Shown: positions 1-64,000 of the stretch, piece after piece | How positions within the stretch are numbered: position 1 is the stretch's first letter | Layout of the letters: each line of letters starts with the position of its first letter | Assembly: GCA_052390515.1 (NCBI GenBank) | Contig: JBQTGV010000044.1 | Span: 15,619-79,618, forward strand | Direction of reading: 5' to 3' | DNA length: 64,000 nt | Origin: Candidatus Eiseniibacteriota bacterium | GTDB lineage: Bacteria > ARS69 | Translations under genes and position numbers: made by a program | Notes under the pieces: generated by a model | The model's input: only the letters and a program-made list of their open reading frames with translations | What the model was told of the DNA's origin: nothing | Databases searched by the model: none

Positions 1-1
1 C

Positions 2-778
2 TGGACGACGTCCAGCACTTCCTGGGGAACCTGGGTGACGACTGACGACGGCGCTTCCTGGACGCTCGCGAGTTCGTTTCCGTCGGCCGGCTTCGAAACC
101 CAGATCCGCACCCACCCGACGGACGCCGAGACCGCATTCGTGACGTTCGGTGGGTATGCCACCGGCCTTCCCAAGGTCCTGCGCACGACGGACCTCGGGG
201 CGTCCTGGACCGACGTGTCCGGCGATCTGCCCGACGTTCCGGTGAGCACGTTCATCGCCGATCCGGCGAGTCCCGATGCCTGGTTCGTGGGCACGGACGC
301 CGGCGTCTGGACGTCGACGGACGGCGGCGCCTCCTGGACTCCTTTCGGGAGCGACCTCCCGAACATCATCGTCGTCGATCTCGAAATCCAGTCGGATGGC
401 GCCCTGCCTCCCGGCCGGAAGCTCGTCGCGGCGACGTACGGCCGTGGCGTGTGGGAGGTCGACCTGCCGTCGGTAGCAGTCGACGCGCCGGCGCCGGCGC
501 CGCCCCGTTCGCGTTCCCTGATGCTCGACGCGCCGTTCCCGAATCCATCGAGAGGCGAGGCCGTCCTGCGCTGGGCGGCGCGGTCGGCGGCGCCGGCGCG
601 GCTGGAGATCGTCGACGTCACCGGGCGGCGGGTGGCCGTCATCGTAGACCAAGGCAGAGGCGACGGCCTCGTTCGCCGGGCATCGTGGATCGCGGACGAC
701 GTCGCGGCCGGCGTGTACTTCGCGGTTCTGAGCGCCGGCGAGGAGTTCGTGGTCCGGCGGGTCGTGATCGCGCGCTGA
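2..778 (+). CDS. Partial (5'-truncated by window) secreted BNR/sialidase-like repeat protein with a C-terminal T9SS/FlgD-Ig-like sorting domain
   Basis: The frame is open from the window start. There are repeated S-x-D-G-G-x-(S/T)-W motifs (BNR). The C-terminal segment 'PFPNPSRGEAVLRW...LEIVDVTGRRV...AGVYFAVL' matches the Por/T9SS C-terminal domain and FlgD-Ig pattern. Confidence 0.6.
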   Translation, partial: WTTSSTSWGTWVTTDDGASWTLASSFPSAGFETQIRTHPTDAETAFVTFGGYATGLPKVLRTTDLGASWTDVSGDLPDVPVSTFIADPASPDAWFVGTDAGVWTSTDGGASWTPFGSDLPNIIVVDLEIQSDGALPPGRKLVAATYGRGVWEVDLPSVAVDAPAPAPPRSRSLMLDAPFPNPSRGEAVLRWAARSAAPARLEIVDVTGRRVAVIVDQGRGDGLVRRASWIADDVAAGVYFAVLSAGEEFVVRRVVIAR

Positions 779-868
779 CGCGCGCCGGCGACCGGTATCG
801 GACGATTCCGCTCGTGGCCGGATCCGTACTATTCTGCCGGAGACTGCGGTGCCGACAGGGGTACGGGA

Positions 869-2068
869 ATGCTCCGGTGTGCGATGGTGGCGTACACGTA
901 TTACGTCTCGGATCCGCGGGTCCTCCGCGAGGCCGAGGCGCTGGCCGGCCGCGGCGACGAGGTGGAGGTCTTCTGCCTCCGGAAGCCCGGCGAGGCCCCG
1001 GAGGAGACCGTCCAGGGCGTTCGCCTCCGGCGGCTGCCCTTGGCCCGCTATCGCGGCGGGAACAGTCTCCTGTATGTGGGGAGTTACCTCGCGTTCCTGA
1101 TGCTCGCCTTGGTCGCGCTCGGCGGCGCGCACCTGCGCCACCGCTACCGCATCGTGCACGTCCACAACATGCCGGATTTCATGGTGTTCGCGGCGATCGT
1201 GCCGCGGCTGCTGGGCGCGCGCGTCCTTCTCGACATCCACGACACCATGCCGGAGATCTACCGCGGAAAGTTCGGCGTCGGCAACGGCCACCCGCTGATC
1301 CGACTGCTCCGCTTCCAGGAGCGGCTCAGCGCCCACTTCGCCCATCACGTGCTCACCAGCGAACACACCAAGAAGGACGCGTTGATCGCGCACGGGCTGG
1401 ACGGACGGCGCATCGAGGTGGTGCTCAACCTGCCCGACCCGCGGATTTTCGCGGGGGGCGTGGCGCCGGCGGCGGACGGACCGCCGGCAGGGAACACCGG
1501 TCAGGTCGCGTCGGAATTCCGCCTGGTGTTCCACGGAACGCTGGCGAAGCGGCTGGGTGTGGACGTCGCGATCCGCGCGGCAGCCCGCCTGCACGAGGAG
1601 ATGCCACGGCTCCGCTTCGACGTCATCGGAGACGGGGACCAGCGCGAGGCGCTGATCGCCCTGGCGAAGGAGCTCGGTGTCGAGGAGCGCGTCCGCTTCA
1701 GCGAGGGCGTCGTGCCGGTGGAGGAGCTGCCGGCCCTGCTCCGTGGCGTCCACCTCGGCGTGATCCCCACGCGCGAGGAGATCTCCACCCGCTACATGCT
1801 GCCGACCAAACTACTCGAGTACATCGCGCTGGGCATTCCCGCCGTGGTCGCGCCGACGCACACGATCCGCCACTACTTCGACGAGAGTCAGGTGGCGTTC
1901 TTCGTTCCCGGTGACGACGAGTCCCTGGCGAAGGAGATCCGGGCGCTGGCCGGCGATCCCGAACGGCGGCGGAGTCTCGCCCGTGCGGCGTCCCGGTTCC
2001 TGGACACGTACTCGTGGGAGTCGGACCGGCGGGTGTATCTCGATCTCGTGGACCGGCTGGCGCGATGA
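869..2068 (+). CDS. Glycosyltransferase, GT4 (group 1) family
   Basis: N-terminal GT4 fold motifs are present (IVHVHNMPDF..., LLDIHD). The C-terminal nucleotide-sugar binding region is present (FHGTLAKRLGVD..., EGVVPVEELPALL, LPTKLLEYIALGIPAVV). Confidence 0.8.
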   Translation: MLRCAMVAYTYYVSDPRVLREAEALAGRGDEVEVFCLRKPGEAPEETVQGVRLRRLPLARYRGGNSLLYVGSYLAFLMLALVALGGAHLRHRYRIVHVHNMPDFMVFAAIVPRLLGARVLLDIHDTMPEIYRGKFGVGNGHPLIRLLRFQERLSAHFAHHVLTSEHTKKDALIAHGLDGRRIEVVLNLPDPRIFAGGVAPAADGPPAGNTGQVASEFRLVFHGTLAKRLGVDVAIRAAARLHEEMPRLRFDVIGDGDQREALIALAKELGVEERVRFSEGVVPVEELPALLRGVHLGVIPTREEISTRYMLPTKLLEYIALGIPAVVAPTHTIRHYFDESQVAFFVPGDDESLAKEIRALAGDPERRRSLARAASRFLDTYSWESDRRVYLDLVDRLAR

Positions 2069-2808
2069 GTCTGCGGCGGCCGTTCCTCGTGCTTCGCGCG
2101 CGGTGGCTGGCTGCCCGCGGCGAACGGGAGCGGCTGGCCGGGCGCTGGGAATCAGCCGAGCGTTTCCTCCGTCAGGCGCTGGAGCTTTCCGAGAACACCG
2201 GCGGACCCGACGACACCGGGCGCATCCGGGTCCTCAACGCGCTCGGCGTCGTGTGCAAGTATCGGGGCCGCTTCCGCGAGGGCACGCGCGTCTACCTTCG
2301 CGCCTTGCGGGCGGCGCGCCGCCGGCTTGGCCCGGAGCATCCTTGGACCGCCACGCTGTACCATAACCTCGGCGGGCTCGAGCATGCGCGCGGGCGCCAC
2401 GCGCGCGGCGAGCCGTTCGCCCGCCGGTCCGTCGAGCTGCGGGAACGCGCCCTCGGAGTGGATCACCCCGACACCGCTCGGGACGTGGCCGCGCTCGGCG
2501 GGATCCTGGACGGCCTCGGCCGCCATGCGGAGGCGGAAGCGCTGCATCGTCGCGCGCTCGCCGTCTTCGAGCGACGCCTCGGGGCCGGCCACCGCGAGGT
2601 CGGCTACACGCTGGCTAACCTCGCCGCGTGCCTCCACGCGCAGGGGCGAAGCGCGGAAGCGGAGCCGCTGGCGGTGCGTGCGCTGGAGATCCAGGAGCGG
2701 CGCATGGGCCCGCATCATCCGGAGGTGGCGCTCACCTGCTCGAACCTGGCGGTGATCCGAGGCGCGCACCGCGGAGGTGAGGATGCACCCGATCATCGGG
2801 CCGCGTGA
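2065..2808 (+). CDS. TPR-repeat protein (TPR_10/12 type)
   Basis: There are repeated 42-aa units of the form 'HPDTA...NLA..L...GR..EAE.L..RAL.I.E..LG..HP'. The ATG overlaps the upstream stop (ATGA), so the genes are translationally coupled. Confidence 0.65.
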   Translation: MSLRRPFLVLRARWLAARGERERLAGRWESAERFLRQALELSENTGGPDDTGRIRVLNALGVVCKYRGRFREGTRVYLRALRAARRRLGPEHPWTATLYHNLGGLEHARGRHARGEPFARRSVELRERALGVDHPDTARDVAALGGILDGLGRHAEAEALHRRALAVFERRLGAGHREVGYTLANLAACLHAQGRSAEAEPLAVRALEIQERRMGPHHPEVALTCSNLAVIRGAHRGGEDAPDHRAA

Positions 2809-2875
2809 CCCGACGAGAAGAGTCCGATGTACAATGCGCGCGCGGCCGCCGGCCCGGCGCCGCTGGAGCCGCCCG

Positions 2876-5761
2876 ATGAGCGATGATCGCTGGATCCGCC
2901 TGCGCGCTCTCTTCGACGAGATCCAGGAGCTACCCGAGGCGGAGCGCACGTCGTTCCTCGACCGCGAGCTCACCGGGGAGCCCGAGCTCCGCGCGGAGCT
3001 CGCCGTGCTTCTGGCCGACGTGGGATCCACCGCCCGCTTCCTCGCCGAGCCGAGCGACGCGGCCGCCGGCTCGATGGTCGGACCCTATCGGCTTGTCGAG
3101 CGTCTCGGCGAGGGCGGCTTCGGCGTCGTGTACCTGGCCGAGCAAGAGCGGCCGCTCCGTCGCCGCGTGGCGCTCAAACTGATCAAGCCCGGGATGGACT
3201 CCAAGCAGGTGGTGGCCCGCTTCGACGCGGAGCGGCAGGCGCTCGCTCTGATGGATCATCCGGGAATCGCCCAGGTCTTCGACGCCGGCGAGACCGAGAC
3301 GGGGCACCCCTACTTCGCAATGGAGTACGTGCCCGGACTCCCCATCACGAAGTACTGCGACGAGCACCGCCTCGCCGTGCGAGAGCGGCTGGCGCTGCTG
3401 GTCGAAGTGTGCGACGCCGTACAGCACGCGCACCAGAAGGGAGTGATCCACCGCGACATCAAGCCCTCCAACGTGGTGGTCGCCCGCCGCGAAGGCGCCG
3501 CCGCGCCCAAGGTGATCGACTTCGGCATCGCCAAGGCCACGACCAGCCTCGGGTCCGGCGACACGGTGATGACCCACGCGGGCATGATCGTCGGCACGCT
3601 CGACTACATGAGTCCGGAACAGGCCGGCGCGACCGCCGCCGCGATGGACACGCGCTCGGACATCTATTCCCTCGGCGTCCTGCTCTACGAGCTGCTGATC
3701 GGAGAGCTGCCGTTCGACAGCGGGCGCCTTCGGGAGGGCGCGCTCTCCGATGTTCTGCGCGTGATCCGAGAGGAGGATCCACCGCCGCTCACCGTCCGTC
3801 TCGCGCGCAGCGGCGAGGTCGTCGCGCGGGTGGCCGAACGGAGATCCACGGATGCTCGCCGCTTGCTGCGCGATCTGAGAGGCGAGCTGGAGTGGATCAC
3901 ACACCGGGCGCTGGAGAAGGATCCGGAGCATCGCTACCCGTCCGCGGCCGAGCTGGCGGCGGACATCCGCCGGTACCTGGCCGACGAGCCGGTCCTCGCC
4001 GGAGCTCCGACGACGGCGTACAAGATCCGGAAGTTCGTGCGGCGTCACCGCGTGGTCGTTACCGCCGCGGCCGTCGTGCTGCTCAGCATCGTCGCGGGCG
4101 GGATCGCCGCCGCGGTCGGGTTCAGCCGCGCGGTGCGCTCCGAGCAGGTCGCGGTGCGCGCCGAGCAGGCCGCGCGGCGGGAGGCGGAGTCGTCGCAGCG
4201 GGTTGCGGACTTCCTCATCGAGCTGTTCGGCGCCCCGAGTCCGGACCGTTCCAAGGGCGAGACGCTCACCGCGCGCATGCTCCTGGACGAGGGCACGCGC
4301 CGCATCGAGAGCGGACTGAAGGCCGACCCTCAGGTCCGCTCGCGTCTGCTGGGTACGATGGGCGCGTCGTACCTCAATCTCGCGGCGTTCGACGAAGGTG
4401 TACGTCTCCATCGGGAGGCGCTCGCGGCCGCGGAGGCCGCGGAGCCGCCGGACGCCACGGGGATCGGGCGTTCTCTCTTGGGGCTGGCGGTCGGTTTCAA
4501 CATGTCTGGGCAGCAGGACAGTATCCCCGCCGTCATCGATCGGGCGATCTCGCTGCTGGGAGGCACCGAGGGAGCGGACCCGACGCTGCTGGCCCGGTGC
4601 ATCTATCAGAAGGGGCAGTGGTGGAACGCCAAGGGCGACGCTGCGGCCGCGGACTCGTTGGTCTCGGTGGCGCTCCGGATGGAAGAGTCGACTCCTTCGC
4701 CGGAGCCGGCGGTCCTTCTGCCCATGGTCTCCACGAAGGCGAACATCGCGCACCGCCGTTTCGATCTGGATGCCGCGGAGCGTGACTACCTGCGCGTCGT
4801 GCAGCTCGCCGAGGAGGCCGGCCGCCCCTCCTGGGCGGTCTCCGCTCACAGCCGCCTGGCGGCGGTCTACGCTTCGCTGCAGGAGTCCGAGAAGGCCCTG
4901 CACCACGCGCAGGCGGGCTTGGATCTCGCCCGTCGGATCTACGCGCCGGATCACCCCAACGTCGCCGATGCACTCAGCGGTCTGGCCGCGGCCCTGACCG
5001 GCCAGGGAAGCCTCGACGAGGCGATCGCCGCCAGGGAGGAGGCGCTCGGGATCTTGAGGAAGCGGGCACTGCCCGAGGCCGTCGCGTACGAGCTCAACAT
5101 CCTCGCGCGGCTCTGCAGCGCCCTGGGGCGGCACGAGCTGGCGGTCGCCCGCGCCGGCGAGGCGTCCGAGCTCCGTCGCGGCACTCACGGGACGGACCAC
5201 ACCCGCACCGCCGAGTCGCTGGCGACGCTGGGGGCGTGCTGCGTCGCCGCGGGACAACCGGAGCAGGCCGACGCGCCGTTCCGCGAGGCCATCGCGATCT
5301 TCGATCGCCTCGGGGACAAGAGCATCTTCCCGCCCGTGACCTGGGTCGAGTATGCGGACCTCTGCCGCGACCGCGGGCTGTTCGAGCGCGCGGAGAGCTT
5401 GTACACGCGCGCCGAGGCGGCCCTGGACTCGACGAACGCGGGCATGAGGCAGCACGTCGGAGTCTGTCTGGCCGGACACGGCGAGCTCAGGTCGCTGCAG
5501 GGCCGTCACGACGAGGCGGAGTCCATGATGCGCAGCGGATACCCGCTGATACGCGGCGAGACGTCCGACGACGATGCGATCCTCGGTGACGTGCATCTGT
5601 CGTGGGCCGTCGTGCGGATGCGCGCGGGCAATGCCGAGGGGGCGCTCGAAGAGCTGCGCCGCGCGGCCGCCTGCGGGGTGACCTCCGAGGACGTCGCGGG
5701 TCATCCGGAGCTCGCCGCACTCCGTTCGCGGGTCGACTACCCGCGGGACAGCTTCCCGTAG
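2876..5761 (+). CDS. Ser/Thr protein kinase with a conserved N-terminal extension, one TM helix and a C-terminal TPR sensor domain (module 1)
   Basis: Hanks kinase motifs are present: GEGGFGVVY, VALK, HRDIKPSN, DFG, GTLDYMSPEQ. A TM segment VVVTAAAVVLLSIVAGGIAAAVGF follows. The C-terminal half has TPR-like repeats. There are four paralogs in the window. Confidence 0.85.
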   Translation: MSDDRWIRLRALFDEIQELPEAERTSFLDRELTGEPELRAELAVLLADVGSTARFLAEPSDAAAGSMVGPYRLVERLGEGGFGVVYLAEQERPLRRRVALKLIKPGMDSKQVVARFDAERQALALMDHPGIAQVFDAGETETGHPYFAMEYVPGLPITKYCDEHRLAVRERLALLVEVCDAVQHAHQKGVIHRDIKPSNVVVARREGAAAPKVIDFGIAKATTSLGSGDTVMTHAGMIVGTLDYMSPEQAGATAAAMDTRSDIYSLGVLLYELLIGELPFDSGRLREGALSDVLRVIREEDPPPLTVRLARSGEVVARVAERRSTDARRLLRDLRGELEWITHRALEKDPEHRYPSAAELAADIRRYLADEPVLAGAPTTAYKIRKFVRRHRVVVTAAAVVLLSIVAGGIAAAVGFSRAVRSEQVAVRAEQAARREAESSQRVADFLIELFGAPSPDRSKGETLTARMLLDEGTRRIESGLKADPQVRSRLLGTMGASYLNLAAFDEGVRLHREALAAAEAAEPPDATGIGRSLLGLAVGFNMSGQQDSIPAVIDRAISLLGGTEGADPTLLARCIYQKGQWWNAKGDAAAADSLVSVALRMEESTPSPEPAVLLPMVSTKANIAHRRFDLDAAERDYLRVVQLAEEAGRPSWAVSAHSRLAAVYASLQESEKALHHAQAGLDLARRIYAPDHPNVADALSGLAAALTGQGSLDEAIAAREEALGILRKRALPEAVAYELNILARLCSALGRHELAVARAGEASELRRGTHGTDHTRTAESLATLGACCVAAGQPEQADAPFREAIAIFDRLGDKSIFPPVTWVEYADLCRDRGLFERAESLYTRAEAALDSTNAGMRQHVGVCLAGHGELRSLQGRHDEAESMMRSGYPLIRGETSDDDAILGDVHLSWAVVRMRAGNAEGALEELRRAAACGVTSEDVAGHPELAALRSRVDYPRDSFP

Positions 5762-6309
5762 AGCCAGGTCCGGGCGAAGGCCCAATCCCGCATCACCGTG
5801 CGCTTCGAGGACTGCAGAGTCTCGACCACCTCCTCCACGCTCAGCCCTCCATAGAATCGGAGGCGGACGACCTGCGCCGCCCGTTCGTCGCGCTCGGCGA
5901 GCTGCTCGATGGCCCGGTCCAGCGCCAGGATCGTCTCGGGGTCCCCGTCGTCGGCGAGCGCCGCCACCTGGGAGAGGTCCAGGGAGACCTTGTGCGGCGG
6001 TCTCCCTTCGGAATCGCCGCCGCGCTTCGCCCGGCCGCGGGCCCGGGCCCGCTCGATCAGGATCCGGCGCATGGCCACGGCCGCCGCGGCGAAGAACTCG
6101 CGGCGGCTTTGCCAGACGCTCCCGTCCCGGGGACCGAGGCGCAAGTAGGCCTCGTGGACCAGCTCGGTGGACTGAATGGTCTGGCCGCTGCGCTCGCCGC
6201 GCATCCGCGCGTGTGCCAGGGCGCGAAGCTCCTGGTAGACCTCGGCGAAGAAGGCGTCGGAGCCGGCCGGACCGGCGGCATCCGGCTCCTCGGGGGGCTG
6301 GCTGGCCAT
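5737..6309 (-). CDS. ECF sigma factor, kinase-associated type (ECF43/TIGR02999-like)
   Basis: Sigma-70 region 2 and 4 motifs are present (ELVHEAYLRL; LRFYGGLSVEEVAETL). The C-terminal tail is 'DWAFARTWLYGKLSRG'. It converges on the kinase gene with a 25-nt 3' overlap. There are five paralogs. Confidence 0.85.
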   Translation of the reverse strand: MASQPPEEPDAAGPAGSDAFFAEVYQELRALAHARMRGERSGQTIQSTELVHEAYLRLGPRDGSVWQSRREFFAAAAVAMRRILIERARARGRAKRGGDSEGRPPHKVSLDLSQVAALADDGDPETILALDRAIEQLAERDERAAQVVRLRFYGGLSVEEVVETLQSSKRTVMRDWAFARTWLYGKLSRG

Positions 6310-6366
6310 CGCCCGATGGTAGGCGCCGCCGGTCCGCGGCTCAACGGGCAGTTTCCGGTCCGCCGC

Positions 6367-6395
6367 GTGGCACCGTCCCGGCAGTTCCGGCGCAC
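6367..6395 (+). promoter_or_regulatory. Candidate ECF-type promoter GTGGCAC-N17-CGCAC upstream of peptide gene 1
   Basis: This is copy 1 of 7 of the bipartite motif TGTCAC(C)-N17-CGCA(T), with an exact 17-nt spacer in every copy. It lies 63 nt upstream of the peptide ATG. Confidence 0.55.
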
Positions 6396-6458
6396 TGGGG
6401 GGCGGCCGTCTCCCGAGGAGACGGCGGCGGACATCAACCTTCCTTCGGAGGCAACGAC

Positions 6459-6542
6459 ATGATCACCCTCTTCGCGCTCGTCCTGGAACTCGTCGCTGGC
6501 AGGATCGCGGCCAACCACAATCAATCCGGGCTGGCCGGCTGA
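6459..6542 (+). CDS. Small conserved peptide (27 aa) MITLFALVLELVAGRIAANHNQSGLAG; peptide family member 1
   Basis: GGAGG lies 8 nt upstream of the ATG. It is one of six paralogs sharing the LFxLxL(D/E)hhAGRhAANHNQ core. It is divergent from the sigma gene. Confidence 0.6.
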   Translation: MITLFALVLELVAGRIAANHNQSGLAG

Positions 6543-6614
6543 TCCGTGCCTCCGGCGGGCACCCGGGTCTTGCGGTCGCGGGCCTCGATGGAAGCGGCCG
6601 CAACCCCGGGGGCG

Positions 6615-9497
6615 TCACCGCGTCGCCACCGGCCCGAGGTAGCGGTCCAGCCAGTCGAGGGTCTCGCGCACCACGTCGGGCCACGGCGGCACGTGGCCGC
6701 TGTCCAGGACCACGTGGCGCTTGTTCGCCGCCGGCGTTCCCAGCATGCGGAACAGCGGCTGCTGGTTGGTCTCGAACGGCGAGGCGAAATCGTAGCGGCC
6801 GTTGATCATCAGGACCGGGACGCGCACGCGCGGGGCGTAGTTGAACCCGTGCACCTCTTCCGGCGCCGACTCGTCCAGCCCTGCGGCGACGAGCACCAGG
6901 GTGCGCAGCCGGGGCTCCACCGCACCGACGATCGTTCCCTCTTCCGCGCCCATGCTGAGGCCATAGAACGCGATTCGCGTGCGGTCGATGTCGCTCCGAC
7001 TCTCGAGGTAGTCGATTCCGCGTCGCACGTCCAACGCGCGCTGCGTGACCACCTCGCGGAGGAAGCTGGGTCCAACGGCGTCCCGCTTGCGCCGGTGGTA
7101 GGTCTGCTGATAGGCGGGGAACAGGACCGCCCGCCCGCTCCGGACCAGGAATCCGAAATCGCGCTGACCCACTTGGTCGATCGATAAGAGCCACCGGGCA
7201 CTCCCTGGAGGAAAGTAGACGACGGTCTGGTAGGGGGGCGCCGCGTTCTTGGGCAGGAGCAGCCACGCCGGGATGCGCTCGTCGCCATAAGCCGCGGTGA
7301 AGCTGACCTTCTCGGCGCGCCAGAGCGGGGACCGGTCGTCCACCGAGTCCACCTGCGCGCCCAGCTCACCGCGGTCGTAGTCGAACATCCGCCGGTAGAT
7401 CTCGAAGATCCGATCGTCCACCGGTTGCAGACTCGAGAAGTCTCGCACCGGATCCTGGATCTCGCCGAAGCACTCATCGGAAGGGGGCTGCTCGTAAACG
7501 GCGCAGCGCAGGCCCAGGATCGGACCCCGGTCCATGGGATCGAGCGCGTCCGGCCCCGTATACAAGTACGTCGGATCGCTCCAGGCTCCGCCCAGCGTGT
7601 AGCGCCGGTCCCCGTCGGCGTTCCAGGCCCACTCGCGCACGTTGCCGGCCATGTCGTAGTTCCCGAACGCGGTGAGGCTGGGTTGGGCCTCGACGGGGCG
7701 CGGACCCTGGTCGCCGAAATTGCTGAAGCGTAGCAGGTCGGAGAAGATCGACAGGTCGGCCGCGCGGTACCAGTGATGGACGGTCGGCAGGCTCTTGCCG
7801 GCGAACTCGGCGTAGGCCGCCGCTTCGTACCAGCTCACACCGGACACCGGATGGTCTGCGTGCTCCGCGGGAAAGCTGCCCAGCTCCCAGGTCGAAGGCC
7901 CGGGCCGGCCGGTCCGGTCGCGGAACCGCGACATCGCCTCCTCGAAGGACAGAGACTCTCCGTGACTGGCGAAGGGGTGCTTCCACAGCTCGCGGCGTCG
8001 ATACCCGCCGGCGTTCACGAACGCCGCGAACTCTCGGTTGGTGACCTCGTGGCGGTCGAGCCAGTAGTCGCCGAGCACGACCGGTGGTGCCCCCCGGAAC
8101 TGGAAGGAACCTCCGGGAACGCGCACCATGTCGGCGGGTGCCGCGGCGACCGGGGTCAGGCGTACCGGAGCCTGCAGGGCCAGTCTCGACGGAGAGAAGG
8201 CCAACTCCACCGGTGCAAAGCCCGACTTCGCGAGATGGAAGCGCAACAGTGCGAACGGCAACTGCACGCCCTCGAGGGGCGTCATCCCCAGCTCTCTCCA
8301 CGCCGCGTCGGGCTCCGAGTACGGCTTGAAGGAGACCTGCGCACCGGCGGGCTCGCTGAGTAGGGTCAAAGGCGCGATCGTGATGTCGAGCCACGCCCTC
8401 TCGAAGACCGGATCGCCAGCCAGCAGGGGCTGTGCCTTCTCGGCCAGCCGGAATGCGCCGAGGCGGTCGTCCGCCTCGATCAGACGCTGGATCTCGGGCA
8501 GTGCCTCGCGCCTGGCCCAGCGTTCCTGCGCGCCCCGGTGCCACGTCCACACACCGAGCGCGGCGAGCGAGATCACCAGCAGCGCAAGGAGGGTGAGCCC
8601 CGCTGGACTGCGCAGACGTCTCGCCCACGCGGGCAGCCGGTCGGGCGTGGCGCAAGCCTCGAGGTCCGCGAGAAGCGCCACCGCCGAGGCGTAGCGCTCC
8701 GCCGGATCCTTCGCGAGACAGCGGGTCACGATCGCCTCGAGGCGTGGATCTATCTCGGGCCTCGCGCGCCGCAATGGTGTCGGCGCGGCGTTCAGGATCG
8801 CAGCCAGCAGAGCGACACCAGTGTCCCCCTCGAACGGCCGTCGGCCCGCGATCATCTCGTGGAGCGTCACTCCGAACGAAAAGACATCCGAGCGCGCGTC
8901 GACCGTGCGGCCGGTGGCTTGCTCGGGAGACATGTAGGCGGGGGTCCCGACGATCGTGTGCTCTGCGGTCGTGAGCGGGACGCTGATCGTGCTGGTCGTC
9001 GACTCCGTCCCGGGCTCGACGGACGGCGGGCGGCGGGCGAGTCCGAAGTCGAGCACCTTCACCACACCGCTGCGCGTGATCATCACGTTGGCGGGCTTGA
9101 GGTCGCGATGCACCACGCCGGCCGCGTGGGCCGCCGCCAGGCCGCGGGCCACGTCCACCGCGATCCGCAGCGCCTCGGCGAGGGGCAGCGGTCCGCGCGC
9201 GACGCGCTCGCGCAGACTCTCCCCGTCGAGACATTCCATCGCGATCCAGGTGCCGCGGCTGTCGTCTTCGCCAACGTCGTAGACCGTGACGATGTTGGGA
9301 TGGTTGAGCGACGAAAGGGTTCGCGCCTCCTGCACAAGACGCTGCGTACGCTGGGACTCGGCCACCGCGTCGGGGCGCAGCAGCTTGATGGCCACCGTCC
9401 GGCCCAGGCGCGGGTCGCGGGCACGGTAGAGCACGCCCATGCCGCCCTCACCGAGCTTGTCGGTGATCTCGAAACGACCGACGGTCTCTCCGAGCAT
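6615..9497 (-). CDS. Multidomain Ser/Thr kinase - TM - FGE-sulfatase (SUMF1-like) domain - alpha/beta-hydrolase (S9/DLH-like) domain
   Basis: N-terminal kinase motifs are present (GEGGMGVLY, HRDLKPAN, DFG, GTPAYMSPEQ), followed by a TM helix LLALLVISLAALGVW. The middle region is FGE-like (HEVTNREFAAFV...GGAWSDP). The C-terminal region is an alpha/beta hydrolase (GLSMGAEEG nucleophile elbow; ...DSGHVPP). Confidence 0.8.
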   Translation of the reverse strand: MLGETVGRFEITDKLGEGGMGVLYRARDPRLGRTVAIKLLRPDAVAESQRTQRLVQEARTLSSLNHPNIVTVYDVGEDDSRGTWIAMECLDGESLRERVARGPLPLAEALRIAVDVARGLAAAHAAGVVHRDLKPANVMITRSGVVKVLDFGLARRPPSVEPGTESTTSTISVPLTTAEHTIVGTPAYMSPEQATGRTVDARSDVFSFGVTLHEMIAGRRPFEGDTGVALLAAILNAAPTPLRRARPEIDPRLEAIVTRCLAKDPAERYASAVALLADLEACATPDRLPAWARRLRSPAGLTLLALLVISLAALGVWTWHRGAQERWARREALPEIQRLIEADDRLGAFRLAEKAQPLLAGDPVFERAWLDITIAPLTLLSEPAGAQVSFKPYSEPDAAWRELGMTPLEGVQLPFALLRFHLAKSGFAPVELAFSPSRLALQAPVRLTPVAAAPADMVRVPGGSFQFRGAPPVVLGDYWLDRHEVTNREFAAFVNAGGYRRRELWKHPFASHGESLSFEEAMSRFRDRTGRPGPSTWELGSFPAEHADHPVSGVSWYEAAAYAEFAGKSLPTVHHWYRAADLSIFSDLLRFSNFGDQGPRPVEAQPSLTAFGNYDMAGNVREWAWNADGDRRYTLGGAWSDPTYLYTGPDALDPMDRGPILGLRCAVYEQPPSDECFGEIQDPVRDFSSLQPVDDRIFEIYRRMFDYDRGELGAQVDSVDDRSPLWRAEKVSFTAAYGDERIPAWLLLPKNAAPPYQTVVYFPPGSARWLLSIDQVGQRDFGFLVRSGRAVLFPAYQQTYHRRKRDAVGPSFLREVVTQRALDVRRGIDYLESRSDIDRTRIAFYGLSMGAEEGTIVGAVEPRLRTLVLVAAGLDESAPEEVHGFNYAPRVRVPVLMINGRYDFASPFETNQQPLFRMLGTPAANKRHVVLDSGHVPPWPDVVRETLDWLDRYLGPVATR

Positions 9498-9686
9498 CGG
9501 CTGCCTCTCGGTGGTTGAGCCGTCACGCTACGGTGCTCATTCAATCCAGGTCAAGGCTGGGGCGACTCAGTCGCGCGCTCTCGCGAGCGGCGGTGGTGCT
9601 CGCGGCCTAAGCGTGGCGGCGGCCCGGTCGGGCTGGTGTACAATCCGCGCGGTCGCCGCCCCGGCGCCCGTGCCTCGGAGCCGCCC

Positions 9687-12551
9687 ATGGCCGACGAACA
9701 CTGGGATCGCGTCCGCGCGCTCTTCGAGCAGGTCCTGGAGCTGCGGGAGTCCGAGCGCACCGCGTTCCTGGACCGCGAGCTCGCCGGCGAGCCGGCGGTA
9801 CGCGCTGACCTCGTGTCTCTCCTCTCCGCGGGTCAGGCGAGCACCGAGTTCCTGGCCGGCGACTCCACCGGGGACCACGGATCGATCGGGCCGTATCGCC
9901 TCGTCAAGGTGATCGGCGAGGGCGGCTTCGGCGTGGTGTACCTCGCAGAGCAAGAGCGCCCGCTCCGCCGCCGCGTGGCGCTCAAGCTGATCAAGCGCGG
10001 GATGGACACGAAGCAGGTGATCGCGCGCTTCGAGGCGGAGCGGCAGGCGTTGGCGATGATGGACCACCCCGGAATCGCGCAAGTCTTCGACGCCGGCGAG
10101 ACCGAGATGGGGCGGCCCTACTTCGTCATGGAGTACGTGCCGGGCGTTCCCATCACGAGGTTCTGCGACGAGCAACGCCTCACCCTCCGAGACCGTCTGT
10201 CGCTGCTCGCGAACGTGTGCGACGCGGTGCAGCACGCGCACCAGAAGGGTGTGATCCACCGCGACATCAAACCGACGAACGTGGTGGTCGCGCGGCGCGA
10301 CGGAGTGGTCACACCCAAGGTGATCGACTTCGGCATCGCCAAGGCGACCACGGGCTTCCGCGGCGGGACCCTGATGACTCAGGAAGGGGCGATCGTCGGC
10401 ACGCTCGGGTACATGAGTCCGGAGCAGGCCGGCGCTCTGGACGCGCCGGTGGACACCCGTTCGGACATTTACTCGCTGGGGGTGATGCTCTACGAGCTGC
10501 TGATCGGGGCGCTGCCCTTCGACGACGGTCGCCTTCGTCAAGGCGCGCTGTCGGATGCGCTTCGCGTGATCCGGGAGGAGGATCCGCCGGCGCTGACCGT
10601 GCGGCTCGCACGCAGCGGCGGGGACGTGGCGAAGGTCGCGGAGCGGCGCTCCACGGACGCGCGCCGCCTGCTGCGGGACCTGAAGGGCGAGCTGCAGTGG
10701 ATCACGTTGCGCGCGCTGGAGAAGGATCCGGAGCGGCGCTATTCCTCGGCGGCGGAGTTCGCGGCGGACATTCGCCGGCATCTGACCGACGAGCCGGTGC
10801 TCGCCGGGGCGCCGACCGCCACCTACCGCATCCGGAAGTTCGTGCGTCGCCACCGCGGCGGGGTGGCCGCGGCGACACTGGTGCTCGCCGCGATCCTCGC
10901 CGGCGGCATCGCCTCGACCGTCAGCCTCACGCGCGCCGTCCGCGCCGAGCGCGAAACCCGACTCGAAGCGGAGTCTGCTCGACAGGTCGCAGACTTCCTG
11001 GTCGGCCTTTTCAGCGCGTCCACTCCAGACCGCGCGCGGGGCGCGGTCATCACCGCCCAGACGCTGCTCGAAGAGGGGACGCGGCGCATTCGAGACACGG
11101 TGACGGAGGATCCGCGGGTGCGTGCGCGGCTCTTGACGACGTTGGGGCACGCGAACGTGAACCTCGCTCAGTACGACCAGGGCATCGCTCTCCTGCGCGA
11201 GGCGCTGGCGGTGACCGACTCGAGCGCGTCGTCGGAACCGGTGGAGGTCGTCACTCAGCTCTACGCGCTGGCCACCGGCTTGCTGACATCCGGCCGGGGT
11301 GCCGACGACGAAACCGGCGCGACTCTGGACCGCGCGCTGGCGATCTTGCGTGATTCCGGCGCGGACCGGCCCGACCTGCTGTCGGCCTGTCTGCGCGGAA
11401 AGGGGTCGTGGTTCAACGAACGCGGCGAACTGGCGCCTGCCGAGTCGCTGCTCACGCTGGCCATCCGCACGGCGGAGTCGGTCTCCCCTCCGGATACCGC
11501 GAAGCTCGTCCGCATGTACAGCACGCGGGCGAACATCGCGCACCGGCAGTTCCACCTCGAGGACGCGGAGCGCCATTACTTGCACGCGCTCGAACTGGCG
11601 GAGAAGAGCGGGCAGCCGAGCTGGTCGATCAGCATGCACCGGCGGCTGGCCTCGGTCTACGGCGCGCTCGGCGATCCGGAGAAGGCGATTCGACACGCCG
11701 AAGAGGGAGTGCGGCTCGCACGGCAGATCTATTCGCCCGACCATCCCAACCTGGCTGACGCGCTGAGCGGCCTCGCGTCGGCACTCGCCTCGAAGGGTGA
11801 TGACTCGCAAGCGATCACCGTGAGCGAGGAGGTCGTCCGCATCACGCGCCAGAGCGGGAGATCGTTCGACCTCGCGCTGGAGCTGAACAGCCTGGGGCTT
11901 CTGTACCGCAGCAGCGACCAGCCGGAGCGGGCCGTGGCCTGCGCCGAGGAATCCTGGCGAATTCGCAACGAGACCCTCGGCGCGGGAAACGCGCGGACGG
12001 CGGAGTCGCTGGCCAACCTGGCGCGGAGCCTGTTCGCGGCGGGACAGACCGCGCGCGCGGACTCTTCGTTCCAGGCGGCCATCGCGGTGTTCGATCGGCT
12101 GGACGCGACGGGAGTGTTCACCGCGGTGGCCTACGCGAGCTTCGCGAACCTTTGTCGCGACACGAAGCGCCTCGCCCGCGCCGATACACTCTACGCTCAC
12201 GCCCAGGCCCTATTGGACTCCACGAATGCCGGGCTCCGACCCTACGCGGGCGAGTGCCTCATGGACCACGGGTACCTCCGCTCGCTGCAGGGTCGCCACG
12301 CGGAGGCGGAGGCCATGATCGCCGCCGGCTTCCCGTTGCGGCGAGGGGAGACGGCGGAGACGGATCCGGGGCTCGGACAGTGGTACCTGATCTGGGCCGC
12401 CTCGCGCGCAGCCGCCGGCGACGTGGACGGGGCCCTCGGAAAACTCCGGGAAGCGGCCCGCTGCGGTGTCACCTCGGAGGATGCGGAGACGCTCTCGGAG
12501 CTGGCCGCGCTCCGCTCCCGCGCCGACTATCCGCTGGAAGACTCCCGCTGA
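9687..12551 (+). CDS. Ser/Thr protein kinase with TM and TPR domain (module 2 paralog)
   Basis: It has the same architecture and the same N-terminal 'W.RV.ALF...ER.AFLDRE...LRA.L..LL' extension as the other paralogs. HRDIKPTN, DFG and GTLGYMSPEQ are present. Confidence 0.85.
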   Translation: MADEHWDRVRALFEQVLELRESERTAFLDRELAGEPAVRADLVSLLSAGQASTEFLAGDSTGDHGSIGPYRLVKVIGEGGFGVVYLAEQERPLRRRVALKLIKRGMDTKQVIARFEAERQALAMMDHPGIAQVFDAGETEMGRPYFVMEYVPGVPITRFCDEQRLTLRDRLSLLANVCDAVQHAHQKGVIHRDIKPTNVVVARRDGVVTPKVIDFGIAKATTGFRGGTLMTQEGAIVGTLGYMSPEQAGALDAPVDTRSDIYSLGVMLYELLIGALPFDDGRLRQGALSDALRVIREEDPPALTVRLARSGGDVAKVAERRSTDARRLLRDLKGELQWITLRALEKDPERRYSSAAEFAADIRRHLTDEPVLAGAPTATYRIRKFVRRHRGGVAAATLVLAAILAGGIASTVSLTRAVRAERETRLEAESARQVADFLVGLFSASTPDRARGAVITAQTLLEEGTRRIRDTVTEDPRVRARLLTTLGHANVNLAQYDQGIALLREALAVTDSSASSEPVEVVTQLYALATGLLTSGRGADDETGATLDRALAILRDSGADRPDLLSACLRGKGSWFNERGELAPAESLLTLAIRTAESVSPPDTAKLVRMYSTRANIAHRQFHLEDAERHYLHALELAEKSGQPSWSISMHRRLASVYGALGDPEKAIRHAEEGVRLARQIYSPDHPNLADALSGLASALASKGDDSQAITVSEEVVRITRQSGRSFDLALELNSLGLLYRSSDQPERAVACAEESWRIRNETLGAGNARTAESLANLARSLFAAGQTARADSSFQAAIAVFDRLDATGVFTAVAYASFANLCRDTKRLARADTLYAHAQALLDSTNAGLRPYAGECLMDHGYLRSLQGRHAEAEAMIAAGFPLRRGETAETDPGLGQWYLIWAASRAAAGDVDGALGKLREAARCGVTSEDAETLSELAALRSRADYPLEDSR

Positions 12552-13018
12552 CTCCTGGCCAGCCACCACTCGCGGAATTCGCGGAGCCGCGGCAGCGATT
12601 CTCGATCCTTGACTCGCCCCGTGGCCTCCTTGCTCCGGATGATGTCGTCGATGTGGCAGACCGGCAGCCCCTCCACCACCACCGACCGGGCGAGCGCGTC
12701 TGCGAAGGACTCGATTCCGTCCGGGGCGAACACCAAGTCCAGATCGAACGGTCCCTGGCGAAGCTGGACGAAGTCTTTGCCGCGCTCGATTTCGGCCCGC
12801 TCGCGCTCGTTCAGCTCGAAGCCCAGCGCACCGAGCGCGCGGACCGCTGCCGCTCCATTCGGCGGCGTCTTGTCGAGATAGAGGTCGGCGTCCTGGGTCG
12901 TGTCCGGGAATCCGAGTATGACGGCACCCGCCTTGCCGATGAACAGGTAGCGAACACCGAAGCGCCCGAACGCGGAAGCGATCTCCTGCGCCTGCCGGTA
13001 CTCAAACCGCGCGGCCAT
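12527..13018 (-). CDS. Hypothetical nucleotidyltransferase-like protein whose C-terminal ~20 aa resemble the ECF-sigma C-terminal tail (possible sigma gene remnant fusion)
   Basis: The C-terminal 'EFREWWLARSQRESSSG' can be compared with the sigma 'LRDWAFARAWLYGELSGG'. It occupies the same 25-nt convergent overlap with the kinase 3' end that the sigma genes occupy. Confidence 0.4.
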   Translation of the reverse strand: MAARFEYRQAQEIASAFGRFGVRYLFIGKAGAVILGFPDTTQDADLYLDKTPPNGAAAVRALGALGFELNERERAEIERGKDFVQLRQGPFDLDLVFAPDGIESFADALARSVVVEGLPVCHIDDIIRSKEATGRVKDRESLPRLREFREWWLARSQRESSSG

Positions 13019-13220
13019 ATCCGAGCCAGACCGGCAAGTTCTCCTCGCACCATCGGCGGTAATCGGCCATGGTGTCGAACGAGCGGTACCTCGCGTCGTC
13101 GAGAACGGGCTTGTAGGTGCGGATGAACGCGTACTTCAGCCGCAGATCCAGCGGGCGCCGCGCAGCCGCCTCGAAGTCCTGAGTCCACTCGCGCCTCACG
13201 GACGCCGGTATCTCATCCAT
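13002..13220 (-). CDS. Small hypothetical protein (72 aa), co-oriented and overlapping with the downstream NTase-like ORF
   Basis: An ORF with an internal ATG at 13220 overlaps the next gene by ~17 nt, so the two are likely a two-gene operon. No recognisable motifs were found. Confidence 0.3.
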   Translation of the reverse strand: MDEIPASVRREWTQDFEAAARRPLDLRLKYAFIRTYKPVLDDARYRSFDTMADYRRWCEENLPVWLGYGRAV

Positions 13221-13473
13221 GCGTTCAACATAGCATCCCGTTGCGGGGTGAGCCACGACCGCCGAGCTTCGGGCTGTGGCGTTGTGAGCCACCTCCGCGA
13301 CATCGAGCGACAGCTTGGGCTGCGCGACGGCCCGGAGCCCGTCGTAGACCTGGGCGATGAAGGCGTCGGAACTCCCCGGAGGGGTGCCGGAGGCGTGAAC
13401 AGGGGGCTCGCCGCGGGAATCGAGCCCGGATGGGAACGGGCCGCTGCCGTGGCTCGACGGGAGCTTCCGGCAA

Positions 13474-13501
13474 GGGGACGCATGTCACGTGGCGGCCCAC
13501 T
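13474..13501 (+). promoter_or_regulatory. Seventh copy of the TGTCAC-N17-CGCAC motif, immediately followed by a 13-nt remnant (CACAACCAGAACC) of a peptide-gene 3' end
   Basis: The spacing is exactly 17 nt. 'cacaaccagaacc' is identical to the NHNQN-coding segment of peptide gene 2. No intact peptide ORF follows. Confidence 0.4.
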
Positions 13502-13589
13502 CCGGCGCACAACCAGAACCGGGTCGGGGCAGCAGGTCATGGTGATCTCCTCAGACCCTCGAAGGGAGAAACGGACGATGGTCACCCTG

Positions 13590-14002
13590 CTGACGCTACC
13601 TGGAACACGTTCCCCACGGCAAACGGCGACGCGGCGGACGTGGTGCTGGGCTCCGGCAGCTTCGACACCGCCGGTTCGCCCACGCCTTCGGCGACCAGCA
13701 TCGCCTACCCGATGGGCGTCGCCTCCGACGGCACCAGCCTGTTCGTCTCGGACGCCGTCCTGAACCGCGTGCTGATCTTCGCGCCGTTCCCGACCACGAA
13801 CGGAGCAGCGGCCGCCATCGTGCTCGGGCAGAGCAGCTTCGCCAACTCCGCGGGCAACGATCCGAACCAGGACGGCGTCCGCGACGCCGGCCCGACTGCG
13901 CGGACCTTTCTCAGCCCCACCGACGTCAAGATCATCGACGATCGCCTCTTCGTGGCGGACATGGACAACAATCGCGTGCTGGTGTTCGCCCCGAGCCTCT
14001 GA
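13590..14002 (+). pseudogene. Truncated C-terminal fragment (~135 aa) of an NHL-repeat lipoprotein paralog
   Basis: It aligns with the C-terminal third of the 25262..26473 and 33995..35209 proteins (TWNTFPTANGDAADVVLG...NRVLIFAPFPTTNGAAA...NRVLVF). It has no N-terminal signal or lipobox and no in-frame plausible start. The upstream part of the ORF is non-homologous. Confidence 0.5.
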
Positions 14003-14101
14003 TCGAGGGGACCGACGGCGGCGCGGCGGCCATCTGACGAGTGGTTCCGCGCTCGCCGGCCACGCTCCCCCCGGACCATCCGCTGATGGACTCGCTGTGA
14101 G

Positions 14102-14830
14102 TCAGGCGAGCACGACGCGATGGGCTTCCCGCACGAAGAAGCGCGTGCACTCCTCCCAGCGGAAGGGCACCAACGTGGCGACCTGCGGCTCCTGTTCGGC
14201 GTCCTCGAAGTACGTCAGGCTCTTGAGGACGTGGTACGTGTTGACCCGTCCCTCGCCGTACTTGCGGGGAAGCAGGGCGAAGTAGTCCGCGAGCGGCGCG
14301 CCGCCCTGGAGGATGAACCAGAGGTCCACGAAGTCCTTGCGGCTTCCCCGGCCGGAGACCGCCACGAGCTTCATCAGGGCGATGTCGGTCAGGTCCGCGA
14401 CGCGGAACCGGCGGTACTCCCCCGGCACGCGCAGCAGCGGCTCCGGCACCACGAAGAACGACAGCTTGACGCCGAGGACGAGCGCGGTCAGGTCTCTCTC
14501 GCTCTTGCGAAGCAGCTCGAACGGGCCGAGCGCGGCGAGCCGCCGCTCGAGCTCGGCAACGTCGGCTGCATCAGTTCGGAAGAAGTCGAAGTCCTCGGAC
14601 CGGCGATGGCCGATCTGCAGCGCGAGTCCGGTTCCGCCGGCGAGCACCCAGTCTTCCAGCAGCGCGGGGTCCGCCGCGTCTACGACATCCAGCAGCCGTC
14701 GGCTTCCGTCCGGGAGAACCTTGGTGTGCACTTCCGTCCCTCCAGGCGCGCCATCGCTTCCCAGAACGCACGGGTTCTCGGCGACTCGAATCGAAGGCCG
14801 GAGACGACGTCGAGGAACCTGTCGCGCCCG
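14102..14830 (-). CDS. AbiEii/AbiGii-family nucleotidyltransferase toxin (type IV TA-like); 5' boundary uncertain
   Basis: The motifs 'LAGGTGLALQIGHRRSEDFDFF' and 'RKDFVDLWFIL' are characteristic of the AbiEii (DUF1814) NTase fold. It overlaps the upstream HTH gene in another frame. Confidence 0.55.
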   Translation of the reverse strand, partial: RARQVPRRRLRPSIRVAENPCVLGSDGAPGGTEVHTKVLPDGSRRLLDVVDAADPALLEDWVLAGGTGLALQIGHRRSEDFDFFRTDAADVAELERRLAALGPFELLRKSERDLTALVLGVKLSFFVVPEPLLRVPGEYRRFRVADLTDIALMKLVAVSGRGSRKDFVDLWFILQGGAPLADYFALLPRKYGEGRVNTYHVLKSLTYFEDAEQEPQVATLVPFRWEECTRFFVREAHRVVLA

Positions 14831-15207
14831 TAGTACCGCACCAGGGCCTGCACGTCGTCCAGCGATCCCAGGTCCAGCACCCGCCGGACGACCCATGCGG
14901 GGTAGCGCTCCGCGTCGGACGGCCGGAGGTTCCGATCCCAGAAGAGACGGCGAAGCCGGCGGGGAACCCGCCGGCGGATGCGCTGCCCGCGTGGAGTGCG
15001 GCCCGGCTCGAGGAAGCGAACATCCAGAAGGCACCCGAGCGCGGCCGCGAGCTTGCCCAGAGTGGCCACCTCGAATCGCCGCCAGCCGCTCTCGTACCGG
15101 TGGACCGTCGGTGGCGACGTTCCGGCGCGTCGAGCGAGATCCGCCAGGGACCAGCCTCGCTCCAGGCGAAGGCGCCGAATCTCGGGACCGATCTCGTCAG
15201 GACGCAT
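14680..15207 (-). CDS. HTH (XRE-family) DNA-binding protein, putative antitoxin/regulator partner of the AbiEii-like gene
   Basis: The HTH is 'IRRLRLERGWSLADLARRAGTSPPTVHRYESG'. It lies immediately upstream of, and co-oriented with, the NTase toxin-like gene. Confidence 0.5.
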   Translation of the reverse strand: MRPDEIGPEIRRLRLERGWSLADLARRAGTSPPTVHRYESGWRRFEVATLGKLAAALGCLLDVRFLEPGRTPRGQRIRRRVPRRLRRLFWDRNLRPSDAERYPAWVVRRVLDLGSLDDVQALVRYYGRDRFLDVVSGLRFESPRTRAFWEAMARLEGRKCTPRFSRTEADGCWMS

Positions 15208-15265
15208 GTTGCTATCATATGCGATAAACCACCCACGTCCAGGGCCCCCTGGGGTCGAGGGCGCC

Positions 15266-15835
15266 CTATCCGCCGGAAAGCTCACGGTAGAGCCAGGCCC
15301 GGGCGAAAGCCCAGTCCCGCAGCACGGTGCGGGGCGTGATTTCCAGCATCTCGGCCACCTCTTCGACGCTGAGCCCGGCGTAGAAGCGCAGCTTCACGAC
15401 CTTCGCCACCCGCTCCTCCCGGCCGGCCAGCCGATCGACCGCCTGGTCCAGAGCCAGGATGGTCTCGGGGTCGCGGTCGTCCGCCAGTGCGGCCACCTCG
15501 GCGATGTCCAGGGACAGCTTGGGCGCCGGCCGCCCTTCGGAATCCCCGCCGCGCTTCACCCGGCCGCGGGCCCGCGCCCGCTCGATGAGGATCCGGCGCA
15601 TGGCCTCGGCCGCCGCGGCGAAAAACTGGCTCCTGCTCAGCCAGGCGCTGTCGTCCCCAGGGCGAAGCCGGAGGTACGCCTCGTGCACCAGCTCCGTGGA
15701 CTGGAGGGACCGGCTGCTTTCTCCGCGCATCCGCGCGTGGGCGATCGCCCGGAGCTCGTCGTAGACCTGGGCGAAGAAGGCGTCGGACCCGCTTGGGGAG
15801 GGGACGGCAGGGCCGGCGGGGGGCTCGGTCGGCAT
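15266..15835 (-). CDS. ECF sigma factor, kinase-associated type (paralog 2)
   Basis: It has the same motifs as the other sigma paralogs (ELVHEAYLRL, DWAFARAWLYRELSGG). It is divergent from peptide gene 2 and kinase 3. Confidence 0.85.
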   Translation of the reverse strand: MPTEPPAGPAVPSPSGSDAFFAQVYDELRAIAHARMRGESSRSLQSTELVHEAYLRLRPGDDSAWLSRSQFFAAAAEAMRRILIERARARGRVKRGGDSEGRPAPKLSLDIAEVAALADDRDPETILALDQAVDRLAGREERVAKVVKLRFYAGLSVEEVAEMLEITPRTVLRDWAFARAWLYRELSGG

Positions 15836-15891
15836 CGGGGGCCATGGTACGCGGGCGGGACTCCCGGCTCAACGGGGCAACCGGCCCGGGG

Positions 15892-15919
15892 TGTCATGTG
15901 CCGGCCCGTTCCGGCGCAT
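15892..15919 (+). promoter_or_regulatory. TGTCAT-N17-CGCAT candidate ECF-type promoter (copy 2)
   Basis: The conserved bipartite motif lies 31 nt upstream of the peptide 2 ATG. Confidence 0.55.
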
Positions 15920-15950
15920 GGAGGGCTGTCACCCAGGAGGGGTTCCCCAG

Positions 15951-16034
15951 ATGCTCACGCTCTTCGTTCTCGTGCTCGAACTCGTCGCAGGCAGGCTCGT
16001 TGGAAACCACAACCAGAACCTGATCCGGGCGTAG
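15951..16034 (+). CDS. Small conserved peptide (27 aa) MLTLFVLVLELVAGRLVGNHNQNLIRA; family member 2
   Basis: GGAGG lies 10 nt upstream. It is a paralog of the other five peptides. Confidence 0.6.
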   Translation: MLTLFVLVLELVAGRLVGNHNQNLIRA

Positions 16035-16286
16035 GACTGCGCTCGACGTGAGGCACTCGATGGACCCGGCGCCGACGCGGCCACCGGCTGGCGCGAGTGC
16101 CGTCGAACTTCCCTGCCCGGCGCGCTCGGAGAAGATCACGCTGCTCATGTAGGTTGAGTCGGCCGGAAGAGTGTAGTGCGCACCGGGTGTGCCGTCGCGT
16201 TCGGCGACGTCCGTCACGGACTCCCGGGCGGAGCGGTGGACGTGGTGCTGCTCCCGGCGTCGTTCGCGGTCGGCTACACTACGCCC

Positions 16287-19151
16287 ATGGACCCGGAGAG
16301 GTGGAGCCGGTTGCAGGAGCTCTTTGCCGATCTCCTGGATACTCCCGCGCCCGAGCGCCCCGCCTTCCTCGACCGTGAGGTCGGGGCCGACACAGAACTG
16401 CGTGCCGAGCTCGAGCGGCTCCTCGCCCTGACCGGGTCCGCGGGCGGCTTCCTCGCTGCGCCGGTTACGGATTCCCCAGGAGCCGTGGGTCCCTACCGGC
16501 TCCTCGAGGTCCTGGGCGAAGGCGGCTTCGGTGTCGTGTACCTCGCCGAGCAGGAGCGGCCGATCCGCCGCCGTGTCGCGCTCAAGCTGATCAAGCCGGG
16601 CATGGACACGAAGCGGGTGATCGCTCGCTTCGAGGCGGAACGGCAGGCCCTTGCGCTCATGGACCATCCGGGCATCGCCCAGGTTTTCGAAGCCGGCGCG
16701 ACGGAAGCCGGCCGCCCCTACTTCGCGATGGAGTACGTGCCCGGCGTGCCCATCACCACGTATTGCGAGCGCGAGCATCTGCGCATCCGCGACCGACTCG
16801 AGCTGTTCCTCGACGTCTGCGACGCCATCCAGCACGCGCACCAGAAGGGAGTGATCCATCGGGACATCAAGCCGTCGAACGTGCTCGTGGCGCTGCGCAA
16901 CGGCGCGGCCGCGCCGAAGGTGATCGACTTCGGAATCGTCAAGGCCACGACCGAGGCCTTGGCCGGTGGAACCGTGATGACGAGCGAGGGCATGATCGTC
17001 GGGACCCTGGCCTACATGAGCCCCGAACAGGCCGGCGCGGCCGACGCGGTGGATACTCGCTCGGACATCTATTCCCTCGGAGTGGTCCTCTACGAGCTGC
17101 TGGCGGGATCGCCGCCGTTCGACGCCGAGCTCCTGCGTAGCTCGGCGCTCTCGGATGCGGTGCGCGTGATCCGGGAGGAGGAACCGCCCGCCCTCGCCGT
17201 CCGCGTGACCCGCGGCGGCGAAGAGGGAGTGGCGAAGATCGCGCAGGGTCGATCGGTGGAGCCGCGGCGCCTGCTCCGCGAGCTCAGAGGCGAGCTGCAC
17301 TGGATCACGCTCCGAGCGCTGGAGAAGGACCCGGATCGTCGCTATGCGTCCGCGGCGGAGCTCTCGGCGGACATTCGCCGATACCTGGCCAACGAGCCCG
17401 TGCTCGCCGGCCCCCCGAGAACGCTGGTTCGGCTTCGCAAGTACGCGCGAAGGCACCGCGTGGGAGTGACCGCTGCCCTGGTCGTGCTGCTCGCCATCAT
17501 CGCCGGCGGGATCGCGGCGGGAGTCGGATTCCGGCGTTCGCTCCTGTCCGAGCGCAGGGCGCAGCGGGAGGCCACCTCGGCACGCCAGGTCGCGGCATTC
17601 CTGGTCGAGCTGTTCCAGTCGTCCACGCCGGACCGCGCGCGGGGAGAGACGGTCACCGCCCGGAAGCTCTTGGACGAGGGCGCGCGACGCATCCAGGTCA
17701 GCGCCATGGACGATCCGGAGGTGCGGGCGAGCCTGCTGTCGACCCTCGGGAACGCCCACGTAGAGCTCGGGCTTTACGATGAGGGTGTCGCACTCCTGCG
17801 CGAGGCGCTGGTCACGACCCAAGCTGCGGAGCCGCGCGACGAACGGCGCGTCGCCGAGCAAATGGCAGCGCTCGCCGAAGGGTTGGAGCCGATCGGCAAG
17901 GCGGACAGCGCGGGGATCCTGCTGGATGCGGCGATCGCCATCCTGGAAGAGCCTGAGCATGCAGACGCGGATCTCCTGGCCAGGAGCCTGCTGCGGAAGG
18001 GGGATCTCTTCTACGGCCGAGGCGAGTTCGTGGCGGCGGACTCGCTCATCTCGGTAGCGATTGACATGGCAGAAGCACGAGAAGATCCGGACGAAGCACA
18101 CCTCACCGACATGTACGTGATGAAGGCCAGCATCGCGCACCGTCGGTACGACCTGCAGGAGGCGGAAGGCCACTACCTCCGGGCACTTCGCCTCGCGGAG
18201 GATTCGGGCCGCCCCACTGCGTCGGTGAGCATTCATGGAGGCCTGGCGTACGTATACGCCCAGCTCGGGGATACGGAGAATGCGGTGAGGCACGCCGAGG
18301 AAGGCGTCCGCCTGGCGCGCCGCATCTACTCCCCGGATCACCCCGACCTCGCCGGGGCTCTTTCCGGGCAGGCGGCGGCGCTGCAGGCCCGTGGCGATGT
18401 CGAGCAGGCGATCGCCGCGCGCGAAGAAGCGATCGCCATCTTGCGGGCGGGCTCGCCCGAGCAGGAGCGCCTGGCGCACGAGCTCAACACCGCCGGACTC
18501 GTGTATCGATTCACCGGGCAGCTCGATCTGGCCGTCGCCCGCTTCGAGGAAGCCTGCAGCCTGAAGCGCCGGATCTACGGCGACGAGAATCTCCGCACGG
18601 CGGAGAGCGTGGCGAATCTCGCGCGCTGCTACGCGGACGCTGGGCTGAACGTGCGCGCCGACTCGACGTACCGTGCGGCGATTACGGTGCTCGACCGGTT
18701 CGACCCGACGAGCCTGTTCACGGTGTACGCGTACATGGGGTACGCGAACCTCTGCCGGGACGCCGGACGCGCGGACCAAGCCGACACGCTGTACGCGCAC
18801 GCGCTGGCTGACATGGACTCCACCAACGCAGGAATCCGACCGTACTTCGCCGAGTGCCTGCTCGATCGCGCGATGCTCCGTTCCGCTCAGCGCCGGCACG
18901 CGGAAGCGGAGTCCTTGCTGCAGTCCGGCTGTCGGATGCTGCGCGGCGACGCGCCGGAGGACGACGCGAAGCTCGGCGAGGTGTACACCCGCTGGGCCCT
19001 GACGCGGGTCCGGGCCGGGGACGCGGAGGGAGCCGTGGACAGGCTCCAGCTGGCCCTGCGGTGCGGCGTCGCTGCGGACGAGCTGGAGCAGTACCCGGAG
19101 TTCGCCGCGCTCCGCTCCCGGCCGGACTATCCCTTGGACAGCTCGCCGTAG
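16287..19151 (+). CDS. Ser/Thr protein kinase with TM and TPR domain (paralog 3)
   Basis: It has the conserved N-terminal extension plus HRDIKPSN, DFG and GTLAYMSPEQ, followed by a TM helix and TPR repeats. Confidence 0.85.
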   Translation: MDPERWSRLQELFADLLDTPAPERPAFLDREVGADTELRAELERLLALTGSAGGFLAAPVTDSPGAVGPYRLLEVLGEGGFGVVYLAEQERPIRRRVALKLIKPGMDTKRVIARFEAERQALALMDHPGIAQVFEAGATEAGRPYFAMEYVPGVPITTYCEREHLRIRDRLELFLDVCDAIQHAHQKGVIHRDIKPSNVLVALRNGAAAPKVIDFGIVKATTEALAGGTVMTSEGMIVGTLAYMSPEQAGAADAVDTRSDIYSLGVVLYELLAGSPPFDAELLRSSALSDAVRVIREEEPPALAVRVTRGGEEGVAKIAQGRSVEPRRLLRELRGELHWITLRALEKDPDRRYASAAELSADIRRYLANEPVLAGPPRTLVRLRKYARRHRVGVTAALVVLLAIIAGGIAAGVGFRRSLLSERRAQREATSARQVAAFLVELFQSSTPDRARGETVTARKLLDEGARRIQVSAMDDPEVRASLLSTLGNAHVELGLYDEGVALLREALVTTQAAEPRDERRVAEQMAALAEGLEPIGKADSAGILLDAAIAILEEPEHADADLLARSLLRKGDLFYGRGEFVAADSLISVAIDMAEAREDPDEAHLTDMYVMKASIAHRRYDLQEAEGHYLRALRLAEDSGRPTASVSIHGGLAYVYAQLGDTENAVRHAEEGVRLARRIYSPDHPDLAGALSGQAAALQARGDVEQAIAAREEAIAILRAGSPEQERLAHELNTAGLVYRFTGQLDLAVARFEEACSLKRRIYGDENLRTAESVANLARCYADAGLNVRADSTYRAAITVLDRFDPTSLFTVYAYMGYANLCRDAGRADQADTLYAHALADMDSTNAGIRPYFAECLLDRAMLRSAQRRHAEAESLLQSGCRMLRGDAPEDDAKLGEVYTRWALTRVRAGDAEGAVDRLQLALRCGVAADELEQYPEFAALRSRPDYPLDSSP

Positions 19152-19699
19152 AGCCAGGCCCTGGCGAAGGCCCAGATCCGCAGGACCGTCCGGGTCGACG
19201 TTTCCAGCGTCTCGGCCACCTCCTCCACGGAGAGGCCCGCCCAGAAGCGCAGCCGGACGACTTTCGCGGCCCGCTCGTCCTGGAGCGCCAGCCGCTCGAT
19301 GGCCCGATCCAGCGCCAGGATCGTCTCCGGGTCCTGATCGTCGGCCAGGGCCGCCACCTCGTGCAGGTCCAGCGAGACCTTCGGGGCGGGCCGCCCTTCC
19401 GAGTCCCCGCCGCGCTTGATGCTGCCCCGCGCGCGCGCCCGGTCGACGAGGATCCGCCGCATGGCCTGGGCGGCCGCGTAGAAGAAGTGGGCGCGATTCT
19501 TCCACTCGCCTCGGCCTTCGGGACGAAGGCGCAGATACGCCTCGTGCACCAGCTCGGTGGTCTGGAGGCTCAGCCCGGCCGGTTCGGCGCGCATCCTCGC
19601 CCGAGCGATCGAGCGCAACTCCTCGTAGACGCGCGCGAAGAACGCGTCGGAGGTGCCGCCGTCGGGGCCGGCGGTGTCCCCAGGGGTGTGTCCACCCAT
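19127..19699 (-). CDS. ECF sigma factor, kinase-associated type (paralog 3)
   Basis: The sequence MGGHTPGD...ELVHEAYLRL...RIWAFARAWLYGELSKG is present. It has a 25-nt convergent overlap with the kinase. Confidence 0.85.
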   Translation of the reverse strand: MGGHTPGDTAGPDGGTSDAFFARVYEELRSIARARMRAEPAGLSLQTTELVHEAYLRLRPEGRGEWKNRAHFFYAAAQAMRRILVDRARARGSIKRGGDSEGRPAPKVSLDLHEVAALADDQDPETILALDRAIERLALQDERAAKVVRLRFWAGLSVEEVAETLETSTRTVLRIWAFARAWLYGELSKG

Positions 19700-19759
19700 G
19701 AGGCCGATCCTACCCGTCCGGCCCTTCGCTCTCAACCGCCGGGAAAAGTGACTTCTCGG

Positions 19760-19787
19760 TGTCACCTGCCGGTCGGCTCTTCCGCGT
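19760..19787 (+). promoter_or_regulatory. TGTCAC-N17-CGCGT candidate ECF-type promoter (copy 3)
   Basis: The conserved bipartite motif lies upstream of peptide 3. Confidence 0.55.
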
Positions 19788-19844
19788 GTAGGCGGCGCTC
19801 GAAAGAGCGCATGGAGATCTGAACGCCCAACAGGAGGGATTCCG

Positions 19845-19925
19845 ATGATGCTCTTCGTGCTGCTGGTCGACTTCGTGGCCGGCAAGATCGCGATTAACCA
19901 CAACGCGACCCGAATCGGGGGCTGA
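19845..19925 (+). CDS. Small conserved peptide (26 aa) MMLFVLLVDFVAGKIAINHNATRIGG; family member 3 (coordinates +/-1)
   Basis: GGAGGG lies upstream. Its stop is 3 nt before the start of the downstream beta-propeller gene. My manual count and the ORF track disagree by 1 nt in this region. Confidence 0.5.
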   Translation: MMLFVLLVDFVAGKIAINHNATRIGG

Positions 19926-19928
19926 ACG

Positions 19929-22430
19929 ATGTGCCGCCCGCCGCTCCGGAAGCCCGCCCAGGCGCTCGCAACCTGCCGGTCGATGCTGGCTGGCATCTTC
20001 GCCCTCCCCAGCATCGCCTCCGCGCAGATCCTCCGCGAGGATCTGTGGGTCACCGACGGTGCCGTGGAAGCCATCGCGGTTGACACGAACGCGATCTACC
20101 TGGGCGGCTCCTTCACGCGGGTCGGCCCGCTGACCGGGGGAGCGGCGCTTCTCGACGCCGGGACGGGAGTGGCGGTCGGGCCGTATTCCCGTGTCGAAGG
20201 TGTCGTGATGGCCGTGGTGCCGGACGTGAGCGGGGGTTGGTACATCGGCGGAGCGTTCACCGAGGTGGGCGGTCAGCCGCGAGCCAACCTCGCTCAGCTC
20301 GATGCCGCAGGAAACGTCACGCCCTGGAATCCAGGGGCGGACGCGACGGTGCGGGTTCTCGCAATCAGCGGCAGCACGGTGTACGCCGGCGGAGACTTCT
20401 TCTTCGCCGGCGGCCAGCCGCGCAATCGCCTTGCCGAGCTCGACGCGGTGACCGGCGCGACGACGGCGTGGAATCCGGGGGCGAACTGGACGGTCAATGC
20501 GTTGCTGGTGAACGGCGGCACGGTGTACGTGGGCGGCGGCTTCAGCTCGATCGGCGGCCAGGCGCGCAGCCGGATCGCCGCGCTCGACGCCGGCACCGGC
20601 ACCCCGACCGCCTGGGCTCCGGAAGCCGATTCAGATGTGGTCGCGCTGGCTCTGGGAAGCAGCGCGATGTACGCCGGCGGCTACTTCACGAGCATCGGCG
20701 GTCAGGCCCGCGGTGGCATCGCCGCGCTGGATCCCGCCACGGGGGCGGCGACGGGCTGGGCCCCGAATGCAGACGGATCCGTCCTGGCCCTCGGGGTTCA
20801 CGAGGCTTCGACCTTCCCGTTCACCGTCACGGTCTTTGCCGGCGGCTCCTTCACGAACATAGGCGGCCAGGCGCGCAGCTATATCGCCGCCCTCGACGGG
20901 GTGACGGGCTCGGCGACGAGCTGGAACCCCGGTTCGGACAGTGCCGTGAATGCTCTCATCGTGAAAACGAACCGCTTCGGGTCGCTCACATCGATCTGTG
21001 CGGCGGGGAACTTCGGGATCATGGGTGGTCAGGTCCGCAAGTACATCGCCGAGCTCGACGCCGCCGGTGCGGTGACGAGCTGGAATCCGACCGCGAGCGA
21101 GCAGGTCTTCGCCCTGGCCGCGGGGTTCGGCACGGTTCACGCCGGCGGTGTCTTCACCACCATCGGGGGAGTGCCGCGCAACCACATCGCCGCACTGGAC
21201 GCCGGTACGGGAGCCGCGACCTCGTGGAACCCGGACGCGAACGGTCCGGTGCGGGCGCTCGCGGTGTCCGGCGGCACGGTCTACGCGGGCGGCACGTTCT
21301 CCAGCATCGGGGGCAGCTCGGTAGCCATCAATCTCGCCGCGCTGGATGCCGCCACGGGCGCGGCGCTGCCCTCCTGGGACGGGGATGCCTACATGCCCGG
21401 CGACGTGCACGAGCTCGTGCTGCACGGCGGCACGCTGTACGTCGGGGGGGACTTCACCATCCTGGGAGGACAGTTCCGCAACAACCTGGGCGCGCTCGAC
21501 GCCGCCACCGGAGCGGCGACCGGCTGGAACCCCGGCGCGAACGGCGCGGTGTACGCGCTCGCGGTGGCAGAGCGACAGAGCTTCCCGTTCACCGTCACGG
21601 TGTACGCGGGCGGCGAGTTCGCCACGCTCGGCGGCCAGGCCCGACTCAGCCTCGGGGCGGTCGACGGCAACACCGCCGCGGCAACCTCCTGGAATCCGAG
21701 CGCCAGCAGCGACGTGTACGACCTCCTGCTGACGACGGATCCCTTCGGAAACGTCACGTCGGTCTACGCCGCGGGTCTCTTCACAACGATCGGAGGTCAG
21801 CTCCGCAACCACATCGCCGAGGTGGATGCATCCGGCGCCGCCACCGCCTGGAACCCCAACTCGAATCTGAGTGGAACCGTCCACGCCCTCGCGCGAGGCG
21901 GCGACACGATCTACGCGGGCGGGGGGTTCTCCGTGATCGGCGAACAGTGGCGAAGCGCCTTCGCCGCACTCGACGTGGCCACGGGCTTGGCGACGTCCTG
22001 GGATCCTGACGCGCTCGGCACCGTGCTGGCAGTGGCTCTGCACGGAGGCGAGATCTACGCGGGCGGCTCGTTCAACACCATCTCCGGGGTAGCGCGCCCG
22101 AACTTCGCCGGCTTCCAGGACGTGAGCGTCGGTGTCACGGAGCAGCTCCCGGAGCGGCCGTCGGCTCTGCTCCGCGCGGCGCCGAACCCGTTCCGCTCGG
22201 GTGTGACCCTCCGCTTCGCGCTGCAGGAGCCGGCCGACGCGCGCCTCGAGATCTACGACGTCGCCGGGCGGCAGGTGCGAAGCTTGTACTGGAGCGGCCG
22301 GGCCGGCGAGCAAACGGTGGACTGGGATGGCCGCGACGAGGCGGGCGGCGCCGTCGCCGCGGGCGTCTACTTCGTTCGACTCACGACGGGGACACAGCAC
22401 CTGAGCGCGAAGGTGCTGCGCGTGAAGTGA
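19929..22430 (+). CDS. Secreted delta-60-like beta-propeller repeat protein with a C-terminal T9SS/FlgD-Ig-type domain (paralog 1); alternative start at 19983
   Basis: There is an N-terminal signal peptide. There are about 14 tandem ~50-aa repeats of the form 'GG.FT.IGGQ.R..IAALDA.TGA.T.WNP.A...V.AL...G.TVYAGG'. The C-terminus is 'APNPFRSGVTLRF...LEIYDVAGRQV...GVYFVRL'. Confidence 0.65.
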   Translation: MCRPPLRKPAQALATCRSMLAGIFALPSIASAQILREDLWVTDGAVEAIAVDTNAIYLGGSFTRVGPLTGGAALLDAGTGVAVGPYSRVEGVVMAVVPDVSGGWYIGGAFTEVGGQPRANLAQLDAAGNVTPWNPGADATVRVLAISGSTVYAGGDFFFAGGQPRNRLAELDAVTGATTAWNPGANWTVNALLVNGGTVYVGGGFSSIGGQARSRIAALDAGTGTPTAWAPEADSDVVALALGSSAMYAGGYFTSIGGQARGGIAALDPATGAATGWAPNADGSVLALGVHEASTFPFTVTVFAGGSFTNIGGQARSYIAALDGVTGSATSWNPGSDSAVNALIVKTNRFGSLTSICAAGNFGIMGGQVRKYIAELDAAGAVTSWNPTASEQVFALAAGFGTVHAGGVFTTIGGVPRNHIAALDAGTGAATSWNPDANGPVRALAVSGGTVYAGGTFSSIGGSSVAINLAALDAATGAALPSWDGDAYMPGDVHELVLHGGTLYVGGDFTILGGQFRNNLGALDAATGAATGWNPGANGAVYALAVAERQSFPFTVTVYAGGEFATLGGQARLSLGAVDGNTAAATSWNPSASSDVYDLLLTTDPFGNVTSVYAAGLFTTIGGQLRNHIAEVDASGAATAWNPNSNLSGTVHALARGGDTIYAGGGFSVIGEQWRSAFAALDVATGLATSWDPDALGTVLAVALHGGEIYAGGSFNTISGVARPNFAGFQDVSVGVTEQLPERPSALLRAAPNPFRSGVTLRFALQEPADARLEIYDVAGRQVRSLYWSGRAGEQTVDWDGRDEAGGAVAAGVYFVRLTTGTQHLSAKVLRVK

Positions 22431-22531
22431 CACCGCAGGGAACCCCGCCACGGGTGCGGCCGTCCCGGCGGACCTGCACACCGCCGGCAGTCGGCGACAT
22501 CCAGGAGATGCGGGAGCGCGAGCGCCCCCCG

Positions 22532-22559
22532 TGTCACCTGCCTGCTGGTTTCGGAGCGT
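22532..22559 (+). promoter_or_regulatory. TGTCAC-N17-AGCGT candidate ECF-type promoter (copy 4)
   Basis: The conserved motif lies 53 nt upstream of peptide 4. Its -10-like element is the most divergent of the seven copies. Confidence 0.45.
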
Positions 22560-22612
22560 GAAGGGGCGGGCGGCAAGCGTGCCTGCCCCGAACCCGAAAC
22601 CGGAGGAACCAA

Positions 22613-22696
22613 ATGATCGCCCTCTTCGCGCTCGTCCTGGACATCATCGCCGGCAGGCTCGCGGCGAACCACAACCAGACCGCGGTCTCCGGCTGA
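22613..22696 (+). CDS. Small conserved peptide (27 aa) MIALFALVLDIIAGRLAANHNQTAVSG; family member 4
   Basis: GGAGG lies upstream. It lies 12 nt before the second beta-propeller gene. Confidence 0.6.
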   Translation: MIALFALVLDIIAGRLAANHNQTAVSG

Positions 22697-22708
22697 GCCG
22701 GGATTCCC

Positions 22709-25216
22709 ATGCGTCGGCCGCTGCTCCTGCGCCGCCTGCTTGCGAACCGGAGGCTGTTGGTGCTCGCGCTCGCCGGCGTGCAGCTTCCACCGCTTCGAGC
22801 CTCGGGCCAGACCCTCCGCGACGACCTGTGGGTGACGGACGGCTTCGTGGAGGCGGTTGCCGTCTCGGGCGGCGTGATCTACCTGGGCGGGTCCTTCACC
22901 CGGATCAGCCCCGTCGTGGGCCGCTCGGTCTTGCTGGACACGGGGACCGGCTCGGCGCTCCCTCCCTACGCCGACATCGAGGGCATCGTGAGCACCGTGC
23001 TTCCCGACGGGAACGGCGGCTGGTACCTCGGCGGGTCTTTCACTTCCGTTCGCGGCGAGCCCAGGGACAATCTCGCGCAGGTGGACGCGGCCGGGAATCT
23101 CACACCGTGGGATCCCGGCCCGAACGGCCCCGTTCTGGTTCTTCGGGCGAGCCTGACCGCGTTGTACGCCGCTGGCGACTTCACGATGATCGGCGGTCAG
23201 CCGCGCAACCGGATCGCGGCGTTCGACCCGTCGAGCGGGGCGGTGACAGGCTGGGACCCGAACGCGGATCTCACGGTCTACGCACTGGTCGTGAGCGGGA
23301 GCACGGTGTACGCGGGAGGCGGATTCACGCGGATCGGCGGGCAAGCGCGCAACCGGATCGCGGCGCTCGACGCCGGCACCGGCTCGGCCACCGCCTGGAA
23401 CCCGAACGCGGACGTAGACGTTGCCGCGCTGGCGGTGAACGGGGGCACTGTGTACGCCGGAGGGTACTTCTCGACGATCGGTGGCGCGGGTCGCAGCTAT
23501 CTCGCGGCTCTCGACGTCGTGAACGGAGCCGCCACCGCGTGGAACCCGAACCCGAGCTCCCCCGTGCTCGCGCTCGCCGTCCACCAGCGGCCCACGTTTC
23601 CGTTCACCGTGACGGTCTACGCCGGAGGACTTTTCCAGACGGCAGGAGGTCAGCCGCGGAACTACGTCGCCGCACTCGATGGATCGACGGGACTCGCCAC
23701 GAGCTGGAACCCGAACGCGGACTGGAACGTGCGTACGCTGGCTTTCACGACCAACGTCGCCGGACAGGTCAGTGCGGTCTTCGCCGGCGGGGACTTCGCA
23801 ACGATCGGCGGCCAGCCGCGCGCGTACCTCGCAGCACTCGATGGATCCGGCGCGGCGACGAGCTGGAACCCGAAGCCGAACGGTCCGGTCAACACTCTCG
23901 CGCTGGGGATCGGAACCGTCTGTGCCGGAGGGCAGTTCACCAGCGCGGGCGGGCAGGTCCGTAGCAACCTCGCCGCGCTCGACGCGGCGACCGGAGCAGT
24001 CACCGGCTGGAACCCCAACGCGAACGGCATCGTGCGGGCGCTGGCCGTCGGCGGAGGCACGGTCTACGCCGCCGGCACGTTCACCGACATCGGCGGTCAG
24101 ACCCTCGTCCTCAACGTGGCGGCCCTCGACTCCGTCACCGGGGCCGCTCTCGGGACGTGGAACGGTGACGCTCACAACCCCGGCGATGTGCACGAGCTCG
24201 TGCTGCTCGGTGGCACCCTGTACGTGGGCGGCGACTTCGACCTCATCGGCGGCCAGTTCCGGAACAACCTGGCCGCGCTCGACGCCACGACCGGTGCGGC
24301 CACGAGCTGGAATCCTGACGCGAACGGCGCGGTCTACACGCTGGGCATCACCCAACGATTCAGCTTTCCGTTCACGATCACGGTCTACGCCGGCGGCGAG
24401 TTCGCCGTGTTGGGCGCGCAGCCGCGACTCAGCATCGGCGCGGTCGACGGCACCACCGGTCTGGCCACGAGCTGGAATCCCGGCGCCGACAGCGACGTCT
24501 ACGACCTCGCTCTCTCGACCGACCCGCTCGGGAACGAAACGTCGGTCCACGCGGCCGGCCTGTTCACGACGATCGGAGGGCAGTCGCGCGAGTACATCGC
24601 CGAGATCGACGGCTCCGGCGGGGTCACCGCCTGGAACCCCGATGCGAGCAGTCCCGTCAAAGCCCTGGCGCGGTCGGGCGATACGATCTACGCGGGCGGT
24701 GCCTTCTTCAACATCGGCGGGCAGTTTCGCCAGGGACTCGCGGCCCTGGACGTGACTTCCGGCTCCGCGACCGCGTGGAATCCCGACGTGGGCGGTGGGG
24801 GCACCGTGAACGCGCTGACCCTGTCGGGCGGCGAGATCTACGCGGTCGGCAGTTTCCCGAGCATCTCGGGGAAGCCCCATTCCAACGTCGCCGGGTTCGT
24901 CGACCAGGCCGTGGCCGTGCCGGAGCTGCCCCCGGGGCGTGACTCGCGCGGGGTCCACGCGGCCCCGAACCCGTTCCGCTCCGAGGTCGGACTGCGATTC
25001 ATTCCCGCCCGCGCGGGCCGCGTCATGGTGGGGGTGTACGACCTCTCCGGACGCCGTGTGCGTAGCGTCGAGCTGTTCGCGCGCAGCACGGGAGAGCACC
25101 ACGTGACCTGGGACGGGCGGGACGAAGCGGGGCGAAGCGTGGCGGCCGGTGTCTACTTCGTCCGGGTGCTGAGCGAGGGGCTCGATCTCGATGGCAAGCT
25201 GATCCGGATGAGATAG
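22709..25216 (+). CDS. Secreted delta-60-like beta-propeller repeat protein with a C-terminal T9SS/FlgD-Ig-type domain (paralog 2)
   Basis: It has the same repeat architecture as 19929..22430 and a signal peptide (LVLALAGVQLPPLRASGQ). The C-terminus is 'APNPFRSEVGLRF...VYDLSGRRV...GVYFVRV'. Confidence 0.65.
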   Translation: MRRPLLLRRLLANRRLLVLALAGVQLPPLRASGQTLRDDLWVTDGFVEAVAVSGGVIYLGGSFTRISPVVGRSVLLDTGTGSALPPYADIEGIVSTVLPDGNGGWYLGGSFTSVRGEPRDNLAQVDAAGNLTPWDPGPNGPVLVLRASLTALYAAGDFTMIGGQPRNRIAAFDPSSGAVTGWDPNADLTVYALVVSGSTVYAGGGFTRIGGQARNRIAALDAGTGSATAWNPNADVDVAALAVNGGTVYAGGYFSTIGGAGRSYLAALDVVNGAATAWNPNPSSPVLALAVHQRPTFPFTVTVYAGGLFQTAGGQPRNYVAALDGSTGLATSWNPNADWNVRTLAFTTNVAGQVSAVFAGGDFATIGGQPRAYLAALDGSGAATSWNPKPNGPVNTLALGIGTVCAGGQFTSAGGQVRSNLAALDAATGAVTGWNPNANGIVRALAVGGGTVYAAGTFTDIGGQTLVLNVAALDSVTGAALGTWNGDAHNPGDVHELVLLGGTLYVGGDFDLIGGQFRNNLAALDATTGAATSWNPDANGAVYTLGITQRFSFPFTITVYAGGEFAVLGAQPRLSIGAVDGTTGLATSWNPGADSDVYDLALSTDPLGNETSVHAAGLFTTIGGQSREYIAEIDGSGGVTAWNPDASSPVKALARSGDTIYAGGAFFNIGGQFRQGLAALDVTSGSATAWNPDVGGGGTVNALTLSGGEIYAVGSFPSISGKPHSNVAGFVDQAVAVPELPPGRDSRGVHAAPNPFRSEVGLRFIPARAGRVMVGVYDLSGRRVRSVELFARSTGEHHVTWDGRDEAGRSVAAGVYFVRVLSEGLDLDGKLIRMR

Positions 25217-25261
25217 CTGACCCGCGAAGGATGGTGCTCTTCTCTGAGCAAGGAAGCGGAG

Positions 25262-26473
25262 ATGAATGCGATGCGGAACCGATCGATCCCCCTGTGGCCC
25301 ACGTTCGTTCTGGTCCTGACCGTGAGCTGCGGCGACGACAACCCTGCGGATCCCGGGGATGACCCAGGGCCAGCGGGCGGCCTTCAGCTCGACAACTTTC
25401 AACCAGCCGCGATGGTCATCGGACAGGCCGACAAGGTGTCGGGCACGGCGAATGCGGGTGGCGGCACGACGAACGCATTCGGACTGACGCAGCCCGATGC
25501 AGCCGGGTGCGGAACGCTGTACCTCCCGGACGACCTCAACCACCGCGTTCTGGGTTTCGCGGGGGTGCCGACGACCGATGGCGCCGCCGCCAGCTTCGTG
25601 CTCGGTCAACCGGACTTCACGTCGTCCGCGCAAGGCACCACTGCCGAGAACTTTCGTCACCCGGGCGACTGCGCGGTGGCCGACGGGAAGCTGTTCGTCC
25701 TGGACAGTGGGAACGAGCGAGTCCTGATCTGGAACTCCCTGCCGACGGGTAACGTGCCGGCCGATGTGGTCGTGGGGCAACCCGACTTCACGTCCTCAGC
25801 GCCCGCGACGACCCGGACGGGTCTCGCCGGCCCGTTCCGCGTGGCGGTCGGCGGCGGCCGGATGTTCGTCAGCGACACCGCGAATTCCCGGGTTCTGATC
25901 TGGAACACCATACCCACGGCGAACGGCGCGCCGGCCAGCGTGGTCCTCGGACAGACCGATTTCACGACGTCCGTCCCGGGCCTGACCGCCTCGACGTTCC
26001 GATCTCCGACGGCCCTCTGGACGGACGGCACGCGCCTCGTGGTCGGCGACCTGGGGAATCGCCGCGTTCTGATCTGGAACACGATTCCCACGACGAACGG
26101 TGCTGCGGCGGACGTGGTCGTGGGTGCCCCGGACTTCACGACCGCGGGTTCGAGCACGCCCTCCGCGACGAGCATCGACTTCCCCCTCGGTGTGACCTCC
26201 GACGGCACGAGCCTCTTCGTGGCGGACGTGAACTTCAATCGAGTGCTGATCTTCACGCCGTTCCCGACGGTGAACGGGGCGGCCGCTACGGGCGTGCTCG
26301 GCCAGGACAGCTTCACGAGTTCGGCTCTCAACGACGACGACCAGGACGGAACGCCGGACGGTCAGCCGACTGCGCGGACGTTCTTCGGACCCAGGGACGT
26401 GAGGGTTCTCGGGGACCGCCTGTTCGTCGCGGACGAGCTCAACAACCGGGTGATGGTCTTCGACGGCAAGTAG
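25262..26473 (+). CDS. NHL-repeat (six-bladed beta-propeller) putative lipoprotein
   Basis: The signal peptide ends ...LTVSCGDDNPA. Six repeats carry '(N/S)xRVLIWN(T/S)(I/L)PT.N..A(D/S)VVLGQ.DFTS'. Confidence 0.6.
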   Translation: MNAMRNRSIPLWPTFVLVLTVSCGDDNPADPGDDPGPAGGLQLDNFQPAAMVIGQADKVSGTANAGGGTTNAFGLTQPDAAGCGTLYLPDDLNHRVLGFAGVPTTDGAAASFVLGQPDFTSSAQGTTAENFRHPGDCAVADGKLFVLDSGNERVLIWNSLPTGNVPADVVVGQPDFTSSAPATTRTGLAGPFRVAVGGGRMFVSDTANSRVLIWNTIPTANGAPASVVLGQTDFTTSVPGLTASTFRSPTALWTDGTRLVVGDLGNRRVLIWNTIPTTNGAAADVVVGAPDFTTAGSSTPSATSIDFPLGVTSDGTSLFVADVNFNRVLIFTPFPTVNGAAATGVLGQDSFTSSALNDDDQDGTPDGQPTARTFFGPRDVRVLGDRLFVADELNNRVMVFDGK

Positions 26474-26488
26474 CGTCACACTGGGTCG

Positions 26489-29347
26489 ATGAACGGGGAA
26501 CAGTGGCGCCGGCTGAAGGACCTCTTCGTCGACCTCCAGGGAATGCCGGAGGGCGAGCGAAGCGCTCATCTCGACCGGGAGGCCGCCGGTGATCCGGAGG
26601 TGCGCGCCGAGCTCCATCGATTGCTCGCCGTCGACAGATTCGCCGCCGACTTCCTCGCCGCCGCACACTCCGCTTCCAGCCACGGCTCCATCGGACCCTA
26701 CCGGCTCCTCGAGATCCTGGGCGAAGGCGGCTTCGGCGTGGTGTATCTGGCCGAGCAGGAGCGCCCCATCCGCCGCCGCGTCGCGCTCAAGCTGATCAAG
26801 CCGGGGATGGACACGAAGCAGGTGATCGCCCGCTTCGAGGCCGAGCGGCAAGCCCTGGCTCTCATGGACCATCCCGGCATCGCCCAGGTTCACGACGCGG
26901 GCGAAACGGAGGCGGGCCGGCCGTACTTCGTCATGGAGTACGTGCCCGGGGAGCCCATCACCACGTTTTGCGACCGCGAGCGGCTGCGCATCCCCGAACG
27001 GCTCGAGCTCTTCCTCGAGGTCTGCGACGCGATCCAGCACGCCCACCACAAGAGCGTGATCCACCGGGACATCAAACCCTCCAACGTGCTCGTCGCGCTG
27101 CGCGACGGTGTGCCCGCGCCGAAGGTGATCGACTTCGGCATCGTCAAGGCGACCACGGCGGGGGCGGCCGGTCAAACCCTGATGACGCGCGAGGGGATGA
27201 TCGTCGGGACGCTGGGATACATGAGCCCGGAGCAGGCCGGGGCGGCCGAGACGGTGGACACGCGCTCCGACATCTACTCGCTGGGGGCTCTTCTGTACGA
27301 GCTGCTGGCGGGCTCACCGCCCTTCGACGCCGACCGGCTGAAGAGCGCCGCGCTCTCGGATGCCGTGCGCGTCGTCCGGGAAGAAGAGCCGCCGGCGCTC
27401 GCTGCGCGGGTGGCGCGAGGCGGGGAGGAGGAAGCGGCGGTGGTCGCCGAGCGGCGCTCCGCGGATGCCCGGCACCTTCTCCGCGAGCTGAAGGGCGAGC
27501 TGCAGTGGATCACGCTGCGCGCGCTGGAGAAGGACCCGAGCCGGCGTTACACGTCGGCGGCGGAGCTGGCGGCCGACATCCGCCGGCACCTCGCGAACGA
27601 GCCCGTGCTGGCCGTTGCTCCGAGCACGGCCTACCGGATGCGCAAGTTCGCCCGGAGGCACCGGGTCGGCGTCGTCGCTGCGACCGTCGTGCTGGCCACG
27701 ATCGTGGTCGGGGGAATCGCCGCGGGAATCGGCTTCGGCCGGGCGGTTCGTGCCGAGCACAAGGCACAACGCGAAGCGGAATCCCTACAGCGCGTCACCG
27801 ACTTTCTGGTCGAGTTGTTTCGCACGTCGAGCCCGGATCAATCCCGCGGAGAGACCATCACCGCGCGGACCCTCCTCGACGAGGGCACACGTCGCATCGA
27901 GGCCGACCTCGAGGCGGACGCGCACATCCGTGCGCGCCTGCTGGCGACGCTGGGCGACGCACATGTGAACCTGGCGCTCTACGATGACGGCCTTCGCCTG
28001 CTGCGCGAAGCGGTGGCGACGAGCGAAGCTGCGGAACCGCGCGACGACCTGGAGATCGCCGAGCAGCTTCGCCGATTGGCCTACGGCCTCAGAATGGCGG
28101 GACAGCTCGACAGCGTCGGGGTCCTCCTCGATCGCGCGATGGAGCTCGGACGCGACGCTGGGGCGCGCTCTCGCTGGATGGCGGGGTGCCTGTCGAACAA
28201 GGCTTCCTGGCTGAACAGCCTGGGCCAGCTCGCGCCGGCAGATTCGCTCGTGACGCTGGCGATCGAGATGGGTGAGTCCGAGCCGGAGCCGGATCGCCCT
28301 CAGCTCATGCGCATGTACTACACGAAGGGAAACATCGCCCACCGTCGGTTCGAGCTGCCGGATGCCGAGCGTCACTACCTCCGGGCGCTGGAGCTTTGCG
28401 AAAGCGGGGGAACCGAACCGACCTGGTCGGCGATGCTCCATCGCAGCCTGGCGTCCCTCTACGCCGCCCTCGGCGATCCGGAGAGGGCGGTGAGTCATGC
28501 GGAGCAGGGCGTGCGTCTCGCCCGGCGGCTCTATGCCTCCGACCATCCCAACCTCGCCTACGCGCTGGGCGGCCACGCGGCGGCCCTGGCCGGCAAAGGA
28601 GATTACTCGGGGGCGCTCGCTGTGCGGGAGGAGGCGCTGGGCATTTGGCGTGCGACCGGGGCGCAGACCGACCTCGCCCGCGAGCTGAACAGCGTAGGAA
28701 TCCTGCACCGGGCTGCCGGTCAACTCGATCTCGCTATCGCCTGCACGGAAGAAGCGTGCGCGCTGTACCGCGCGTCATTCGGTCAGGAAAGCGGCCGAAC
28801 CGCGGAGGCGGTCGCCAACCTGGCGCGGCTGTATGCGGAGAAGGGGCAGCTCCATCGCGCCGACTCGACGTACCGCGCAGCCGTTCCCGTGTTCGATCGG
28901 CTGCGCGACGGAAGCATCTTCGCCACCTATGCCTCCATGGGCTTCGCCAACGTGTGTCGGGATCTCGGGCGCTCGGCTCAGGCCGAGAGCCTCTATTCGC
29001 GGGTGGAGTCCGCGCTGGACTCCACCGAGGCGGGCCTGCGGGGCTATTTCGGCGAGTGCCTGGTGGATCACGCTTACCTGCGGTCGCGGCAGGGGAGGCA
29101 CGACGAGGCGGAGTCCATGATGCGGATCGGGCTCCCCATGCAACGCGGCGACGCCGCCGAGGATGCTCGAAGTCTGGGTGCCGCGTACCTCACGTGGGCA
29201 GCGGCGCGCGCGCTGGCCGGGGACGCCGCCGGCGCCATCGAGAAGCTCCAGCAGGCCGCCCGCTGCGGCGTGACGGTGCAGGACGCCGCCCGATATCCCG
29301 AGCTCGCCGCGCTCCCGGCCGACTACCCCCTGGAGAGCTCTCCGTAG
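26489..29347 (+). CDS. Ser/Thr protein kinase with TM and TPR domain (paralog 4)
   Basis: It has the conserved N-terminal extension, the kinase motifs, a TM helix and TPR repeats. It starts 16 nt after the NHL gene stop. Confidence 0.85.
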   Translation: MNGEQWRRLKDLFVDLQGMPEGERSAHLDREAAGDPEVRAELHRLLAVDRFAADFLAAAHSASSHGSIGPYRLLEILGEGGFGVVYLAEQERPIRRRVALKLIKPGMDTKQVIARFEAERQALALMDHPGIAQVHDAGETEAGRPYFVMEYVPGEPITTFCDRERLRIPERLELFLEVCDAIQHAHHKSVIHRDIKPSNVLVALRDGVPAPKVIDFGIVKATTAGAAGQTLMTREGMIVGTLGYMSPEQAGAAETVDTRSDIYSLGALLYELLAGSPPFDADRLKSAALSDAVRVVREEEPPALAARVARGGEEEAAVVAERRSADARHLLRELKGELQWITLRALEKDPSRRYTSAAELAADIRRHLANEPVLAVAPSTAYRMRKFARRHRVGVVAATVVLATIVVGGIAAGIGFGRAVRAEHKAQREAESLQRVTDFLVELFRTSSPDQSRGETITARTLLDEGTRRIEADLEADAHIRARLLATLGDAHVNLALYDDGLRLLREAVATSEAAEPRDDLEIAEQLRRLAYGLRMAGQLDSVGVLLDRAMELGRDAGARSRWMAGCLSNKASWLNSLGQLAPADSLVTLAIEMGESEPEPDRPQLMRMYYTKGNIAHRRFELPDAERHYLRALELCESGGTEPTWSAMLHRSLASLYAALGDPERAVSHAEQGVRLARRLYASDHPNLAYALGGHAAALAGKGDYSGALAVREEALGIWRATGAQTDLARELNSVGILHRAAGQLDLAIACTEEACALYRASFGQESGRTAEAVANLARLYAEKGQLHRADSTYRAAVPVFDRLRDGSIFATYASMGFANVCRDLGRSAQAESLYSRVESALDSTEAGLRGYFGECLVDHAYLRSRQGRHDEAESMMRIGLPMQRGDAAEDARSLGAAYLTWAAARALAGDAAGAIEKLQQAARCGVTVQDAARYPELAALPADYPLESSP

Positions 29348-29895
29348 AGCCAGGTCCTGGCGAAGGCCCAATCCCGGAGCACGGTACGCTTCGACGCTTC
29401 CAGCGTCTCCGCCACCTCCTCGACGCTCAGGCCCGCGTAGAAGCGCAGCCGAACGATCTGCGCCGCCCGCTCGTCCTGCACCGCCAGCCGCTCGATGGCA
29501 CGGTCCAGGGCGAGGATCGTCTCCGGGTCCCTGTCGTCGGCGATCGCGGCGACCTCCTCGAGGTCGAGCGACACCTTGGGCGCCGGTCGGCCCTCGGAAT
29601 CGCCGCCGCGCTTGACTCGCCGCCGGGCGCGGGCCCGGTCGATGAGGATCCGCCGCATGGCCTCGGCCGCCGCGGCGAAGAACTCCGCGCGGCCCTGCCA
29701 ATCGCCTGCCCCCTCGGGGCGAAGGCGCAGGTAGGCCTCGTGCACGAGCTCGGTGGTCTGGAGGCTCTGGCCCGCGTTCTCGCCCCGCATCCGCGCGTGC
29801 GCGATCGTGCGGAGCTCGTCGTAGACGCGGGCGAAGAACGCGTCGGAACCGGCCGGGCCGGGCTCGTCGGGTTGGGCAGGGGGCTCGGTGGACAT
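29323..29895 (-). CDS. ECF sigma factor, kinase-associated type (paralog 4)
   Basis: It has the same motifs as the other sigma paralogs. It has a 25-nt convergent overlap with kinase 4 and is divergent from kinase 5. Confidence 0.85.
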   Translation of the reverse strand: MSTEPPAQPDEPGPAGSDAFFARVYDELRTIAHARMRGENAGQSLQTTELVHEAYLRLRPEGAGDWQGRAEFFAAAAEAMRRILIDRARARRRVKRGGDSEGRPAPKVSLDLEEVAAIADDRDPETILALDRAIERLAVQDERAAQIVRLRFYAGLSVEEVAETLEASKRTVLRDWAFARTWLYGELSRG

Positions 29896-30079
29896 GCAGG
29901 GCGATGGTAAGGGGACGCCGTCCCGAGCTCAACCCGCCGGTTCCCAACCCACGGTGGCCGCCCCCGGCCGTCCACCGCTTCGCTGCCGCCGGACTCCGGC
30001 CTGGACGTACTTCGCCCGGCTCCGGACGGCCACGTCGGTCCGCCAAGCCCATCCGGCTGCGGTCGGCTAAACTGCGCCG

Positions 30080-32944
30080 ATGAACCGGGAGCAGTGGAGC
30101 CGACTCCGGGACCTCTACGCCGAGGCCGACGAGATGCCGGAGGGCGAGCGTCGCGCCTTCCTGGACCGTGAGGCGCGGGACGACCCCGAGCTCCGCGCCG
30201 AGCTGGACCGGCTCTTCGCCGCCGGCGCGGCCGCGACGACCTTCTTCGCACCATCCCCATCCGACGCCGGGCAGGGCTCGATCGGGCCGTACCGTCTCCT
30301 CCGCATCCTCGGCGAGGGCGGCTTCGGTGTCGTGTACCTCGCCGAGCAGGAGCGGCCCATCCGGCGCCGCGTGGCGCTCAAGCTGATCAAGCCGGGCATG
30401 GACACGAGGCAGGTGATCGCCCGCTTCCAGGCGGAGCGTCAGGCGCTCGCGGTGATGGACCACCCCGGCATCGCGCAGGTGCACGACGCCGGCGAGACGG
30501 AGACGGGCCGTCCCTACTTCGTCATGGAGTACGTGCCCGGCGCTCCGGTCACGGCGTTCTGCGACCGCGAGCGGCTGAGCGTACGCCAGCGGCTGGAGCT
30601 CTTCCTGCACATTTGTGACGCCATTCAGCACGCGCACCAGAAGGGAGTCATCCACCGGGACATCAAGCCGTCCAACGTGCTCGTCGCACTGCGGGACGGC
30701 GTGGCGGCACCGAAGGTGATCGACTTCGGCATCGTCAAGGCGACGACGGAGTTCGCAGCGGCGGGCACCCTGATGACCCGCGAGGGCATGATCGTCGGGA
30801 CGCTGGGGTACATGAGCCCGGAGCAGGCCGGGTCGTCGGAGAGCGTGGACACGCGCTCGGACATCTACTCGCTGGGGGTGCTGCTCTACGAGCTGCTGAC
30901 CGGCGCGCTGCCATTCGACGCGGAGCGGCTGCGCCAGGCGGCGCTGTCGGACGCCGTGCGGGTCATCCGCGAGGAGGAGCCGCCCGCCCTGGCCGCGAGA
31001 CTGTCCCGGAGTCGCGAGGCGTCCGCTGCCGCGGCCGAGCGGCGCTCGACCGACGTGCGCCGGCTCCTGCGCGACCTGAAGGGCGAGCTCTCCTGGATTA
31101 CGCTGCGCGCGACCGAGAAGGACCCGAACCGGCGCTACGCGTCGGCCGCGGAGCTGGCGGCGGACGTCCGGCGGCACCTCGACAACGAGCCCGTGCTCGC
31201 CGGCGCGCCGAGCACCATGTACAGACTGCGCAAGTACGCGCGGCGGCACCGCGCCGGCGTGATCGCCGCGGTGGTCGTGCTGGCCTCCATCGTGGCCGGC
31301 GGCGTCGCCGCGGGAATCGGTTTCCGCCGAGCGGTGCTGGCCGAGCAGGACGCGCGCCGCGAGGCGGAGTCGTCGAAGCGCGTCTCCGATTTCCTGGTGG
31401 AGCTGTTCCGCGCATCCAGCCCGGACGTGTCACAAGGCGAAGTGCTCACCGCGCGCATGCTCCTGGACGAGGGCACGCGCCGGATCGAGAGCGCGCTCGA
31501 GGAGGACCCGCTGGTGCGCGCTCGGGTCCTCGACGCGATGGGGGCGTCGTACGTGAACCTGGGCCACTTCGAGGAGGGGATCCGCGTCCGGCGCGAGGCG
31601 GTGACCGCCGCCGAGTCGGTCGAGCCGCGGGACGACGTGGAGGTCTCCAAACGGCTCGTCGGTCTCGCTCTGGCGCTGACCATGGGCGGCCAGCGCAACG
31701 ACGCGCGCCCGCTTCTCGAGCGGGCGAACGCGCTCTGCCAGGCCTCGGCGGACGCCGAACCGGATGTGCGCGCGGCGTGCCTCCAGCAGTTGGGACAGTG
31801 GTGGAACGAAGAGGGCGAGACCACCAAGGCAGACTCCCTGCTCACGCAGGCGCTCGAGATCGCGGAGTCCGCGGCCGAACCGAACGCCGTGCGGCTCATG
31901 CGCATCTGTTCGAGCAAGGCGAACATCGCTCACCGCCGGCTCGACCTGCAGGAGGCGGAGCGGCACTACCGGAGGGTGCTGGCCCTCGCGCGGGAGACGG
32001 AGACCCCTTCCGCCGCCATCAGCGCCCATCGCGGTCTGGCGTCGATGTTCGCAACGCTCGACGAGCCGGACAGCGCGCTGGCGCACGCCGAGGAGGGCGT
32101 CCGCCTCGCGCGGCAGATCTACGCGCCCGACAATCCCCAGCTCGCGACTGCGCTCGGCGGTCAGGCGAACGCGCTCACCGCCCGCGGTCGGTACCCCGAG
32201 GCGATCGCCGTCCTGGAAGAGGCGCTGGCCATCCTGCGGACTAAGGGGGCGCCGGAGCTTGCGGCCGGCGCGGCAAACCTGGCCGGCTCCGTCTACTTGG
32301 CGGACGGCCAGGTCGACTCCGCGATCGCCCGCACCGAAGAAGCCCATCGGATCTTCGTCGGGCAGAAGGGTCCGGAGAACGCCCGCGTGGCGGAGGTCGT
32401 GGCCAACCTGGGGCGCTGCTACGCCGCAGCGGGGCAGACCCAGCGGGCCGACGCGTCCTTCCGCGATGCCATCGCCGTGTTCGACCGAGTCGGGGACGAG
32501 ACCATCCTCCCGCCGCTGGCATGGATGAGCTACGCGAACCTCTGCCGCGACGACGGGCGGATGGAGCGGGCGGATTCGTTGTACGCGCGCGCGGCTGCCG
32601 CCCTGGACTCGACGAACGCCGGGATGCGGTCGTACGCCTGGGAGTGCCTGATGGACTGGGGCCGCCTGCGGTCTCTTCAAGACAGGCACGACGAGGCGGA
32701 GGCGCTGCTGCGGGGGAGCTACTCCATCAGGCGGAGCAGCGCGGAGGGCGACACCGATCCCTCCCTGGGCGGTGTGTACCTCGTGTGGGCGGCGGCCCGA
32801 TCGCGCGCCGGGGATGTCGAAGGCGCCGTCGAGAAGCTCCGCCTGGCCGCGGCGAGTGAGGTGGACCCGAGGGACGTCGAGGGCTTCCCGGAGCTCGCCG
32901 CCCTCCGGGACCATCCGGAGTACCCGTTCCGAGGAACTCGCTGA
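30080..32944 (+). CDS. Ser/Thr protein kinase with TM and TPR domain (paralog 5)
   Basis: It has the conserved N-terminal extension, the kinase motifs, a TM helix and TPR repeats. Confidence 0.85.
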   Translation: MNREQWSRLRDLYAEADEMPEGERRAFLDREARDDPELRAELDRLFAAGAAATTFFAPSPSDAGQGSIGPYRLLRILGEGGFGVVYLAEQERPIRRRVALKLIKPGMDTRQVIARFQAERQALAVMDHPGIAQVHDAGETETGRPYFVMEYVPGAPVTAFCDRERLSVRQRLELFLHICDAIQHAHQKGVIHRDIKPSNVLVALRDGVAAPKVIDFGIVKATTEFAAAGTLMTREGMIVGTLGYMSPEQAGSSESVDTRSDIYSLGVLLYELLTGALPFDAERLRQAALSDAVRVIREEEPPALAARLSRSREASAAAAERRSTDVRRLLRDLKGELSWITLRATEKDPNRRYASAAELAADVRRHLDNEPVLAGAPSTMYRLRKYARRHRAGVIAAVVVLASIVAGGVAAGIGFRRAVLAEQDARREAESSKRVSDFLVELFRASSPDVSQGEVLTARMLLDEGTRRIESALEEDPLVRARVLDAMGASYVNLGHFEEGIRVRREAVTAAESVEPRDDVEVSKRLVGLALALTMGGQRNDARPLLERANALCQASADAEPDVRAACLQQLGQWWNEEGETTKADSLLTQALEIAESAAEPNAVRLMRICSSKANIAHRRLDLQEAERHYRRVLALARETETPSAAISAHRGLASMFATLDEPDSALAHAEEGVRLARQIYAPDNPQLATALGGQANALTARGRYPEAIAVLEEALAILRTKGAPELAAGAANLAGSVYLADGQVDSAIARTEEAHRIFVGQKGPENARVAEVVANLGRCYAAAGQTQRADASFRDAIAVFDRVGDETILPPLAWMSYANLCRDDGRMERADSLYARAAAALDSTNAGMRSYAWECLMDWGRLRSLQDRHDEAEALLRGSYSIRRSSAEGDTDPSLGGVYLVWAAARSRAGDVEGAVEKLRLAAASEVDPRDVEGFPELAALRDHPEYPFRGTR

Positions 32945-32955
32945 GGCACGCGAGA

Positions 32956-33537
32956 CTAGGCGCCGTCCCCGGAGAGCTCTCCGTAGAGCCACGCCCGGGC
33001 GAAGGCCCAGTCGCGGAGGACGGTCCGGGTCGACGCGCCCATCGCCTCGGCCACCTCCTCGACGGAGAGCCCTCCGTAGAAGCGCAGCCGCACCACCTTC
33101 GCCGCGCGCTCGTCCTTCTCCGCCAGGCGCTCGATGGCGCGGTCGACGGCCAGGATGGTCTCCGGATCGCCGTCGTCGGCGAGCGCGGCCACCTCTTCCA
33201 GGTTGAGCGAGACCCTCGGCGGGGGCCGGCCTTCCGCGTCGCCGCCGCGCTTCATCCGCCCCTTCGCGCGGGCCCGCTCGATCAGGATCCGGCGCATGGC
33301 CTCGGCGGCGGCGGAGAAGAAGTGGCCGCGGTTGTCCCAGCGGCCGCCGCCCGGCGGGCGAAGGCGCAGGTAGGCCTCGTGCACCAGCTCGGTGGATTGG
33401 AGGGTCTGCCCGGTGCGTTCGCCCTGCATCCGGGCGTGCGCGATGGCCCGGAGCTCGTCGTAGACCTGGGCGAAGAACGTGTCCGAGCCCTTCGGGCCGG
33501 GTCCGGGGGGGTCGGGGGCGGGCCGTTCCTCGGTCAT
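32956..33537 (-). CDS. ECF sigma factor, kinase-associated type (paralog 5)
   Basis: The sequence MTEERPAPD...ELVHEAYLRL...DWAFARAWLYGELSGDGA is present. It is convergent with kinase 5 without overlap. Confidence 0.8.
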   Translation of the reverse strand: MTEERPAPDPPGPGPKGSDTFFAQVYDELRAIAHARMQGERTGQTLQSTELVHEAYLRLRPPGGGRWDNRGHFFSAAAEAMRRILIERARAKGRMKRGGDAEGRPPPRVSLNLEEVAALADDGDPETILAVDRAIERLAEKDERAAKVVRLRFYGGLSVEEVAEAMGASTRTVLRDWAFARAWLYGELSGDGA

Positions 33538-33625
33538 GGAGCCGATGCTAACGGGCCTCCCGGAGTGTCTCAACCGGCTTCTCGAAAGCCGCCGTCCTCC
33601 GCGTCCGCCCTGCCCTTCCGGCCCG

Positions 33626-33653
33626 CTGTCACCCTCCGCCCGCCTCCGTCGCA
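33626..33653 (+). promoter_or_regulatory. TGTCAC-N17-CGCAT candidate ECF-type promoter (copy 5)
   Basis: The conserved motif lies 60 nt upstream of peptide 5. Confidence 0.55.
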
Positions 33654-33713
33654 TGCAGCCGCGACCGTCACCGTGCAGGCGGCGGACGAACCAATCACCC
33701 GGAGGGGAAGGCC

Positions 33714-33797
33714 ATGATCACCCTGTTCACGCTGGTTCTGGACCTGGTTCTGGGCAGGATCGCTGCCAACCATAACCAGACCGTTCGGTCCGCGTAG
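33714..33797 (+). CDS. Small conserved peptide (27 aa) MITLFTLVLDLVLGRIAANHNQTVRSA; family member 5
   Basis: GGAGGGGAAGG lies upstream. It is a paralog of the other peptides. Confidence 0.6.
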   Translation: MITLFTLVLDLVLGRIAANHNQTVRSA

Positions 33798-33843
33798 CTC
33801 GGGAGTTTCCGCGGCGGGCGAGGGACCTTCGCCCGCCGCCCCG

Positions 33844-33871
33844 TGTCACCTCCGGGGTGACTTCGGCGCAG
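33844..33871 (+). promoter_or_regulatory. TGTCAC-N17-CGCAG candidate ECF-type promoter (copy 6)
   Basis: The conserved motif lies 31 nt upstream of peptide 6. Confidence 0.55.
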
Positions 33872-33902
33872 GGAGGATCAGAACCTCTGCCGGAGGAACC
33901 CG

Positions 33903-33995
33903 ATGCCGACCCTCTTCGCCCTCTTGCTCGATCTCGTCGCCGGCAGGCGCGCCGCCAACCATGGTCAGACGCGGCTCTTCGAGGAAAGGGCCTGA
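33903..33995 (+). CDS. Small conserved peptide (30 aa) MPTLFALLLDLVAGRRAANHGQTRLFEERA; family member 6
   Basis: GGAGG lies upstream. Its stop overlaps the start of the NHL lipoprotein gene (TGATG), so the two are translationally coupled. Confidence 0.6.
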   Translation: MPTLFALLLDLVAGRRAANHGQTRLFEERA

Positions 33996-42329: not shown

Positions 42330-44216
42330 ATGCCGAGCCCACGGTCGCTGCTCTGCCTCGCGGCACTGCTCGTGCCCGCCGCGGTTCCGGCCGAGGAGTG
42401 GACCGACACGCGGCCCGCGGATCTCTCGCGCTTCAGCCTGGAATCGGTTTCCTTCGAGGGCGAGTTCGACTTCCCGGAATCCGAGGTTCGCGAGAACGTC
42501 CGCTCGTCCACCTCGGGGCTGCTGCGCTTCCGGCCCGTCGACCTGGAGCGCATCGAGGGCGACGTCATCCGCATCCGCAACCACGTGCGCCGGCTGGGCT
42601 ACTGGAACGTCCAGGTCGACCGCCGGCTGCTCTTCGACGTCGAGCGGCGCCGGACGAAGGTCGTCTTCGTGATCGAGCCCGGGCCGCGCCGCGAGGTGGG
42701 ACGCGTCTCGGTGAGCGGGCACTCCACCTTCTCGGAGGAGGAGATCCTCTCCTGGACGGAACTGGCCCAGGGCGCCCCCTTCGACATCGCGCTGGCCGAC
42801 CGCGCCCGCAACGCCATCGAGAACGCCTACGCGAACCGCGGGTTCTACGAGGTGCGCGTCGTCGCCGACATCCAGCCCGCCGCGAACGAGGAGTCACCGA
42901 TCGTGCACGATCTCGTCTACCGGGTGGAGGAGGGCACCCGTTTCTTCGTGGGCGAGATCCGTCTGGAGGGCAACGAGGTGACCCACGGCTCGATCCTCCG
43001 CCGGGAGCTGACCATCGAGACCGGCGACATCATGAACCGGGACGCGATCGCGGAGAGCCGGGCCCGCCTCTACGGCACCGGATACTTCCAGCGGGTCGAG
43101 TTTGTCGCCGAGGATCCGGATCCCGAGAAGGGAACGGTCGACCTGGTGATCCGCGTGGTCGAGCGCAAGATGCGCTTCGTCGGCGCCGGCCTGGGCTACG
43201 GCACGCGGGATCAGCTGCGCATCTCCACCGAATGGGGGCACCGCAATCTGTGGGGGCGGGGGAAGCGCGCCACGATTCGCGGCATCCTCGCGACGGAGCT
43301 GTTCCCGGTGGATCTGGTCCGCTCCCGAATCGAGGGGCGCTACGTGGAGCCGTGGCTGTTCGGCACCCGCACCCAGGGAACTCTGGAACTGTTCTACGAA
43401 CGCAGCCGCGAGCTCTTCAACTCGGGCGTGGACGAGTACGACCTCAACCTCGTCGGACTGGGGCTGAACGCAAACCGGCGGCTCACGCGCCACACGCGCG
43501 GACGGCTCACTCTGCAGAACGAGTGGGCGGACGTGGACGCGGGCGACATCCCGCCGCCCGACAACGCTGCACCGGACGTGACGCGCTCGGTCTCGTTGAC
43601 CGTGGAGCGGGACCGCCGCGATGACTACTTCGATGCGCACGAGGGCTTCCTGAACCGCGGGTTCGGTCGCGTCTCCGGAGGGATCCTCGGTGGGGACAAC
43701 GACTTCTGGAAGACCTACGTGGAGTCGAGCTGGTTCCGCGGGGCCGGTCCGCTGACGCTCGCCGGGCGCGTCCGCGTCGGTTGGGAGCGGCCCTTCGGGC
43801 GATCCGAGAGCATTCCCGACCGCGAGCGCTTCAAGCTCGGCGGCGCGACGAGCGTGCGCGGCTACAAGGAGCAGGAGATCGGTCCCGGTGACTTCCTGAT
43901 CCTCGCGAACGTCGAGACGCGCATCCCGCTGTTCTGGCTGCTCGACGCCGCGGTCTTCCTGGACGCGGGCAACGCGTGGGACGAGCCTGACGACGTGAGC
44001 CTGGCGGACTTCCGGCCGGCCAGCACCAAGAGCGATCCCACGCTCGCGGCCGAGACCGAGGTACGCTACGGCGTCGGCGCCGGACTCCGGCTGGCGACGC
44101 CGGTCGGGCCGGTCCGACTGGACTGGGGCCGCAAGCTGAAGATCCTGCCGGTGCCGCCGGACGCACCCGAAGAGGAGAAGTGGCGCCTGCACCTTTCCCT
44201 GGGGCACGTCTTCTGA
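42330..44216 (+). CDS. tamA: Translocation and assembly module outer-membrane protein TamA (Omp85 family, POTRA domains plus beta-barrel)
   Basis: It has a signal peptide, POTRA-like segments and a C-terminal surface-antigen (D15) barrel. Its size (628 aa) and its position immediately upstream of a TamB/DUF490 gene support the call. Confidence 0.75.
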   Translation: MPSPRSLLCLAALLVPAAVPAEEWTDTRPADLSRFSLESVSFEGEFDFPESEVRENVRSSTSGLLRFRPVDLERIEGDVIRIRNHVRRLGYWNVQVDRRLLFDVERRRTKVVFVIEPGPRREVGRVSVSGHSTFSEEEILSWTELAQGAPFDIALADRARNAIENAYANRGFYEVRVVADIQPAANEESPIVHDLVYRVEEGTRFFVGEIRLEGNEVTHGSILRRELTIETGDIMNRDAIAESRARLYGTGYFQRVEFVAEDPDPEKGTVDLVIRVVERKMRFVGAGLGYGTRDQLRISTEWGHRNLWGRGKRATIRGILATELFPVDLVRSRIEGRYVEPWLFGTRTQGTLELFYERSRELFNSGVDEYDLNLVGLGLNANRRLTRHTRGRLTLQNEWADVDAGDIPPPDNAAPDVTRSVSLTVERDRRDDYFDAHEGFLNRGFGRVSGGILGGDNDFWKTYVESSWFRGAGPLTLAGRVRVGWERPFGRSESIPDRERFKLGGATSVRGYKEQEIGPGDFLILANVETRIPLFWLLDAAVFLDAGNAWDEPDDVSLADFRPASTKSDPTLAAETEVRYGVGAGLRLATPVGPVRLDWGRKLKILPVPPDAPEEEKWRLHLSLGHVF

Positions 44217-47200
44217 TGACTGTCAGGCATGGGCTCCGGCTGGCCTCCGTGTTCCTCGGTCTCGGCGTCGCCGCGCTGGTGTTCGCGGCGGTGGTCGTGC
44301 TGGAGACCGGAGTGCTCACGGACCGGATCATCGCCCGCGTCAACCAGCGCCTCGAGCCGGCCGCGGACCTCACGCTCACCACCTCGGCGATCTACTTCCG
44401 GCCGTGGCGCGGTCTCGCTCTGAAGGATGTGCGTGTCGCGCGCGTGTCCCGGACCGACGCGGTCGATGGGCCCGGGGCCGCCGACTACGTGCTCTCCGTC
44501 GGCGACGCTTCCGTGGGGTACCACTTCCTCGGGCTCCTCGGCAGCCGGCCGAACCTCGACCAGCTTCGCCTCAGCCGGCCGGACCTCGACATCGGCGAGC
44601 TGACGCGCTGGCGCGAGGGACGTCTGGCGGCTCAGGAACCGGCCCCCGCGCAGCCCGCGGCCTCGACCGGCGGCGGCGTGCGAATCGGCGACCTGCGCAT
44701 CGACGAGGGGATGATCCGCGACGACCGGATCGCGCTCGTGCAGGGAATCGACGTACACGCGTCGCTGGAGCGGACCAACGGCTCGTGGGCCCTGGACCTG
44801 ACCTCGGCCGAGGCGAAGGTGACGGTCGGGCGATTCGACGAGCCGCTGGAAATGACCGGCGAAGCGACGCTCACCGGCGGCACCACGCGGGTGGACGAGC
44901 TGCACCTCGGGGTAGCCGGCGGCCGCGTGACGCTGCGGGGGGAGATCGGCGCGCAGAGCAGCCTCCTCGCGAGCGGCTTCGCCATTCCGCTGGAGAGGAT
45001 CGGCGCCTGGCTCGGAGTCGAGCATCCCGCGCTCGCGGGAGCGCTGGAGTTCCGGCTGCTCGCCACGGGCCGCACTGACTCGCTGCGCGTGGAGGGAGGG
45101 CTCCGCGGTCTCGCTCCGGACGGAACCGACCGGGAGATCCGCCTCGCCGCGACACGCGTCGGCGACGACGTGACCGTGGAGACGCTCCAGGCCAGGACGG
45201 GAACCTCCACGGTGGAGGTGGCCGGGCGGTGCACGATGACGTCGCCGCCGCGCCTCGAGGGGGTGGCCGCCTTCAGAGACCTCGACCCGGCGGCACTCCT
45301 CGGCGATCCCGATCTGGCGCGGGTGACGGGGCTCACCGGCGCCGTCCGCTTCGAGGGCACCGGCACGACGCGGAGCACGTTCGACGGTTCGCTCCATCTC
45401 GACGTCCGGGCGGCGCGGGTCTTCGGCCTCGTCCTCGACGCCGCCACGCTGCACGCCACCCTGCGCGACGGAGGCGTCACGCTGGAGCAGGCGCGGCTCG
45501 CGCGCGGCGAGTCCTCGGTCAGCGGGGTCGCCTCGATCACCGCCGACAACCACGTGGCCGCGGAGTTCACCGGCACGATCGCGGACCTGAGTCACCTCGG
45601 CGCGGTCGCCGGCGGCAGCGCCCTCGAAGGACACGCCACGGCGGAGGTCTCCGTGGACGGGCCGCTCGCCGGACCGTCGCTCGAGGCTGTGCTGCACTTC
45701 GAGGACGCGCGCGTGCTCGGTGCGAGCGCGCGCAAGCTCTACCTCACGCTCGCCTCCGAAGGGCTCAGTGAGGGAGGCGAGATCGCCTTCGACGTGCTCG
45801 GACACGACGTGGGCTACGGCAGCCGCCAGGTCCCGCTGGCCGTCGCGGCGGGCACGTGGGGCGGCGGCACGCTCACCATCCGGGACCTCGAGCTGCGCAG
45901 CGCGCGCGGCGCGCAGCTTCGCCTGCGCGGCGACCTCCTCGTGGGCGAAGGCGGCGACCTCTCCGGCGAAGTCACCCGCCTCGAGGTCGATGAACCGAAC
46001 GGAAGCGCGCGCTGGACGAACACGGGTCCCGTCCGGGTGGTTCGGAGCGCGGAGACGCTGACCGTGTCCGGCCTCGATCTGAACAGCCGGTCGGGGACCA
46101 TTCGGGGGGACGTCGCGGTGGCGGCCGGCAGAACGACCGTGCACGCGGTGGGTCGGAACGTGGACCTCTCCGTGTTCTCGCCGTTCCTGCCCGTGTCGGA
46201 GGAGCTGGAGGGAACACTCGAGTTCGGCGCGGACGCGGTCATCAGCGCCGACACGCTGGCCATCGACGTGAACGTCGAGCTGGCCGGCGGACGCTTCGGC
46301 GAGGACGTGCTGGAGGACGCGCACGGGCGGTTCCAAGTCCGCGACGATCGCATCGTCTTCGAGGACGTGTCCCTGCGCTCGACCTTCGCCACCGCGGACG
46401 TCGACGGCGAGGCGCGGCTCGTGGACGGTTCCTTCCGCGAGGCGCTGGCGGACTCGGCGGGAAGGCGTGGGGCGGCGAGCAAGCTCGAGTTCCGGGACAT
46501 GCGCGTCACGTTCCACACGCCGGACGCGGACCGCATGAAGCAGGTGTTCCCCTGGTTTCCCTCTCCGGGCGGGAGAGTGAGCCTCGACGCCGACGTGGCA
46601 GGTCGTTCGCCTTCGCCGTCGCTGGCGCTCACGCTCGGGATTGCCGCCGGCCGTGTCGGCGACGCGACGCTCGATTCGCTCTCCGCCGTGGGGACGTACG
46701 ACGGTTCCATGCTCTCGGTGAAGTCCGCGCGGCTCGCATCCCAGGGCGGGGTGCTCGAGGCGCAGGGCACGGTCCCGGTGACGTGGAGCATCCTCGAGCC
46801 CAAGCCTCGGCTCGCCCCCGGCGGCGAGGTCGACGTGCGCTTCGAGGCGGCCGCGCTGCCCGCCCGCGCGCTCACCGTGCTCACGTCGATCTTCGAGATG
46901 GGCGAAGGTCCGGTGTGGTCCTCGGGTCGTCTGGTCGGCGTGGTGGACTCCCTGCTGTGGCTGGAGGGCGAGTTCCGAACCGAGGGCTCGCGGATCACCA
47001 TCCCGGAGTTCGAGGATCCGCTCGTCGACGGCGTGGTCACCGGCACCTACGACCGCGAAGGCATTCGGTTCGACGGCATCCGTTTCTCCGACGGGCAGGG
47101 CGGGACGGTGACCGGTGGCGGCGTCGTCCGCCTGCCGAACCTCGAGTTCGCCGGCATGGACATCCGGCTGGACGGACGGGACTTCCACTACCGCAGCGCG

Positions 47201-48226
47201 CGCGGCGTGTCCGGGACCGGCGACGGATTCGTCCGCATCACCGAGAAGGCGCGCTCGGACGGGAAGCTCGTCGGGCTCTTCGCCGGCAAGTTCGACGTCG
47301 AGCGGGCCGATCTCGACGAGCGCATTTTCCTGCAGGCCGAGGCGGCCGCAGCGGCCGTTCCGGACATGCCCGCGGGCGTGCAGCTTCCAGAGGAGGCCAA
47401 GGAGGCTCCCGGAGAGGCGCCTTCGCTCGAGGAGACGCCGCCGGCTCCGCTCTTCCTGGAGATGCGCTTCCTGGGGAAGAAGAACGTGTGGTTGAAGACC
47501 GAGGAGATGGAGGTGGAGCTCGCCGGCGACGCGACGTTCCACATCAACGAGGAGTACGTCGGCCTCTCCGGCGAGACGCACACGCTGCGCGGCCGGTACG
47601 CGGTGCTGAACACCGACTTCGACGTGGAGCGCGCGGAGGTGAGCTTCGTGGATCCCTCCGACGTGCTGGCCAGCGTGATCGACGCGCAGGCCTCGTGCCG
47701 AGTGCTCGACGAGAACGTCACGTTCGAGGTCAGCGGGACCATCGGCACGCCGATCGTCGTGGGGCGAACGGAGAGCGGCATGTCCGAGGCGGAGATCTAC
47801 GAGCTCCTGGCCCTCCGGCAGAAGAGAGACCCGGACACCGAGGAGGACAGCGCGACGGGTGTGGTGAGCGGCGCGTTCCTGGAGTCCTGGGGCGCGCTGA
47901 TCGCCACGCGCTTCGGCCGGGGAATCGGGCGAGAGCTCGGGATCGACACGTTCGACGTGGAGACGGTGGAGCGGGAAGGAGGCTCCCAGAGCGTCGTCGG
48001 CGTGGGCAAGTACATCGGCTCCGACGTGTTCGTCCGCTACCGCGAGCGGATCGGAGGTTCGGATCTGGCGGACCAGACGTCGACGATCGAGAGCCTGGAG
48101 ACGCCCGAGCGCCAGCTCCTGCTGGAGTACCGCCTCTCCGAGATCCTGCAGCTCCAGGGCGAGACGGGGGTCATCCTCGACGATCCGTACGTGAACGTGG
48201 ATCTCAAAGCGGAGTGGGGCTATTGA
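44216..48226 (+). CDS. tamB: Translocation and assembly module protein TamB (DUF490 C-terminal domain)
   Basis: It has an N-terminal signal-anchor, a long beta-rich repetitive body and a C-terminal DUF490-like region (LEMRFLGKKNVWLKTEEMEVELAGDATFHI...). Its ATG overlaps the tamA stop. Confidence 0.75.
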   Translation: MTVRHGLRLASVFLGLGVAALVFAAVVVLETGVLTDRIIARVNQRLEPAADLTLTTSAIYFRPWRGLALKDVRVARVSRTDAVDGPGAADYVLSVGDASVGYHFLGLLGSRPNLDQLRLSRPDLDIGELTRWREGRLAAQEPAPAQPAASTGGGVRIGDLRIDEGMIRDDRIALVQGIDVHASLERTNGSWALDLTSAEAKVTVGRFDEPLEMTGEATLTGGTTRVDELHLGVAGGRVTLRGEIGAQSSLLASGFAIPLERIGAWLGVEHPALAGALEFRLLATGRTDSLRVEGGLRGLAPDGTDREIRLAATRVGDDVTVETLQARTGTSTVEVAGRCTMTSPPRLEGVAAFRDLDPAALLGDPDLARVTGLTGAVRFEGTGTTRSTFDGSLHLDVRAARVFGLVLDAATLHATLRDGGVTLEQARLARGESSVSGVASITADNHVAAEFTGTIADLSHLGAVAGGSALEGHATAEVSVDGPLAGPSLEAVLHFEDARVLGASARKLYLTLASEGLSEGGEIAFDVLGHDVGYGSRQVPLAVAAGTWGGGTLTIRDLELRSARGAQLRLRGDLLVGEGGDLSGEVTRLEVDEPNGSARWTNTGPVRVVRSAETLTVSGLDLNSRSGTIRGDVAVAAGRTTVHAVGRNVDLSVFSPFLPVSEELEGTLEFGADAVISADTLAIDVNVELAGGRFGEDVLEDAHGRFQVRDDRIVFEDVSLRSTFATADVDGEARLVDGSFREALADSAGRRGAASKLEFRDMRVTFHTPDADRMKQVFPWFPSPGGRVSLDADVAGRSPSPSLALTLGIAAGRVGDATLDSLSAVGTYDGSMLSVKSARLASQGGVLEAQGTVPVTWSILEPKPRLAPGGEVDVRFEAAALPARALTVLTSIFEMGEGPVWSSGRLVGVVDSLLWLEGEFRTEGSRITIPEFEDPLVDGVVTGTYDREGIRFDGIRFSDGQGGTVTGGGVVRLPNLEFAGMDIRLDGRDFHYRSARGVSGTGDGFVRITEKARSDGKLVGLFAGKFDVERADLDERIFLQAEAAAAAVPDMPAGVQLPEEAKEAPGEAPSLEETPPAPLFLEMRFLGKKNVWLKTEEMEVELAGDATFHINEEYVGLSGETHTLRGRYAVLNTDFDVERAEVSFVDPSDVLASVIDAQASCRVLDENVTFEVSGTIGTPIVVGRTESGMSEAEIYELLALRQKRDPDTEEDSATGVVSGAFLESWGALIATRFGRGIGRELGIDTFDVETVEREGGSQSVVGVGKYIGSDVFVRYRERIGGSDLADQTSTIESLETPERQLLLEYRLSEILQLQGETGVILDDPYVNVDLKAEWGY

Positions 48227-48397
48227 GCCGCCTCGCGAGGCCGGAGCGCAACGAGTACGCCGAGTACTACGCCCGCTACATCGATCGCGTTCCCGACGAC
48301 CCGATCCTCGACGCGCTGGCGCGGCAGCTGGAGGAGTCCCTGCGGCTGCTGGCCGGCGTCGAAAGACACCACGTGTCCGCTCTCCGCGAGAAGTATC

Positions 48398-49444
48398 TCA
48401 CCTCCTCACGGTGATCTTCGCCGTCGAGGTCTCCCCGCCGGACCGCACCCGCGCGAAGTAGATTCCTGCGGGCAGCCCGCCGGCTCTCCACGCCACGTGT
48501 TCGGTTCCGCCGGTCGCCGCCGCATCGTGGACCCCGCCGACGAGCCGGCCGCGTACGTCGAAGAGCTGGACGAGAGCTCTCTGGCCGGCCGGCGCACGGA
48601 AGGAGATGACCGTGTCGTCGCGGGATGGGTTGGGGAAAGCGCTCACCGCCAGCGGGGACGGCCGCTCAGCGGCGAGCGGCGCAGAGGTCGGATCCTGCGT
48701 GTAGATTGCCAGCTCGACGTGCCCGACGCTGCCCATGTGGAACGTCGCCGGAGCGGTCATGCAGCCGAGGATGCAGACGGTCTGCATGACTATGCCCTGG
48801 GCGCGAAACCAATACGTCGCCGCGAGCGAGTACCTCTCGGAGCCGACCAGGATCTCCGTCGTGGTGAAGCCGCTGCGGACGAGGACGTCGTCCACCGGGA
48901 GGGAAGCCACGCCGCCGTAGTTCACGGTCAGCGTGCTGTCGCAGAAGGTCGGGATGGAGGAGCCGTTCACCGGCTGCAGCGACCCCGGCGCGCCCCCGAG
49001 CCGCGAGGCGTCGAGGATCCCGTCACGGTCCATACGGAGGTGGTACTGGGTGTTCGTGTTCCCACGGACGTACACCTCCACGGCCAGCTCGTTGAAGGTC
49101 TCGTGCCAGACGCCGGTCCGCGCCTGGATGTCCATGGTCGAGGTCAGGTCCGCGGTGAAGAGCCCGCCGTCGGCGAGGAACGTGGACGAGGTCGTCGCGC
49201 TCCCGTGGACCGTGCTGGTGTCGTGCGAGGCGGAGAAGGCCAGGGACGTGCCCTCGAGATCCTGGGCTTCCCACGTCACGACGTCGGTCGCGAACACGTA
49301 CCACTTGAAGCGCTGATCGACGTGGACCTTGTAGTACACGTCGCCGGGAGCGGCGGTCTGCGCCGAGGCGCTCCGGGCACCGAACAGCGACAGCCCGAGC
49401 GCCAGGCCGAGCCACAGCCACGAAACAAGGCGACGCGTCATCTT
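48398..49444 (-). CDS. Secreted hypothetical protein with a C-terminal T9SS/FlgD-Ig-type domain
   Basis: The signal peptide is WLWLGLALGLSLFGARSASAQ. The C-terminus is 'AFPNPSRDDTVISFRA...VQLFDVRGRLV...GIYFARV'. Confidence 0.55.
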   Translation of the reverse strand, partial: KMTRRLVSWLWLGLALGLSLFGARSASAQTAAPGDVYYKVHVDQRFKWYVFATDVVTWEAQDLEGTSLAFSASHDTSTVHGSATTSSTFLADGGLFTADLTSTMDIQARTGVWHETFNELAVEVYVRGNTNTQYHLRMDRDGILDASRLGGAPGSLQPVNGSSIPTFCDSTLTVNYGGVASLPVDDVLVRSGFTTTEILVGSERYSLAATYWFRAQGIVMQTVCILGCMTAPATFHMGSVGHVELAIYTQDPTSAPLAAERPSPLAVSAFPNPSRDDTVISFRAPAGQRALVQLFDVRGRLVGGVHDAAATGGTEHVAWRAGGLPAGIYFARVRSGGETSTAKITVRR

Positions 49445-49711
49445 CTCACTCCGGTGGGTTCGGCTCGCCCGTGCGCCGCGGCCGACCTGCCCCGGACTCT
49501 CCGAGGGGCGACGCGAAGCCGGCGAGTGATCCACCGATAGAGGCGACAACGGCCGGCCGAGTTGGACATCGACCGCCGGCAGGTCTCCGGCGCCGGTGGG
49601 TCGGATCGGCGGGGCCGGTCCGGAAGTGCCAGCCCCGCGTCCCCCCGGTCAATCCTGGCCCGGTTCCAGCCGATCCTCCCGAAGATCCCCCCACCGGCCG
49701 GGAGTCCGCTC

Positions 49712-52642
49712 GTGTCACAGACCCCTTCGCTCCGGCTGCTGGCGGGGCTCGGCTTGCTCCTCGGCCCGCTGCTGGCCGACGCCCACGGGTTCGGCCGGAA
49801 CAAGGTCCAGTACGACACCTTCGACTGGCGGGTCCTCGAGACCGAGCATCTGGAGATCCATTACTATCCGGAGGAGGAGGCGCTCGCCCGGCGTGCGGCC
49901 GACTACGGCGAGGACGCCTGCCGCAAGCTCGACGCGGCCCTCGGCCACAAGCTCTCCAAGAAGATCCCGCTGATCGTCTACGGTTCGCACTACCACTTCC
50001 GCCAGAACAACGTGACCCGCTCGCTCGTGGGCGAGAGTACGGGCGGCTTCACCGAGATCTTCCGCACGCGCGTGGCGCTTCCCTACGCCGGATCGGAATC
50101 CGAGTTCCGCCACGTAGTACACCACGAGCTGGTACACGCCTACGTCTTCGACCGGCTCTACGGTGGCCCGATCCGTTCGCTCTTCGTCCTGCAATACGCG
50201 TTCTACGTGCCGCTGTGGTTCCAGGAGGGGATCGCCGAGTACTACTCGAACTGCTGGGACTCCGAGTCGGAGATGATGCTGAGAGACGCGGCGATCTCGG
50301 GGGCACTTCCCCCGTTCGACCAGGTGCACGGCGGCTACTTCGTCTACAAGGCGGGATGGTCGGCCGTCGGCTGGCTCGCCGACCGGCACGGCGACGACGT
50401 GGTCCGGCGCATTCTGGAGTCGCTCGAGGAGAACCGCGATCTGCGCGCGGCGATCCGCGAAGTCACCGGAGAAGAGCCGACGAAGCTCGCGCAGGAGTGG
50501 CTGCTCGACGTGCGCCGCCACGCTTGGCCGAGCTTCGCGCACCTCGATTCGCCGGAGCGCGCCGGCCGCCTGCTGACCAGCCACGTCGGAGGCGACGGCG
50601 CGTTGAACGCGAACGCCGTGCTTTCGCCCTCGGGCAAACGCGCCGCGTTCCTCTCGAACCGCAGCGGGACGCCGGACCTCTGGGTGATGGACGTGGATTC
50701 CCCCGCGGAGCCTCGCGTCCTGGTGCGTGGAGCGCGCGGCGGGAAGTTCGAATCGCTGCACCCGCTGCGCAGCTCGGTCGGGTGGTCTCCCGACGAGCGC
50801 CTCCTGGTTTGCGCTGCACAGAAAGGCGCGCGCGACGCGCTCTACGTACTCGACGCTGGCACGGGCCGGACGGTCGCCGAGTTCGTGCCGGATCTGGACG
50901 CGCTGGAGAGGCCGGACTGGTCGTCGGCCGACGCGCGCTTCGTCTTCACCGGCATGAAAAGCGGCCAGGTCGACCTGTGGACCATGGAAGCGGACGGCAC
51001 CCGCCTCGCGCGGCTCACCGACGATCTCGCGCGGGAGGAGGCGCCGCGGTTCAGCCCGGACGGACGTCGCGTCGTGTACGCCTCCGACGCGGCGGACTCG
51101 ACCGGCCTGGACCTGTGGATCCTGGACCTCGCGCGCGGCGAAGCCCGCCCGCTGCGCGTCGCCGAGGGCGATCAGTGGGATCCGTGCTGGAGCGCCGACG
51201 GCACGCGGATCTTCCACGTCAGCGACGAGAACGGAACGCGGGATCTCGTCTCCTGCTCGATCGAAGGCGACGACGTCCGCCGCCTGACCGCGCTGGTCGG
51301 CGGCGCGGACTCGCCCACCGCCGCTCGGGAGAGCGGCCGCCTCGTGTTCACGGCGTACCACGAGGGGGGATGGGATCTCGTGCTGGTGGAGGACGCCGAC
51401 ACGCTCCGGGCGGAGGACGCGCCGGCGGTGGAGCTTCCCGAGATTCCCTGGGCCGGCCACACGGTCAGGGACTCCGTGGCTGTAGCATCGGTGCCGGCGG
51501 ATTCGCTCGGGGTCGTGGCGGCCCAGCCGGCAGAGGCGGAGTCGCTCGCTGTCGTGGCGGCGGGGGAAGCCGAGGCCGAGTCGAGGGGCGTCGCGCCGCC
51601 CACCGAGGCTCCGTACCGCCTGCGCTTCCGCAGCGAGTGGATCACCGGCGCCTTCCTCTACGACGGATTCGGGCCGAGCGCACAGGTCGCGTCGTCGATC
51701 AGCGACGTGCTCGGGAACCACCGCTTCCAGATCGGGGCGAACCTGTTCCGCTCCATGGCGAACGCCGACGCGTTCCTGACCTACTCGTATCTGCCCGGGC
51801 GCCTCGACTGGACCGTGGGGATGTTCCACCTCCGCGACCAGATCCTCGATGACCGCACCTCCCTCGGGCAGCCCCTGGGGGAGGAGGGTGACGAAGCATT
51901 CTTCTCCGAGCGAAGGTGGGGGCTGCTCGCCAACGCCTCGTATCCCTTCCACACGTTCCGCCGGGTCGGGCTCGAGGTGACCGCCCTGGAGATGGAGCGC
52001 GAGGTGTCCGCTGCCGACGCCTCCGCATCGGTGCGCAACTTCCGCGGGCGGGTCGTCATCCCGCGCCTGCATCACTCGTTCGACAACACGCTCTGGGGCT
52101 GGACGGGTCCGGTGCAGGGCCGGCGCTCGCTGCTCTCCGTCGAGCACTCCGTGCCGGTCGGGGGCGAGCCCCTCTCGTTCGGCACGGTGATCGCGGACGC
52201 GCGCTGGTACGGCCGGTTCGGCGGCGAGTACGTCGCCGCGCTGCGCACCTTCGCGGCATCCTCGTTCGGCGCGGATCCGCAGGAGTTCCAGATCGGCGGC
52301 CCCAGCTCGATCCGCGGCTATCCCCGTCAGGTCTTCCACGGCCGTCACGCGGCGCTCGTGTCGGCCGAGTTCCGCTATCCGTTCCTCGAGTACGTGAAGC
52401 TCGGGTGGCCCTTCCGCTCGGCCTTCGGTGGCGTGCGCGGGGATCTCTTCGTGGACGCCGGCACTGCGGTCGGCGATCCGGCCTCGTTCCACGGCGCCCG
52501 CCGGGATCTGCACGTCGGCTTCGGCGTCGGGGCGAGGGCCCGGCTCGCGTACCTGCCCTTCCGCGTCGACGTCGGATGGCCCACCGACTTCGGCTCCGTG
52601 GGCGAACCGGTGTGGCACGTGACCATCGCGCCGGAGTTCTGA
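49712..52642 (+). CDS. Large outer-membrane multidomain protein: HExxH zinc-metalloprotease-like domain + TolB-like (PD40) beta-propeller + C-terminal Omp85/ShlB-type beta-barrel; start uncertain (GTG 49712 versus ATG 49562)
   Basis: The motif 'VVHHELVHAY' is present. PD40-like repeats are present (SPDGRRVVYASDA...LDLWILDL; WSADGTRIFHVSDENGTRDL). The C-terminus ends '...WHVTIAPEF' with a terminal Phe typical of outer-membrane barrels. A signal peptide is present. Confidence 0.55.
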   Translation: MSQTPSLRLLAGLGLLLGPLLADAHGFGRNKVQYDTFDWRVLETEHLEIHYYPEEEALARRAADYGEDACRKLDAALGHKLSKKIPLIVYGSHYHFRQNNVTRSLVGESTGGFTEIFRTRVALPYAGSESEFRHVVHHELVHAYVFDRLYGGPIRSLFVLQYAFYVPLWFQEGIAEYYSNCWDSESEMMLRDAAISGALPPFDQVHGGYFVYKAGWSAVGWLADRHGDDVVRRILESLEENRDLRAAIREVTGEEPTKLAQEWLLDVRRHAWPSFAHLDSPERAGRLLTSHVGGDGALNANAVLSPSGKRAAFLSNRSGTPDLWVMDVDSPAEPRVLVRGARGGKFESLHPLRSSVGWSPDERLLVCAAQKGARDALYVLDAGTGRTVAEFVPDLDALERPDWSSADARFVFTGMKSGQVDLWTMEADGTRLARLTDDLAREEAPRFSPDGRRVVYASDAADSTGLDLWILDLARGEARPLRVAEGDQWDPCWSADGTRIFHVSDENGTRDLVSCSIEGDDVRRLTALVGGADSPTAARESGRLVFTAYHEGGWDLVLVEDADTLRAEDAPAVELPEIPWAGHTVRDSVAVASVPADSLGVVAAQPAEAESLAVVAAGEAEAESRGVAPPTEAPYRLRFRSEWITGAFLYDGFGPSAQVASSISDVLGNHRFQIGANLFRSMANADAFLTYSYLPGRLDWTVGMFHLRDQILDDRTSLGQPLGEEGDEAFFSERRWGLLANASYPFHTFRRVGLEVTALEMEREVSAADASASVRNFRGRVVIPRLHHSFDNTLWGWTGPVQGRRSLLSVEHSVPVGGEPLSFGTVIADARWYGRFGGEYVAALRTFAASSFGADPQEFQIGGPSSIRGYPRQVFHGRHAALVSAEFRYPFLEYVKLGWPFRSAFGGVRGDLFVDAGTAVGDPASFHGARRDLHVGFGVGARARLAYLPFRVDVGWPTDFGSVGEPVWHVTIAPEF

Positions 52643-52706
52643 GGGCACCGAACACCGCACCGCCGCGACGCGTGCTAGACTCTTCGTCCTCTGCCAAGGA
52701 GAGACG

Positions 52707-54947
52707 GTGATCGCCACGGACGCGTCCGCCATCTTCACGGGACTGAATCCTCCCCAGCGGGAGGCGGTGGAGCACGACGGCGGGCCGCTGCTCGTCCTGG
52801 CCGGTGCCGGCTCCGGCAAGACGCGCGTGCTGACCCGCCGCGTCGCCTTCCTGGTGGCGGCGCGCGGCGTCTTCCCGGGCTCCATCCTCGCGGTGACGTT
52901 CACGAACAAGGCCGCCGGGGAAATGAAGGACCGGATCATCGGCCTGGTCGGTGAGGCGGGCAGGAACGCGTGGATCGGCACATTCCACTCGATCGGGGCG
53001 CGGCTCCTTCGCCGCGAGTCCGACCGCATCGGCATCTCCAGGGACTTCTCCATCTTCGACCGCGACGACTCCGTCTCGGCGTTGCGAAGGGTGCTCGCCG
53101 CGCTCGGCATCTCTCCCAAGGAGAACTCGCCGGAGTCCCTGCTCTCCCTCGTGTCCCGGGCGAAGAACGAGATGAAGTCCCCCGGAGATCTGGAGCGGGA
53201 GGCGCGCGGCCCCTACGACCGTCTCGTCGCGCAGGTCTACGCGAATTACGAGGTTTCCCTCCGCGAGCAGAACGCCCTCGACTTCGACGACCTTCTGGTG
53301 CGCCCGGTGCAGCTGCTGCGCGATCCCGACGTCCGCCTGCGCTGGTCGAGGCTCTTCCGTCAGGTGCTCGTCGACGAGTACCAGGACACGAACCGCTGCC
53401 AGTACGAGTTCCTGCGCTCCGTGACCGAGGAGCATCGCCAGCTCTTCGTCGTCGGCGACGACGATCAGTCCATCTACCGCTGGCGCGGCGCGGACCTGTC
53501 CAACATCCTCGATTTCGAGCGCGATCACCCGGACGCGCGCATCGTGCGGCTGGAGCAGAACTACCGCTCGACCTCCCGGATCCTGGGTGCGGCGAACAGC
53601 GTCATCCGCAAGAACGTCGGCCGGAAAGGGAAGGAGCTGTGGACCGAGAACGGCGAGGGTGCGCCTGTGCTCGTGCTGGACGTGGCCGACGAGCAGGACG
53701 AGGCGATGGCCGTGCTCAAGACGGTCAAGGCCAGCATCGAGTCGGAGAGCCGCACGCCGTCGGACTTCGTGGTGCTGTACCGGACGAACTCGCAGAGCCG
53801 CGTGCTGGAGAACGCGTTCCAGCTCGGCGGCGTGCCTTACCAGGTCGTCGGCGGCGTCCGGTTCTACGAGCGCCGCGAGATCAAGGACGTGATCGCGTAC
53901 CTGCGGGTGCTGGCCAATCCCGGCGACGACGTCGCCGCGCGGCGGATCGTGAACACTCCGGCGCGGGGCATCGGCAAGAAGAGCCTGGAGGACCTGGAGC
54001 AGGCGGCGCGCGCGGCCGGCGTGCCGATCCTGGAAGCCATGCGCCGCGCGGTGGACGGCCGCCTGCCCGAGGTGCGGCCGGCGGTGCGCGCGAAGCTCTC
54101 CGAGCTGGTCCGGGTTCTGGACGATTCCGCGGCCCAGCTCGCCACGCTTCCCGTGGCCGAGCTCACCGAGCGGCTGCTCGAGGACATCGGCTACGAGGAG
54201 CACCTCCGGCAGGAGTCGGACCGCGAGGCGGCGGCGCGCTGGGACAACGTCACCGAGCTGCTCGCGGCCATGCAGGAGTTCGCGGACTCGCGGGAGAACG
54301 GAGAAGCGTCGGTGGCGGCGTTCCTGCAGGAAGTCTCGCTCGCGTCGGAAATCGACGACTGGGAGGAGGCCGCGCCGCGCGTGACCTTGATGACGCTGCA
54401 CAACGCGAAAGGTCTGGAGTTCCCCTGGGTGTTCATCACCGGGCTGGAGGACGGGCTCTTCCCTCACGCGAACTCGATCCTGGAGCCCGAGGGCATCGAA
54501 GAGGAGCGCCGCCTTTTCTACGTGGGCCTGACCCGTGCCCGCGAGCGTGTGGTTCTCCTGTGGGCTCAGGCCCGCCGGCGCTTCGGCGGCTTCAATCTGT
54601 GTGCACCCTCGCAGTTCCTGGAGGAAATCGACCCCGAGTTCGTGGAGCGCCGCTCCCTCGCCGTCCGTCCGGCGACCGCGTACCGCAAGAGCTTCCCGCC
54701 GCAGCCCCGCAGCGTGCGGCCTTCCGCGCCTCCTCCTCCGACGGACTTCCTCCCGCGCTACGAGGACGAGACCCAGGAGGTCGCGGCGCTCGAGCCCGGA
54801 ATGCGCGTGCGCCATCCGAGCTGGGGCGAAGCGGTGATCGAGGCGGTCGAGGGCCGCGGCGAACGGATGAAGCTGACCCTTCGCTTCCGCGGCGGCGTGC
54901 TCAAGAAAGTGCTCGCGGTGTACGCGAAGCTCGAGCTGCTCGGGTGA
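52707..54947 (+). CDS. uvrD: ATP-dependent DNA helicase UvrD/PcrA (SF1)
   Basis: Walker A 'AGAGSGKTRVLTRRVAFLV', motifs Ia to VI (TFTNKAAGEM, VDEYQDTN, TLMTLHNAKGLEFPWVFI, VGLTRARERV) and the C-terminal UvrD_C region are present. It has a GTG start with an AAGGAGA Shine-Dalgarno. Confidence 0.9.
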   Translation: MIATDASAIFTGLNPPQREAVEHDGGPLLVLAGAGSGKTRVLTRRVAFLVAARGVFPGSILAVTFTNKAAGEMKDRIIGLVGEAGRNAWIGTFHSIGARLLRRESDRIGISRDFSIFDRDDSVSALRRVLAALGISPKENSPESLLSLVSRAKNEMKSPGDLEREARGPYDRLVAQVYANYEVSLREQNALDFDDLLVRPVQLLRDPDVRLRWSRLFRQVLVDEYQDTNRCQYEFLRSVTEEHRQLFVVGDDDQSIYRWRGADLSNILDFERDHPDARIVRLEQNYRSTSRILGAANSVIRKNVGRKGKELWTENGEGAPVLVLDVADEQDEAMAVLKTVKASIESESRTPSDFVVLYRTNSQSRVLENAFQLGGVPYQVVGGVRFYERREIKDVIAYLRVLANPGDDVAARRIVNTPARGIGKKSLEDLEQAARAAGVPILEAMRRAVDGRLPEVRPAVRAKLSELVRVLDDSAAQLATLPVAELTERLLEDIGYEEHLRQESDREAAARWDNVTELLAAMQEFADSRENGEASVAAFLQEVSLASEIDDWEEAAPRVTLMTLHNAKGLEFPWVFITGLEDGLFPHANSILEPEGIEEERRLFYVGLTRARERVVLLWAQARRRFGGFNLCAPSQFLEEIDPEFVERRSLAVRPATAYRKSFPPQPRSVRPSAPPPPTDFLPRYEDETQEVAALEPGMRVRHPSWGEAVIEAVEGRGERMKLTLRFRGGVLKKVLAVYAKLELLG

Positions 54948-54961
54948 AACGGGTGAGGCGC

Positions 54962-55738
54962 ATGGCGGCGCTCGCCGCAAGCCTCGCGCTGGCGGTGCCG
55001 GCGACGGCCGCCCCCGGATGGGAGAAGCTCGAGGACGGACTGGAGCACGCGAAGTTCGATGGCGGGGCGATCACCGTGCTGCGCATCGATCCGTCCGAGT
55101 GGGAGCTCCGCGTCGCGTCGACCCGGGGCGATGACCCGGCGGCGAACGTCACCGTGCGGGCGTGGTGCGAGCGAGAGAAGTTCGCCGCCGCCGTGAACGC
55201 CGGAATGTTCGCCGAGGATCTGCTGACCCACATCGGATACCTGGGCTGCGGCGGGGCGCGCAGCGCGCGCGCGAACAAGTACCAGTCGGCGGCGGCGTTC
55301 GGCCCGCGCGGGCGGGGGCTCGCTGCGTTCCGCATCTTCGATCTGGACGTGACGCCGCTCGCCGGCGTGCGTGACGACTACGAGTGCGTGGTGCAGAACC
55401 TGCGGCTGATCAAGCGCCCGCGCGAGAACCGCTGGTCCCCGCAGGAGCGCCGCTGGAGCGAGACCGCGCTCGGCGAGGACTCCTCCGGCCGCATCCTCTT
55501 CATTCACTGCACCGAGCCGAGGTCGATGCACGACCTGAACGAGGCGTTGCTCGCCCTGCCGATCGACCTCGTGTGCGCGCAGCACCTGGAGGGCGGGCCG
55601 CAGGCGCAGCTCGTCTTCCGCGACGGAGCGGGAGGCACGGAGCTCGTGGGCGGCCGCGAGGTGCGCTTCGAGAAGACGGGGACGCCTTCCTCGGGGTGGC
55701 CGGTGCCGAGCGTGATCGGCATCGTGCGGCGCCGCTGA
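54962..55738 (+). CDS. Secreted phosphodiester-glycosidase-like (DUF2233/NAGPA-domain) protein
   Basis: The signal peptide is LAASLALAVPATAAPG. The motifs 'GRILFIHCTEPRSMHDLNEAL' and 'GGPQAQLVF' are typical of the DUF2233 family. Confidence 0.5.
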   Translation: MAALAASLALAVPATAAPGWEKLEDGLEHAKFDGGAITVLRIDPSEWELRVASTRGDDPAANVTVRAWCEREKFAAAVNAGMFAEDLLTHIGYLGCGGARSARANKYQSAAAFGPRGRGLAAFRIFDLDVTPLAGVRDDYECVVQNLRLIKRPRENRWSPQERRWSETALGEDSSGRILFIHCTEPRSMHDLNEALLALPIDLVCAQHLEGGPQAQLVFRDGAGGTELVGGREVRFEKTGTPSSGWPVPSVIGIVRRR

Positions 55739-55757
55739 GCGAGCGCGCCGGCCCGCG

Positions 55758-56780
55758 TCACCAACCTTCGGGCAAAGGAACGACGACCGCTTCCTGAGGA
55801 TCCACCGCCCGCGCCGCGACCCTCTCGTCGTACACGAGCACGAGGCTTCGCTCCGGCTCGAACCAGGCGAGCCCTTCCCAGTTCACCGTACGCAGCGGCT
55901 CGGGCAGAGCGTTCTCCAGGTCGAACGGCTCGCCGACGCGCGCGCCCTCTGCCGTGAAGCGCTGCAGCCACTTGTGACACCAGCGCAGCGGCCTCCCGTC
56001 GGGGCCGCTCGTCCGGCACTCTTCGATCGAGCCGGGAGCGGGCGGTACGGCCCAGCCCGAGCTGAGCAGCACGATGAACCCCCACGACTCCGGATCGTCG
56101 CTGCGCAGCCGGTGCCAGACGAGATCGGGCGCGCGGAAGCGCTGCGCGGTCGGTTCTTCGCCCGGGGGTCGCGGTACGTCGAGCTGGACGAGCCGTGCTT
56201 CCGCACCGACCTCGACGGATCGCGCGCCGGCGGGCAGATCGTGGACGACGATCAGCGGGAGCATGGCCACTCCCTTGGCGCGCTCACGGAGCGCCGCGGG
56301 CAAGATGGCGACCTCCGGGTAGCCGCCCTCCCAGAGCACCGCCACTCTCGACGCTGCGCCGGGCAGCGCGCGCACCGCGACCCCCTCGACGCCGCGGCCA
56401 CCGAGCTCGGCGACATCCCGGCCGTAGCCGGCGACGAGCCCGCGCGCATCGAGGAGCGCGGCGAGCCGCTCGGAGAGGACGACGAGGCGCCCGTCCGCGA
56501 GGACGCCGATCGCCTCGAGGTCGGCGGCGAAGGCGCCTGGCCCGACGGAACGACGCTCCAACCGCTCCGGTGAGAGGCGGATGCGCCCCCCTTCGCCCGG
56601 AGCGAGCCTCACCCGGTAGTACGTGTCGGACTCGTGGTCGCCGACGACGAAGAGATCGTCGCCCAGGCGGACGACGCCGGAGGCCTCCTCGATGCCGAGG
56701 ACCGGACCCTGCGCCGGAACGACGGCACAACCGGCCACGGGTACGGAGGCGAGAACCAGCAGCAGGCGAACGTCCACGCG
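55758..56780 (-). CDS. Hypothetical lipoprotein/secreted protein; start uncertain
   Basis: It is a long ORF with the signal-like segment '[15 protein letters not shown]' and no recognisable catalytic motifs. Confidence 0.35.
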
Positions 56781-56895
56781 GCCGATACTACCGCAGGGGA
56801 CGCGGGCCGCCAGCCCGAACCCAAAGGCCGGGGCGAATGCGCTAGAATGGCTGCACGACTCACGAGAGACCGACGAACCCTCGAAGGAGAGGAAC

Positions 56896-57969
56896 ATGGC
56901 GACCGTCCTGGAGCGCAATCTGATCGGAACCGTTCGCGAGCGCCTCGGCCAGGACGCGGCGCTCCTGGATCACCGCTGCCGCACCATCCCGAAGGAGCGG
57001 CTCGCGCTGCCGGGTCCCGATTTCGTCGACCGGGTGATGACCGCGAGCGACCGTCCGGTGGCGGTGAACCGCGCGTACCAGCAGTTGCTCGACCACGGCC
57101 GGCTCGCCGGCACCGGCTACGTCTCCATCCTGCCCGTGGACCAGGGAATCGAGCACGCCGCGGGGGCATCGTTCGCCCCGAACCCCGACTATTTCGATCC
57201 CGAGAACATCGTGAAGCTGGCCATCGACGGCGGCTGCAACGGAGTCGCCTCGACGCTCGGCGTACTCGGGATCGTGGCGCGGAAGTACGCGCACCGCATT
57301 CCCTTCATCATGAAGTTCAACCACAACGAGCTCCTGTCGTACCCGAACCGCTACGACCAGACCATGTTCGGCAACGTCCGCCAGGCGTTCGACATGGGGG
57401 CCGTCGGCGTCGGCGCGACGATCTACTGGGGCTCCGAGGAATCCCAGCGGCAGCTGCAGGAGGTCTCGGACGCGTTCCACGTGGCGCACGAGCTGGGGAT
57501 GATCACCGTGCTGTGGTGCTACCTGCGCAACTCCGGCTTCAAGAAGGACGGCGTCGACTACCACGCCGCCGCGGATCTGACCGGCCAGGCGAACCACCTC
57601 GGCGCGACGATCCAGGCCGACATCGTGAAGCAGAAGCTGCCCGAGAACAACGGCGGCTTCAAGGCGATCAACTTCGGCAAGACGCACGAGAAGGTCTACA
57701 CCGAGCTGACCACCGACAACCCCATCGACCTGTGCCGCTACCAGGTGGCGAACTGCTACATGGGCCGCATCGGGTTGATCAATTCCGGCGGCGCGTCGGG
57801 CAAGAACGACCTGCAGGAAGGCACCATGACGGCCGTCGTGAACAAGCGCGCCGGCGGCATGGGACTCATCTCCGGACGCAAGGCGTTCCAGAAGCCGTTG
57901 AAGGACGGTATCGCGCTGCTGCACGCCATCCAGGACGTGTACCTGTGTCCTGACGTGACGGTGGCCTAG
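56896..57969 (+). CDS. fbaB: Fructose-bisphosphate aldolase, class I (FbaB/DhnA-type)
   Basis: '[13 protein letters not shown]' matches the FbaB 'ILPLDQGFEHGP' active-site region. Its length of ~357 aa fits. An AAGGAGAGG Shine-Dalgarno is present. Confidence 0.75.
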
Positions 57970-58640
57970 GCCGCGGGACTGCGGTCGATCCGGAAGTTGC
58001 GCAGGTCCGCGGTCAGGCGCGTGGGACAGCGCTCCCGCTGCACCCACGCGCGAAGGACGCTGCCCACGAGGGAAGCGGCGAAGAGCGGCCCGTAGGCGAT
58101 CATCCGCCGTGTGCACGGCTCCTCGTGCGCTTCGCCCTCGAGATCCTGCTCGTACTCCGCCTGGCCCGGGCCGCGCGGTTCCACCGTCCACACCTCGACG
58201 ACCTCGGCTCCCGCCCGCGCGTCGATCACGACGCGCACGTCGTCCCGCGCGCGCAGGTTGGACCAGATGCGACGGCGTTCCTGAAGGCTGTCGACCGCCA
58301 GGATGACGATGGGGCCGAGTTGCCGCTCCTCGGCGCCGGTGAATCGGGCGGAGACGGTCGTGATCTCCCGGTCGGTGATCCACGCGGCGAGGTCGGCGAG
58401 CGCGTCGACCTTGAGACGCTCCAATCTCACGTCCGTCTCCCGGAACCACTGCGTGGGCAGGTTGTGCAGCTCGCAGCGGTCGAAGTCCGTCAGCGTGATC
58501 CGGCTGAAGATCCCGAACCCCATGCGGCAGAGACAGAGCAGAATAGCGCCGCCGAGTGCGCCCGCTCCCGCGAGGTCCAGGTCCAGGTGGTCCAGACTTT
58601 TCGGGTGGAGAAGGTCACGCTGTCGCTCGAACGGGTCCAC
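57966..58640 (-). CDS. E1-like ThiF/MoeB/HesA-family adenylyltransferase (short, 224 aa)
   Basis: The Rossmann motif '[21 protein letters not shown]' and the '[14 protein letters not shown]' (DxDxxExSNLxRQ-like) motif are present. A Cys precedes the conserved '[15 protein letters not shown]' segment, in a crossover-loop-like position. It is the last gene of the Ubl operon. Confidence 0.65.
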
Positions 58641-58663
58641 GGATCGTCCTCCTTCCGAGTTTG

Positions 58664-59713
58664 TCAGAAGCCCCTGAAGATCGTACCGAGGGCGGGTCGC
58701 TCGCCGTACGCCGCGACGCCGATGGAGTTCGTTTCGGTGAAGTTCAGCACCGCGTCGACGACCCCGAACAAGTCCCGGGAGTCCCCGAGACGCGGGAGCA
58801 CGGTCGATCCTGATCCCGGGCAGGGGATGCGGTACTCGTCGCTCGGCGGATCGGGATTCCAGTAGCGCAGCGCGACGCCCTGCCGGGGATCCCGCAGCCG
58901 GACGCCGAACATCAGGGGAGCGCGCCGCCGTCCCTCCGCGACGGCCGCCGGCTGGATCAGGCCGATCACCTCGTCTTCCCCGAAGCGAAGGAGGCCGACC
59001 GCCCGGCTGCGGACGAGCTGCACGAGCCTCGCCACTTCGCGGCTCGCGTCGGGCAGCGGCGGCACCTCCGGCGTCCGGGCGAGAGCCTGCTCCAGCTCCT
59101 CGAGCCGCGACGCGAGCGCGCCGTGGACGGCGCCGGCTTCCTGCTCACGGATGCGCCGGAGGAAGACGAGCTCCCGCTCCATGCCGGCTCGCCAGCCGCC
59201 GCCGCGATTGGCCAGGGTACGGGCGCGCACCTCGACGTCCGGTCCAATCGAGACCTCGTCGCCCGCCGCCGCGAGGATGGCGGACAGCGGCCGCTCGAAC
59301 AGCGCCTCTGCTACCGCGCCGAGCGGATCCGGGCCGTGGCCTTCCTCGAGCGAGGATCGCGACAGCTCGACCAGCAGATGGACCGTGGCCGTGTCCGGAT
59401 CGGCGCACGCCACCGGCACCCGCGCGCCGTTCGTGTCCCGCGCGAGCGAAACGTGCATCGGCGAGGCGACCGACGGCGCGCTCCGGACCCGGCAGAGCAG
59501 CGTGGCGCCGGAACCTGCGCCGTCGAAGCGGATGCGCGCGCGTCGGCCGGAGTACCCCCCGGCCCCGGAGTCCAGCAGCGCGAGTGGGACTTTCGGGCGA
59601 ATGGTTGCGTCGTCGGCTGCCAGCGGCCAGGTCCCGACCGGCGGACAGGTGATCCGATTCGCGGCCTCCAGGCGGTCCTTCCTCTCGATCAACAGCTCCT
59701 TCACCGAACGCAT
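58664..59713 (-). CDS. Hypothetical protein (349 aa) encoded between the Ubl and E1-like genes
   Basis: It is co-oriented with 60-nt and 23-nt intergenic gaps. No canonical motifs were found. C-terminal 'ALRYWNPDPPSDEYRIPCPGSG' is weakly reminiscent of an E2 HPN-x-Cys region; this is speculative. Confidence 0.35.
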   Translation of the reverse strand: MRSVKELLIERKDRLEAANRITCPPVGTWPLAADDATIRPKVPLALLDSGAGGYSGRRARIRFDGAGSGATLLCRVRSAPSVASPMHVSLARDTNGARVPVACADPDTATVHLLVELSRSSLEEGHGPDPLGAVAEALFERPLSAILAAAGDEVSIGPDVEVRARTLANRGGGWRAGMERELVFLRRIREQEAGAVHGALASRLEELEQALARTPEVPPLPDASREVARLVQLVRSRAVGLLRFGEDEVIGLIQPAAVAEGRRRAPLMFGVRLRDPRQGVALRYWNPDPPSDEYRIPCPGSGSTVLPRLGDSRDLFGVVDAVLNFTETNSIGVAAYGERPALGTIFRGF

Positions 59714-59773
59714 GGCCAGCCTCCAGGTGGTGGCGGGGAGAGCGAAGCTGCTCCCCCCGCCGGGGAGTGGCGG

Positions 59774-60007
59774 TCAGCCGCCTTGAATGCGCGGAACGAC
59801 GGTGAGCTCGTCGCCCTCGCGGACCGGTTCCGTCGCCGTCGCCGGATTCCCGTTCCGCGCGAGACGATGCTCGCCGGGCTCCACTCCGTGGCCGCGCAGC
59901 ACGTCGCCGATGGTCATGCTCGGTTCGGAGACTCGGGCTCGGCGCCTCTCGGCGCCGAACACGCTCAGCGTCACCTCGGCTTCTTTCGTCACCGTGTTCG
60001 CGATCAT
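59774..60007 (-). CDS. Ubiquitin-like beta-grasp protein (ThiS/MoaD-like) ending in Gly-Gly
   Basis: It is 77 aa. The C-terminal 'EGDELTVVPRIQGG*' matches the MoaD/ThiS/Ubl diglycine tail pattern. It is the first gene of a three-gene operon ending in the E1-like gene. Confidence 0.6.
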   Translation of the reverse strand: MIANTVTKEAEVTLSVFGAERRRARVSEPSMTIGDVLRGHGVEPGEHRLARNGNPATATEPVREGDELTVVPRIQGG

Positions 60008-60289
60008 GCTCGTCCTCCTTCGTGCTCCTCAGACTGCCGCGCGCGAGCGATTCGCGCCGGCCACTCCCGTTTGCCAGAACCACGCGCACCGACGCAAGGC
60101 AGAGGGCCGTTCGCGACCCTCCTTGCCGGCACTACCGACACTCCCGACATCGTGCTCGTCGTCGCGGGGAAATCCGGAAAACCCGGTGCGCAACGCTCCG
60201 TAGCGGAGAATTCGCCCTGCACGCGGTGCTGGTTCGCGCGCCGTCGGCGTCCCGCGCCGTTTCCCTTCGCACAGAGCGCCGTTCCGACT

Positions 60290-60298
60290 TGGTAGAAT
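60290..60298 (+). promoter_or_regulatory. Extended -10 (TGgTAGAAT) candidate promoter for the 60330 gene
   Basis: TG-n-TAGAAT lies 32 nt upstream of the ATG, with a strong AGGAGGGGG Shine-Dalgarno between them. Confidence 0.35.
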
Positions 60299-60329
60299 CC
60301 GCAGGCTCGGCACAGGAGGGGGTGACGGT

Positions 60330-61700
60330 ATGCGCGCCAGGAAACGAGTGGATGCGGTGCAGCGGTTCTTCCGGGTGCTCTTCGAGTCGGGTCGAGTCCA
60401 GATCCTCGGGCTGGCGTCGGCGGGCGAGCACATCCGCGACGGCATGGCCCTCGCCCGGATCGTGTGGTTGCTGGCGTCGAAGCAGCTGCCCCGCATCGTG
60501 GTCGAGCCGAGCCGCTCGCGCGCGCTGCTGGAGGAGAACGTCGTGTTCATCGGAGCGACGCTGCTGTTCGTGGAACCGGGACCCTCGGGTACTCCGCAGC
60601 CGGCCGAGGCGCAGATCCGGATCCTGCCGCGCTCGAAGATCGGCAAGAGACTCGACGACCTGCACCAGCGATGTTGCTACCGGCTGGTGAAGCGGGGAGG
60701 GCGCATCATCGTCAACTCGGTCACGGGAGAGGTGTACCGCCCGGTGGTGAACCGGGTGGACCGCGTGGTCGAGGACTACGCGGTCATCCGCCGCACGTTC
60801 CGGAACCACCACGGGAACACCATCACGTTCGAAGGCGTGCACCGGCTCGGAACGTATGCCGCGGTGAAGTTCGCCACCGACCCGATCTACCTGAAGCAGG
60901 TCTGGGACGCGGTGAGCGAGCTGGACGTGTTCGACGAGTCCGTGCCGCTGGAGATCCTCGTGAAGGCGACGTTCCACGACGACGGCGACGAGGGTGTGTA
61001 CGCACACGACGACGTGATCGTGACCCCGATGCAGGTCGTCTACGACAGGCGCTGGATCTACGACCTCGGCGCGAGGGACCGATGGCGCGACCAGGGACCG
61101 TGGGACGTGCAGCTGGCCGTGGAGGGCCGAGGGCGGCCGCAGGTGCTGCGCCCAGGCACGGGCCCGCGGAACGCCGCGTCGCTGGAGCTCGAGGCGGATC
61201 TGTCCGAGCTCGGCCAGGCGGCGCGCGAGCGCGTGCGGCGCGTCTTCGCGGTGCCCGACGGCAAGGCGCGCGTCGGTGTGATGGCGACGGAGGCCGCGAG
61301 CGTCGTCGAGACGCTGGTGGCCGAGGCGGAGCGCTTCGGAGCGGGTCTGGTCGATGGGCAGGAGTACACGAGGCTCCCCGAGAGAGGCGCGGAGAGTCGC
61401 GACGTCCGCAAGAAGTTCGTGGTGCATCTGGCGCTGTGCCGCATGCTGGGGATCGGCGTGCCGTGTGATGCCGCAGCGATCCGCCGGTGCTATCCGGAGC
61501 TCTCCGGTAAGCTGTCCGACGCCGAACTGGAGGGCGCGTTCAAGCTGCAGGTTCGTGGAAGGATCGAGCGCGGATTCGGAGCAGTGTTCGCCAACCGGGG
61601 TGGAGCGGGCCCGTGCGCGGTGATCGAGCTCTCCCGCCGAAGCCAGATCTATCAGCTTCGTCTGGAAGCGGCCGCGCTCGTCCTTCGCCTGCGACTCTGA
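60330..61700 (+). CDS. Hypothetical protein (456 aa), divergent from the Ubl/E1 operon
   Basis: It is a clean ORF with a strong Shine-Dalgarno. No recognisable motifs were found. Confidence 0.4.
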   Translation: MRARKRVDAVQRFFRVLFESGRVQILGLASAGEHIRDGMALARIVWLLASKQLPRIVVEPSRSRALLEENVVFIGATLLFVEPGPSGTPQPAEAQIRILPRSKIGKRLDDLHQRCCYRLVKRGGRIIVNSVTGEVYRPVVNRVDRVVEDYAVIRRTFRNHHGNTITFEGVHRLGTYAAVKFATDPIYLKQVWDAVSELDVFDESVPLEILVKATFHDDGDEGVYAHDDVIVTPMQVVYDRRWIYDLGARDRWRDQGPWDVQLAVEGRGRPQVLRPGTGPRNAASLELEADLSELGQAARERVRRVFAVPDGKARVGVMATEAASVVETLVAEAERFGAGLVDGQEYTRLPERGAESRDVRKKFVVHLALCRMLGIGVPCDAAAIRRCYPELSGKLSDAELEGAFKLQVRGRIERGFGAVFANRGGAGPCAVIELSRRSQIYQLRLEAAALVLRLRL

Positions 61701-61858
61701 GACTTCACCACGTTCTGCAAGACCTGCCCGCATCCGACACGAATCACCGAACGCTCCCTGCCGCCTTGCTTCGACGTGCGCGTCCGCATGCTATGATCGA
61801 TCCGCTTCGAGAACCGCGGTCGCGCCTCGGCCGACCGTTCATCCCTGGGAGTGCATCC

Positions 61859-62335
61859 ATGACTACGGTTCGTCCCCTCGCGGCCGCCGCCCTGCTCGTC
61901 GCGGTCGCGGCCGTCCCCTCGTTCGCCACCGTCATCAACACGCCGGGCACGTACTCGGTGAGCGTGGCGGTGGACACGTCGCTTCTGCCCGTTCCCGTGC
62001 CGGGGCTCCCGACCCTCGGGCCGAGCGTGTACTCCGGCACGGTGATCATCGCGTCGCGCAGCTTCGGGCTTTCCGCGCAGTTCCGCGGGACCTCGGCCAC
62101 CGGCGACGAGCTGGTCATCAAGTCCCGCTTCGCGCACGGCTGGTTCGGACTCACCGTTTCGCCGCTCGTCATCGGCGGGCAGGTCGTTCCCAACGCCGTG
62201 ATCGGCGTGGACGGCGCGAGCATGATCTCCATGGAGATCCTCGGCGTCGGCCTGGTCGACGGCATCCGGTCCGACGTCAAGGCGAAGGTCGGCGCGGGCC
62301 CGGTCCTCAAGCAGTTCGTCGTCACGCCGCTCTAG
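61859..62335 (+). CDS. Small secreted hypothetical protein (159 aa)
   Basis: The signal peptide is LAAAALLVAVAAVPSFA. The protein is beta-rich. Confidence 0.4.
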   Translation: MTTVRPLAAAALLVAVAAVPSFATVINTPGTYSVSVAVDTSLLPVPVPGLPTLGPSVYSGTVIIASRSFGLSAQFRGTSATGDELVIKSRFAHGWFGLTVSPLVIGGQVVPNAVIGVDGASMISMEILGVGLVDGIRSDVKAKVGAGPVLKQFVVTPL

Positions 62336-62418
62336 ATCCGCTCGCGGCTGCACCTCGGAGAGCCCCGGCCGCGCGGCCGGGGCTTTCGCGTTTCAGGCCG
62401 GCGCGGTTCAATGGGGTC

Positions 62419-64000: not shown

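Follow-up and report, generated by a model that had tools for sequence, protein, structure and literature searches.

A probable decayed half-module of an ECF-sigma/Ser-Thr-kinase array between two toxin-antitoxin-type cassettes

The sigma and kinase genes described here most resemble the ECF43 sigma factors that have a Hanks-type kinase, EcfP/PknT of Vibrio parahaemolyticus and EcfK/PknS of Xanthomonas citri. In ECF43 proteins, the acidic DxxD motif of sigma-2.2 is replaced by a QTTA consensus, which is QATE in EcfK (PMC13147305). Two other described systems encode nucleotidyltransferases (NTases). The first is MenAT1 (Rv0078B-Rv0078A) of Mycobacterium tuberculosis, of the MenT/DUF1814 family. 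The gene for MenA1, a protein of 68 aa, lies upstream of that for MenT1, and residues T39, D41, K137 and D152 of MenT1 have been mutated (PMC10435456). The second is AbiE (AbiEi/AbiEii), a type IV toxin-antitoxin and abortive infection system.

We analyzed 64,000 nt of a Candidatus Eiseniibacteriota contig (the window). An array in it holds five paralogous kinase/sigma pairs within 35 kb. As in the ECF43 systems, the sigma genes adjoin Hanks-type kinases and sigma-2.2 has Q(S/T)TE instead of DxxD, so that the likeness is one of motif and neighbor gene. Unlike EcfP/PknT and EcfK/PknS, the kinases are TPR proteins of ~955 aa, the paired genes converge, overlapping by 25 nt at their 3′ ends, and have been amplified to five pairs, whose targets are a small-peptide gene and NHL lipoproteins. 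In the module beside kinase K2, the sigma gene (sigma-x) is a pseudogene.

The region downstream of K2 is probably the decayed half of an ECF-sigma/Ser-Thr-kinase module, lying between two toxin-antitoxin cassettes (Table 1). The first-pass annotation had reported a degenerate module here, and remnants of sigma-x, of a peptide gene and of an NHL gene bear this out. The features it listed (ORF163, the 25-nt overlap, the 72-aa ORF, the promoter motif, a 13-mer and the NHL fragment) are all present where it placed them.

Table 1. Features of the locus, numbered by position in the window.
Feature	Position	Strand	Evidence
K2, Hanks-type Ser/Thr kinase with TPR repeats, intact	9636..12551	+	Pkinase and TPR_12 Pfam matches
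Convergent overlap K2/ORF163, 25 nt	12527..12551	.	stop position as for sigma genes at K1, K3, K4
ORF163, MenT1-like minimal NTase, probable toxin	12527-13018	-	homologues, AlphaFold, Foldseek, profile match
ORF72, conserved small protein, candidate antitoxin	13002-13220	-	homologues, pairing, selection
Cassette upstream region, common to window, L001 and L167	13221..13261	-	-10-like TATGTT ~8 nt before ATG
Sigma-x remnant, middle block	13288..13333	-	blastn to S15266, S4 and L167 sigma-x, 80-85% identity; tblastn
Sigma-x remnant, 5′ block	13321..13424	-	blastn and tblastn
Module promoter motif, intact copy (TGTCAC-N12-TCCGGCGCAC)	13483..13510	+	motif copies elsewhere
Peptide gene 3′ remnant (HNQN...)	13508..13530	+	matches 16008-16030, 87%
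NHL-repeat lipoprotein gene, 3′ third, pseudogene	13600..14002	+	paralogue alignment
AbiEii-family NTase, putative toxin of second pair	14102..14731	-	PF08843 E 9.5e-15; PADLOC AbiEii
HTH_3 + DUF6922 protein, probable antitoxin or regulator	14680..15207	-	Pfam HTH_3 4e-13, DUF6922 6e-12
S15266, intact ECF sigma gene	15266..15835	-	PF07638 2.8e-46; QSTE motif

The ORF72/ORF163 cassette

ORF163 belongs to a family of more than 7,800 homologues, typically ~158 aa, found in many phyla and many contexts. Its AlphaFold model (pLDDT 95.7) has a minimal NTase fold, and Foldseek matched it to TM1012, MenT1 (TMq 0.66 to 8an5_B) and LnuA, and also to ANT(2'')-Ia. MenT1 was the only solved NTase matched at the sequence level, nearly over the full length (profile E 0.0014, residues 9-150), with T41, D43, D45, K130 and D138 aligned. 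Residues T41, D43, K130 and D138, the counterparts of the four mutated in MenT1, are invariant or nearly so. ORF163 is predicted from sequence and model to be a MenT1-like NTase with the key residues conserved. Unlike MenT1, whose chain has ~190 aa, it matched no Pfam model (AbiEii/DUF1814 included), NCBIfam model or PADLOC system.

ORF72 resembles MenA1 in size (72 aa), in having no DNA-binding domain and in being encoded immediately upstream of the NTase; it has no detectable sequence similarity to MenA1. No PDB chain was matched by sequence and the structure model was poor (pLDDT 57). There are 4,155 homologues of ORF72, with 31 invariant alignment columns, always upstream of the NTase gene; in the window, ORF72 overlaps the start of ORF163 by 17 nt. 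The pair was found with identical geometry in seven contexts. By analogy with MenAT1, ORF72 is probably the cognate antitoxin of ORF163, itself a probable toxin, and we infer a toxin-antitoxin function for the pair. The first-pass suggestion of an NTase pair of this type is thus supported by sequence and analogy.

Unlike MenAT1, the ORF163 family, known here from sequence, is far more conserved and is widespread in environmental phyla. Across phyla, identity is 70-85% for each of the two proteins, an unusually high level for toxin-antitoxin partners. This identity would also suit a conserved accessory enzyme system, in which a small-molecule or antibiotic NTase acts with a small partner and its position beside K2 is incidental. 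The fold matches to LnuA, ANT(2'')-Ia and TM1012 point the same way, as do the missing PADLOC and DUF1814 matches and a search of the cassette in which phages gave no match and plasmids one weak match only. However, we regard such a system as possible but unlikely, because only MenT1 was matched by sequence, with its T/D/K/D residues aligned and conserved, a small gene lying upstream of the NTase gene and overlapping it is an architecture of the MenAT1 type, and the two genes turn up by themselves, as a unit, in unrelated neighborhoods. From the sequence upstream of ORF72, the putative toxin-antitoxin cassette may be transcribed from a promoter of its own, as an mRNA with little or no leader.

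Orthologous loci and decay of the module

K2 likely starts at the ATG at 9687, matching the 954-aa NCBI protein P0391. We compared the window with two orthologous loci, L001 and L167, each a single metagenome contig. Their K2 proteins are 75% identical to that of the window, versus ~60% for its four paralogues. In both loci, K2 is abutted by the same ORF72-ORF163 cassette, in agreement with the first-pass proposal of an inserted two-gene cassette, and the same AbiE-like pair is present. At dS of 0.2-0.87, dN/dS was 0.13-0.26 for K2 (0.19-0.24), ORF163, ORF72 (0.13-0.16), the HTH gene and the AbiEii gene (0.2-0.26); purifying selection acts on K2 and on both cassettes.

The first-pass annotation found the sigma gene missing. 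An intact copy is indeed absent, but two remnants lie upstream of ORF72, and homology to the module extends from sigma-x across the intergenic region. The middle block corresponds to sigma nt ~225-269 from the stop (codons ~105-118, PKLSLDVAEVA). The 5′ block covers codons ~4-33 (...SDAFIAQVYDGLRAVA); by blastn it matched 15738-15918, 29798-29887 and 33432-33486, and L167rc 7676-7727 at 88%. Read by eye, the start codon appears to be ATT replacing ATG. The damage to sigma-x differs among the three loci. In L167 the gene keeps its full length but carries one frameshift and one nonsense codon, which could be assembly errors, sigma-x then being intact there. In L001 a 280-nt internal deletion joins sigma nt 1-224 to nt 505-573. 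The left breakpoint of this deletion (L167rc 7423) and the right breakpoint of the window deletion (7428) fall within 5 nt of each other, which either marks a hotspot or hints that the common history was more complex.

On the other strand, TGTCAC-N17-CGCAC at 13483-13510 runs directly into CACAACCAGAACC, a 13-mer with only two exact sites in the window, 13508 and 16008, the latter inside a peptide gene. The fusion of motif and peptide end noticed earlier therefore holds. The exact motif is not recurrent and occurs once; what recurs is TG[GT]CA[CT]-N12-TCCGGCGCA, with other copies at 6368, 15892, 33627 and 33844, plus another five to six in L001 and L167. Each of these precedes a peptide gene. 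A ~110 nt deletion at a CAC microhomology joined the peptide remnant to the -10 element; L001 and L167 each retain an intact orthologue of the peptide gene.

The maximal NHL ORF, 13430-14002, begins upstream of the promoter motif and has no lipobox like those of its paralogues. It matches only residues ~272-400 and 309-446 of the 403-aa and 450-aa NHL paralogues (66-68% identity, E 1e-53 to 1e-56). The internal deletions proposed in the first reading are supported: they left little of the peptide gene and one third of the NHL gene. The orthologous NHL remnant is ~75 nt in L167 and is absent in L001 at this locus; the order of peptide and NHL genes is intact in L001 and at 33844-35209.

From the homologies, orthologous loci, locus-specific lesions and signs of selection described above, we infer an order of events. 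Judged from the three loci, the ancestral order would have been K2, convergent sigma-x, then promoter, peptide gene and NHL lipoprotein gene reading away from sigma-x. The ORF72 + ORF163 cassette would have landed at the exact convergent K2/sigma-x junction before the three lineages split, with the HTH-DUF6922/AbiEii pair at the other end of the module, reading toward the NHL gene. Sigma-x would still have been full length after the insertion, and sigma-x, peptide and NHL genes would have decayed independently in each lineage. The window would have lost sigma-x to two deletions and a start codon change, most of the peptide gene to the microhomology deletion, and all but the 3′ third of the NHL gene; L001 would have undergone the internal sigma deletion and lost the NHL gene entirely; L167 would have acquired the frameshift and nonsense codon and kept ~75 nt of the NHL gene. 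The lineages with the cassette are separated by dS ~0.4-0.7. Because differently damaged sigma genes lie beside a common cassette, the insertion is an old one (dS ~0.7), and the sigma gene survived it. Module turnover, as claimed earlier, stands for the insertion and deletions, but the picture is not a recent snapshot; it is one of ordinary gene decay within a fast-changing gene array. K2 is now an orphan kinase because its partner sigma gene is dead.

None of the K2 orthologues among the loci compared is free of the cassette, so the choice between insertion and replacement is an indirect one. In a replacement, K2 and sigma-x were never partners, and there were two neighboring pairs, K2/sigma-2 and Kx/sigma-x, in which a single event put the cassette in place of sigma-2 and Kx. 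In L001 and L167, 25-26 nt of kinase-tail sequence flanks the cassette on both sides. The two copies, only as alike as paralogues (18/26), give no proof of a target duplication, and the likeness of the 25 nt beside the sigma-x stop to the K2 tail at paralogue level would suit replacement. So would the TGA stop of K2, where the overlapping paralogous kinases stop with TAG, and the plain gain and loss of entire modules in the array. However, replacement requires breakpoints exactly at the K2 stop and a few nt from the sigma-x stop, and the 25 nt beside sigma-x is its own coding tail, for which no lost kinase is required. L167 holds this one module only at the locus, and the K5/S5 pair is an overlap resolved into two copies with neither gene lost. 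We consider replacement improbable and prefer insertion between K2 and sigma-x.

The 3′ end of ORF163

ORF163 ends in ...EFREWWLARSQRESSSG*. Its overlap has the same geometry relative to the K2 stop (12551) as those of K1/S1, K3/S3 and K4/S4, and its TAG stop (12527-12529) is the antisense of conserved Asp-Tyr codons of K2 (GACTAT). Alignments show that the ORF163 family has LPRL(R/K)xFR(D/E)WW.xR as a native motif; F148 and R149 are invariant and W151 nearly invariant in close homologues. Since homologues elsewhere carry this motif natively, 12552-12590 has no sigma ancestry. In L006, a cassette in a kinase-free context, homology with the window runs to ...AAGGG, which abuts the K2 stop directly. 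Residues 1 to ~155 are family-native, and the last ~8 codons (SQRESSSG) are read-through into the antisense of K2.

On insertion, the junction would have been the K2 stop codon, and the last few codons and the stop of the cassette would have been lost. ORF163 would then read 25 nt into K2 antisense and end at the TAG imposed by the Asp-Tyr codons, which would produce both the common overlap geometry and the ...E.S.G tail likeness to sigma genes. The last 6-8 residues are alike because ORF163 and the sigma genes both run antisense to the 3′ ends of kinase genes that are paralogues. Outside the kinase overlap, the tails of ORF163 and the sigma proteins were not alike above chance (protein shuffles p ~0.05-0.08). 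Nucleotide local scores were 6-10 against sigma 3′ ends (shuffle mean 7.3) and 16-26 against cassette homologues elsewhere.

The first-pass annotation had taken ORF163 for a chimera in which a foreign NTase gene runs in frame into the ~17 terminal codons of the local sigma gene, and although REWWLAR resembles RDWAFAR and ESSSG* resembles ELSGG*, the stop position is that of the sigma genes and MAFFT aligns 12552-12590 to sigma 3′ ends if a 6-nt gap is opened, this is almost certainly wrong, because FR(D/E)WW.xR is conserved in homologues from many phyla without kinase or sigma neighbors, the nucleotide scores equal those of shuffled controls, and family-native sequence reaches the K2 stop with no spare DNA.

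The AbiE-like pair and the orphan sigma gene

A second putative toxin-antitoxin pair (HTH_3-DUF6922/AbiEii, 14102-15207) was overlooked in the first-pass annotation. The AbiEii gene is convergent with the NHL remnant, and the HTH_3 + DUF6922 gene, kept in L001 and L167, lies upstream and overlaps it. Like AbiE, the pair combines a match to the AbiEii NTase model with an overlapping upstream partner; unlike AbiE, this partner is not a COG5340 AbiEi. The intact sigma gene S15266 has no convergent kinase and is an orphan 2.7 kb from the orphan K2. K2 may now work with another sigma factor, for example this kinase-less one.

The kinase/sigma array and the K2 locus

The window has a G+C content of 70%, and all five kinase paralogues (K1-K5) and five sigma paralogues lie within its first 35 kb. 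They include four convergent kinase/sigma pairs. K1, K3 and K4 each overlap the convergent sigma gene by 25 nt, and at these three junctions the sigma stop TAG lies antisense to the conserved Asp-Tyr codons (GACTAY) of the kinase. K5 and its partner S5 (window 32930-32990) are convergent without overlap and are separated by an 11-nt gap. Their junction contains an extra ~37 nt with a second, degenerate copy of the kinase tail/sigma tail, which looks like a duplicated and then resolved overlap. In L007 (5884-9455), the closest relative listed from the genome collection (kinase at 56% identity), the kinase gene converges on a 196-aa sigma-like ORF, from which it is separated by 2 nt. The 25-nt overlap is therefore specific to the window's clade. 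The sigma ORF called mechanically at 19127-20086 exceeds the likely gene; its start is probably near 19699 (191 aa, like its paralogues).

All five intact sigma proteins have Q(S/T)TE in region 2.2 (residues 44-49). This type of QTTA-like motif, non-acidic and with Thr, replacing DxxD, is a described feature of kinase-activated ECF43 sigma factors (PMC13147305). The window module resembles ECF43, judged by this motif and by the gene neighbourhood, in which ECF sigma genes and Hanks-type Ser/Thr kinase genes are adjacent.

A recurring motif, TG[GT]CA[CT]-N12-TCCGGCGCA, is placed divergent from the sigma genes. It is followed after 32-64 nt by a gene for a 26-34-aa peptide (M.TLFALVLELVAGR..NHNQ...) and, in some copies, by an NHL-repeat lipoprotein gene. 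Four peptide genes are intact, encoding 27-30 aa with the pattern M.TLFALVLELVAGR..NH(N/G)Q... and each placed 32-64 nt downstream of the motif, and two copies stand in tandem ahead of the NHL gene at ~33995. The peptide may serve as a leader or a signal, or may be a small membrane peptide. The mechanical NHL ORF at 33857-35209 also exceeds the likely gene, with a start probably near 33995, past the second peptide gene.

Features of the array and of the K2 locus (window coordinates; dN/dS from orthologous loci)
Feature	Coordinates	Strand	Description	dN/dS
K1	2777-5761		Pkinase + TPR, ~955 aa, ~60% identical to paralogues	
K2	9636-12551	+	Pkinase + TPR, ~955 aa, ~60% identical to paralogues	0.19-0.24
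K3	16176-19151		Pkinase + TPR, ~955 aa, ~60% identical to paralogues	
K4	26489-29347		Pkinase + TPR, ~955 aa, ~60% identical to paralogues	
K5	30080-32944		Pkinase + TPR, ~955 aa, ~60% identical to paralogues	
ECF sigma gene	5737-6309	-	PF07638, 70-81% identical to paralogues	
ECF sigma gene, intact, kinase-less	15266-15835	-	PF07638, 70-81% identical to paralogues	
ECF sigma gene	19127-20086	-	PF07638, 70-81% identical to paralogues	
ECF sigma gene	29323-29895	-	PF07638, 70-81% identical to paralogues	
ECF sigma gene (S5)	32956-33654	-	PF07638, 70-81% identical to paralogues	
ORF163	12527-13018	-	predicted nucleotidyltransferase (NTase)	0.13-0.20
ORF72	13002-13220	-	small partner of ORF163	0.13-0.16
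sigma-x, middle block	13288-13333	-	sigma nt ~225-269 counted from stop	
sigma-x, 5' block	13321-13424	-	first ~100 nt of sigma gene	
AbiE-like toxin-antitoxin-like pair	14102-15207		AbiEii NTase + HTH_3+DUF6922; convergent with NHL remnant	AbiEii 0.2-0.26; HTH-DUF6922 ~0.2
Intact peptide genes (n=4)	6459-6542, 15951-16034, 33714-33797, 33903-33995		each downstream of promoter motif	

The first-pass annotation had described the DNA beside K2 as a module disrupted by a two-gene cassette, and all of the elements that it listed are present. ORF163 ends EFREWWLARSQRESSSG before its stop codon and keeps the 25-nt overlap geometry with K2. The 72-aa ORF is there and overlaps the start of ORF163 by 17 nt. 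The promoter motif TGTCAC-N17-CGCAC at 13483-13510 runs directly into CACAACCAGAACC, a 13-mer found only there and at 16008 inside a peptide gene, which bears out the proposed fusion to a peptide-gene fragment. The NHL gene is truncated to its C-terminal third, as had been stated: the ORF at 13430-14002 aligns solely to the last third of two NHL paralogues (66-68% identity). The fragment (13600-14002) scores 19.1 against Pfam NHL, below the cut-off of 20, and lacks the L-x-x-C lipobox that both paralogues have. Rfam gave nothing above threshold in 12000-16300.

The NTase toxin gene of the AbiE-like pair matched PF08843 at E 9.5e-15 and PADLOC AbiEii. The AbiEii toxin of AbiE type IV systems is thus present here, but its partner is HTH_3 + DUF6922 and not AbiEi (COG5340). 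At 15207-15290, the start of the pair's HTH gene lies 58 nt beyond the stop of the kinase-less sigma gene. This orphan sigma gene, which has no convergent kinase, is 2.7 kb from the orphan kinase K2 and is entirely without counterpart in L167, a metagenome locus orthologous to the K2 region. A kinase 3' remnant beyond the overlap beside it was considered and rejected, as only ~11/20 nt match, which is not significant.

Origin of the ORF163 C-terminus

The end of ORF163 had been taken for a captured sigma tail. Homologues of ORF163 number more than 7,800, are typically of 155-163 aa and show 70-85% identity in Vicinamibacteria, Planctomycetota, Elusimicrobia, Coatesbacteria and others. A hypothetical protein encoded on an 80-kb contig of a Candidatus Eiseniibacteriota MAG matches ORF163 at 100% identity. 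Close homologues align with invariant F148 and R149 and a nearly invariant W151; among homologues at 33-50% identity L145 is invariant, and L142 and F148 nearly so. These alignments show the C-terminal motif LPRL(R/K)xFR(D/E)WW.xR to be native to the ORF163 family. ORF163-type genes also sit in unrelated neighbourhoods without a kinase or sigma gene. Homology to the closest kinase-free locus (L006) ends at ...AAGGG, directly abutting the K2 stop codon, and therefore leaves no spare DNA that could be sigma-derived.

At the nucleotide level, the 45 nt for residues 141-155 reached scores of 16-26 with homologues of the cassette at other loci. The same DNA scored 6-10 with the 3' ends of the five sigma genes, no better than shuffled controls (7.3 ± 1.3). 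Protein shuffles of the ORF163 tail against the sigma tail gave p ~0.05-0.08. Capture of a sigma tail is refuted by the native motif in homologues, the native sequence up to the K2 stop and the nucleotide score at shuffle level; the first-pass annotation had itself named a native C-terminus as grounds for refutation. The last 6-8 residues are alike (ESSSG-stop versus ELSGG-stop) and the stop position is identical because each of the two ORFs runs antisense across the 3' end of a paralogous kinase gene; the TAG of ORF163 is imposed by GACTAT of K2. What looked like an attractive "domain capture" is a by-product of this arrangement.

In JGI sample 3300043331, an ORF163 homologue (P0004, 82% identical, also 163 aa) ends ...RGRSGPSLG-stop. 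Back-translation of this tail gives a sequence antisense to a DYP(R/S)(D/E)-like kinase tail, yet the gene calls show no kinase beside it. The same sample contains a K2 orthologue; a gene convergent with it encodes at least 164 aa, overlaps it by 25 nt and is cut off by the contig end.

Lesions of the sigma gene at three orthologous loci

The sigma gene expected beside K2 had been reported missing. This holds for an intact ORF, but blastn of 13200-14110 against the window revealed two sigma-derived blocks upstream of ORF72, corresponding to codons ~4-33 and 105-118 of a decayed gene, sigma-x. The homology of the 5' block continues through the intergenic region to the promoter, and the start-codon position appears to read ATT. 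The window copy lacks the spacer and nt 1 to ~224, and also nt ~270-472.

Two metagenome contigs, L001 and L167, carry K2 orthologues that are 75% identical to window K2, compared with ~60% for the paralogues. Both have the cassette at the same place and the same HTH-DUF6922/AbiEii pair beyond it. In L167, sigma-x is full length, lies directly upstream of ORF72 and has its own complete tail. Its lesions are one frameshift (~codon 42) and one TAG (~codon 148), and the pseudogene also has LQSTELV. In L001, nt 1-224 of sigma-x are joined to nt 505-573. No sigma-x lesion is common to the window, L001 and L167; therefore, the ancestor had the cassette between K2 and a still full-length sigma-x. After cassette insertion, the three lineages would have lost sigma-x independently. 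A cassette-free K2 orthologue was not found in scans of genome and metagenome contigs, which gave distant kinases with at most 56% identity among the matches listed.

The tails of K2 and sigma-x are both complete in L001 and L167, and therefore the 25-26 nt that overlap in other pairs occur twice there. The L001 cassette has the 13 nt ACTATCCCCTGGA on either side (13/13 nt match at one end of the two copies). A target-site duplication was not supported, as the two copies match at 18/26 when compared along their whole 26 nt, a level equal to that of paralogues. Since K5/S5 shows that the overlap can be resolved into two copies, the cassette may have landed in a K2/sigma-x junction that was already split in this way. 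Replacement of two half-modules, rather than insertion, would be a quite improbable origin for these junctions.

The target genes point the same way. L001 and L167 each keep an intact peptide gene; the window copy has a deletion that reaches from the -10 element as far as ...AACCAC/AACCAGAACC, with CAC as the microhomology. The NHL remnant measures ~400 nt in the window and ~75 nt in L167, with none in L001, and abuts the AbiEii 3' end in each case. The order promoter, peptide, NHL is intact elsewhere in L001 and at 33844-35209.

For K2, ORF163, ORF72, HTH-DUF6922 and AbiEii, pairwise dS was 0.2-0.87 and no internal stops were present. The AbiE-like pair is kept in L001 and L167 at dN/dS ~0.2. 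By these substitution rates, both cassettes are old residents that have been maintained, and K2 is a maintained orphan. The locus had been presented as a snapshot of module turnover. It is not a recent one: the decay is old and parallel, given the dS values and the unshared lesions of sigma-x. Disruption by cassette insertion plus deletions is supported, and refined, by the three orthologous loci.

In L167 the K2/sigma-x module stands alone; its conserved left flank is homologous to window 2314-2815, and feoB (window 35295-37505) bounds it on the other side. Five modules are present in the window, and L001 has a different set. Compared with L167, the window has ~6.8 kb extra on one side (K1 and an unrelated kinase, together with one sigma and one peptide gene) and ~20 kb extra on the other (three kinase genes, four sigma genes, two proteins of 830 aa and NHL genes). 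Whole modules have indeed been gained and lost at this locus. The K2 locus is ordinary pseudogenisation in a dynamic paralogue array: the three loci document an old cassette insertion, after which the sigma gene and its targets became pseudogenes in parallel, with different lesions in each lineage. The kinase and both putative toxin-antitoxin pairs are maintained.

ORF72/ORF163 as a candidate toxin-antitoxin pair

ORF163 had no Pfam match even at E ≤ 10, and none in NCBIfam or PADLOC. The DUF1814/AbiEii model PF08843 was among those not matched, which places ORF163 outside DUF1814 by HMM in comparison with the MenT family. PHROG gave no meaningful match, and phage and plasmid searches were essentially empty. 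The NTase-like character proposed earlier was upheld by other means, namely a pol-beta NTase signature in the family alignment (G28...D43-x-D45, D94, K130...R135..D138) and a match of the family profile to Mycobacterium tuberculosis MenT1 (E 0.0014, residues 9-150). Foldseek of the AlphaFold model (pLDDT 95.7) against PDB returned TM1012 (E 4.5e-5), MenT1 8an5_B (E 1.1e-4, TMq 0.66), LnuA and ANT(2''). In the HMMER alignment to 8an4_A, T41, D43, (D45), K130 and D138 of ORF163 stand opposite MenT1 T39, D41, K137 and D152. The ORF163 columns T41, D43, K130 and D138 are invariant or nearly invariant in the family, and the four MenT1 residues were mutated in the MenT1 study and listed as active-site/regulatory (PMC10435456).

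MenT1 is preceded by the gene for its 68-aa antitoxin, MenA1 (PMC10435456). In all seven contexts of the ORF163 family, a 69-77-aa gene lies upstream of the NTase gene with a 17-nt overlap. ORF72 has 4,155 homologues with 31 invariant columns; its structure model is unreliable (pLDDT 57), and it had no sequence similarity to MenA1 or any PDB chain. The pair would resemble MenAT1, as predicted from sequence and model, in the minimal pol-beta-type NTase fold with the aligned MenT1 key residues. Its gene order is also that of MenAT1; ORF72, a putative cognate antitoxin, differs from MenA1 in sequence. We lean towards ORF72/ORF163 being a MenAT1-like toxin-antitoxin pair. A non-toxin NTase role for ORF163 is unlikely, though it deserves some weight.

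A broader scenario would have the insertion of a toxin-antitoxin cassette into the 25-nt overlap uncouple sigma and kinase. Three lineages would in consequence have lost the sigma gene and its regulon repeatedly and independently of one another. The surviving orphan kinase would have been rewired to the kinase-less sigma 15266-15835, and ORF72/ORF163 would form a very large, unusually conserved, unmodelled MenAT1-like family. Taken as a whole, we regard this scenario as doubtful.

ORF72/ORF163 is a very widespread, highly conserved NTase pair without a Pfam, NCBIfam or PADLOC model and a possible target for experimental characterisation. The two families, represented at window 12527-13220 and at the loci L001, L003, L004, L006 and L167, always form an overlapping pair; their members are 70-85% identical across distant phyla and nearly absent from sequenced plasmids and phages.

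Follow-up and report, generated by a model that had tools for sequence, protein, structure and literature searches.

An unannotated family of small peptides, which carry the motif NHNQT close to the stop codon, is best read as heading operons under sigma factors that kinases would activate, in several phyla of soil bacteria. The peptide is not tied to the secreted propeller proteins beside which it occurs here; it belongs to a widespread family that is linked to modules of ECF43 sigma factors, Hanks kinases, and TPR proteins. In the window, by which is meant the whole 64-kb stretch of DNA that was analyzed, positions 19845-26473 encode two paralogous secreted proteins and then an NHL lipoprotein, followed by a Hanks kinase with a TPR domain, and every feature that the original prediction had described in this interval was found in its place. 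With moderate confidence, the interval is read as the output side of one among several paralogous ECF43-type signaling modules.

Paralogous ECF43-type modules and their promoter

The window comes from a Candidatus Eiseniibacteriota MAG. Its modules pair a Hanks kinase (kinase domain, one TM helix, and a long TPR domain) with an ECF sigma factor of the PF07638/TIGR02999 group. The sigma gene of the module considered here (19127-19702, minus strand) scores 158 bits against PF07638 and 181 bits against TIGR02999 (cut-off 126); it is divergent from the first peptide gene, P1, and its 3' end overlaps the end of kinase 3. In the sigma2.2 region of the ECF sigma factors of the window, the acidic DAED motif is replaced by Q-[ST]-T-E (LQTTE in this protein), which is a hallmark of ECF43 (PMC13147305, PMC8999054). 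A sigma-70-type promoter, TTGAGA-17-TAGGAT, precedes the gene (19707-19735, minus strand), and the arrangement is repeated at four other sigma genes, with TTGAGC-N17-TACCAT or a two-mismatch variant. The promoter of the present gene ends only a few nucleotides ahead of its start codon, so that a leaderless mRNA is likely.

Two known pairs, EcfP/PknT of Vibrio parahaemolyticus and EcfK/PknS of Xanthomonas citri, have sigma factors of the same PF07638/TIGR02999 family and share with the window the Q-[ST]-T-E replacement, an adjacent one-TM Ser/Thr kinase with a large domain past the TM, and the lack of an evident anti-sigma gene. In contrast to these pairs, 35 kb of the window contain five intact sigma genes, six kinases, and a decayed module; a candidate target promoter is definable and stands back to back with the majority of the sigma genes, and a conserved small-peptide gene is the first product of that promoter. 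The outputs also differ, being CTD-bearing surface proteins in the window versus T6SS or polymyxin resistance in the known ECF43 systems. No small-peptide component was found described for ECF43 systems in the literature.

The hexamer TGTCAC had been predicted upstream of both peptide genes of the interval, and it is present at 19760 and 22532; it is merely the upstream half of a bipartite promoter, which the prediction had missed. The consensus, TG(T/G)CAC-N12-TyCGGCGCA, precedes five of the six peptide ORFs as well as a decayed copy. The motif of P2 (22532-22558, plus strand) reads TGTCAC-N12-TTCGGAGCG, and that of P1 (19760-19788, plus strand), TGTCAC-N14-TTCCGCGTG, is a weaker variant with an N14 spacer and two mismatches, which goes unmatched when at most one mismatch is allowed. 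Across the window, TGKCAY-N12-TYCGKMGCR has 6 matches against 0.70 expected, all of them upstream of a peptide ORF or remnant; TGTCAC alone, with 10 occurrences on the plus strand against about 9 per strand expected by our own estimate, is not rarer than chance. Four full promoters, and that of the decayed copy, are each arranged back to back with a sigma gene of the ECF43 type, with the motif about 57-90 nt from the divergent sigma start. The motif is also found upstream of the peptide genes of relatives (loci L005, L006, L008, L119, and L146, the last with the same layout as the window). Elsewhere in relatives it occurs without a small ORF, close upstream of kinase or CTD-cargo ORFs, and would therefore be an independent promoter rather than a component of the peptide gene. 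From its position and conservation, we infer that it is the promoter used by the sigma factor.

Further cassettes of promoter motif and peptide gene lie on the plus strand of the window. P0 is a stand-alone cassette (6368-6542; motif 6368-6394; peptide 6459-6542, MITLFALVLELVAGRIAANHNQSGLAG) with no gene downstream on its strand. The P3 cassette (15892-16034; motif 15892-15918; peptide 15951-16034, MLTLFVLVLELVAGRLVGNHNQNLIRA) lies 252 nt upstream of the kinase 3 gene, and the P4 cassette (33627-33797; motif 33627-33653; peptide 33714-33797, MITLFTLVLDLVLGRIAANHNQTVRSA) is followed by the P5 cassette only. These three peptide copies were absent from the original prediction. P5 (motif 33844-33870; peptide of 30 aa at 33903-33995) and a second NHL lipoprotein gene (33995-35209) together span 33844-35209, and the peptide stop overlaps the NHL start by 1 nt, so that the pairing of a small peptide with a secreted protein does recur at 33995, as proposed. 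In the decayed module (13250-14002, plus strand), the promoter motif (13483-13509) is intact; the sigma gene, on the minus strand, is a fragment, the peptide is reduced to a remnant (AHNQN), and of the NHL gene the C-terminal half is left.

Kinase 4 (26489-29347, plus strand) has a kinase domain, one TM helix near residue 392, and a TPR domain of about 530 aa, which should be periplasmic. It starts 15 nt past the end of the NHL gene and, like kinases 3 and 5, has a -10-like box (CACACT) 6 nt upstream of its ATG; read-through from the NHL gene is therefore not necessarily needed. One large sigma-controlled unit had been proposed for the interval. The single unit is supported only in part, given at least two promoter-peptide cassettes and this separate box of kinase 4; as judged from sequence, phosphorylation-activated sigma factors quite probably drive peptide-led surface-protein units.

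The NHNQT peptides as genes and as a family

The window contains six peptide paralogs of 26-30 codons and one decayed copy, all with Shine-Dalgarno sites. P1 (19845-19925, plus strand; MMLFVLLVDFVAGKIAINHNATRIGG, 26 aa) is preceded by AGGAGG, within AGGAGGG, and P2 (22613-22696, plus strand; MIALFALVLDIIAGRLAANHNQTAVSG, 27 aa) by GGAGGA; their stops lie 3 and 12 nt, respectively, upstream of the propeller start codons, which are the spacings originally given. A degenerate coding pattern of the peptides has 6 matches against 0 expected, and pN/pS is 0.38 in frame versus 1.48 and 1.81 in the other two frames. Together with the Shine-Dalgarno sites and the large family described below, this ratio bears out the claim that the small ORFs are real coding genes. 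It is very improbable that they are never expressed and that only promoter or 5'-UTR DNA is conserved. Such a reading would agree with the stable 5' hairpin of some leaders and with the fact that no annotation pipeline called the ORFs, a collection of 15 billion proteins containing none of the six exact sequences, but it is opposed by the in-frame constraint, by the ATG and Shine-Dalgarno site of every copy, by an amino-acid motif kept across lineages of 54-71% GC with different codons, by the 572 times that longer family members were called as genes, and by an Rfam search, which found nothing. Pfam and NCBIfam searches of the peptides gave no recognized family, and the only match, to CrcB (E 0.086), was spurious.

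At E up to 10, the family comprises at least 572 clusters, none of which has a name other than "hypothetical protein," and it is uncurated and without a Pfam domain. Its members have about 25-40 residues and, shortly before the stop codon, the motif A-[AG]-[KR]-L-[AS]-[AG]-NHNQT-x-x-R. Conservation is confined to the last 14 or so residues; the N-terminus varies freely and, depending on lineage, is hydrophobic, signal-peptide-like, or basic. In 92 of 115 motif-bearing database members, the motif is located 3-4 residues ahead of the stop codon, and in five of the six window copies the distance is 4 residues. Among the database matches, its T position is T in 143 of 161 units and S in the other 18, with no other residue; within the window, it is N in P3, and P5 has lost the sequon Asn (NHGQT). 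Some ORFs carry 2-4 motif units, and one carries about 17. Outside the window, a TPR_10/TPR_12 protein usually starts less than 100 nt after the peptide, with Pkinase and PF07638 sigma genes nearby, and the gene that follows the peptide lies anywhere from about 1 to about 160 nt away. Of 15 family loci that span at least 5 kb, 13 include a sigma, kinase, or TPR gene; starting from the roughly 12 most similar sigma loci, a peptide lies within the fetched flanks at only 4. The stand-alone TPR proteins look cytoplasmic.

Proposed circuit and the role of the peptide

By analogy with PknT, which phosphorylates EcfP, and PknS, which phosphorylates EcfK, the Hanks kinase would phosphorylate the sigma factor, and the activated sigma factor would then transcribe from the bipartite motif, with translation of the propeller coupled to that of the peptide ORF. 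The peptide may be a trans-acting product whose conserved tail of about 13 residues (KLAANHNQTLLRG-type) binds TPR domains, either that of the kinase itself or those of the stand-alone proteins encoded next to the peptide in other genomes, and such contact could lead to feedback or auto-induction of the pathway. This putative role as a TPR ligand is put forward tentatively. A trans role is favored by P0, which has no gene to lead, by P4, which precedes another cassette only, by P3, which is far from a kinase gene that has its own -10-like box, and by the multi-unit proteins. Because the N-termini vary, and because the stand-alone TPR proteins and the TPR domain of the kinase appear to lie in different compartments, a single compartment for the contact is not obvious.

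The fairly fixed position of the motif before the stop codon also fits a cis-acting nascent-peptide element. The small ORFs would then be leader peptides in which NHNQT-x-x-R stalls, or slows termination, in the exit tunnel, as in TnaC; the peptide would set the level of downstream translation or transcription and have no function once released. We consider this rather unlikely, though several observations agree with it: the conserved end and variable N-terminus, the short distances from the stops of P1, P2, and P5 to the next start, the duplication of cassettes along with their downstream gene (P1-propeller 1, P2-propeller 2), and the several kinds of genes that the peptides precede (kinase, sigma, TPR, and cargo). 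The P0, P3, and P4 cassettes argue against a leader, as do the variable distance to the next gene elsewhere and the occurrence of the same promoter in front of genes without a small ORF, and ORFs with several motif units are hard to square with a single stall site.

It is improbable that the peptide is an enzyme substrate or decoy, either with its Thr/Ser competing against the sigma factor for phosphorylation by the Hanks kinase, which would give negative feedback, or with N-Q-T as an N-glycosylation sequon. The restriction of the T position to T or S in the database fits a substrate, the phospho-site region of the sigma factor is also Q-[ST]-T (PMC8999054), and multi-unit peptides would serve as multivalent decoys. 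On the other hand, P3 and P5 lack the Thr and the Asn, respectively, the Q-T spacing of the peptide is unlike that of the sigma site, none of the loci for which Pfam annotation was precomputed showed a glycosyltransferase, and the consistent TPR neighbor would go unexplained.

As a candidate TPR ligand, the peptide may be likened to RRNPP systems (Rap-Phr, NprR-NprX, PlcR-PapR, AimR-AimP), by analogy and not as a member. In both, a very small precursor gene adjoins a TPR-repeat protein, a short C-terminal segment is (or would be) the functional part, and some precursors are multi-copy; in some NHNQT members, the conserved 13-mer even follows immediately on the AxA site of a canonical Sec signal peptide. 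Unlike in RRNPP, the TPR partners lack an HTH or phosphatase domain, occurring either alone or joined to a Hanks kinase in one protein, many of the peptides have a basic, non-secretory N-terminus, and the hosts are diderm Acidobacteria- and Gemmatimonadota-like bacteria. The analogy with the MgrB-PhoQ type is that of a tiny ORF induced by the pathway that it may regulate, and that with TnaC is a conserved C-terminal nascent-chain motif close to the stop codon; the peptides have no sequence similarity to either.

Secreted propeller proteins and NHL lipoproteins

Propeller 1 (19929-22430, plus strand; 833 aa; NCBI MGQ0720944.1) consists of 14 DUF5122 blades between a signal peptide and an Ig-like C-terminal sorting domain, and propeller 2 (22709-25216, plus strand; 835 aa), a secreted double beta-propeller, is its paralog with 61% identity. 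Two delta-60-like paralogs of about 830 aa and 14 repeats had been predicted; each protein indeed has 14 units of 46-55 aa with the pattern GG.F..IGGQ.R..IAALDA.TG..T.WNP, and both exceed the cut-off of 27 bits for Pfam DUF5122 (PF17164), with 76 and 57 bits. An AF2 model (pLDDT 90.2), in our reading of its strand list, has 14 blades and a 7-stranded C-terminal sandwich, and thus predicts a double seven-bladed propeller. The best PDB fold matches (E 7e-16 to 7e-14) are the periplasmic domain of the BT4663 sensor (4a2l) and PorZ of Porphyromonas gingivalis (5m11), which likewise have two tandem propellers and then a C-terminal beta-sandwich. They differ from the window propellers in that identity is only 10-14%, the repeat family is another, and the TM-score is about 0.3, the latter because the domains are differently oriented.

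The assignment of a T9SS-type CTD held in part. TIGR04183 (cut-off 23) is passed by propeller 1 with 38 bits and just failed by propeller 2 with 22.0; PF18962 (cut-off 27) is failed by propeller 1 with 23.8 bits, and no match was reported for propeller 2; FlgD_ig (PF13860, cut-off 27) is passed at the C-terminus by both, with 41 and 47 bits. The propellers would be exported via Sec and then by a T9SS-like route. The CTDs could instead be FlgD-type Ig-like domains for surface anchoring or another export, the proteins being ordinary periplasmic or surface propellers without a T9SS signal, which we hold to be unlikely. In its favor, FlgD_ig outscores the T9SS models in both propellers, FlgD is the sole solved structure matched by sequence, the NCBI name is "FlgD immunoglobulin-like domain containing protein," and no paper linking Eisenbacteria with T9SS was found in the literature. 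A T9SS-like signal is nevertheless suggested by the TIGR04183 match of propeller 1, by PorZ among the best folds, by homologs in which PF18962 and PF13860 are interchangeable at the C-terminus, and by another protein of the window (48398-49549) that exceeds the PF18962 cut-off with 35.1 bits. The CTD sequence, moreover, has PNPF, GVYFVRL, and a terminal K-x-x-x-x-K, which we take to be elements typical of type A CTDs. The possible presence of T9SS in other FCB phyla (PMC11285876) also counts against the non-T9SS reading.

Thousands of DUF5122 homologs share the layout of about 830 aa, and the window propellers do not differ notably from DUF5122/delta-60 proteins with T9SS or FlgD-Ig CTDs. They are ordinary members of a huge family, and the small ORFs upstream are the interesting part. 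The NHL-repeat lipoprotein (25262-26473, plus strand) was recognized as predicted, by PF01436 (32.9 bits) and a lipobox (LTVSC), and is 70% identical to that encoded at 33995-35209.

Peptide genes and their promoter

The new element in this stretch is a conserved NHNQT peptide gene that, together with its promoter, forms part of ECF43-type sigma-kinase modules; among the other components, the sigma-kinase pairs, the secreted propellers and the NHL protein are all new examples of kinds already known. A local tblastn search and a regular-expression scan located six paralogous peptide ORFs in the window, all on the + strand: P0 (6459-6542), P3 (15951-16034), P1 (19845-19925), P2 (22613-22696), P4 (33714-33797) and P5 (33903-33995). 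Their consensus is MITLFALVLDLVAGRIAANHNQT...G. A degenerate coding pattern matched 6/6 peptides, with none expected. Across ten paralogues (the six of the window and four from L006, a locus in a Gemmatimonadales MAG), the pooled pN/pS ratio comes to 0.38 in frame, as against 1.48 and 1.81 when the two alternative frames are read, which indicates that the ORFs are protein-coding and under purifying selection. Strong Shine-Dalgarno sites precede both ORFs that lead the propeller genes (26 and 27 codons). The original prediction of peptide genes at these positions is thus borne out by the coding signature, the Shine-Dalgarno sites and membership of a large family. None of the six exact sequences occurs in a collection of 15 billion proteins, and the window peptides presumably went uncalled because 26-30 codons lie at or below the reporting size of gene callers.

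Stable GC-rich hairpins lie at the presumed 5' ends of three leaders (6395-6461, 19790-19847 and 22559-22615) but are not shared by all six. A conserved RNA element in the leaders was considered and dropped, since the 5'-UTR hairpins were not consistently more stable than shuffled sequence (z about -2 in 2 of the 6 leaders); Rfam gave no match in the window.

TGTCAC, predicted as the promoter ahead of the peptide genes, is as a bare hexamer not rarer than chance in the window. It stands up as the upstream half of a specific bipartite motif, TG(T/G)CA(C/T)-N12-T(T/C)CG(G/T)(C/A)GC(A/G), with 6 matches in 64 kb vs. 0.70 expected. Five of these sit 32-64 nt upstream of a peptide ATG and one lies before a peptide remnant; the P1 motif is a weaker variant with an N14 spacer. 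Related MAGs (loci L005, L006, L008, L119, and L146) keep the motif upstream of peptide genes, and in the same relatives it can also stand a short way upstream of a kinase or CTD-cargo ORF without an intervening small ORF. Its behaviour is therefore that of an independent promoter. Four peptide promoters, and that of the decayed copy, are divergently paired with a sigma gene, whose start lies approximately 57-90 nt away, and family membership and position would make the motif the cognate promoter of the window sigma factors.

A related but distinct motif lies upstream of basic MK[TI][KR][TI]R[VI]KAG-type peptides at seven further loci (L088, L090, L092, L094, L112, L117, and L139). It consists of a TTTCCG(A/G)T-type element followed by a G-run in 7/7, and a TGTC-like element is readable about 12 nt further upstream in some of them. 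These loci have a lower GC content (56-60%) and are taken as Acidobacteria-like, and the relatedness of the motifs hints at a promoter architecture shared between phyla.

Sigma factors and Hanks kinases

Within the first 35 kb of the window lie six Hanks kinase genes and five sigma genes that are intact, together with one module that has decayed. The sigma factor encoded at 19127-19702 scores 158.5 bits with PF07638 (cut-off 21.1) and 181.1 bits with TIGR02999 (cut-off 126.15), and its window paralogues, which belong to the same PF07638/TIGR02999 group, are 67-78% identical to it. All five carry Q-[ST]-T-E before LVHEAY in region sigma2.2, in place of the acidic DAED of ordinary ECF sigma factors. 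An S/T motif replacing DAED (consensus QTTA/STTA, with a phospho-acceptor Thr) is the hallmark of ECF43 (PMC8999054; PMC13147305), and phosphorylation of that Thr by the Hanks kinase encoded alongside is what activates the ECF43 members EcfP and EcfK (PMC8999054; PMC13147305). The retained Glu of the window motif resembles the QATE of EcfK (PMC13147305). In four of five cases the sigma gene touches or overlaps the 3' end of a Pkinase gene, and five kinases are built alike, with a kinase domain, a single TM helix near residue 391 and approximately 530 aa of TPR. By family membership and position, the window sigma factors may be phosphorylated by the adjacent kinase.

A promoter of the sigma-70 type, with the sequence TTGAGC-N17-TACCAT or close to it, precedes each sigma gene and stops a few nt short of the ATG (minus strand; 6316-6344, 15844-15872, 19707-19735, 29904-29932, and 33545-33573), and from this position the sigma mRNAs are probably leaderless. 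The -10-like boxes TACACT, CACACT, and TAAACT lie 6 nt before the ATG of kinases 3, 4, and 5 (16270-16289, 26472-26491, and 30063-30082), which suggests that these kinases may likewise have leaderless mRNAs with promoters of their own. Kinases 1 and 2b have TGTACAAT approximately 40-45 nt upstream of the start codon (about 2820-2835 and 9630-9650).

The Hanks kinase at 6615-9497 (minus strand) is built differently, with its kinase domain at the extreme N-terminus and a TM helix near residue 298; its gene converges on the stand-alone peptide P0 and is without a sigma gene of its own. The decayed module, within 12527-15285, still has its promoter motif intact at 13483, and its genes are reduced to pieces: an N-terminal sigma fragment (minus strand, about 13250-13400), the peptide remnant AHNQN, and an NHL gene (13430-14002) of which the C-terminal half is left, 66% identical to the gene at 33995. 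It is flanked and interrupted by small minus-strand ORFs, of which those at 12527-13292 were judged from their sequence to be a nucleotidyltransferase-like pair and those at 14102-15285 AbiEii-like and XRE-like; the ORFs around the module look like toxin-antitoxin insertions.

The peptide family beyond the window and its possible role

Scanning metagenome contigs with [KR]L[AS][AG]NHNQ[TS] returned 61 loci, about 50 of which are convincing small ORFs on soil-type, high-GC contigs. A profile search of 5.8 billion proteins, with a 45-aa two-unit family member placed first in the query, gave 572 clusters, which are unnamed or labelled "hypothetical protein" and lack a Pfam domain. Annotation thus largely misses a peptide family that numbers at least several hundred clusters. 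Pfam and NCBIfam recognised no peptide sub-type even at E up to 10, apart from a spurious CrcB match (E 0.086), and the motif strings were not found in the literature searched. A strict degenerate DNA pattern for the window-type peptide gave no match in the genome and metagenome contigs; it demanded CTN at Leu4, where relatives have Phe.

The conserved part of the peptide is A-[AG]-[KR]-L-[AS]-[AG]-N-H-N-Q-T-[LV]-[LV]-R, usually 3-4 residues before the stop. The N-terminus differs by lineage: (i) the window type has a short hydrophobic segment; (ii) one sub-type has what looks like a canonical Sec signal peptide, its AxA site immediately preceding the motif; and (iii) others have a basic MKTKTRVKAG segment. 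In a further type, 2 to about 17 units are arranged in tandem. The longest array noted, at L110 (3401-4480, + strand), has about 17 units of GLKVKTNVKAG-x(4-8)-[NQ]HNQT-x-x-R, and other members of 71-75 aa (P0001-P0006) contain the unit of signal-peptide-like segment plus motif twice.

The gene following the peptide, usually less than 100 nt on, most often encodes a TPR_10/TPR_12 protein of 240-400 aa that lacks a signal peptide, and Hanks kinase and PF07638 sigma genes are found near family peptides. A sigma, kinase or TPR gene is present at 13 of 15 distinct loci of at least 5 kb, and a kinase at 10. Locus L146 repeats the window layout, in the order peptide, TPR, kinase-TPR, convergent sigma, and then a divergent peptide and FlgD_ig-CTD protein. 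Among 79 loci found by sigma similarity, 4 of the approximately 12 closest, which belong to MAGs labelled Gemmatimonadota or Krumholzibacteriota, have the peptide within the flanks retrieved and the remaining ones do not; the peptide is therefore lineage-restricted and not obligatory. At L006 (5823-5906, + strand, and 5281-5560, minus strand), one peptide ORF leads straight into the sigma gene, a kinase gene is preceded by a tandem pair of peptide cassettes, and a fourth peptide lies ahead of a frameshifted kinase.

The favoured reading, held tentatively, is that the peptide is a trans-acting product whose conserved tail would bind TPR domains. Its persistent pairing with TPR genes or TPR-fused kinases would fit such a product, as would the multi-unit proteins and the positions of several window copies: no gene follows P0, P4 leads only into another cassette, and 252 nt separate P3 from a kinase that has a -10-like box of its own. 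The main rival, somewhat less probable, is a cis-acting leader peptide; it is suggested by conservation limited to the C-terminus, by a stop codon at a fairly constant distance and by how closely the propeller and NHL genes follow. The peptide might also be a decoy or substrate of the kinase, or a glycosylation sequon, but these readings are weaker; of the motifs they call for, one is broken in P3 and one in P5.

To return to a trans-acting, TPR-binding peptide, a more specific and somewhat doubtful proposal is that NHNQT peptides are a hitherto unrecognised part of kinase-activated ECF sigma pathways, namely encoded TPR-sensor ligands that the sigma-dependent promoter yields as its first product and that would give feedback or cell-to-cell auto-induction. 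Such a role would be like that of the Phr peptides of Firmicutes, here in the diderm soil phyla Eiseniibacteriota, Gemmatimonadota, and Acidobacteriota. A kinship with RRNPP-like signalling, in which a short peptide cut from a small secreted precursor binds a TPR receptor encoded alongside, may be considered: TPR adjacency is frequent, signal-peptide-like N-termini are limited to one sub-type, and others are basic. A weakness of the ligand model is that all stand-alone TPR proteins look cytoplasmic, while the TPR domain of the kinases should be periplasmic. Whether the peptide N-terminus is hydrophobic or basic did not co-vary with a signal peptide on the adjoining TPR protein.

Two other roles were rejected: amyloid signalling (BASS/NLR-like), as the adjoining TPR proteins and kinases have no copy of the motif, and a RiPP precursor, as no maturase-like gene was present in the loci with precomputed Pfam annotation.

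According to a review, PknT, one of the ECF43-associated Hanks kinases with a large domain beyond the membrane helix, "somehow senses" polymyxin stress (PMC8999054). For such pathways in poorly studied phyla, the modules offer three testable handles: a conserved peptide directly behind the pathway's own promoter and usually beside a TPR gene, a defined promoter motif, and a candidate regulon of surface proteins.

Propellers, NHL lipoprotein and the T9SS question

The two propeller genes (propeller 1, 19929-22430, 833 aa; propeller 2, 22709-25216, 835 aa; both + strand) each encode 14 units of 46-55 aa with the repeat consensus first read from the sequence, and the proteins are 61% identical. 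The preceding peptide ORFs stop 3 nt (propeller 1) and 12 nt (propeller 2) 5' of the propeller ATGs. The propeller genes are followed by the NHL lipoprotein gene (25262-26473, + strand; PF01436 32.9 bits, cut-off 20; lipobox ...LVLTVSC|GDD read from the sequence) and by kinase 4 (26489-29347, + strand), which starts 15 nt 3' of it. All of these genes were found where the original prediction had placed them, and the pairing of peptide and NHL gene does recur, as P5 overlaps the NHL gene at 33995-35209 by 1 nt (stop/start).

Propeller 1 corresponds to NCBI MGQ0720944.1, "FlgD immunoglobulin-like domain containing protein," of a Candidatus Eiseniibacteriota MAG, a model that is 18 residues shorter; ATG 19929 is preferred because of the GGGGG 5' of it, the positively charged n-region and an N-terminal length equal to that of homologues. 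The delta-60/DUF5122-like assignment was sound, as PF17164 gives 76.4 bits for propeller 1 and 57.4 bits for propeller 2 (cut-off 27); TIGR02608 had no match in the propellers at E up to 0.01. More than 5,000 homologues at E up to 1e-10 have the DUF5122 propeller in common, with PF13860 or PF18962 as interchangeable C-terminal tails. The AF2 model of propeller 1 has a mean pLDDT of 90.2, and its strand list fits 14 predicted blades. The propeller part has no sequence match among solved structures, and a PDB fold search with the model returned as best matches the BT4663 periplasmic domain and PorZ, a T9SS component. Each of these presumably comprises two propellers and a C-terminal beta-sandwich domain.

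The region had been predicted to form one large sigma-controlled transcription unit. No intrinsic terminators were found between its genes, a result of little weight since few U-tract terminators occur at 70% GC. The propeller genes are separated by a second promoter-peptide cassette, and kinase 4 can probably also be expressed on its own from its -10-like box 6 nt 5' of the ATG. For these reasons, we read the region as at least two sigma-dependent units rather than one.

The assignment of the propellers to T9SS is partly supported. Pfam FlgD_ig passes at the C-terminus of both. TIGR04183 (cut-off 23) gives 38.0 bits for propeller 1 and 22.0 bits for propeller 2, so that the predicted Por/T9SS-like CTD holds by this model for propeller 1 and falls 1 bit short for propeller 2; with PF18962, propeller 1 reaches 23.8 bits, under the cut-off of 27, and propeller 2 has no reported match. 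In the AF2 model of propeller 1, a hydrophobic helix occupies residues 10-24, and residues at about 749-831 appear, from the strand list, to form a 7-strand sandwich after a disordered linker (pLDDT about 81-90). Propeller 1 thus combines a Sec signal peptide with a compact, Ig-like C-terminal sandwich of about 7 strands. T9SS may occur in other FCB phyla (PMC11285876).

Elsewhere in the window, a 383-aa protein (48398-49549, minus strand) passes PF18962 Por_Secre_tail (35.1 bits vs. cut-off 27), which indicates that the genome uses type A CTDs outside the sigma modules. An outer-membrane biogenesis cluster (42330-52642) includes Omp85/POTRA (TamA-like) and 1348-aa TamB-like genes, as well as a gene for a 1026-aa protein with PD40 propeller repeats and an Omp85 barrel. 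The stretch 35295-39388 contains feoB and two divergent DtxR-type repressor genes, each with a FeoA domain.

Follow-up and report, generated by a model that had tools for sequence, protein, structure and literature searches.

A module of four genes, carried by a Candidatus Eiseniibacteriota MAG, associates a small ubiquitin-like protein (Ubl) ending in Gly-Gly, a short E1-like protein and two orphan proteins of 349 and 456 aa. We propose, with a little less than even confidence, that it encodes a conjugation cascade devoid of JAB peptidase, in which the Ubl would pass from Cys176 of the E1-like protein to Cys298 of the 349-aa protein. Judging from their sequences, its Ubl and E1 are distant relatives of those of an operon found on conjugative elements (ICE), in which an E2-like protein occupies the place of the 349-aa protein.

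Organization and recurrence of the module

The window, i.e. the whole stretch of DNA that was analysed, counts 64,000 nt of the MAG (GCA_052390515.1 JBQTGV010000044.1:15619-79618). The module covers about 3.7 kb of it (Table 1). For the three genes of the operon the ORF analysis returned exactly the coordinates given in an earlier note on this DNA; they are separated by 60 and 23 nt and each is preceded by a strong ribosome-binding site (AGGAGG or GGAGG, and AAGGAGG upstream of the Ubl gene). The earlier note had also described a Ubl and E1 operon with an unfamiliar middle component, and a 456-aa gene diverging from a region of about 320 bp. Both descriptions hold: the Ubl and the E1 match Pfam ThiS and ThiF while the 349-aa protein has no match, the region measures 322 bp and the divergent gene recurs with the module. 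In this region we found no Rfam family (TPP or Moco riboswitch, or any other) at E<=1, no match to the sigma-70 consensus, and repeats that are short and weak only; a riboswitch or regulatory RNA was rejected at this place on the empty Rfam search. The 158-aa secreted protein encoded downstream of the 456-aa gene was rejected as a fifth component, being kept only in the closest relative.

Table 1. Genes and intergenic region of the module (positions counted from the first nucleotide of the window)
Feature	Position	Strand	Basis
Ubl: ubiquitin-like beta-grasp protein, 77 aa	59774..60007	-	ORF, Pfam ThiS, GG-stop end, RBS
349-aa orphan protein, "E2 slot"	58664..59713	-	ORF; no family match; 39-sequence alignment; AF2 model
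Short non-canonical E1/ThiF-family protein, 224 aa	57966..58640	-	ORF, Pfam ThiF, family invariants
456-aa orphan protein, divergent from the Ubl operon	60330..61700	+	ORF; homologues in module loci
Divergent intergenic (putative promoter) region, 322 bp, common to the Ubl operon and the 456-aa gene	60008..60329	.	

The set of four genes is complete in 12 independent loci, which come from MAGs labelled Eiseniibacteriota, Gemmatimonadota and Acidobacteriota. As the flanks of these loci are unrelated, the recurrence of the four orthologues indicates a real module rather than chance ORFs. A tblastn search of 185,579 species genomes returned 17 loci, a rare and patchy distribution with changing flanks, and the module appears to be transferred as a unit between soil-bacterial lineages. 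The 456-aa protein behaves as its constant fourth member, its gene facing away from the Ubl operon wherever a locus includes the upstream sequence. In one locus, L015, the 456-aa gene and the E1 gene are kept while those for the Ubl and the 349-aa protein are absent; the sequence of this MAG locus has masked stretches, and decay or misassembly is possible there.

The 456-aa family has conserved motifs of its own, without match in Pfam, NCBIfam, PADLOC, PHROGs or the PDB sequences, and without similarity to the JAB and Cas4-like proteins of the ICE operon. A protein joining its N-terminal half to a DnaJ_C fragment (P0122) was discarded as an informative fusion, since it looks like the rearranged or chimeric end of a contig.

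The neighbourhoods of the module are ordinary chromosomal contexts with housekeeping genes, not defence islands; neither orphan is matched by PADLOC or PHROG models, and a plasmid collection searched by tblastn with the E1, the 349-aa, the 456-aa and the ICE E2-like proteins gave no match. The antiviral or stress role first imagined for the system thus finds no support in these data. On the other hand, the absence of the canonical partners for thiamine, molybdopterin and cysteine, and of a JAB protein, is borne out beyond the window: neither thiG, moaE, cysM, JAB nor a riboswitch lies near the module in any locus examined.

The Ubl and the E1-like protein

The Ubl matches Pfam ThiS (PF02597) over residues 16-77 with an E-value of 1.7e-6 (28.9 bits, for a cut-off of 22.5) and terminates by ...VVPRIQGG-stop, as expected from the beta-grasp protein with terminal Gly-Gly that had been recognized on the DNA. 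In the module loci that were read, the orthologous Ubls finish with GG, or in L001 only with AG, without any extension, so that the terminal Gly is kept in all of them. From its sequence, the Ubl is made directly in the mature form, its Gly-Gly end being free.

The E1-like protein is a single domain: the ThiF domain (E-value 6.2e-12; 45.6 bits, for a cut-off of 28.1) fills all its 224 aa. The Rossmann motif G25-x-G27-x-x-G30-G31 (GxGxxGG) is invariant in the 30 family members, and K77, D117 and the crossover-loop Cys176 are likewise invariant in the family; the protein also has R142, and Tyr183, close to Cys176, is replaced by Phe in one of the 30. K77, D117 and Cys176 align with residues of MoeB, and we provisionally take the first two to be the equivalents of its K86 and of its Mg-binding D130. 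The Rossmann motif and the crossover-loop Cys of the earlier description were thus recovered; its "DxDxxExSNLxRQ-like" motif was not. The sequence there reads DFDxCxxHNLxTQWF, in which the Ser of SNLxRQ is an invariant His and the Arg has given way to Thr (24 members), Asn (5) or Ser (1), i.e. in the whole family. In pairwise alignments the substituted position falls opposite the Arg of NLNRQ/NLSRQ in Uba1, Uba6 and Uba7. In canonical E1s, MoeB and ThiF this Arg contacts the phosphates of ATP; since it is absent here, the adenylation of the Ubl by this E1 is an assumption.

An E1-like enzyme with such an unusual ATP site may evoke another chemistry. Enzymes of this kind, e.g. MccB, act on peptides and small molecules (PMC11118369), and by this precedent the E1-like protein could activate the 77-aa protein at its C-terminus towards a modification of non-protein nature, the orphans tailoring or exporting the product as in MccB/PaaA-type ligation. 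This is very improbable: the E1 would have as substrate an entire beta-grasp domain of the ThiS family and not a short peptide, the 224 aa occupied by ThiF include no extra peptide-clamp domain, and no transporter or tailoring enzyme accompanies the module in a conserved manner.

The PADLOC E1-E2 models match its residues 20-123 only (1.5e-7), and the NCBIfam 6A-MBL cap2_3 model gives 5.7e-8. The ThiF model PRK08644 reaches 40.9 bits for a cut-off of 159, all sulfur-carrier equivalog models score far below their cut-offs with the E1 and the Ubl, and the PRTRC ThiF model TIGR03736 gives 18.9 bits for a cut-off of 144.75, no other PRTRC model being matched.

A sulfur-carrier function has nevertheless to be weighed. 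The adenylated Ubl would then be turned into a C-terminal thiocarboxylate, Cys176 and/or Cys298 relaying a persulfide, and the sulfur would reach a metabolite or an RNA via the 349-aa and/or the 456-aa proteins. The Ubl argues for it, as its best and only family matches are the sulfur carriers ThiS, MoaD and SAMP, among which the GG terminus is also found; so do the short, single-domain, ThiF-like E1, whose crossover-loop Cys is placed as in ThiF and MoeB, and the housekeeping neighbourhoods. The failure to show that the 349-aa protein is an E2 goes in the same direction. Yet no rhodanese domain, cysteine desulfurase, PP-loop ATPase, ThiG/H/O, MoaE or CysM is linked to the module in the loci read, no TPP or Moco riboswitch was found, and a core cofactor pathway would hardly show so rare and patchy a distribution. 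Besides, on conjugative elements the nearest relatives of both proteins are accompanied by a JAB and a genuine E2-like protein. We regard the sulfur-carrier function as rather unlikely.

Kinship with an operon of conjugative elements

These relatives belong to an operon found in loci L016-L041, which encodes a Ubl precursor, an E2-like protein, a JAB and an E1. Operons of standalone Ubl, E2-like, JAB and E1-like genes were described as the "6d" class by Iyer, Burroughs & Aravind 2006 (PMC1779556), and the ICE operon is the closest example of such operons that we encountered. Like this type of operon, the module has a separate small Ubl, a separate short single-domain E1 and, between them, a Cys-bearing protein, in the same gene order. 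By tblastn the E1s of both are 30-34% identical and they have derived features in common: the replaced Arg of NLxRQ, the DAR[AM]GAE motif and P-C-[TS]-x-R in the crossover loop. The homology extends to the Ubls; those of the ICE carry one or two residues beyond GG, whereas that of the module ends at GG/AG. This difference fits the loss of a processing step together with the JAB.

The ICE E2-like protein (479 aa) is encoded between the Ubl and the JAB and E1. Its motif HP[NH]...G.PCLGNI...LLxSFLSSYNPxxP aligns with the eukaryotic HPN...G.ICLDIL...LLxxPNPxxP, and hhalign against eukaryotic E2s gives a P of 8e-5 with scores of 36-38, when the highest of 40 block shuffles scored 24.8.

The module departs from this operon in several respects: it has no JAB and no PD-(D/E)XK/Cas4-like gene, it has gained the 456-aa orphan gene, and it does not adjoin conjugation genes.

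The 349-aa protein

The 349-aa protein stands in the same operon slot as the ICE E2-like protein, between Ubl and E1. Its family is small (47 cluster representatives out of 1.84 billion) and divergent, the members being about 24-35% identical. It has no match in Pfam, NCBIfam, PADLOC, PHROGs or the PDB sequences, and the Pfam models, including UQ_con and Prok-E2, remained silent over 39 members of the family. A 3580-aa match of the deep search (P0098) was discarded as an artefact, 34 weak repeat matches having been summed.

Five residues are invariant in the 39-sequence alignment, Cys298 and Asn329 among them. Cys298 stands in a mostly conserved C-L-G context, with Gly300 nearly invariant (the protein of the window reads C-P-G), and is followed by a Phe at C+27 and by Asn329 at C+31; the ICE E2-like protein likewise has CLG and a Phe at C+27, and its Asn stands at C+32. 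By contrast, other recognizable features of this E2 are lost, i.e. HPN/HPH and the Cys-rich tail: HPN is not conserved in the 349-aa family, where "W-x-P" is a majority pattern only.

A first AF2 model built with 5 sequences was unusable (pLDDT 34); repeated with 39 sequences, the prediction reached a pLDDT of 91 and a pTM of 0.87. The predicted protein comprises an N-terminal beta domain (1-126), a helical bundle (130-213) and a C-terminal alpha/beta domain containing Cys298 and Asn329, in which a helix and a four-strand beta-meander precede the Cys, itself followed by a short helix and by a long helix ending at the Asn. This order is one of the resemblances with the ICE E2-like protein, and the C-terminal domain may have the UBC/E2 fold suspected in the earlier note; the fold search with this model found no significant neighbour, neither among E2s nor among solved structures. 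The confident model matched no cofactor-biosynthesis enzyme, the other outcome that had been envisaged there.

In the comparison of profiles by hhalign, the 349-aa family scores 11-14.6 against four eukaryotic E2s, with a probability of 0.13%, which is not significant. Against the ICE E2-like family the local score is 23.4 (P about 0.05), which is reached by none of 40 column shuffles but lies within the block-shuffle null (median 21.6, maximum 27.8). The collinear alignment of both families is marginal, with a Sum_probs of 101 for a null median of 59 and one shuffle out of 40 reaching it. Enlarging the ICE E2 family by a metagenome scan did not improve the match.

A tentative conjugation cascade

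Our reading, held at slightly under even odds of being right, is that the module derives from the same stock as the ICE Ubl-E2-JAB-E1 operon and forms a self-contained system of protein conjugation. The Ubl, mature with its free Gly-Gly, would need no processing. The short E1 would bind ATP, adenylate Gly77 of the Ubl and receive it as a thioester on its invariant crossover-loop Cys176. In non-canonical E1s such as Atg7 and Cap2, the Cys forming the thioester is likewise located in the crossover loop. The 349-aa protein, acting as the equivalent of an E2 carrier, might then take over the Ubl on its invariant Cys298, from which the Ubl would finally pass onto a lysine of the target; the 456-aa protein could be this target, a factor recruiting it, or an effector. 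With a Ubl that requires no processing and a module that encodes no peptidase, no dedicated enzyme would reverse the tagging.

We counted in favour of this cascade the integrity of the module, the Ubl and E1 scores above the Pfam thresholds, the Ubl ending at GG or AG without extension, the ICE kinship, the resemblance of the 349-aa protein to the ICE E2-like protein and the absence of linked cofactor genes or riboswitch; we counted against it the lack of a significant link between the 349-aa protein and E2s, the non-conserved HPN, the missing Arg of the E1, the sulfur-carrier matches of the Ubl and the locus L015. On balance an undescribed system of protein tagging is the most likely nature of the module, and the cascade is the best reading of it, at a little under even odds.

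The detection of no E2, E3 or DUB family, together with the strict linkage of the four genes, might also suggest that the Ubl, activated by the E1 alone, is attached straight to a target, as for Urm1, SAMP and TtuB. In that case the 349-aa and/or 456-aa proteins would be dedicated substrates or adaptors and not enzymes, and Cys298 a site of modification or regulation. Conjugation of the Urm1 type, independent of E2, provides a documented precedent (PMC9574740). The locus L015, which keeps the E1 and the 456-aa gene without the 349-aa gene, would fit this, though its possible decay or misassembly weakens the argument. Such tagging is quite unlikely: Cys298 and Asn329 remain invariant at about 24-35% identity, with a spacing like that of an E2 active site, and the 349-aa gene occupies the position of the E2 in the related ICE operon.

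Beyond the cascade proposed above, one may imagine, although we hold it to be unlikely, that the 349-aa protein is a new cysteine carrier without UBC fold, forming with the 456-aa protein a new Ubl-transfer machinery served by an E1 that would bind ATP in the absence of the canonical Arg. From the operon of a conjugative element this machinery would have been domesticated for endogenous and irreversible tagging in chromosomes of Eiseniibacteriota, Gemmatimonadota and Acidobacteriota. If true, it would be a third independent solution after the thioester chemistry of E2s and the oxyester chemistry of Bub.

Whatever the mechanism, the module adds a compact JAB-less architecture in which the ATP site of the E1 is rewired. 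For two of its four proteins no family has been described, and one of these, the 349-aa protein, has a confident predicted fold with no detectable neighbour. Its link to the Ubl-E2-JAB-E1 operon of mobile elements offers a case study of the simplification and re-purposing of a system. The hosts belong to little-studied uncultured phyla of soil and sediment, and the size of the module suits synthesis and testing.

Comparison with known systems

Ubl conjugation in bacteria (CBASS Cap2, Bil, Bub) was shown to work only recently; each of these systems brought to light a new chemistry and a stage in how eukaryotic ubiquitination arose. The sulfur-carrier pairs ThiS-ThiF, MoaD-MoeB and CysO-MoeZ resemble the module by their GG-ended beta-grasp protein and their short ThiF-family enzyme with a crossover-loop Cys, and they are its sole significant family matches. 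The module differs from them by the absence of a linked acceptor enzyme, sulfur donor or riboswitch, and by the missing Arg of SNLxRQ.

With type II CBASS Cap2/Cap3 and 6A-MBL, the likeness concerns the E1 part, whose catalytic Cys is in the crossover loop, the matches being limited to the Rossmann half of the module E1. Those systems are E2-E1 fusions that conjugate the CD-NTase, or are partnered with an MBL protein and a JAB, which is not the case here; the module, with neither cyclase nor JAB, is not a type II CBASS.

The BilABCD systems, ISG15-like and antiphage (PMC10557695, with a summary in 10.1101/2024.11.21.623953), likewise encode Ubl, E2 and E1 as separate proteins of one operon, without E3, the E2 being proposed to select the targets. 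BilABCD includes the JAB peptidase BilC, and its E1 is multidomain (IAD-AAD-CYS), whereas the module has no JAB, either within it or in its flanks, and a single-domain E1 of 224 aa with its Cys in the crossover loop, and a defence role finds no support for it.

Bub (6E / DUF6527; 10.1101/2024.11.21.623953) is, like the module, a bacterial Ubl-E1-E2 pathway that has diverged and whose active sites are unconventional, and the JAB is usually absent from its type II. Its proteins are fused (Ubl-E2, JAB-E1 or E2-E1), a DUF6527 serine protease is present, and its oxyester chemistry relies on Tyr/Ser with a catalytic Tyr in the crossover loop. DUF6527 did not match any protein of the module, which keeps its proteins separate; its conserved residues are cysteines, and it is Cys176 that the crossover loop carries.

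Gene content of the module

The three minus-strand reading frames lie exactly where the earlier note had placed an operon of a ubiquitin-like protein (Ubl), a 349-aa protein and an E1-like enzyme. Each is preceded by a ribosome-binding site (AGGAGG or GGAGG), and the genes are spaced by 60 and 23 nt. The 77-aa protein belongs to the ThiS family (Pfam E 1.7e-6) and the 224-aa protein to the ThiF family (E 6.2e-12), both scoring above the gathering cut-off; for the 349-aa and 456-aa proteins Pfam, NCBIfam and PADLOC give no match. In the latter two libraries the Ubl displays weak sulfur-carrier or SAMP-like matches and nothing else, and the matches of the E1 (ThiF, MoeB, 6A-MBL, PRTRC) are sub-threshold, all within its Rossmann half. 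Identical proteins in public collections are annotated as from a Candidatus Eiseniibacteriota MAG.

Features of the module and side observations in the window
Feature	Position	Strand	Basis and remarks
Ubl, 77 aa	59774-60007	-	ORF call; Pfam ThiS
349-aa protein	58664-59713	-	ORF call; no family match
E1, 224 aa	57966-58640	-	ORF call; Pfam ThiF
456-aa protein	60330-61700	+	ORF call; 322-bp intergenic region between it and the Ubl gene
Class I aldolase (DeoC/LacD family)	end 57969	+	Converges with the E1 gene (end 57966); 4-nt overlap, 57966-57969
158-aa protein	61859-62335	+	N-terminal signal-peptide-like segment; directly downstream of the 456-aa gene
Tandem repeat, 144 nt	23163-23481		2.2 copies with 75% matches; lies within a coding region, apparently as a repeat of 48 residues in the protein
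Skewed segment	40300-41800		AT skew -0.23, 73.5% GC; coincides with an ORF resembling a multi-pass membrane protein; apparently compositional bias of the ordinary kind

The aldolase and E1 genes have no detected terminator-like site between them. The 158-aa protein, conserved in the closest relative (L001/L002) only, is probably not part of the module.

Linkage and distribution

The closest relatives (56-82% identity) have the entire neighbourhood in common, so that their synteny proves little by itself. In distant relatives the order is a divergent 456-aa-type gene, then Ubl, 349-aa-type gene and E1, and the flanks are wholly different: Na/H antiporter, peptidase M13, EamA, ABC transporters, RCC1-repeat protein, PhzF, carbamoyltransferase. 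A local HMM survey with reading of the neighbourhoods found all four genes together in 12 distinct loci, not counting three further contigs that start inside the operon. The four genes are a module, not an accident of synteny, and the 456-aa gene, which the earlier note had described as divergently transcribed, is a member of it, kept across these 12 loci with their different flanks. One exception appears in an Acidobacteriota MAG (L015, 5344-7684; bin529, CP070706.1): here the 456-aa-type gene and the E1 gene are immediate divergent neighbours, and the Ubl and 349-aa genes are missing. As stretches masked with N follow just downstream, this may reflect decay, rearrangement or an assembly error.

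The module is rare: a word-indexed search of 5.8 billion proteins gave 5 relatives of the 349-aa protein, an exhaustive search by profile across 1.84 billion cluster representatives 47 matches to its family (41 at E<=1e-10), and a scan of one genome per species (185,579 species) 17 loci whose E1 is related. The close family accounts for eight of the 17, in MAGs labelled Gemmatimonadota, Acidobacteria/Acidobacteriota or just "bacterium". The module proteins have no match in the plasmid collection, and in PHROGs only the E1 domain has one. A 3580-aa surface-repeat protein (P0098; E 4.5e-15 against the 349-aa family profile) was rejected as a false positive: its score arises only from adding up 34 weak matches in which a single repeat aligns with the C-terminal 50 residues.

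The absence of the canonical thiamine, molybdopterin and cysteine partners and of a JAB peptidase, already pointed out for this stretch, extends to the surroundings of every locus read, where we found no thiG/H/O, moaE/A, cysM, rhodanese, cysteine desulfurase or JAB gene. Rfam matches nothing in the 5 kb around the operon, hence no TPP or Moco riboswitch. These observations bear on the main rival explanation, a sulfur-carrier system with putative acceptor enzymes. The ThiS/ThiF-type matches and the housekeeping gene contexts speak for it; however, no sulfur donor, acceptor or riboswitch is linked, and the distribution is patchy and mobile, and we consider it unlikely. As to the antiviral role that had been envisaged, the evidence speaks neither for nor against it; the module has neither defence-library matches nor a defence-island context.

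The Ubl and the E1

The module Ubls read here terminate in ...VPR[IV][QHV]GG-stop, with a single exception (...IQAG-stop), and are thus made in mature form; the diglycine end noticed in the window is therefore a feature of the orthologues, apart from this one AG, as the reading in the earlier note had required.

Among 30 members of the E1 family the invariants are R6, GxGxxGG, K77, D117, R122, D140, R142, the crossover-loop Cys176 and the segment D52-F-D54-x-C56-x-x-H59-N60-L-x-[T/N/S]63-Q64-W65. The GxGxxG motif and the crossover-loop Cys of the earlier note are borne out, but the Arg of its SNLxRQ-like motif is absent. Aligned to solved E1s, NLPTQ falls on the NLNRQ/NLSRQ of active adenylation domains, with T, N or S at position 63, so that the canonical phosphate-binding Arg is missing family-wide; the protein aligns best of all with an adenylation domain that is inactive and likewise without this Arg. 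As the canonical Arg is absent, adenylation activity is an assumption. The family nevertheless retains the Lys and the Mg-binding Asp, and Arg142, in the invariant DAR[AM]GAE segment, is a candidate replacement. Cys56 and His59, within DFDxCxxHNLxTQWF (residues 52-65), are invariant where Val and Ser usually stand; taken with the missing Arg, they hint at an ATP site that has been remodelled or at a further function.

A related operon of conjugative elements

More distant E1 relatives (30-34% identity) occur in MAGs of Planctomycetota, Pirellulales, Gammaproteobacteria and Syntrophales and on 17 metagenome contigs. Like the module E1, they lack the Arg, contain DAR[AM]GAE and have P-C-[TS]-x-R in the crossover loop. 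Their loci (L016-L023 in genome MAGs, L025-L041 on metagenome contigs; for example L017:3638-8444) hold a tight cluster of an 89-aa Ubl precursor, a 479-aa protein (coiled coil, E2-like core, Cys-rich tail), a 256-aa Prok-JAB, a short Arg-less E1 (220 aa) and a PD-(D/E)XK/Cas4-like protein. A TrwB/TraD-type coupling protein, DUF2958 and DUF3072 adjoin it, which indicates a conjugative-element setting. One planctomycete MAG has four copies. NCBIfam scores rule out a PRTRC system.

The Ubls of this operon, homologous to that of the module, end in ...PKVEGG plus one or two extra residues (GG + 1-2 in the precursor). Extra residues with a JAB on one side, a mature Ubl without JAB on the other, would fit processing by the JAB.

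The core of the 479-aa protein (HPN-x5-PHPHV-x3-G-x-PCLGNI...LQLLxSFLSSYNPxxPY) is clearly E2-like: it pairs with HPN...G-x-I-CLDIL...LLxSLLxxPNPxxP from four eukaryotic E2s (hhalign P 8e-5, score 36-38; none of 40 block-shuffled controls above 24.8). Pfam leaves it unrecognised, so that the silence of Pfam on the 349-aa protein is weak evidence against E2 kinship.

The 349-aa protein

The AlphaFold model, built with 39 homologues, is confident (pLDDT 91, pTM 0.87) and without structural neighbour; it resembles no cofactor enzyme, as the earlier note required. Residues 1-126 form an N-terminal helix with eight strands and residues 130-213 a bundle of helices; the C-terminal domain runs helix 224-235, strands 239-285, short strand 294-296, Cys298, helices 302-311 and 315-328, then Asn329. 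In this family of 24-35% identity only G157, R237, F269, C298 and N329 are invariant.

Several features recall an E2, as had been proposed for this middle protein. The gene occupies the E2 slot, flanked by homologous Ubl and E1 genes; its Cys lies in a mostly conserved C-L-G (C-P-G in the window's own protein), followed by Phe at C+27 and by the invariant Asn at C+31, against C-L-G, Phe at C+27 and an invariant Asn at C+32 in the E2 of the conjugative-element operon. The canonical counterpart of this Asn would be the "PN" after helix 2, on the alignment to the eukaryotic E2s. The order of C-terminal secondary structures in the model also resembles the UBC layout. In relaxed hhalign the 349-aa and 479-aa families are collinear across about 290-330 columns, pairing the N-domain motif D..G..VPV..D....hLLV.L, the helical R-E-L-x-F-L, the pre-sheet helix and CLG. 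Significant hhalign support is lacking, however: the local score of 23.4 (P about 0.05) exceeds all 40 column shuffles but stays within the block-shuffle null (median 21.6, maximum 27.8), the collinearity statistic is marginal (Sum_probs 101, null median 59, reached in 1/40), and the family gives no signal against eukaryotic E2s. For these reasons we do not class the protein as an E2; most likely it acts in the E2 position, being either an extremely diverged UBC domain or a new carrier fold.

We tentatively favour a JAB-less conjugation cascade, each chemical step of which is predicted: the E1 would adenylate the Ubl, form a thioester on its crossover-loop Cys176 and hand the Ubl to Cys298 of the 349-aa protein, which would move it on to a target lysine, the target being linked to the 456-aa protein. 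What has been observed is which genes are present, that the Ubl is made with a mature GG end, that the cysteines are invariant, and that the module is akin to an operon which has a JAB and a real E2-like protein. It seems rather improbable that the orphan proteins are themselves tagged in an E2-independent, Urm1/SAMP-like manner, and MccB-like C-terminal modification is very improbable.

The 456-aa protein

Fourteen homologues share the motifs GIVVEPS, N-x-V-T-G-E, D-Y-G-V-I-R-R, L-E-G-x-H-R-L-G-T, F-D-E-x-x-P-L-E-I-L-V, D-Q-x-P-W, E-A-D-L and R-K-x-F-x-x-H-L. Neither family libraries nor PDB sequences gave a match, and comparison with the JAB and Cas4-like proteins of the conjugative-element operon gave no similarity. 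A Cys-His protease is unlikely, as one orthologue has Gln in place of the nearly invariant His171 and one has no Cys116. Because of its constant divergent linkage, the protein might speculatively be the likeliest of the four to serve as target, target-recruiter or effector. Near a contig end (L045:3913-4956, P0122) the N-terminal half of such a protein is joined to part of a DnaJ C-terminal domain, probably through rearrangement or chimeric assembly rather than as a meaningful fusion.

Comparison with known systems

The literature searched holds no description of the four-gene module, whose predicted conjugation chemistry deserves a small experimental effort. The conjugative-element operon has the same composition as the "6d" class of Iyer, Burroughs and Aravind (PMC1779556), where Ubl, JAB, E1-like protein and E2-like protein are separate genes. 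By their sequences the Ubl and E1 of the module are recognisable members of known superfamilies, and the overall logic of Ubl, E1 and Cys carrier is of an already known kind; new are the four-gene architecture, two proteins of undescribed families, one with a confident fold without neighbour, the arginine-less E1, and the absence of JAB that goes with a Ubl made mature.
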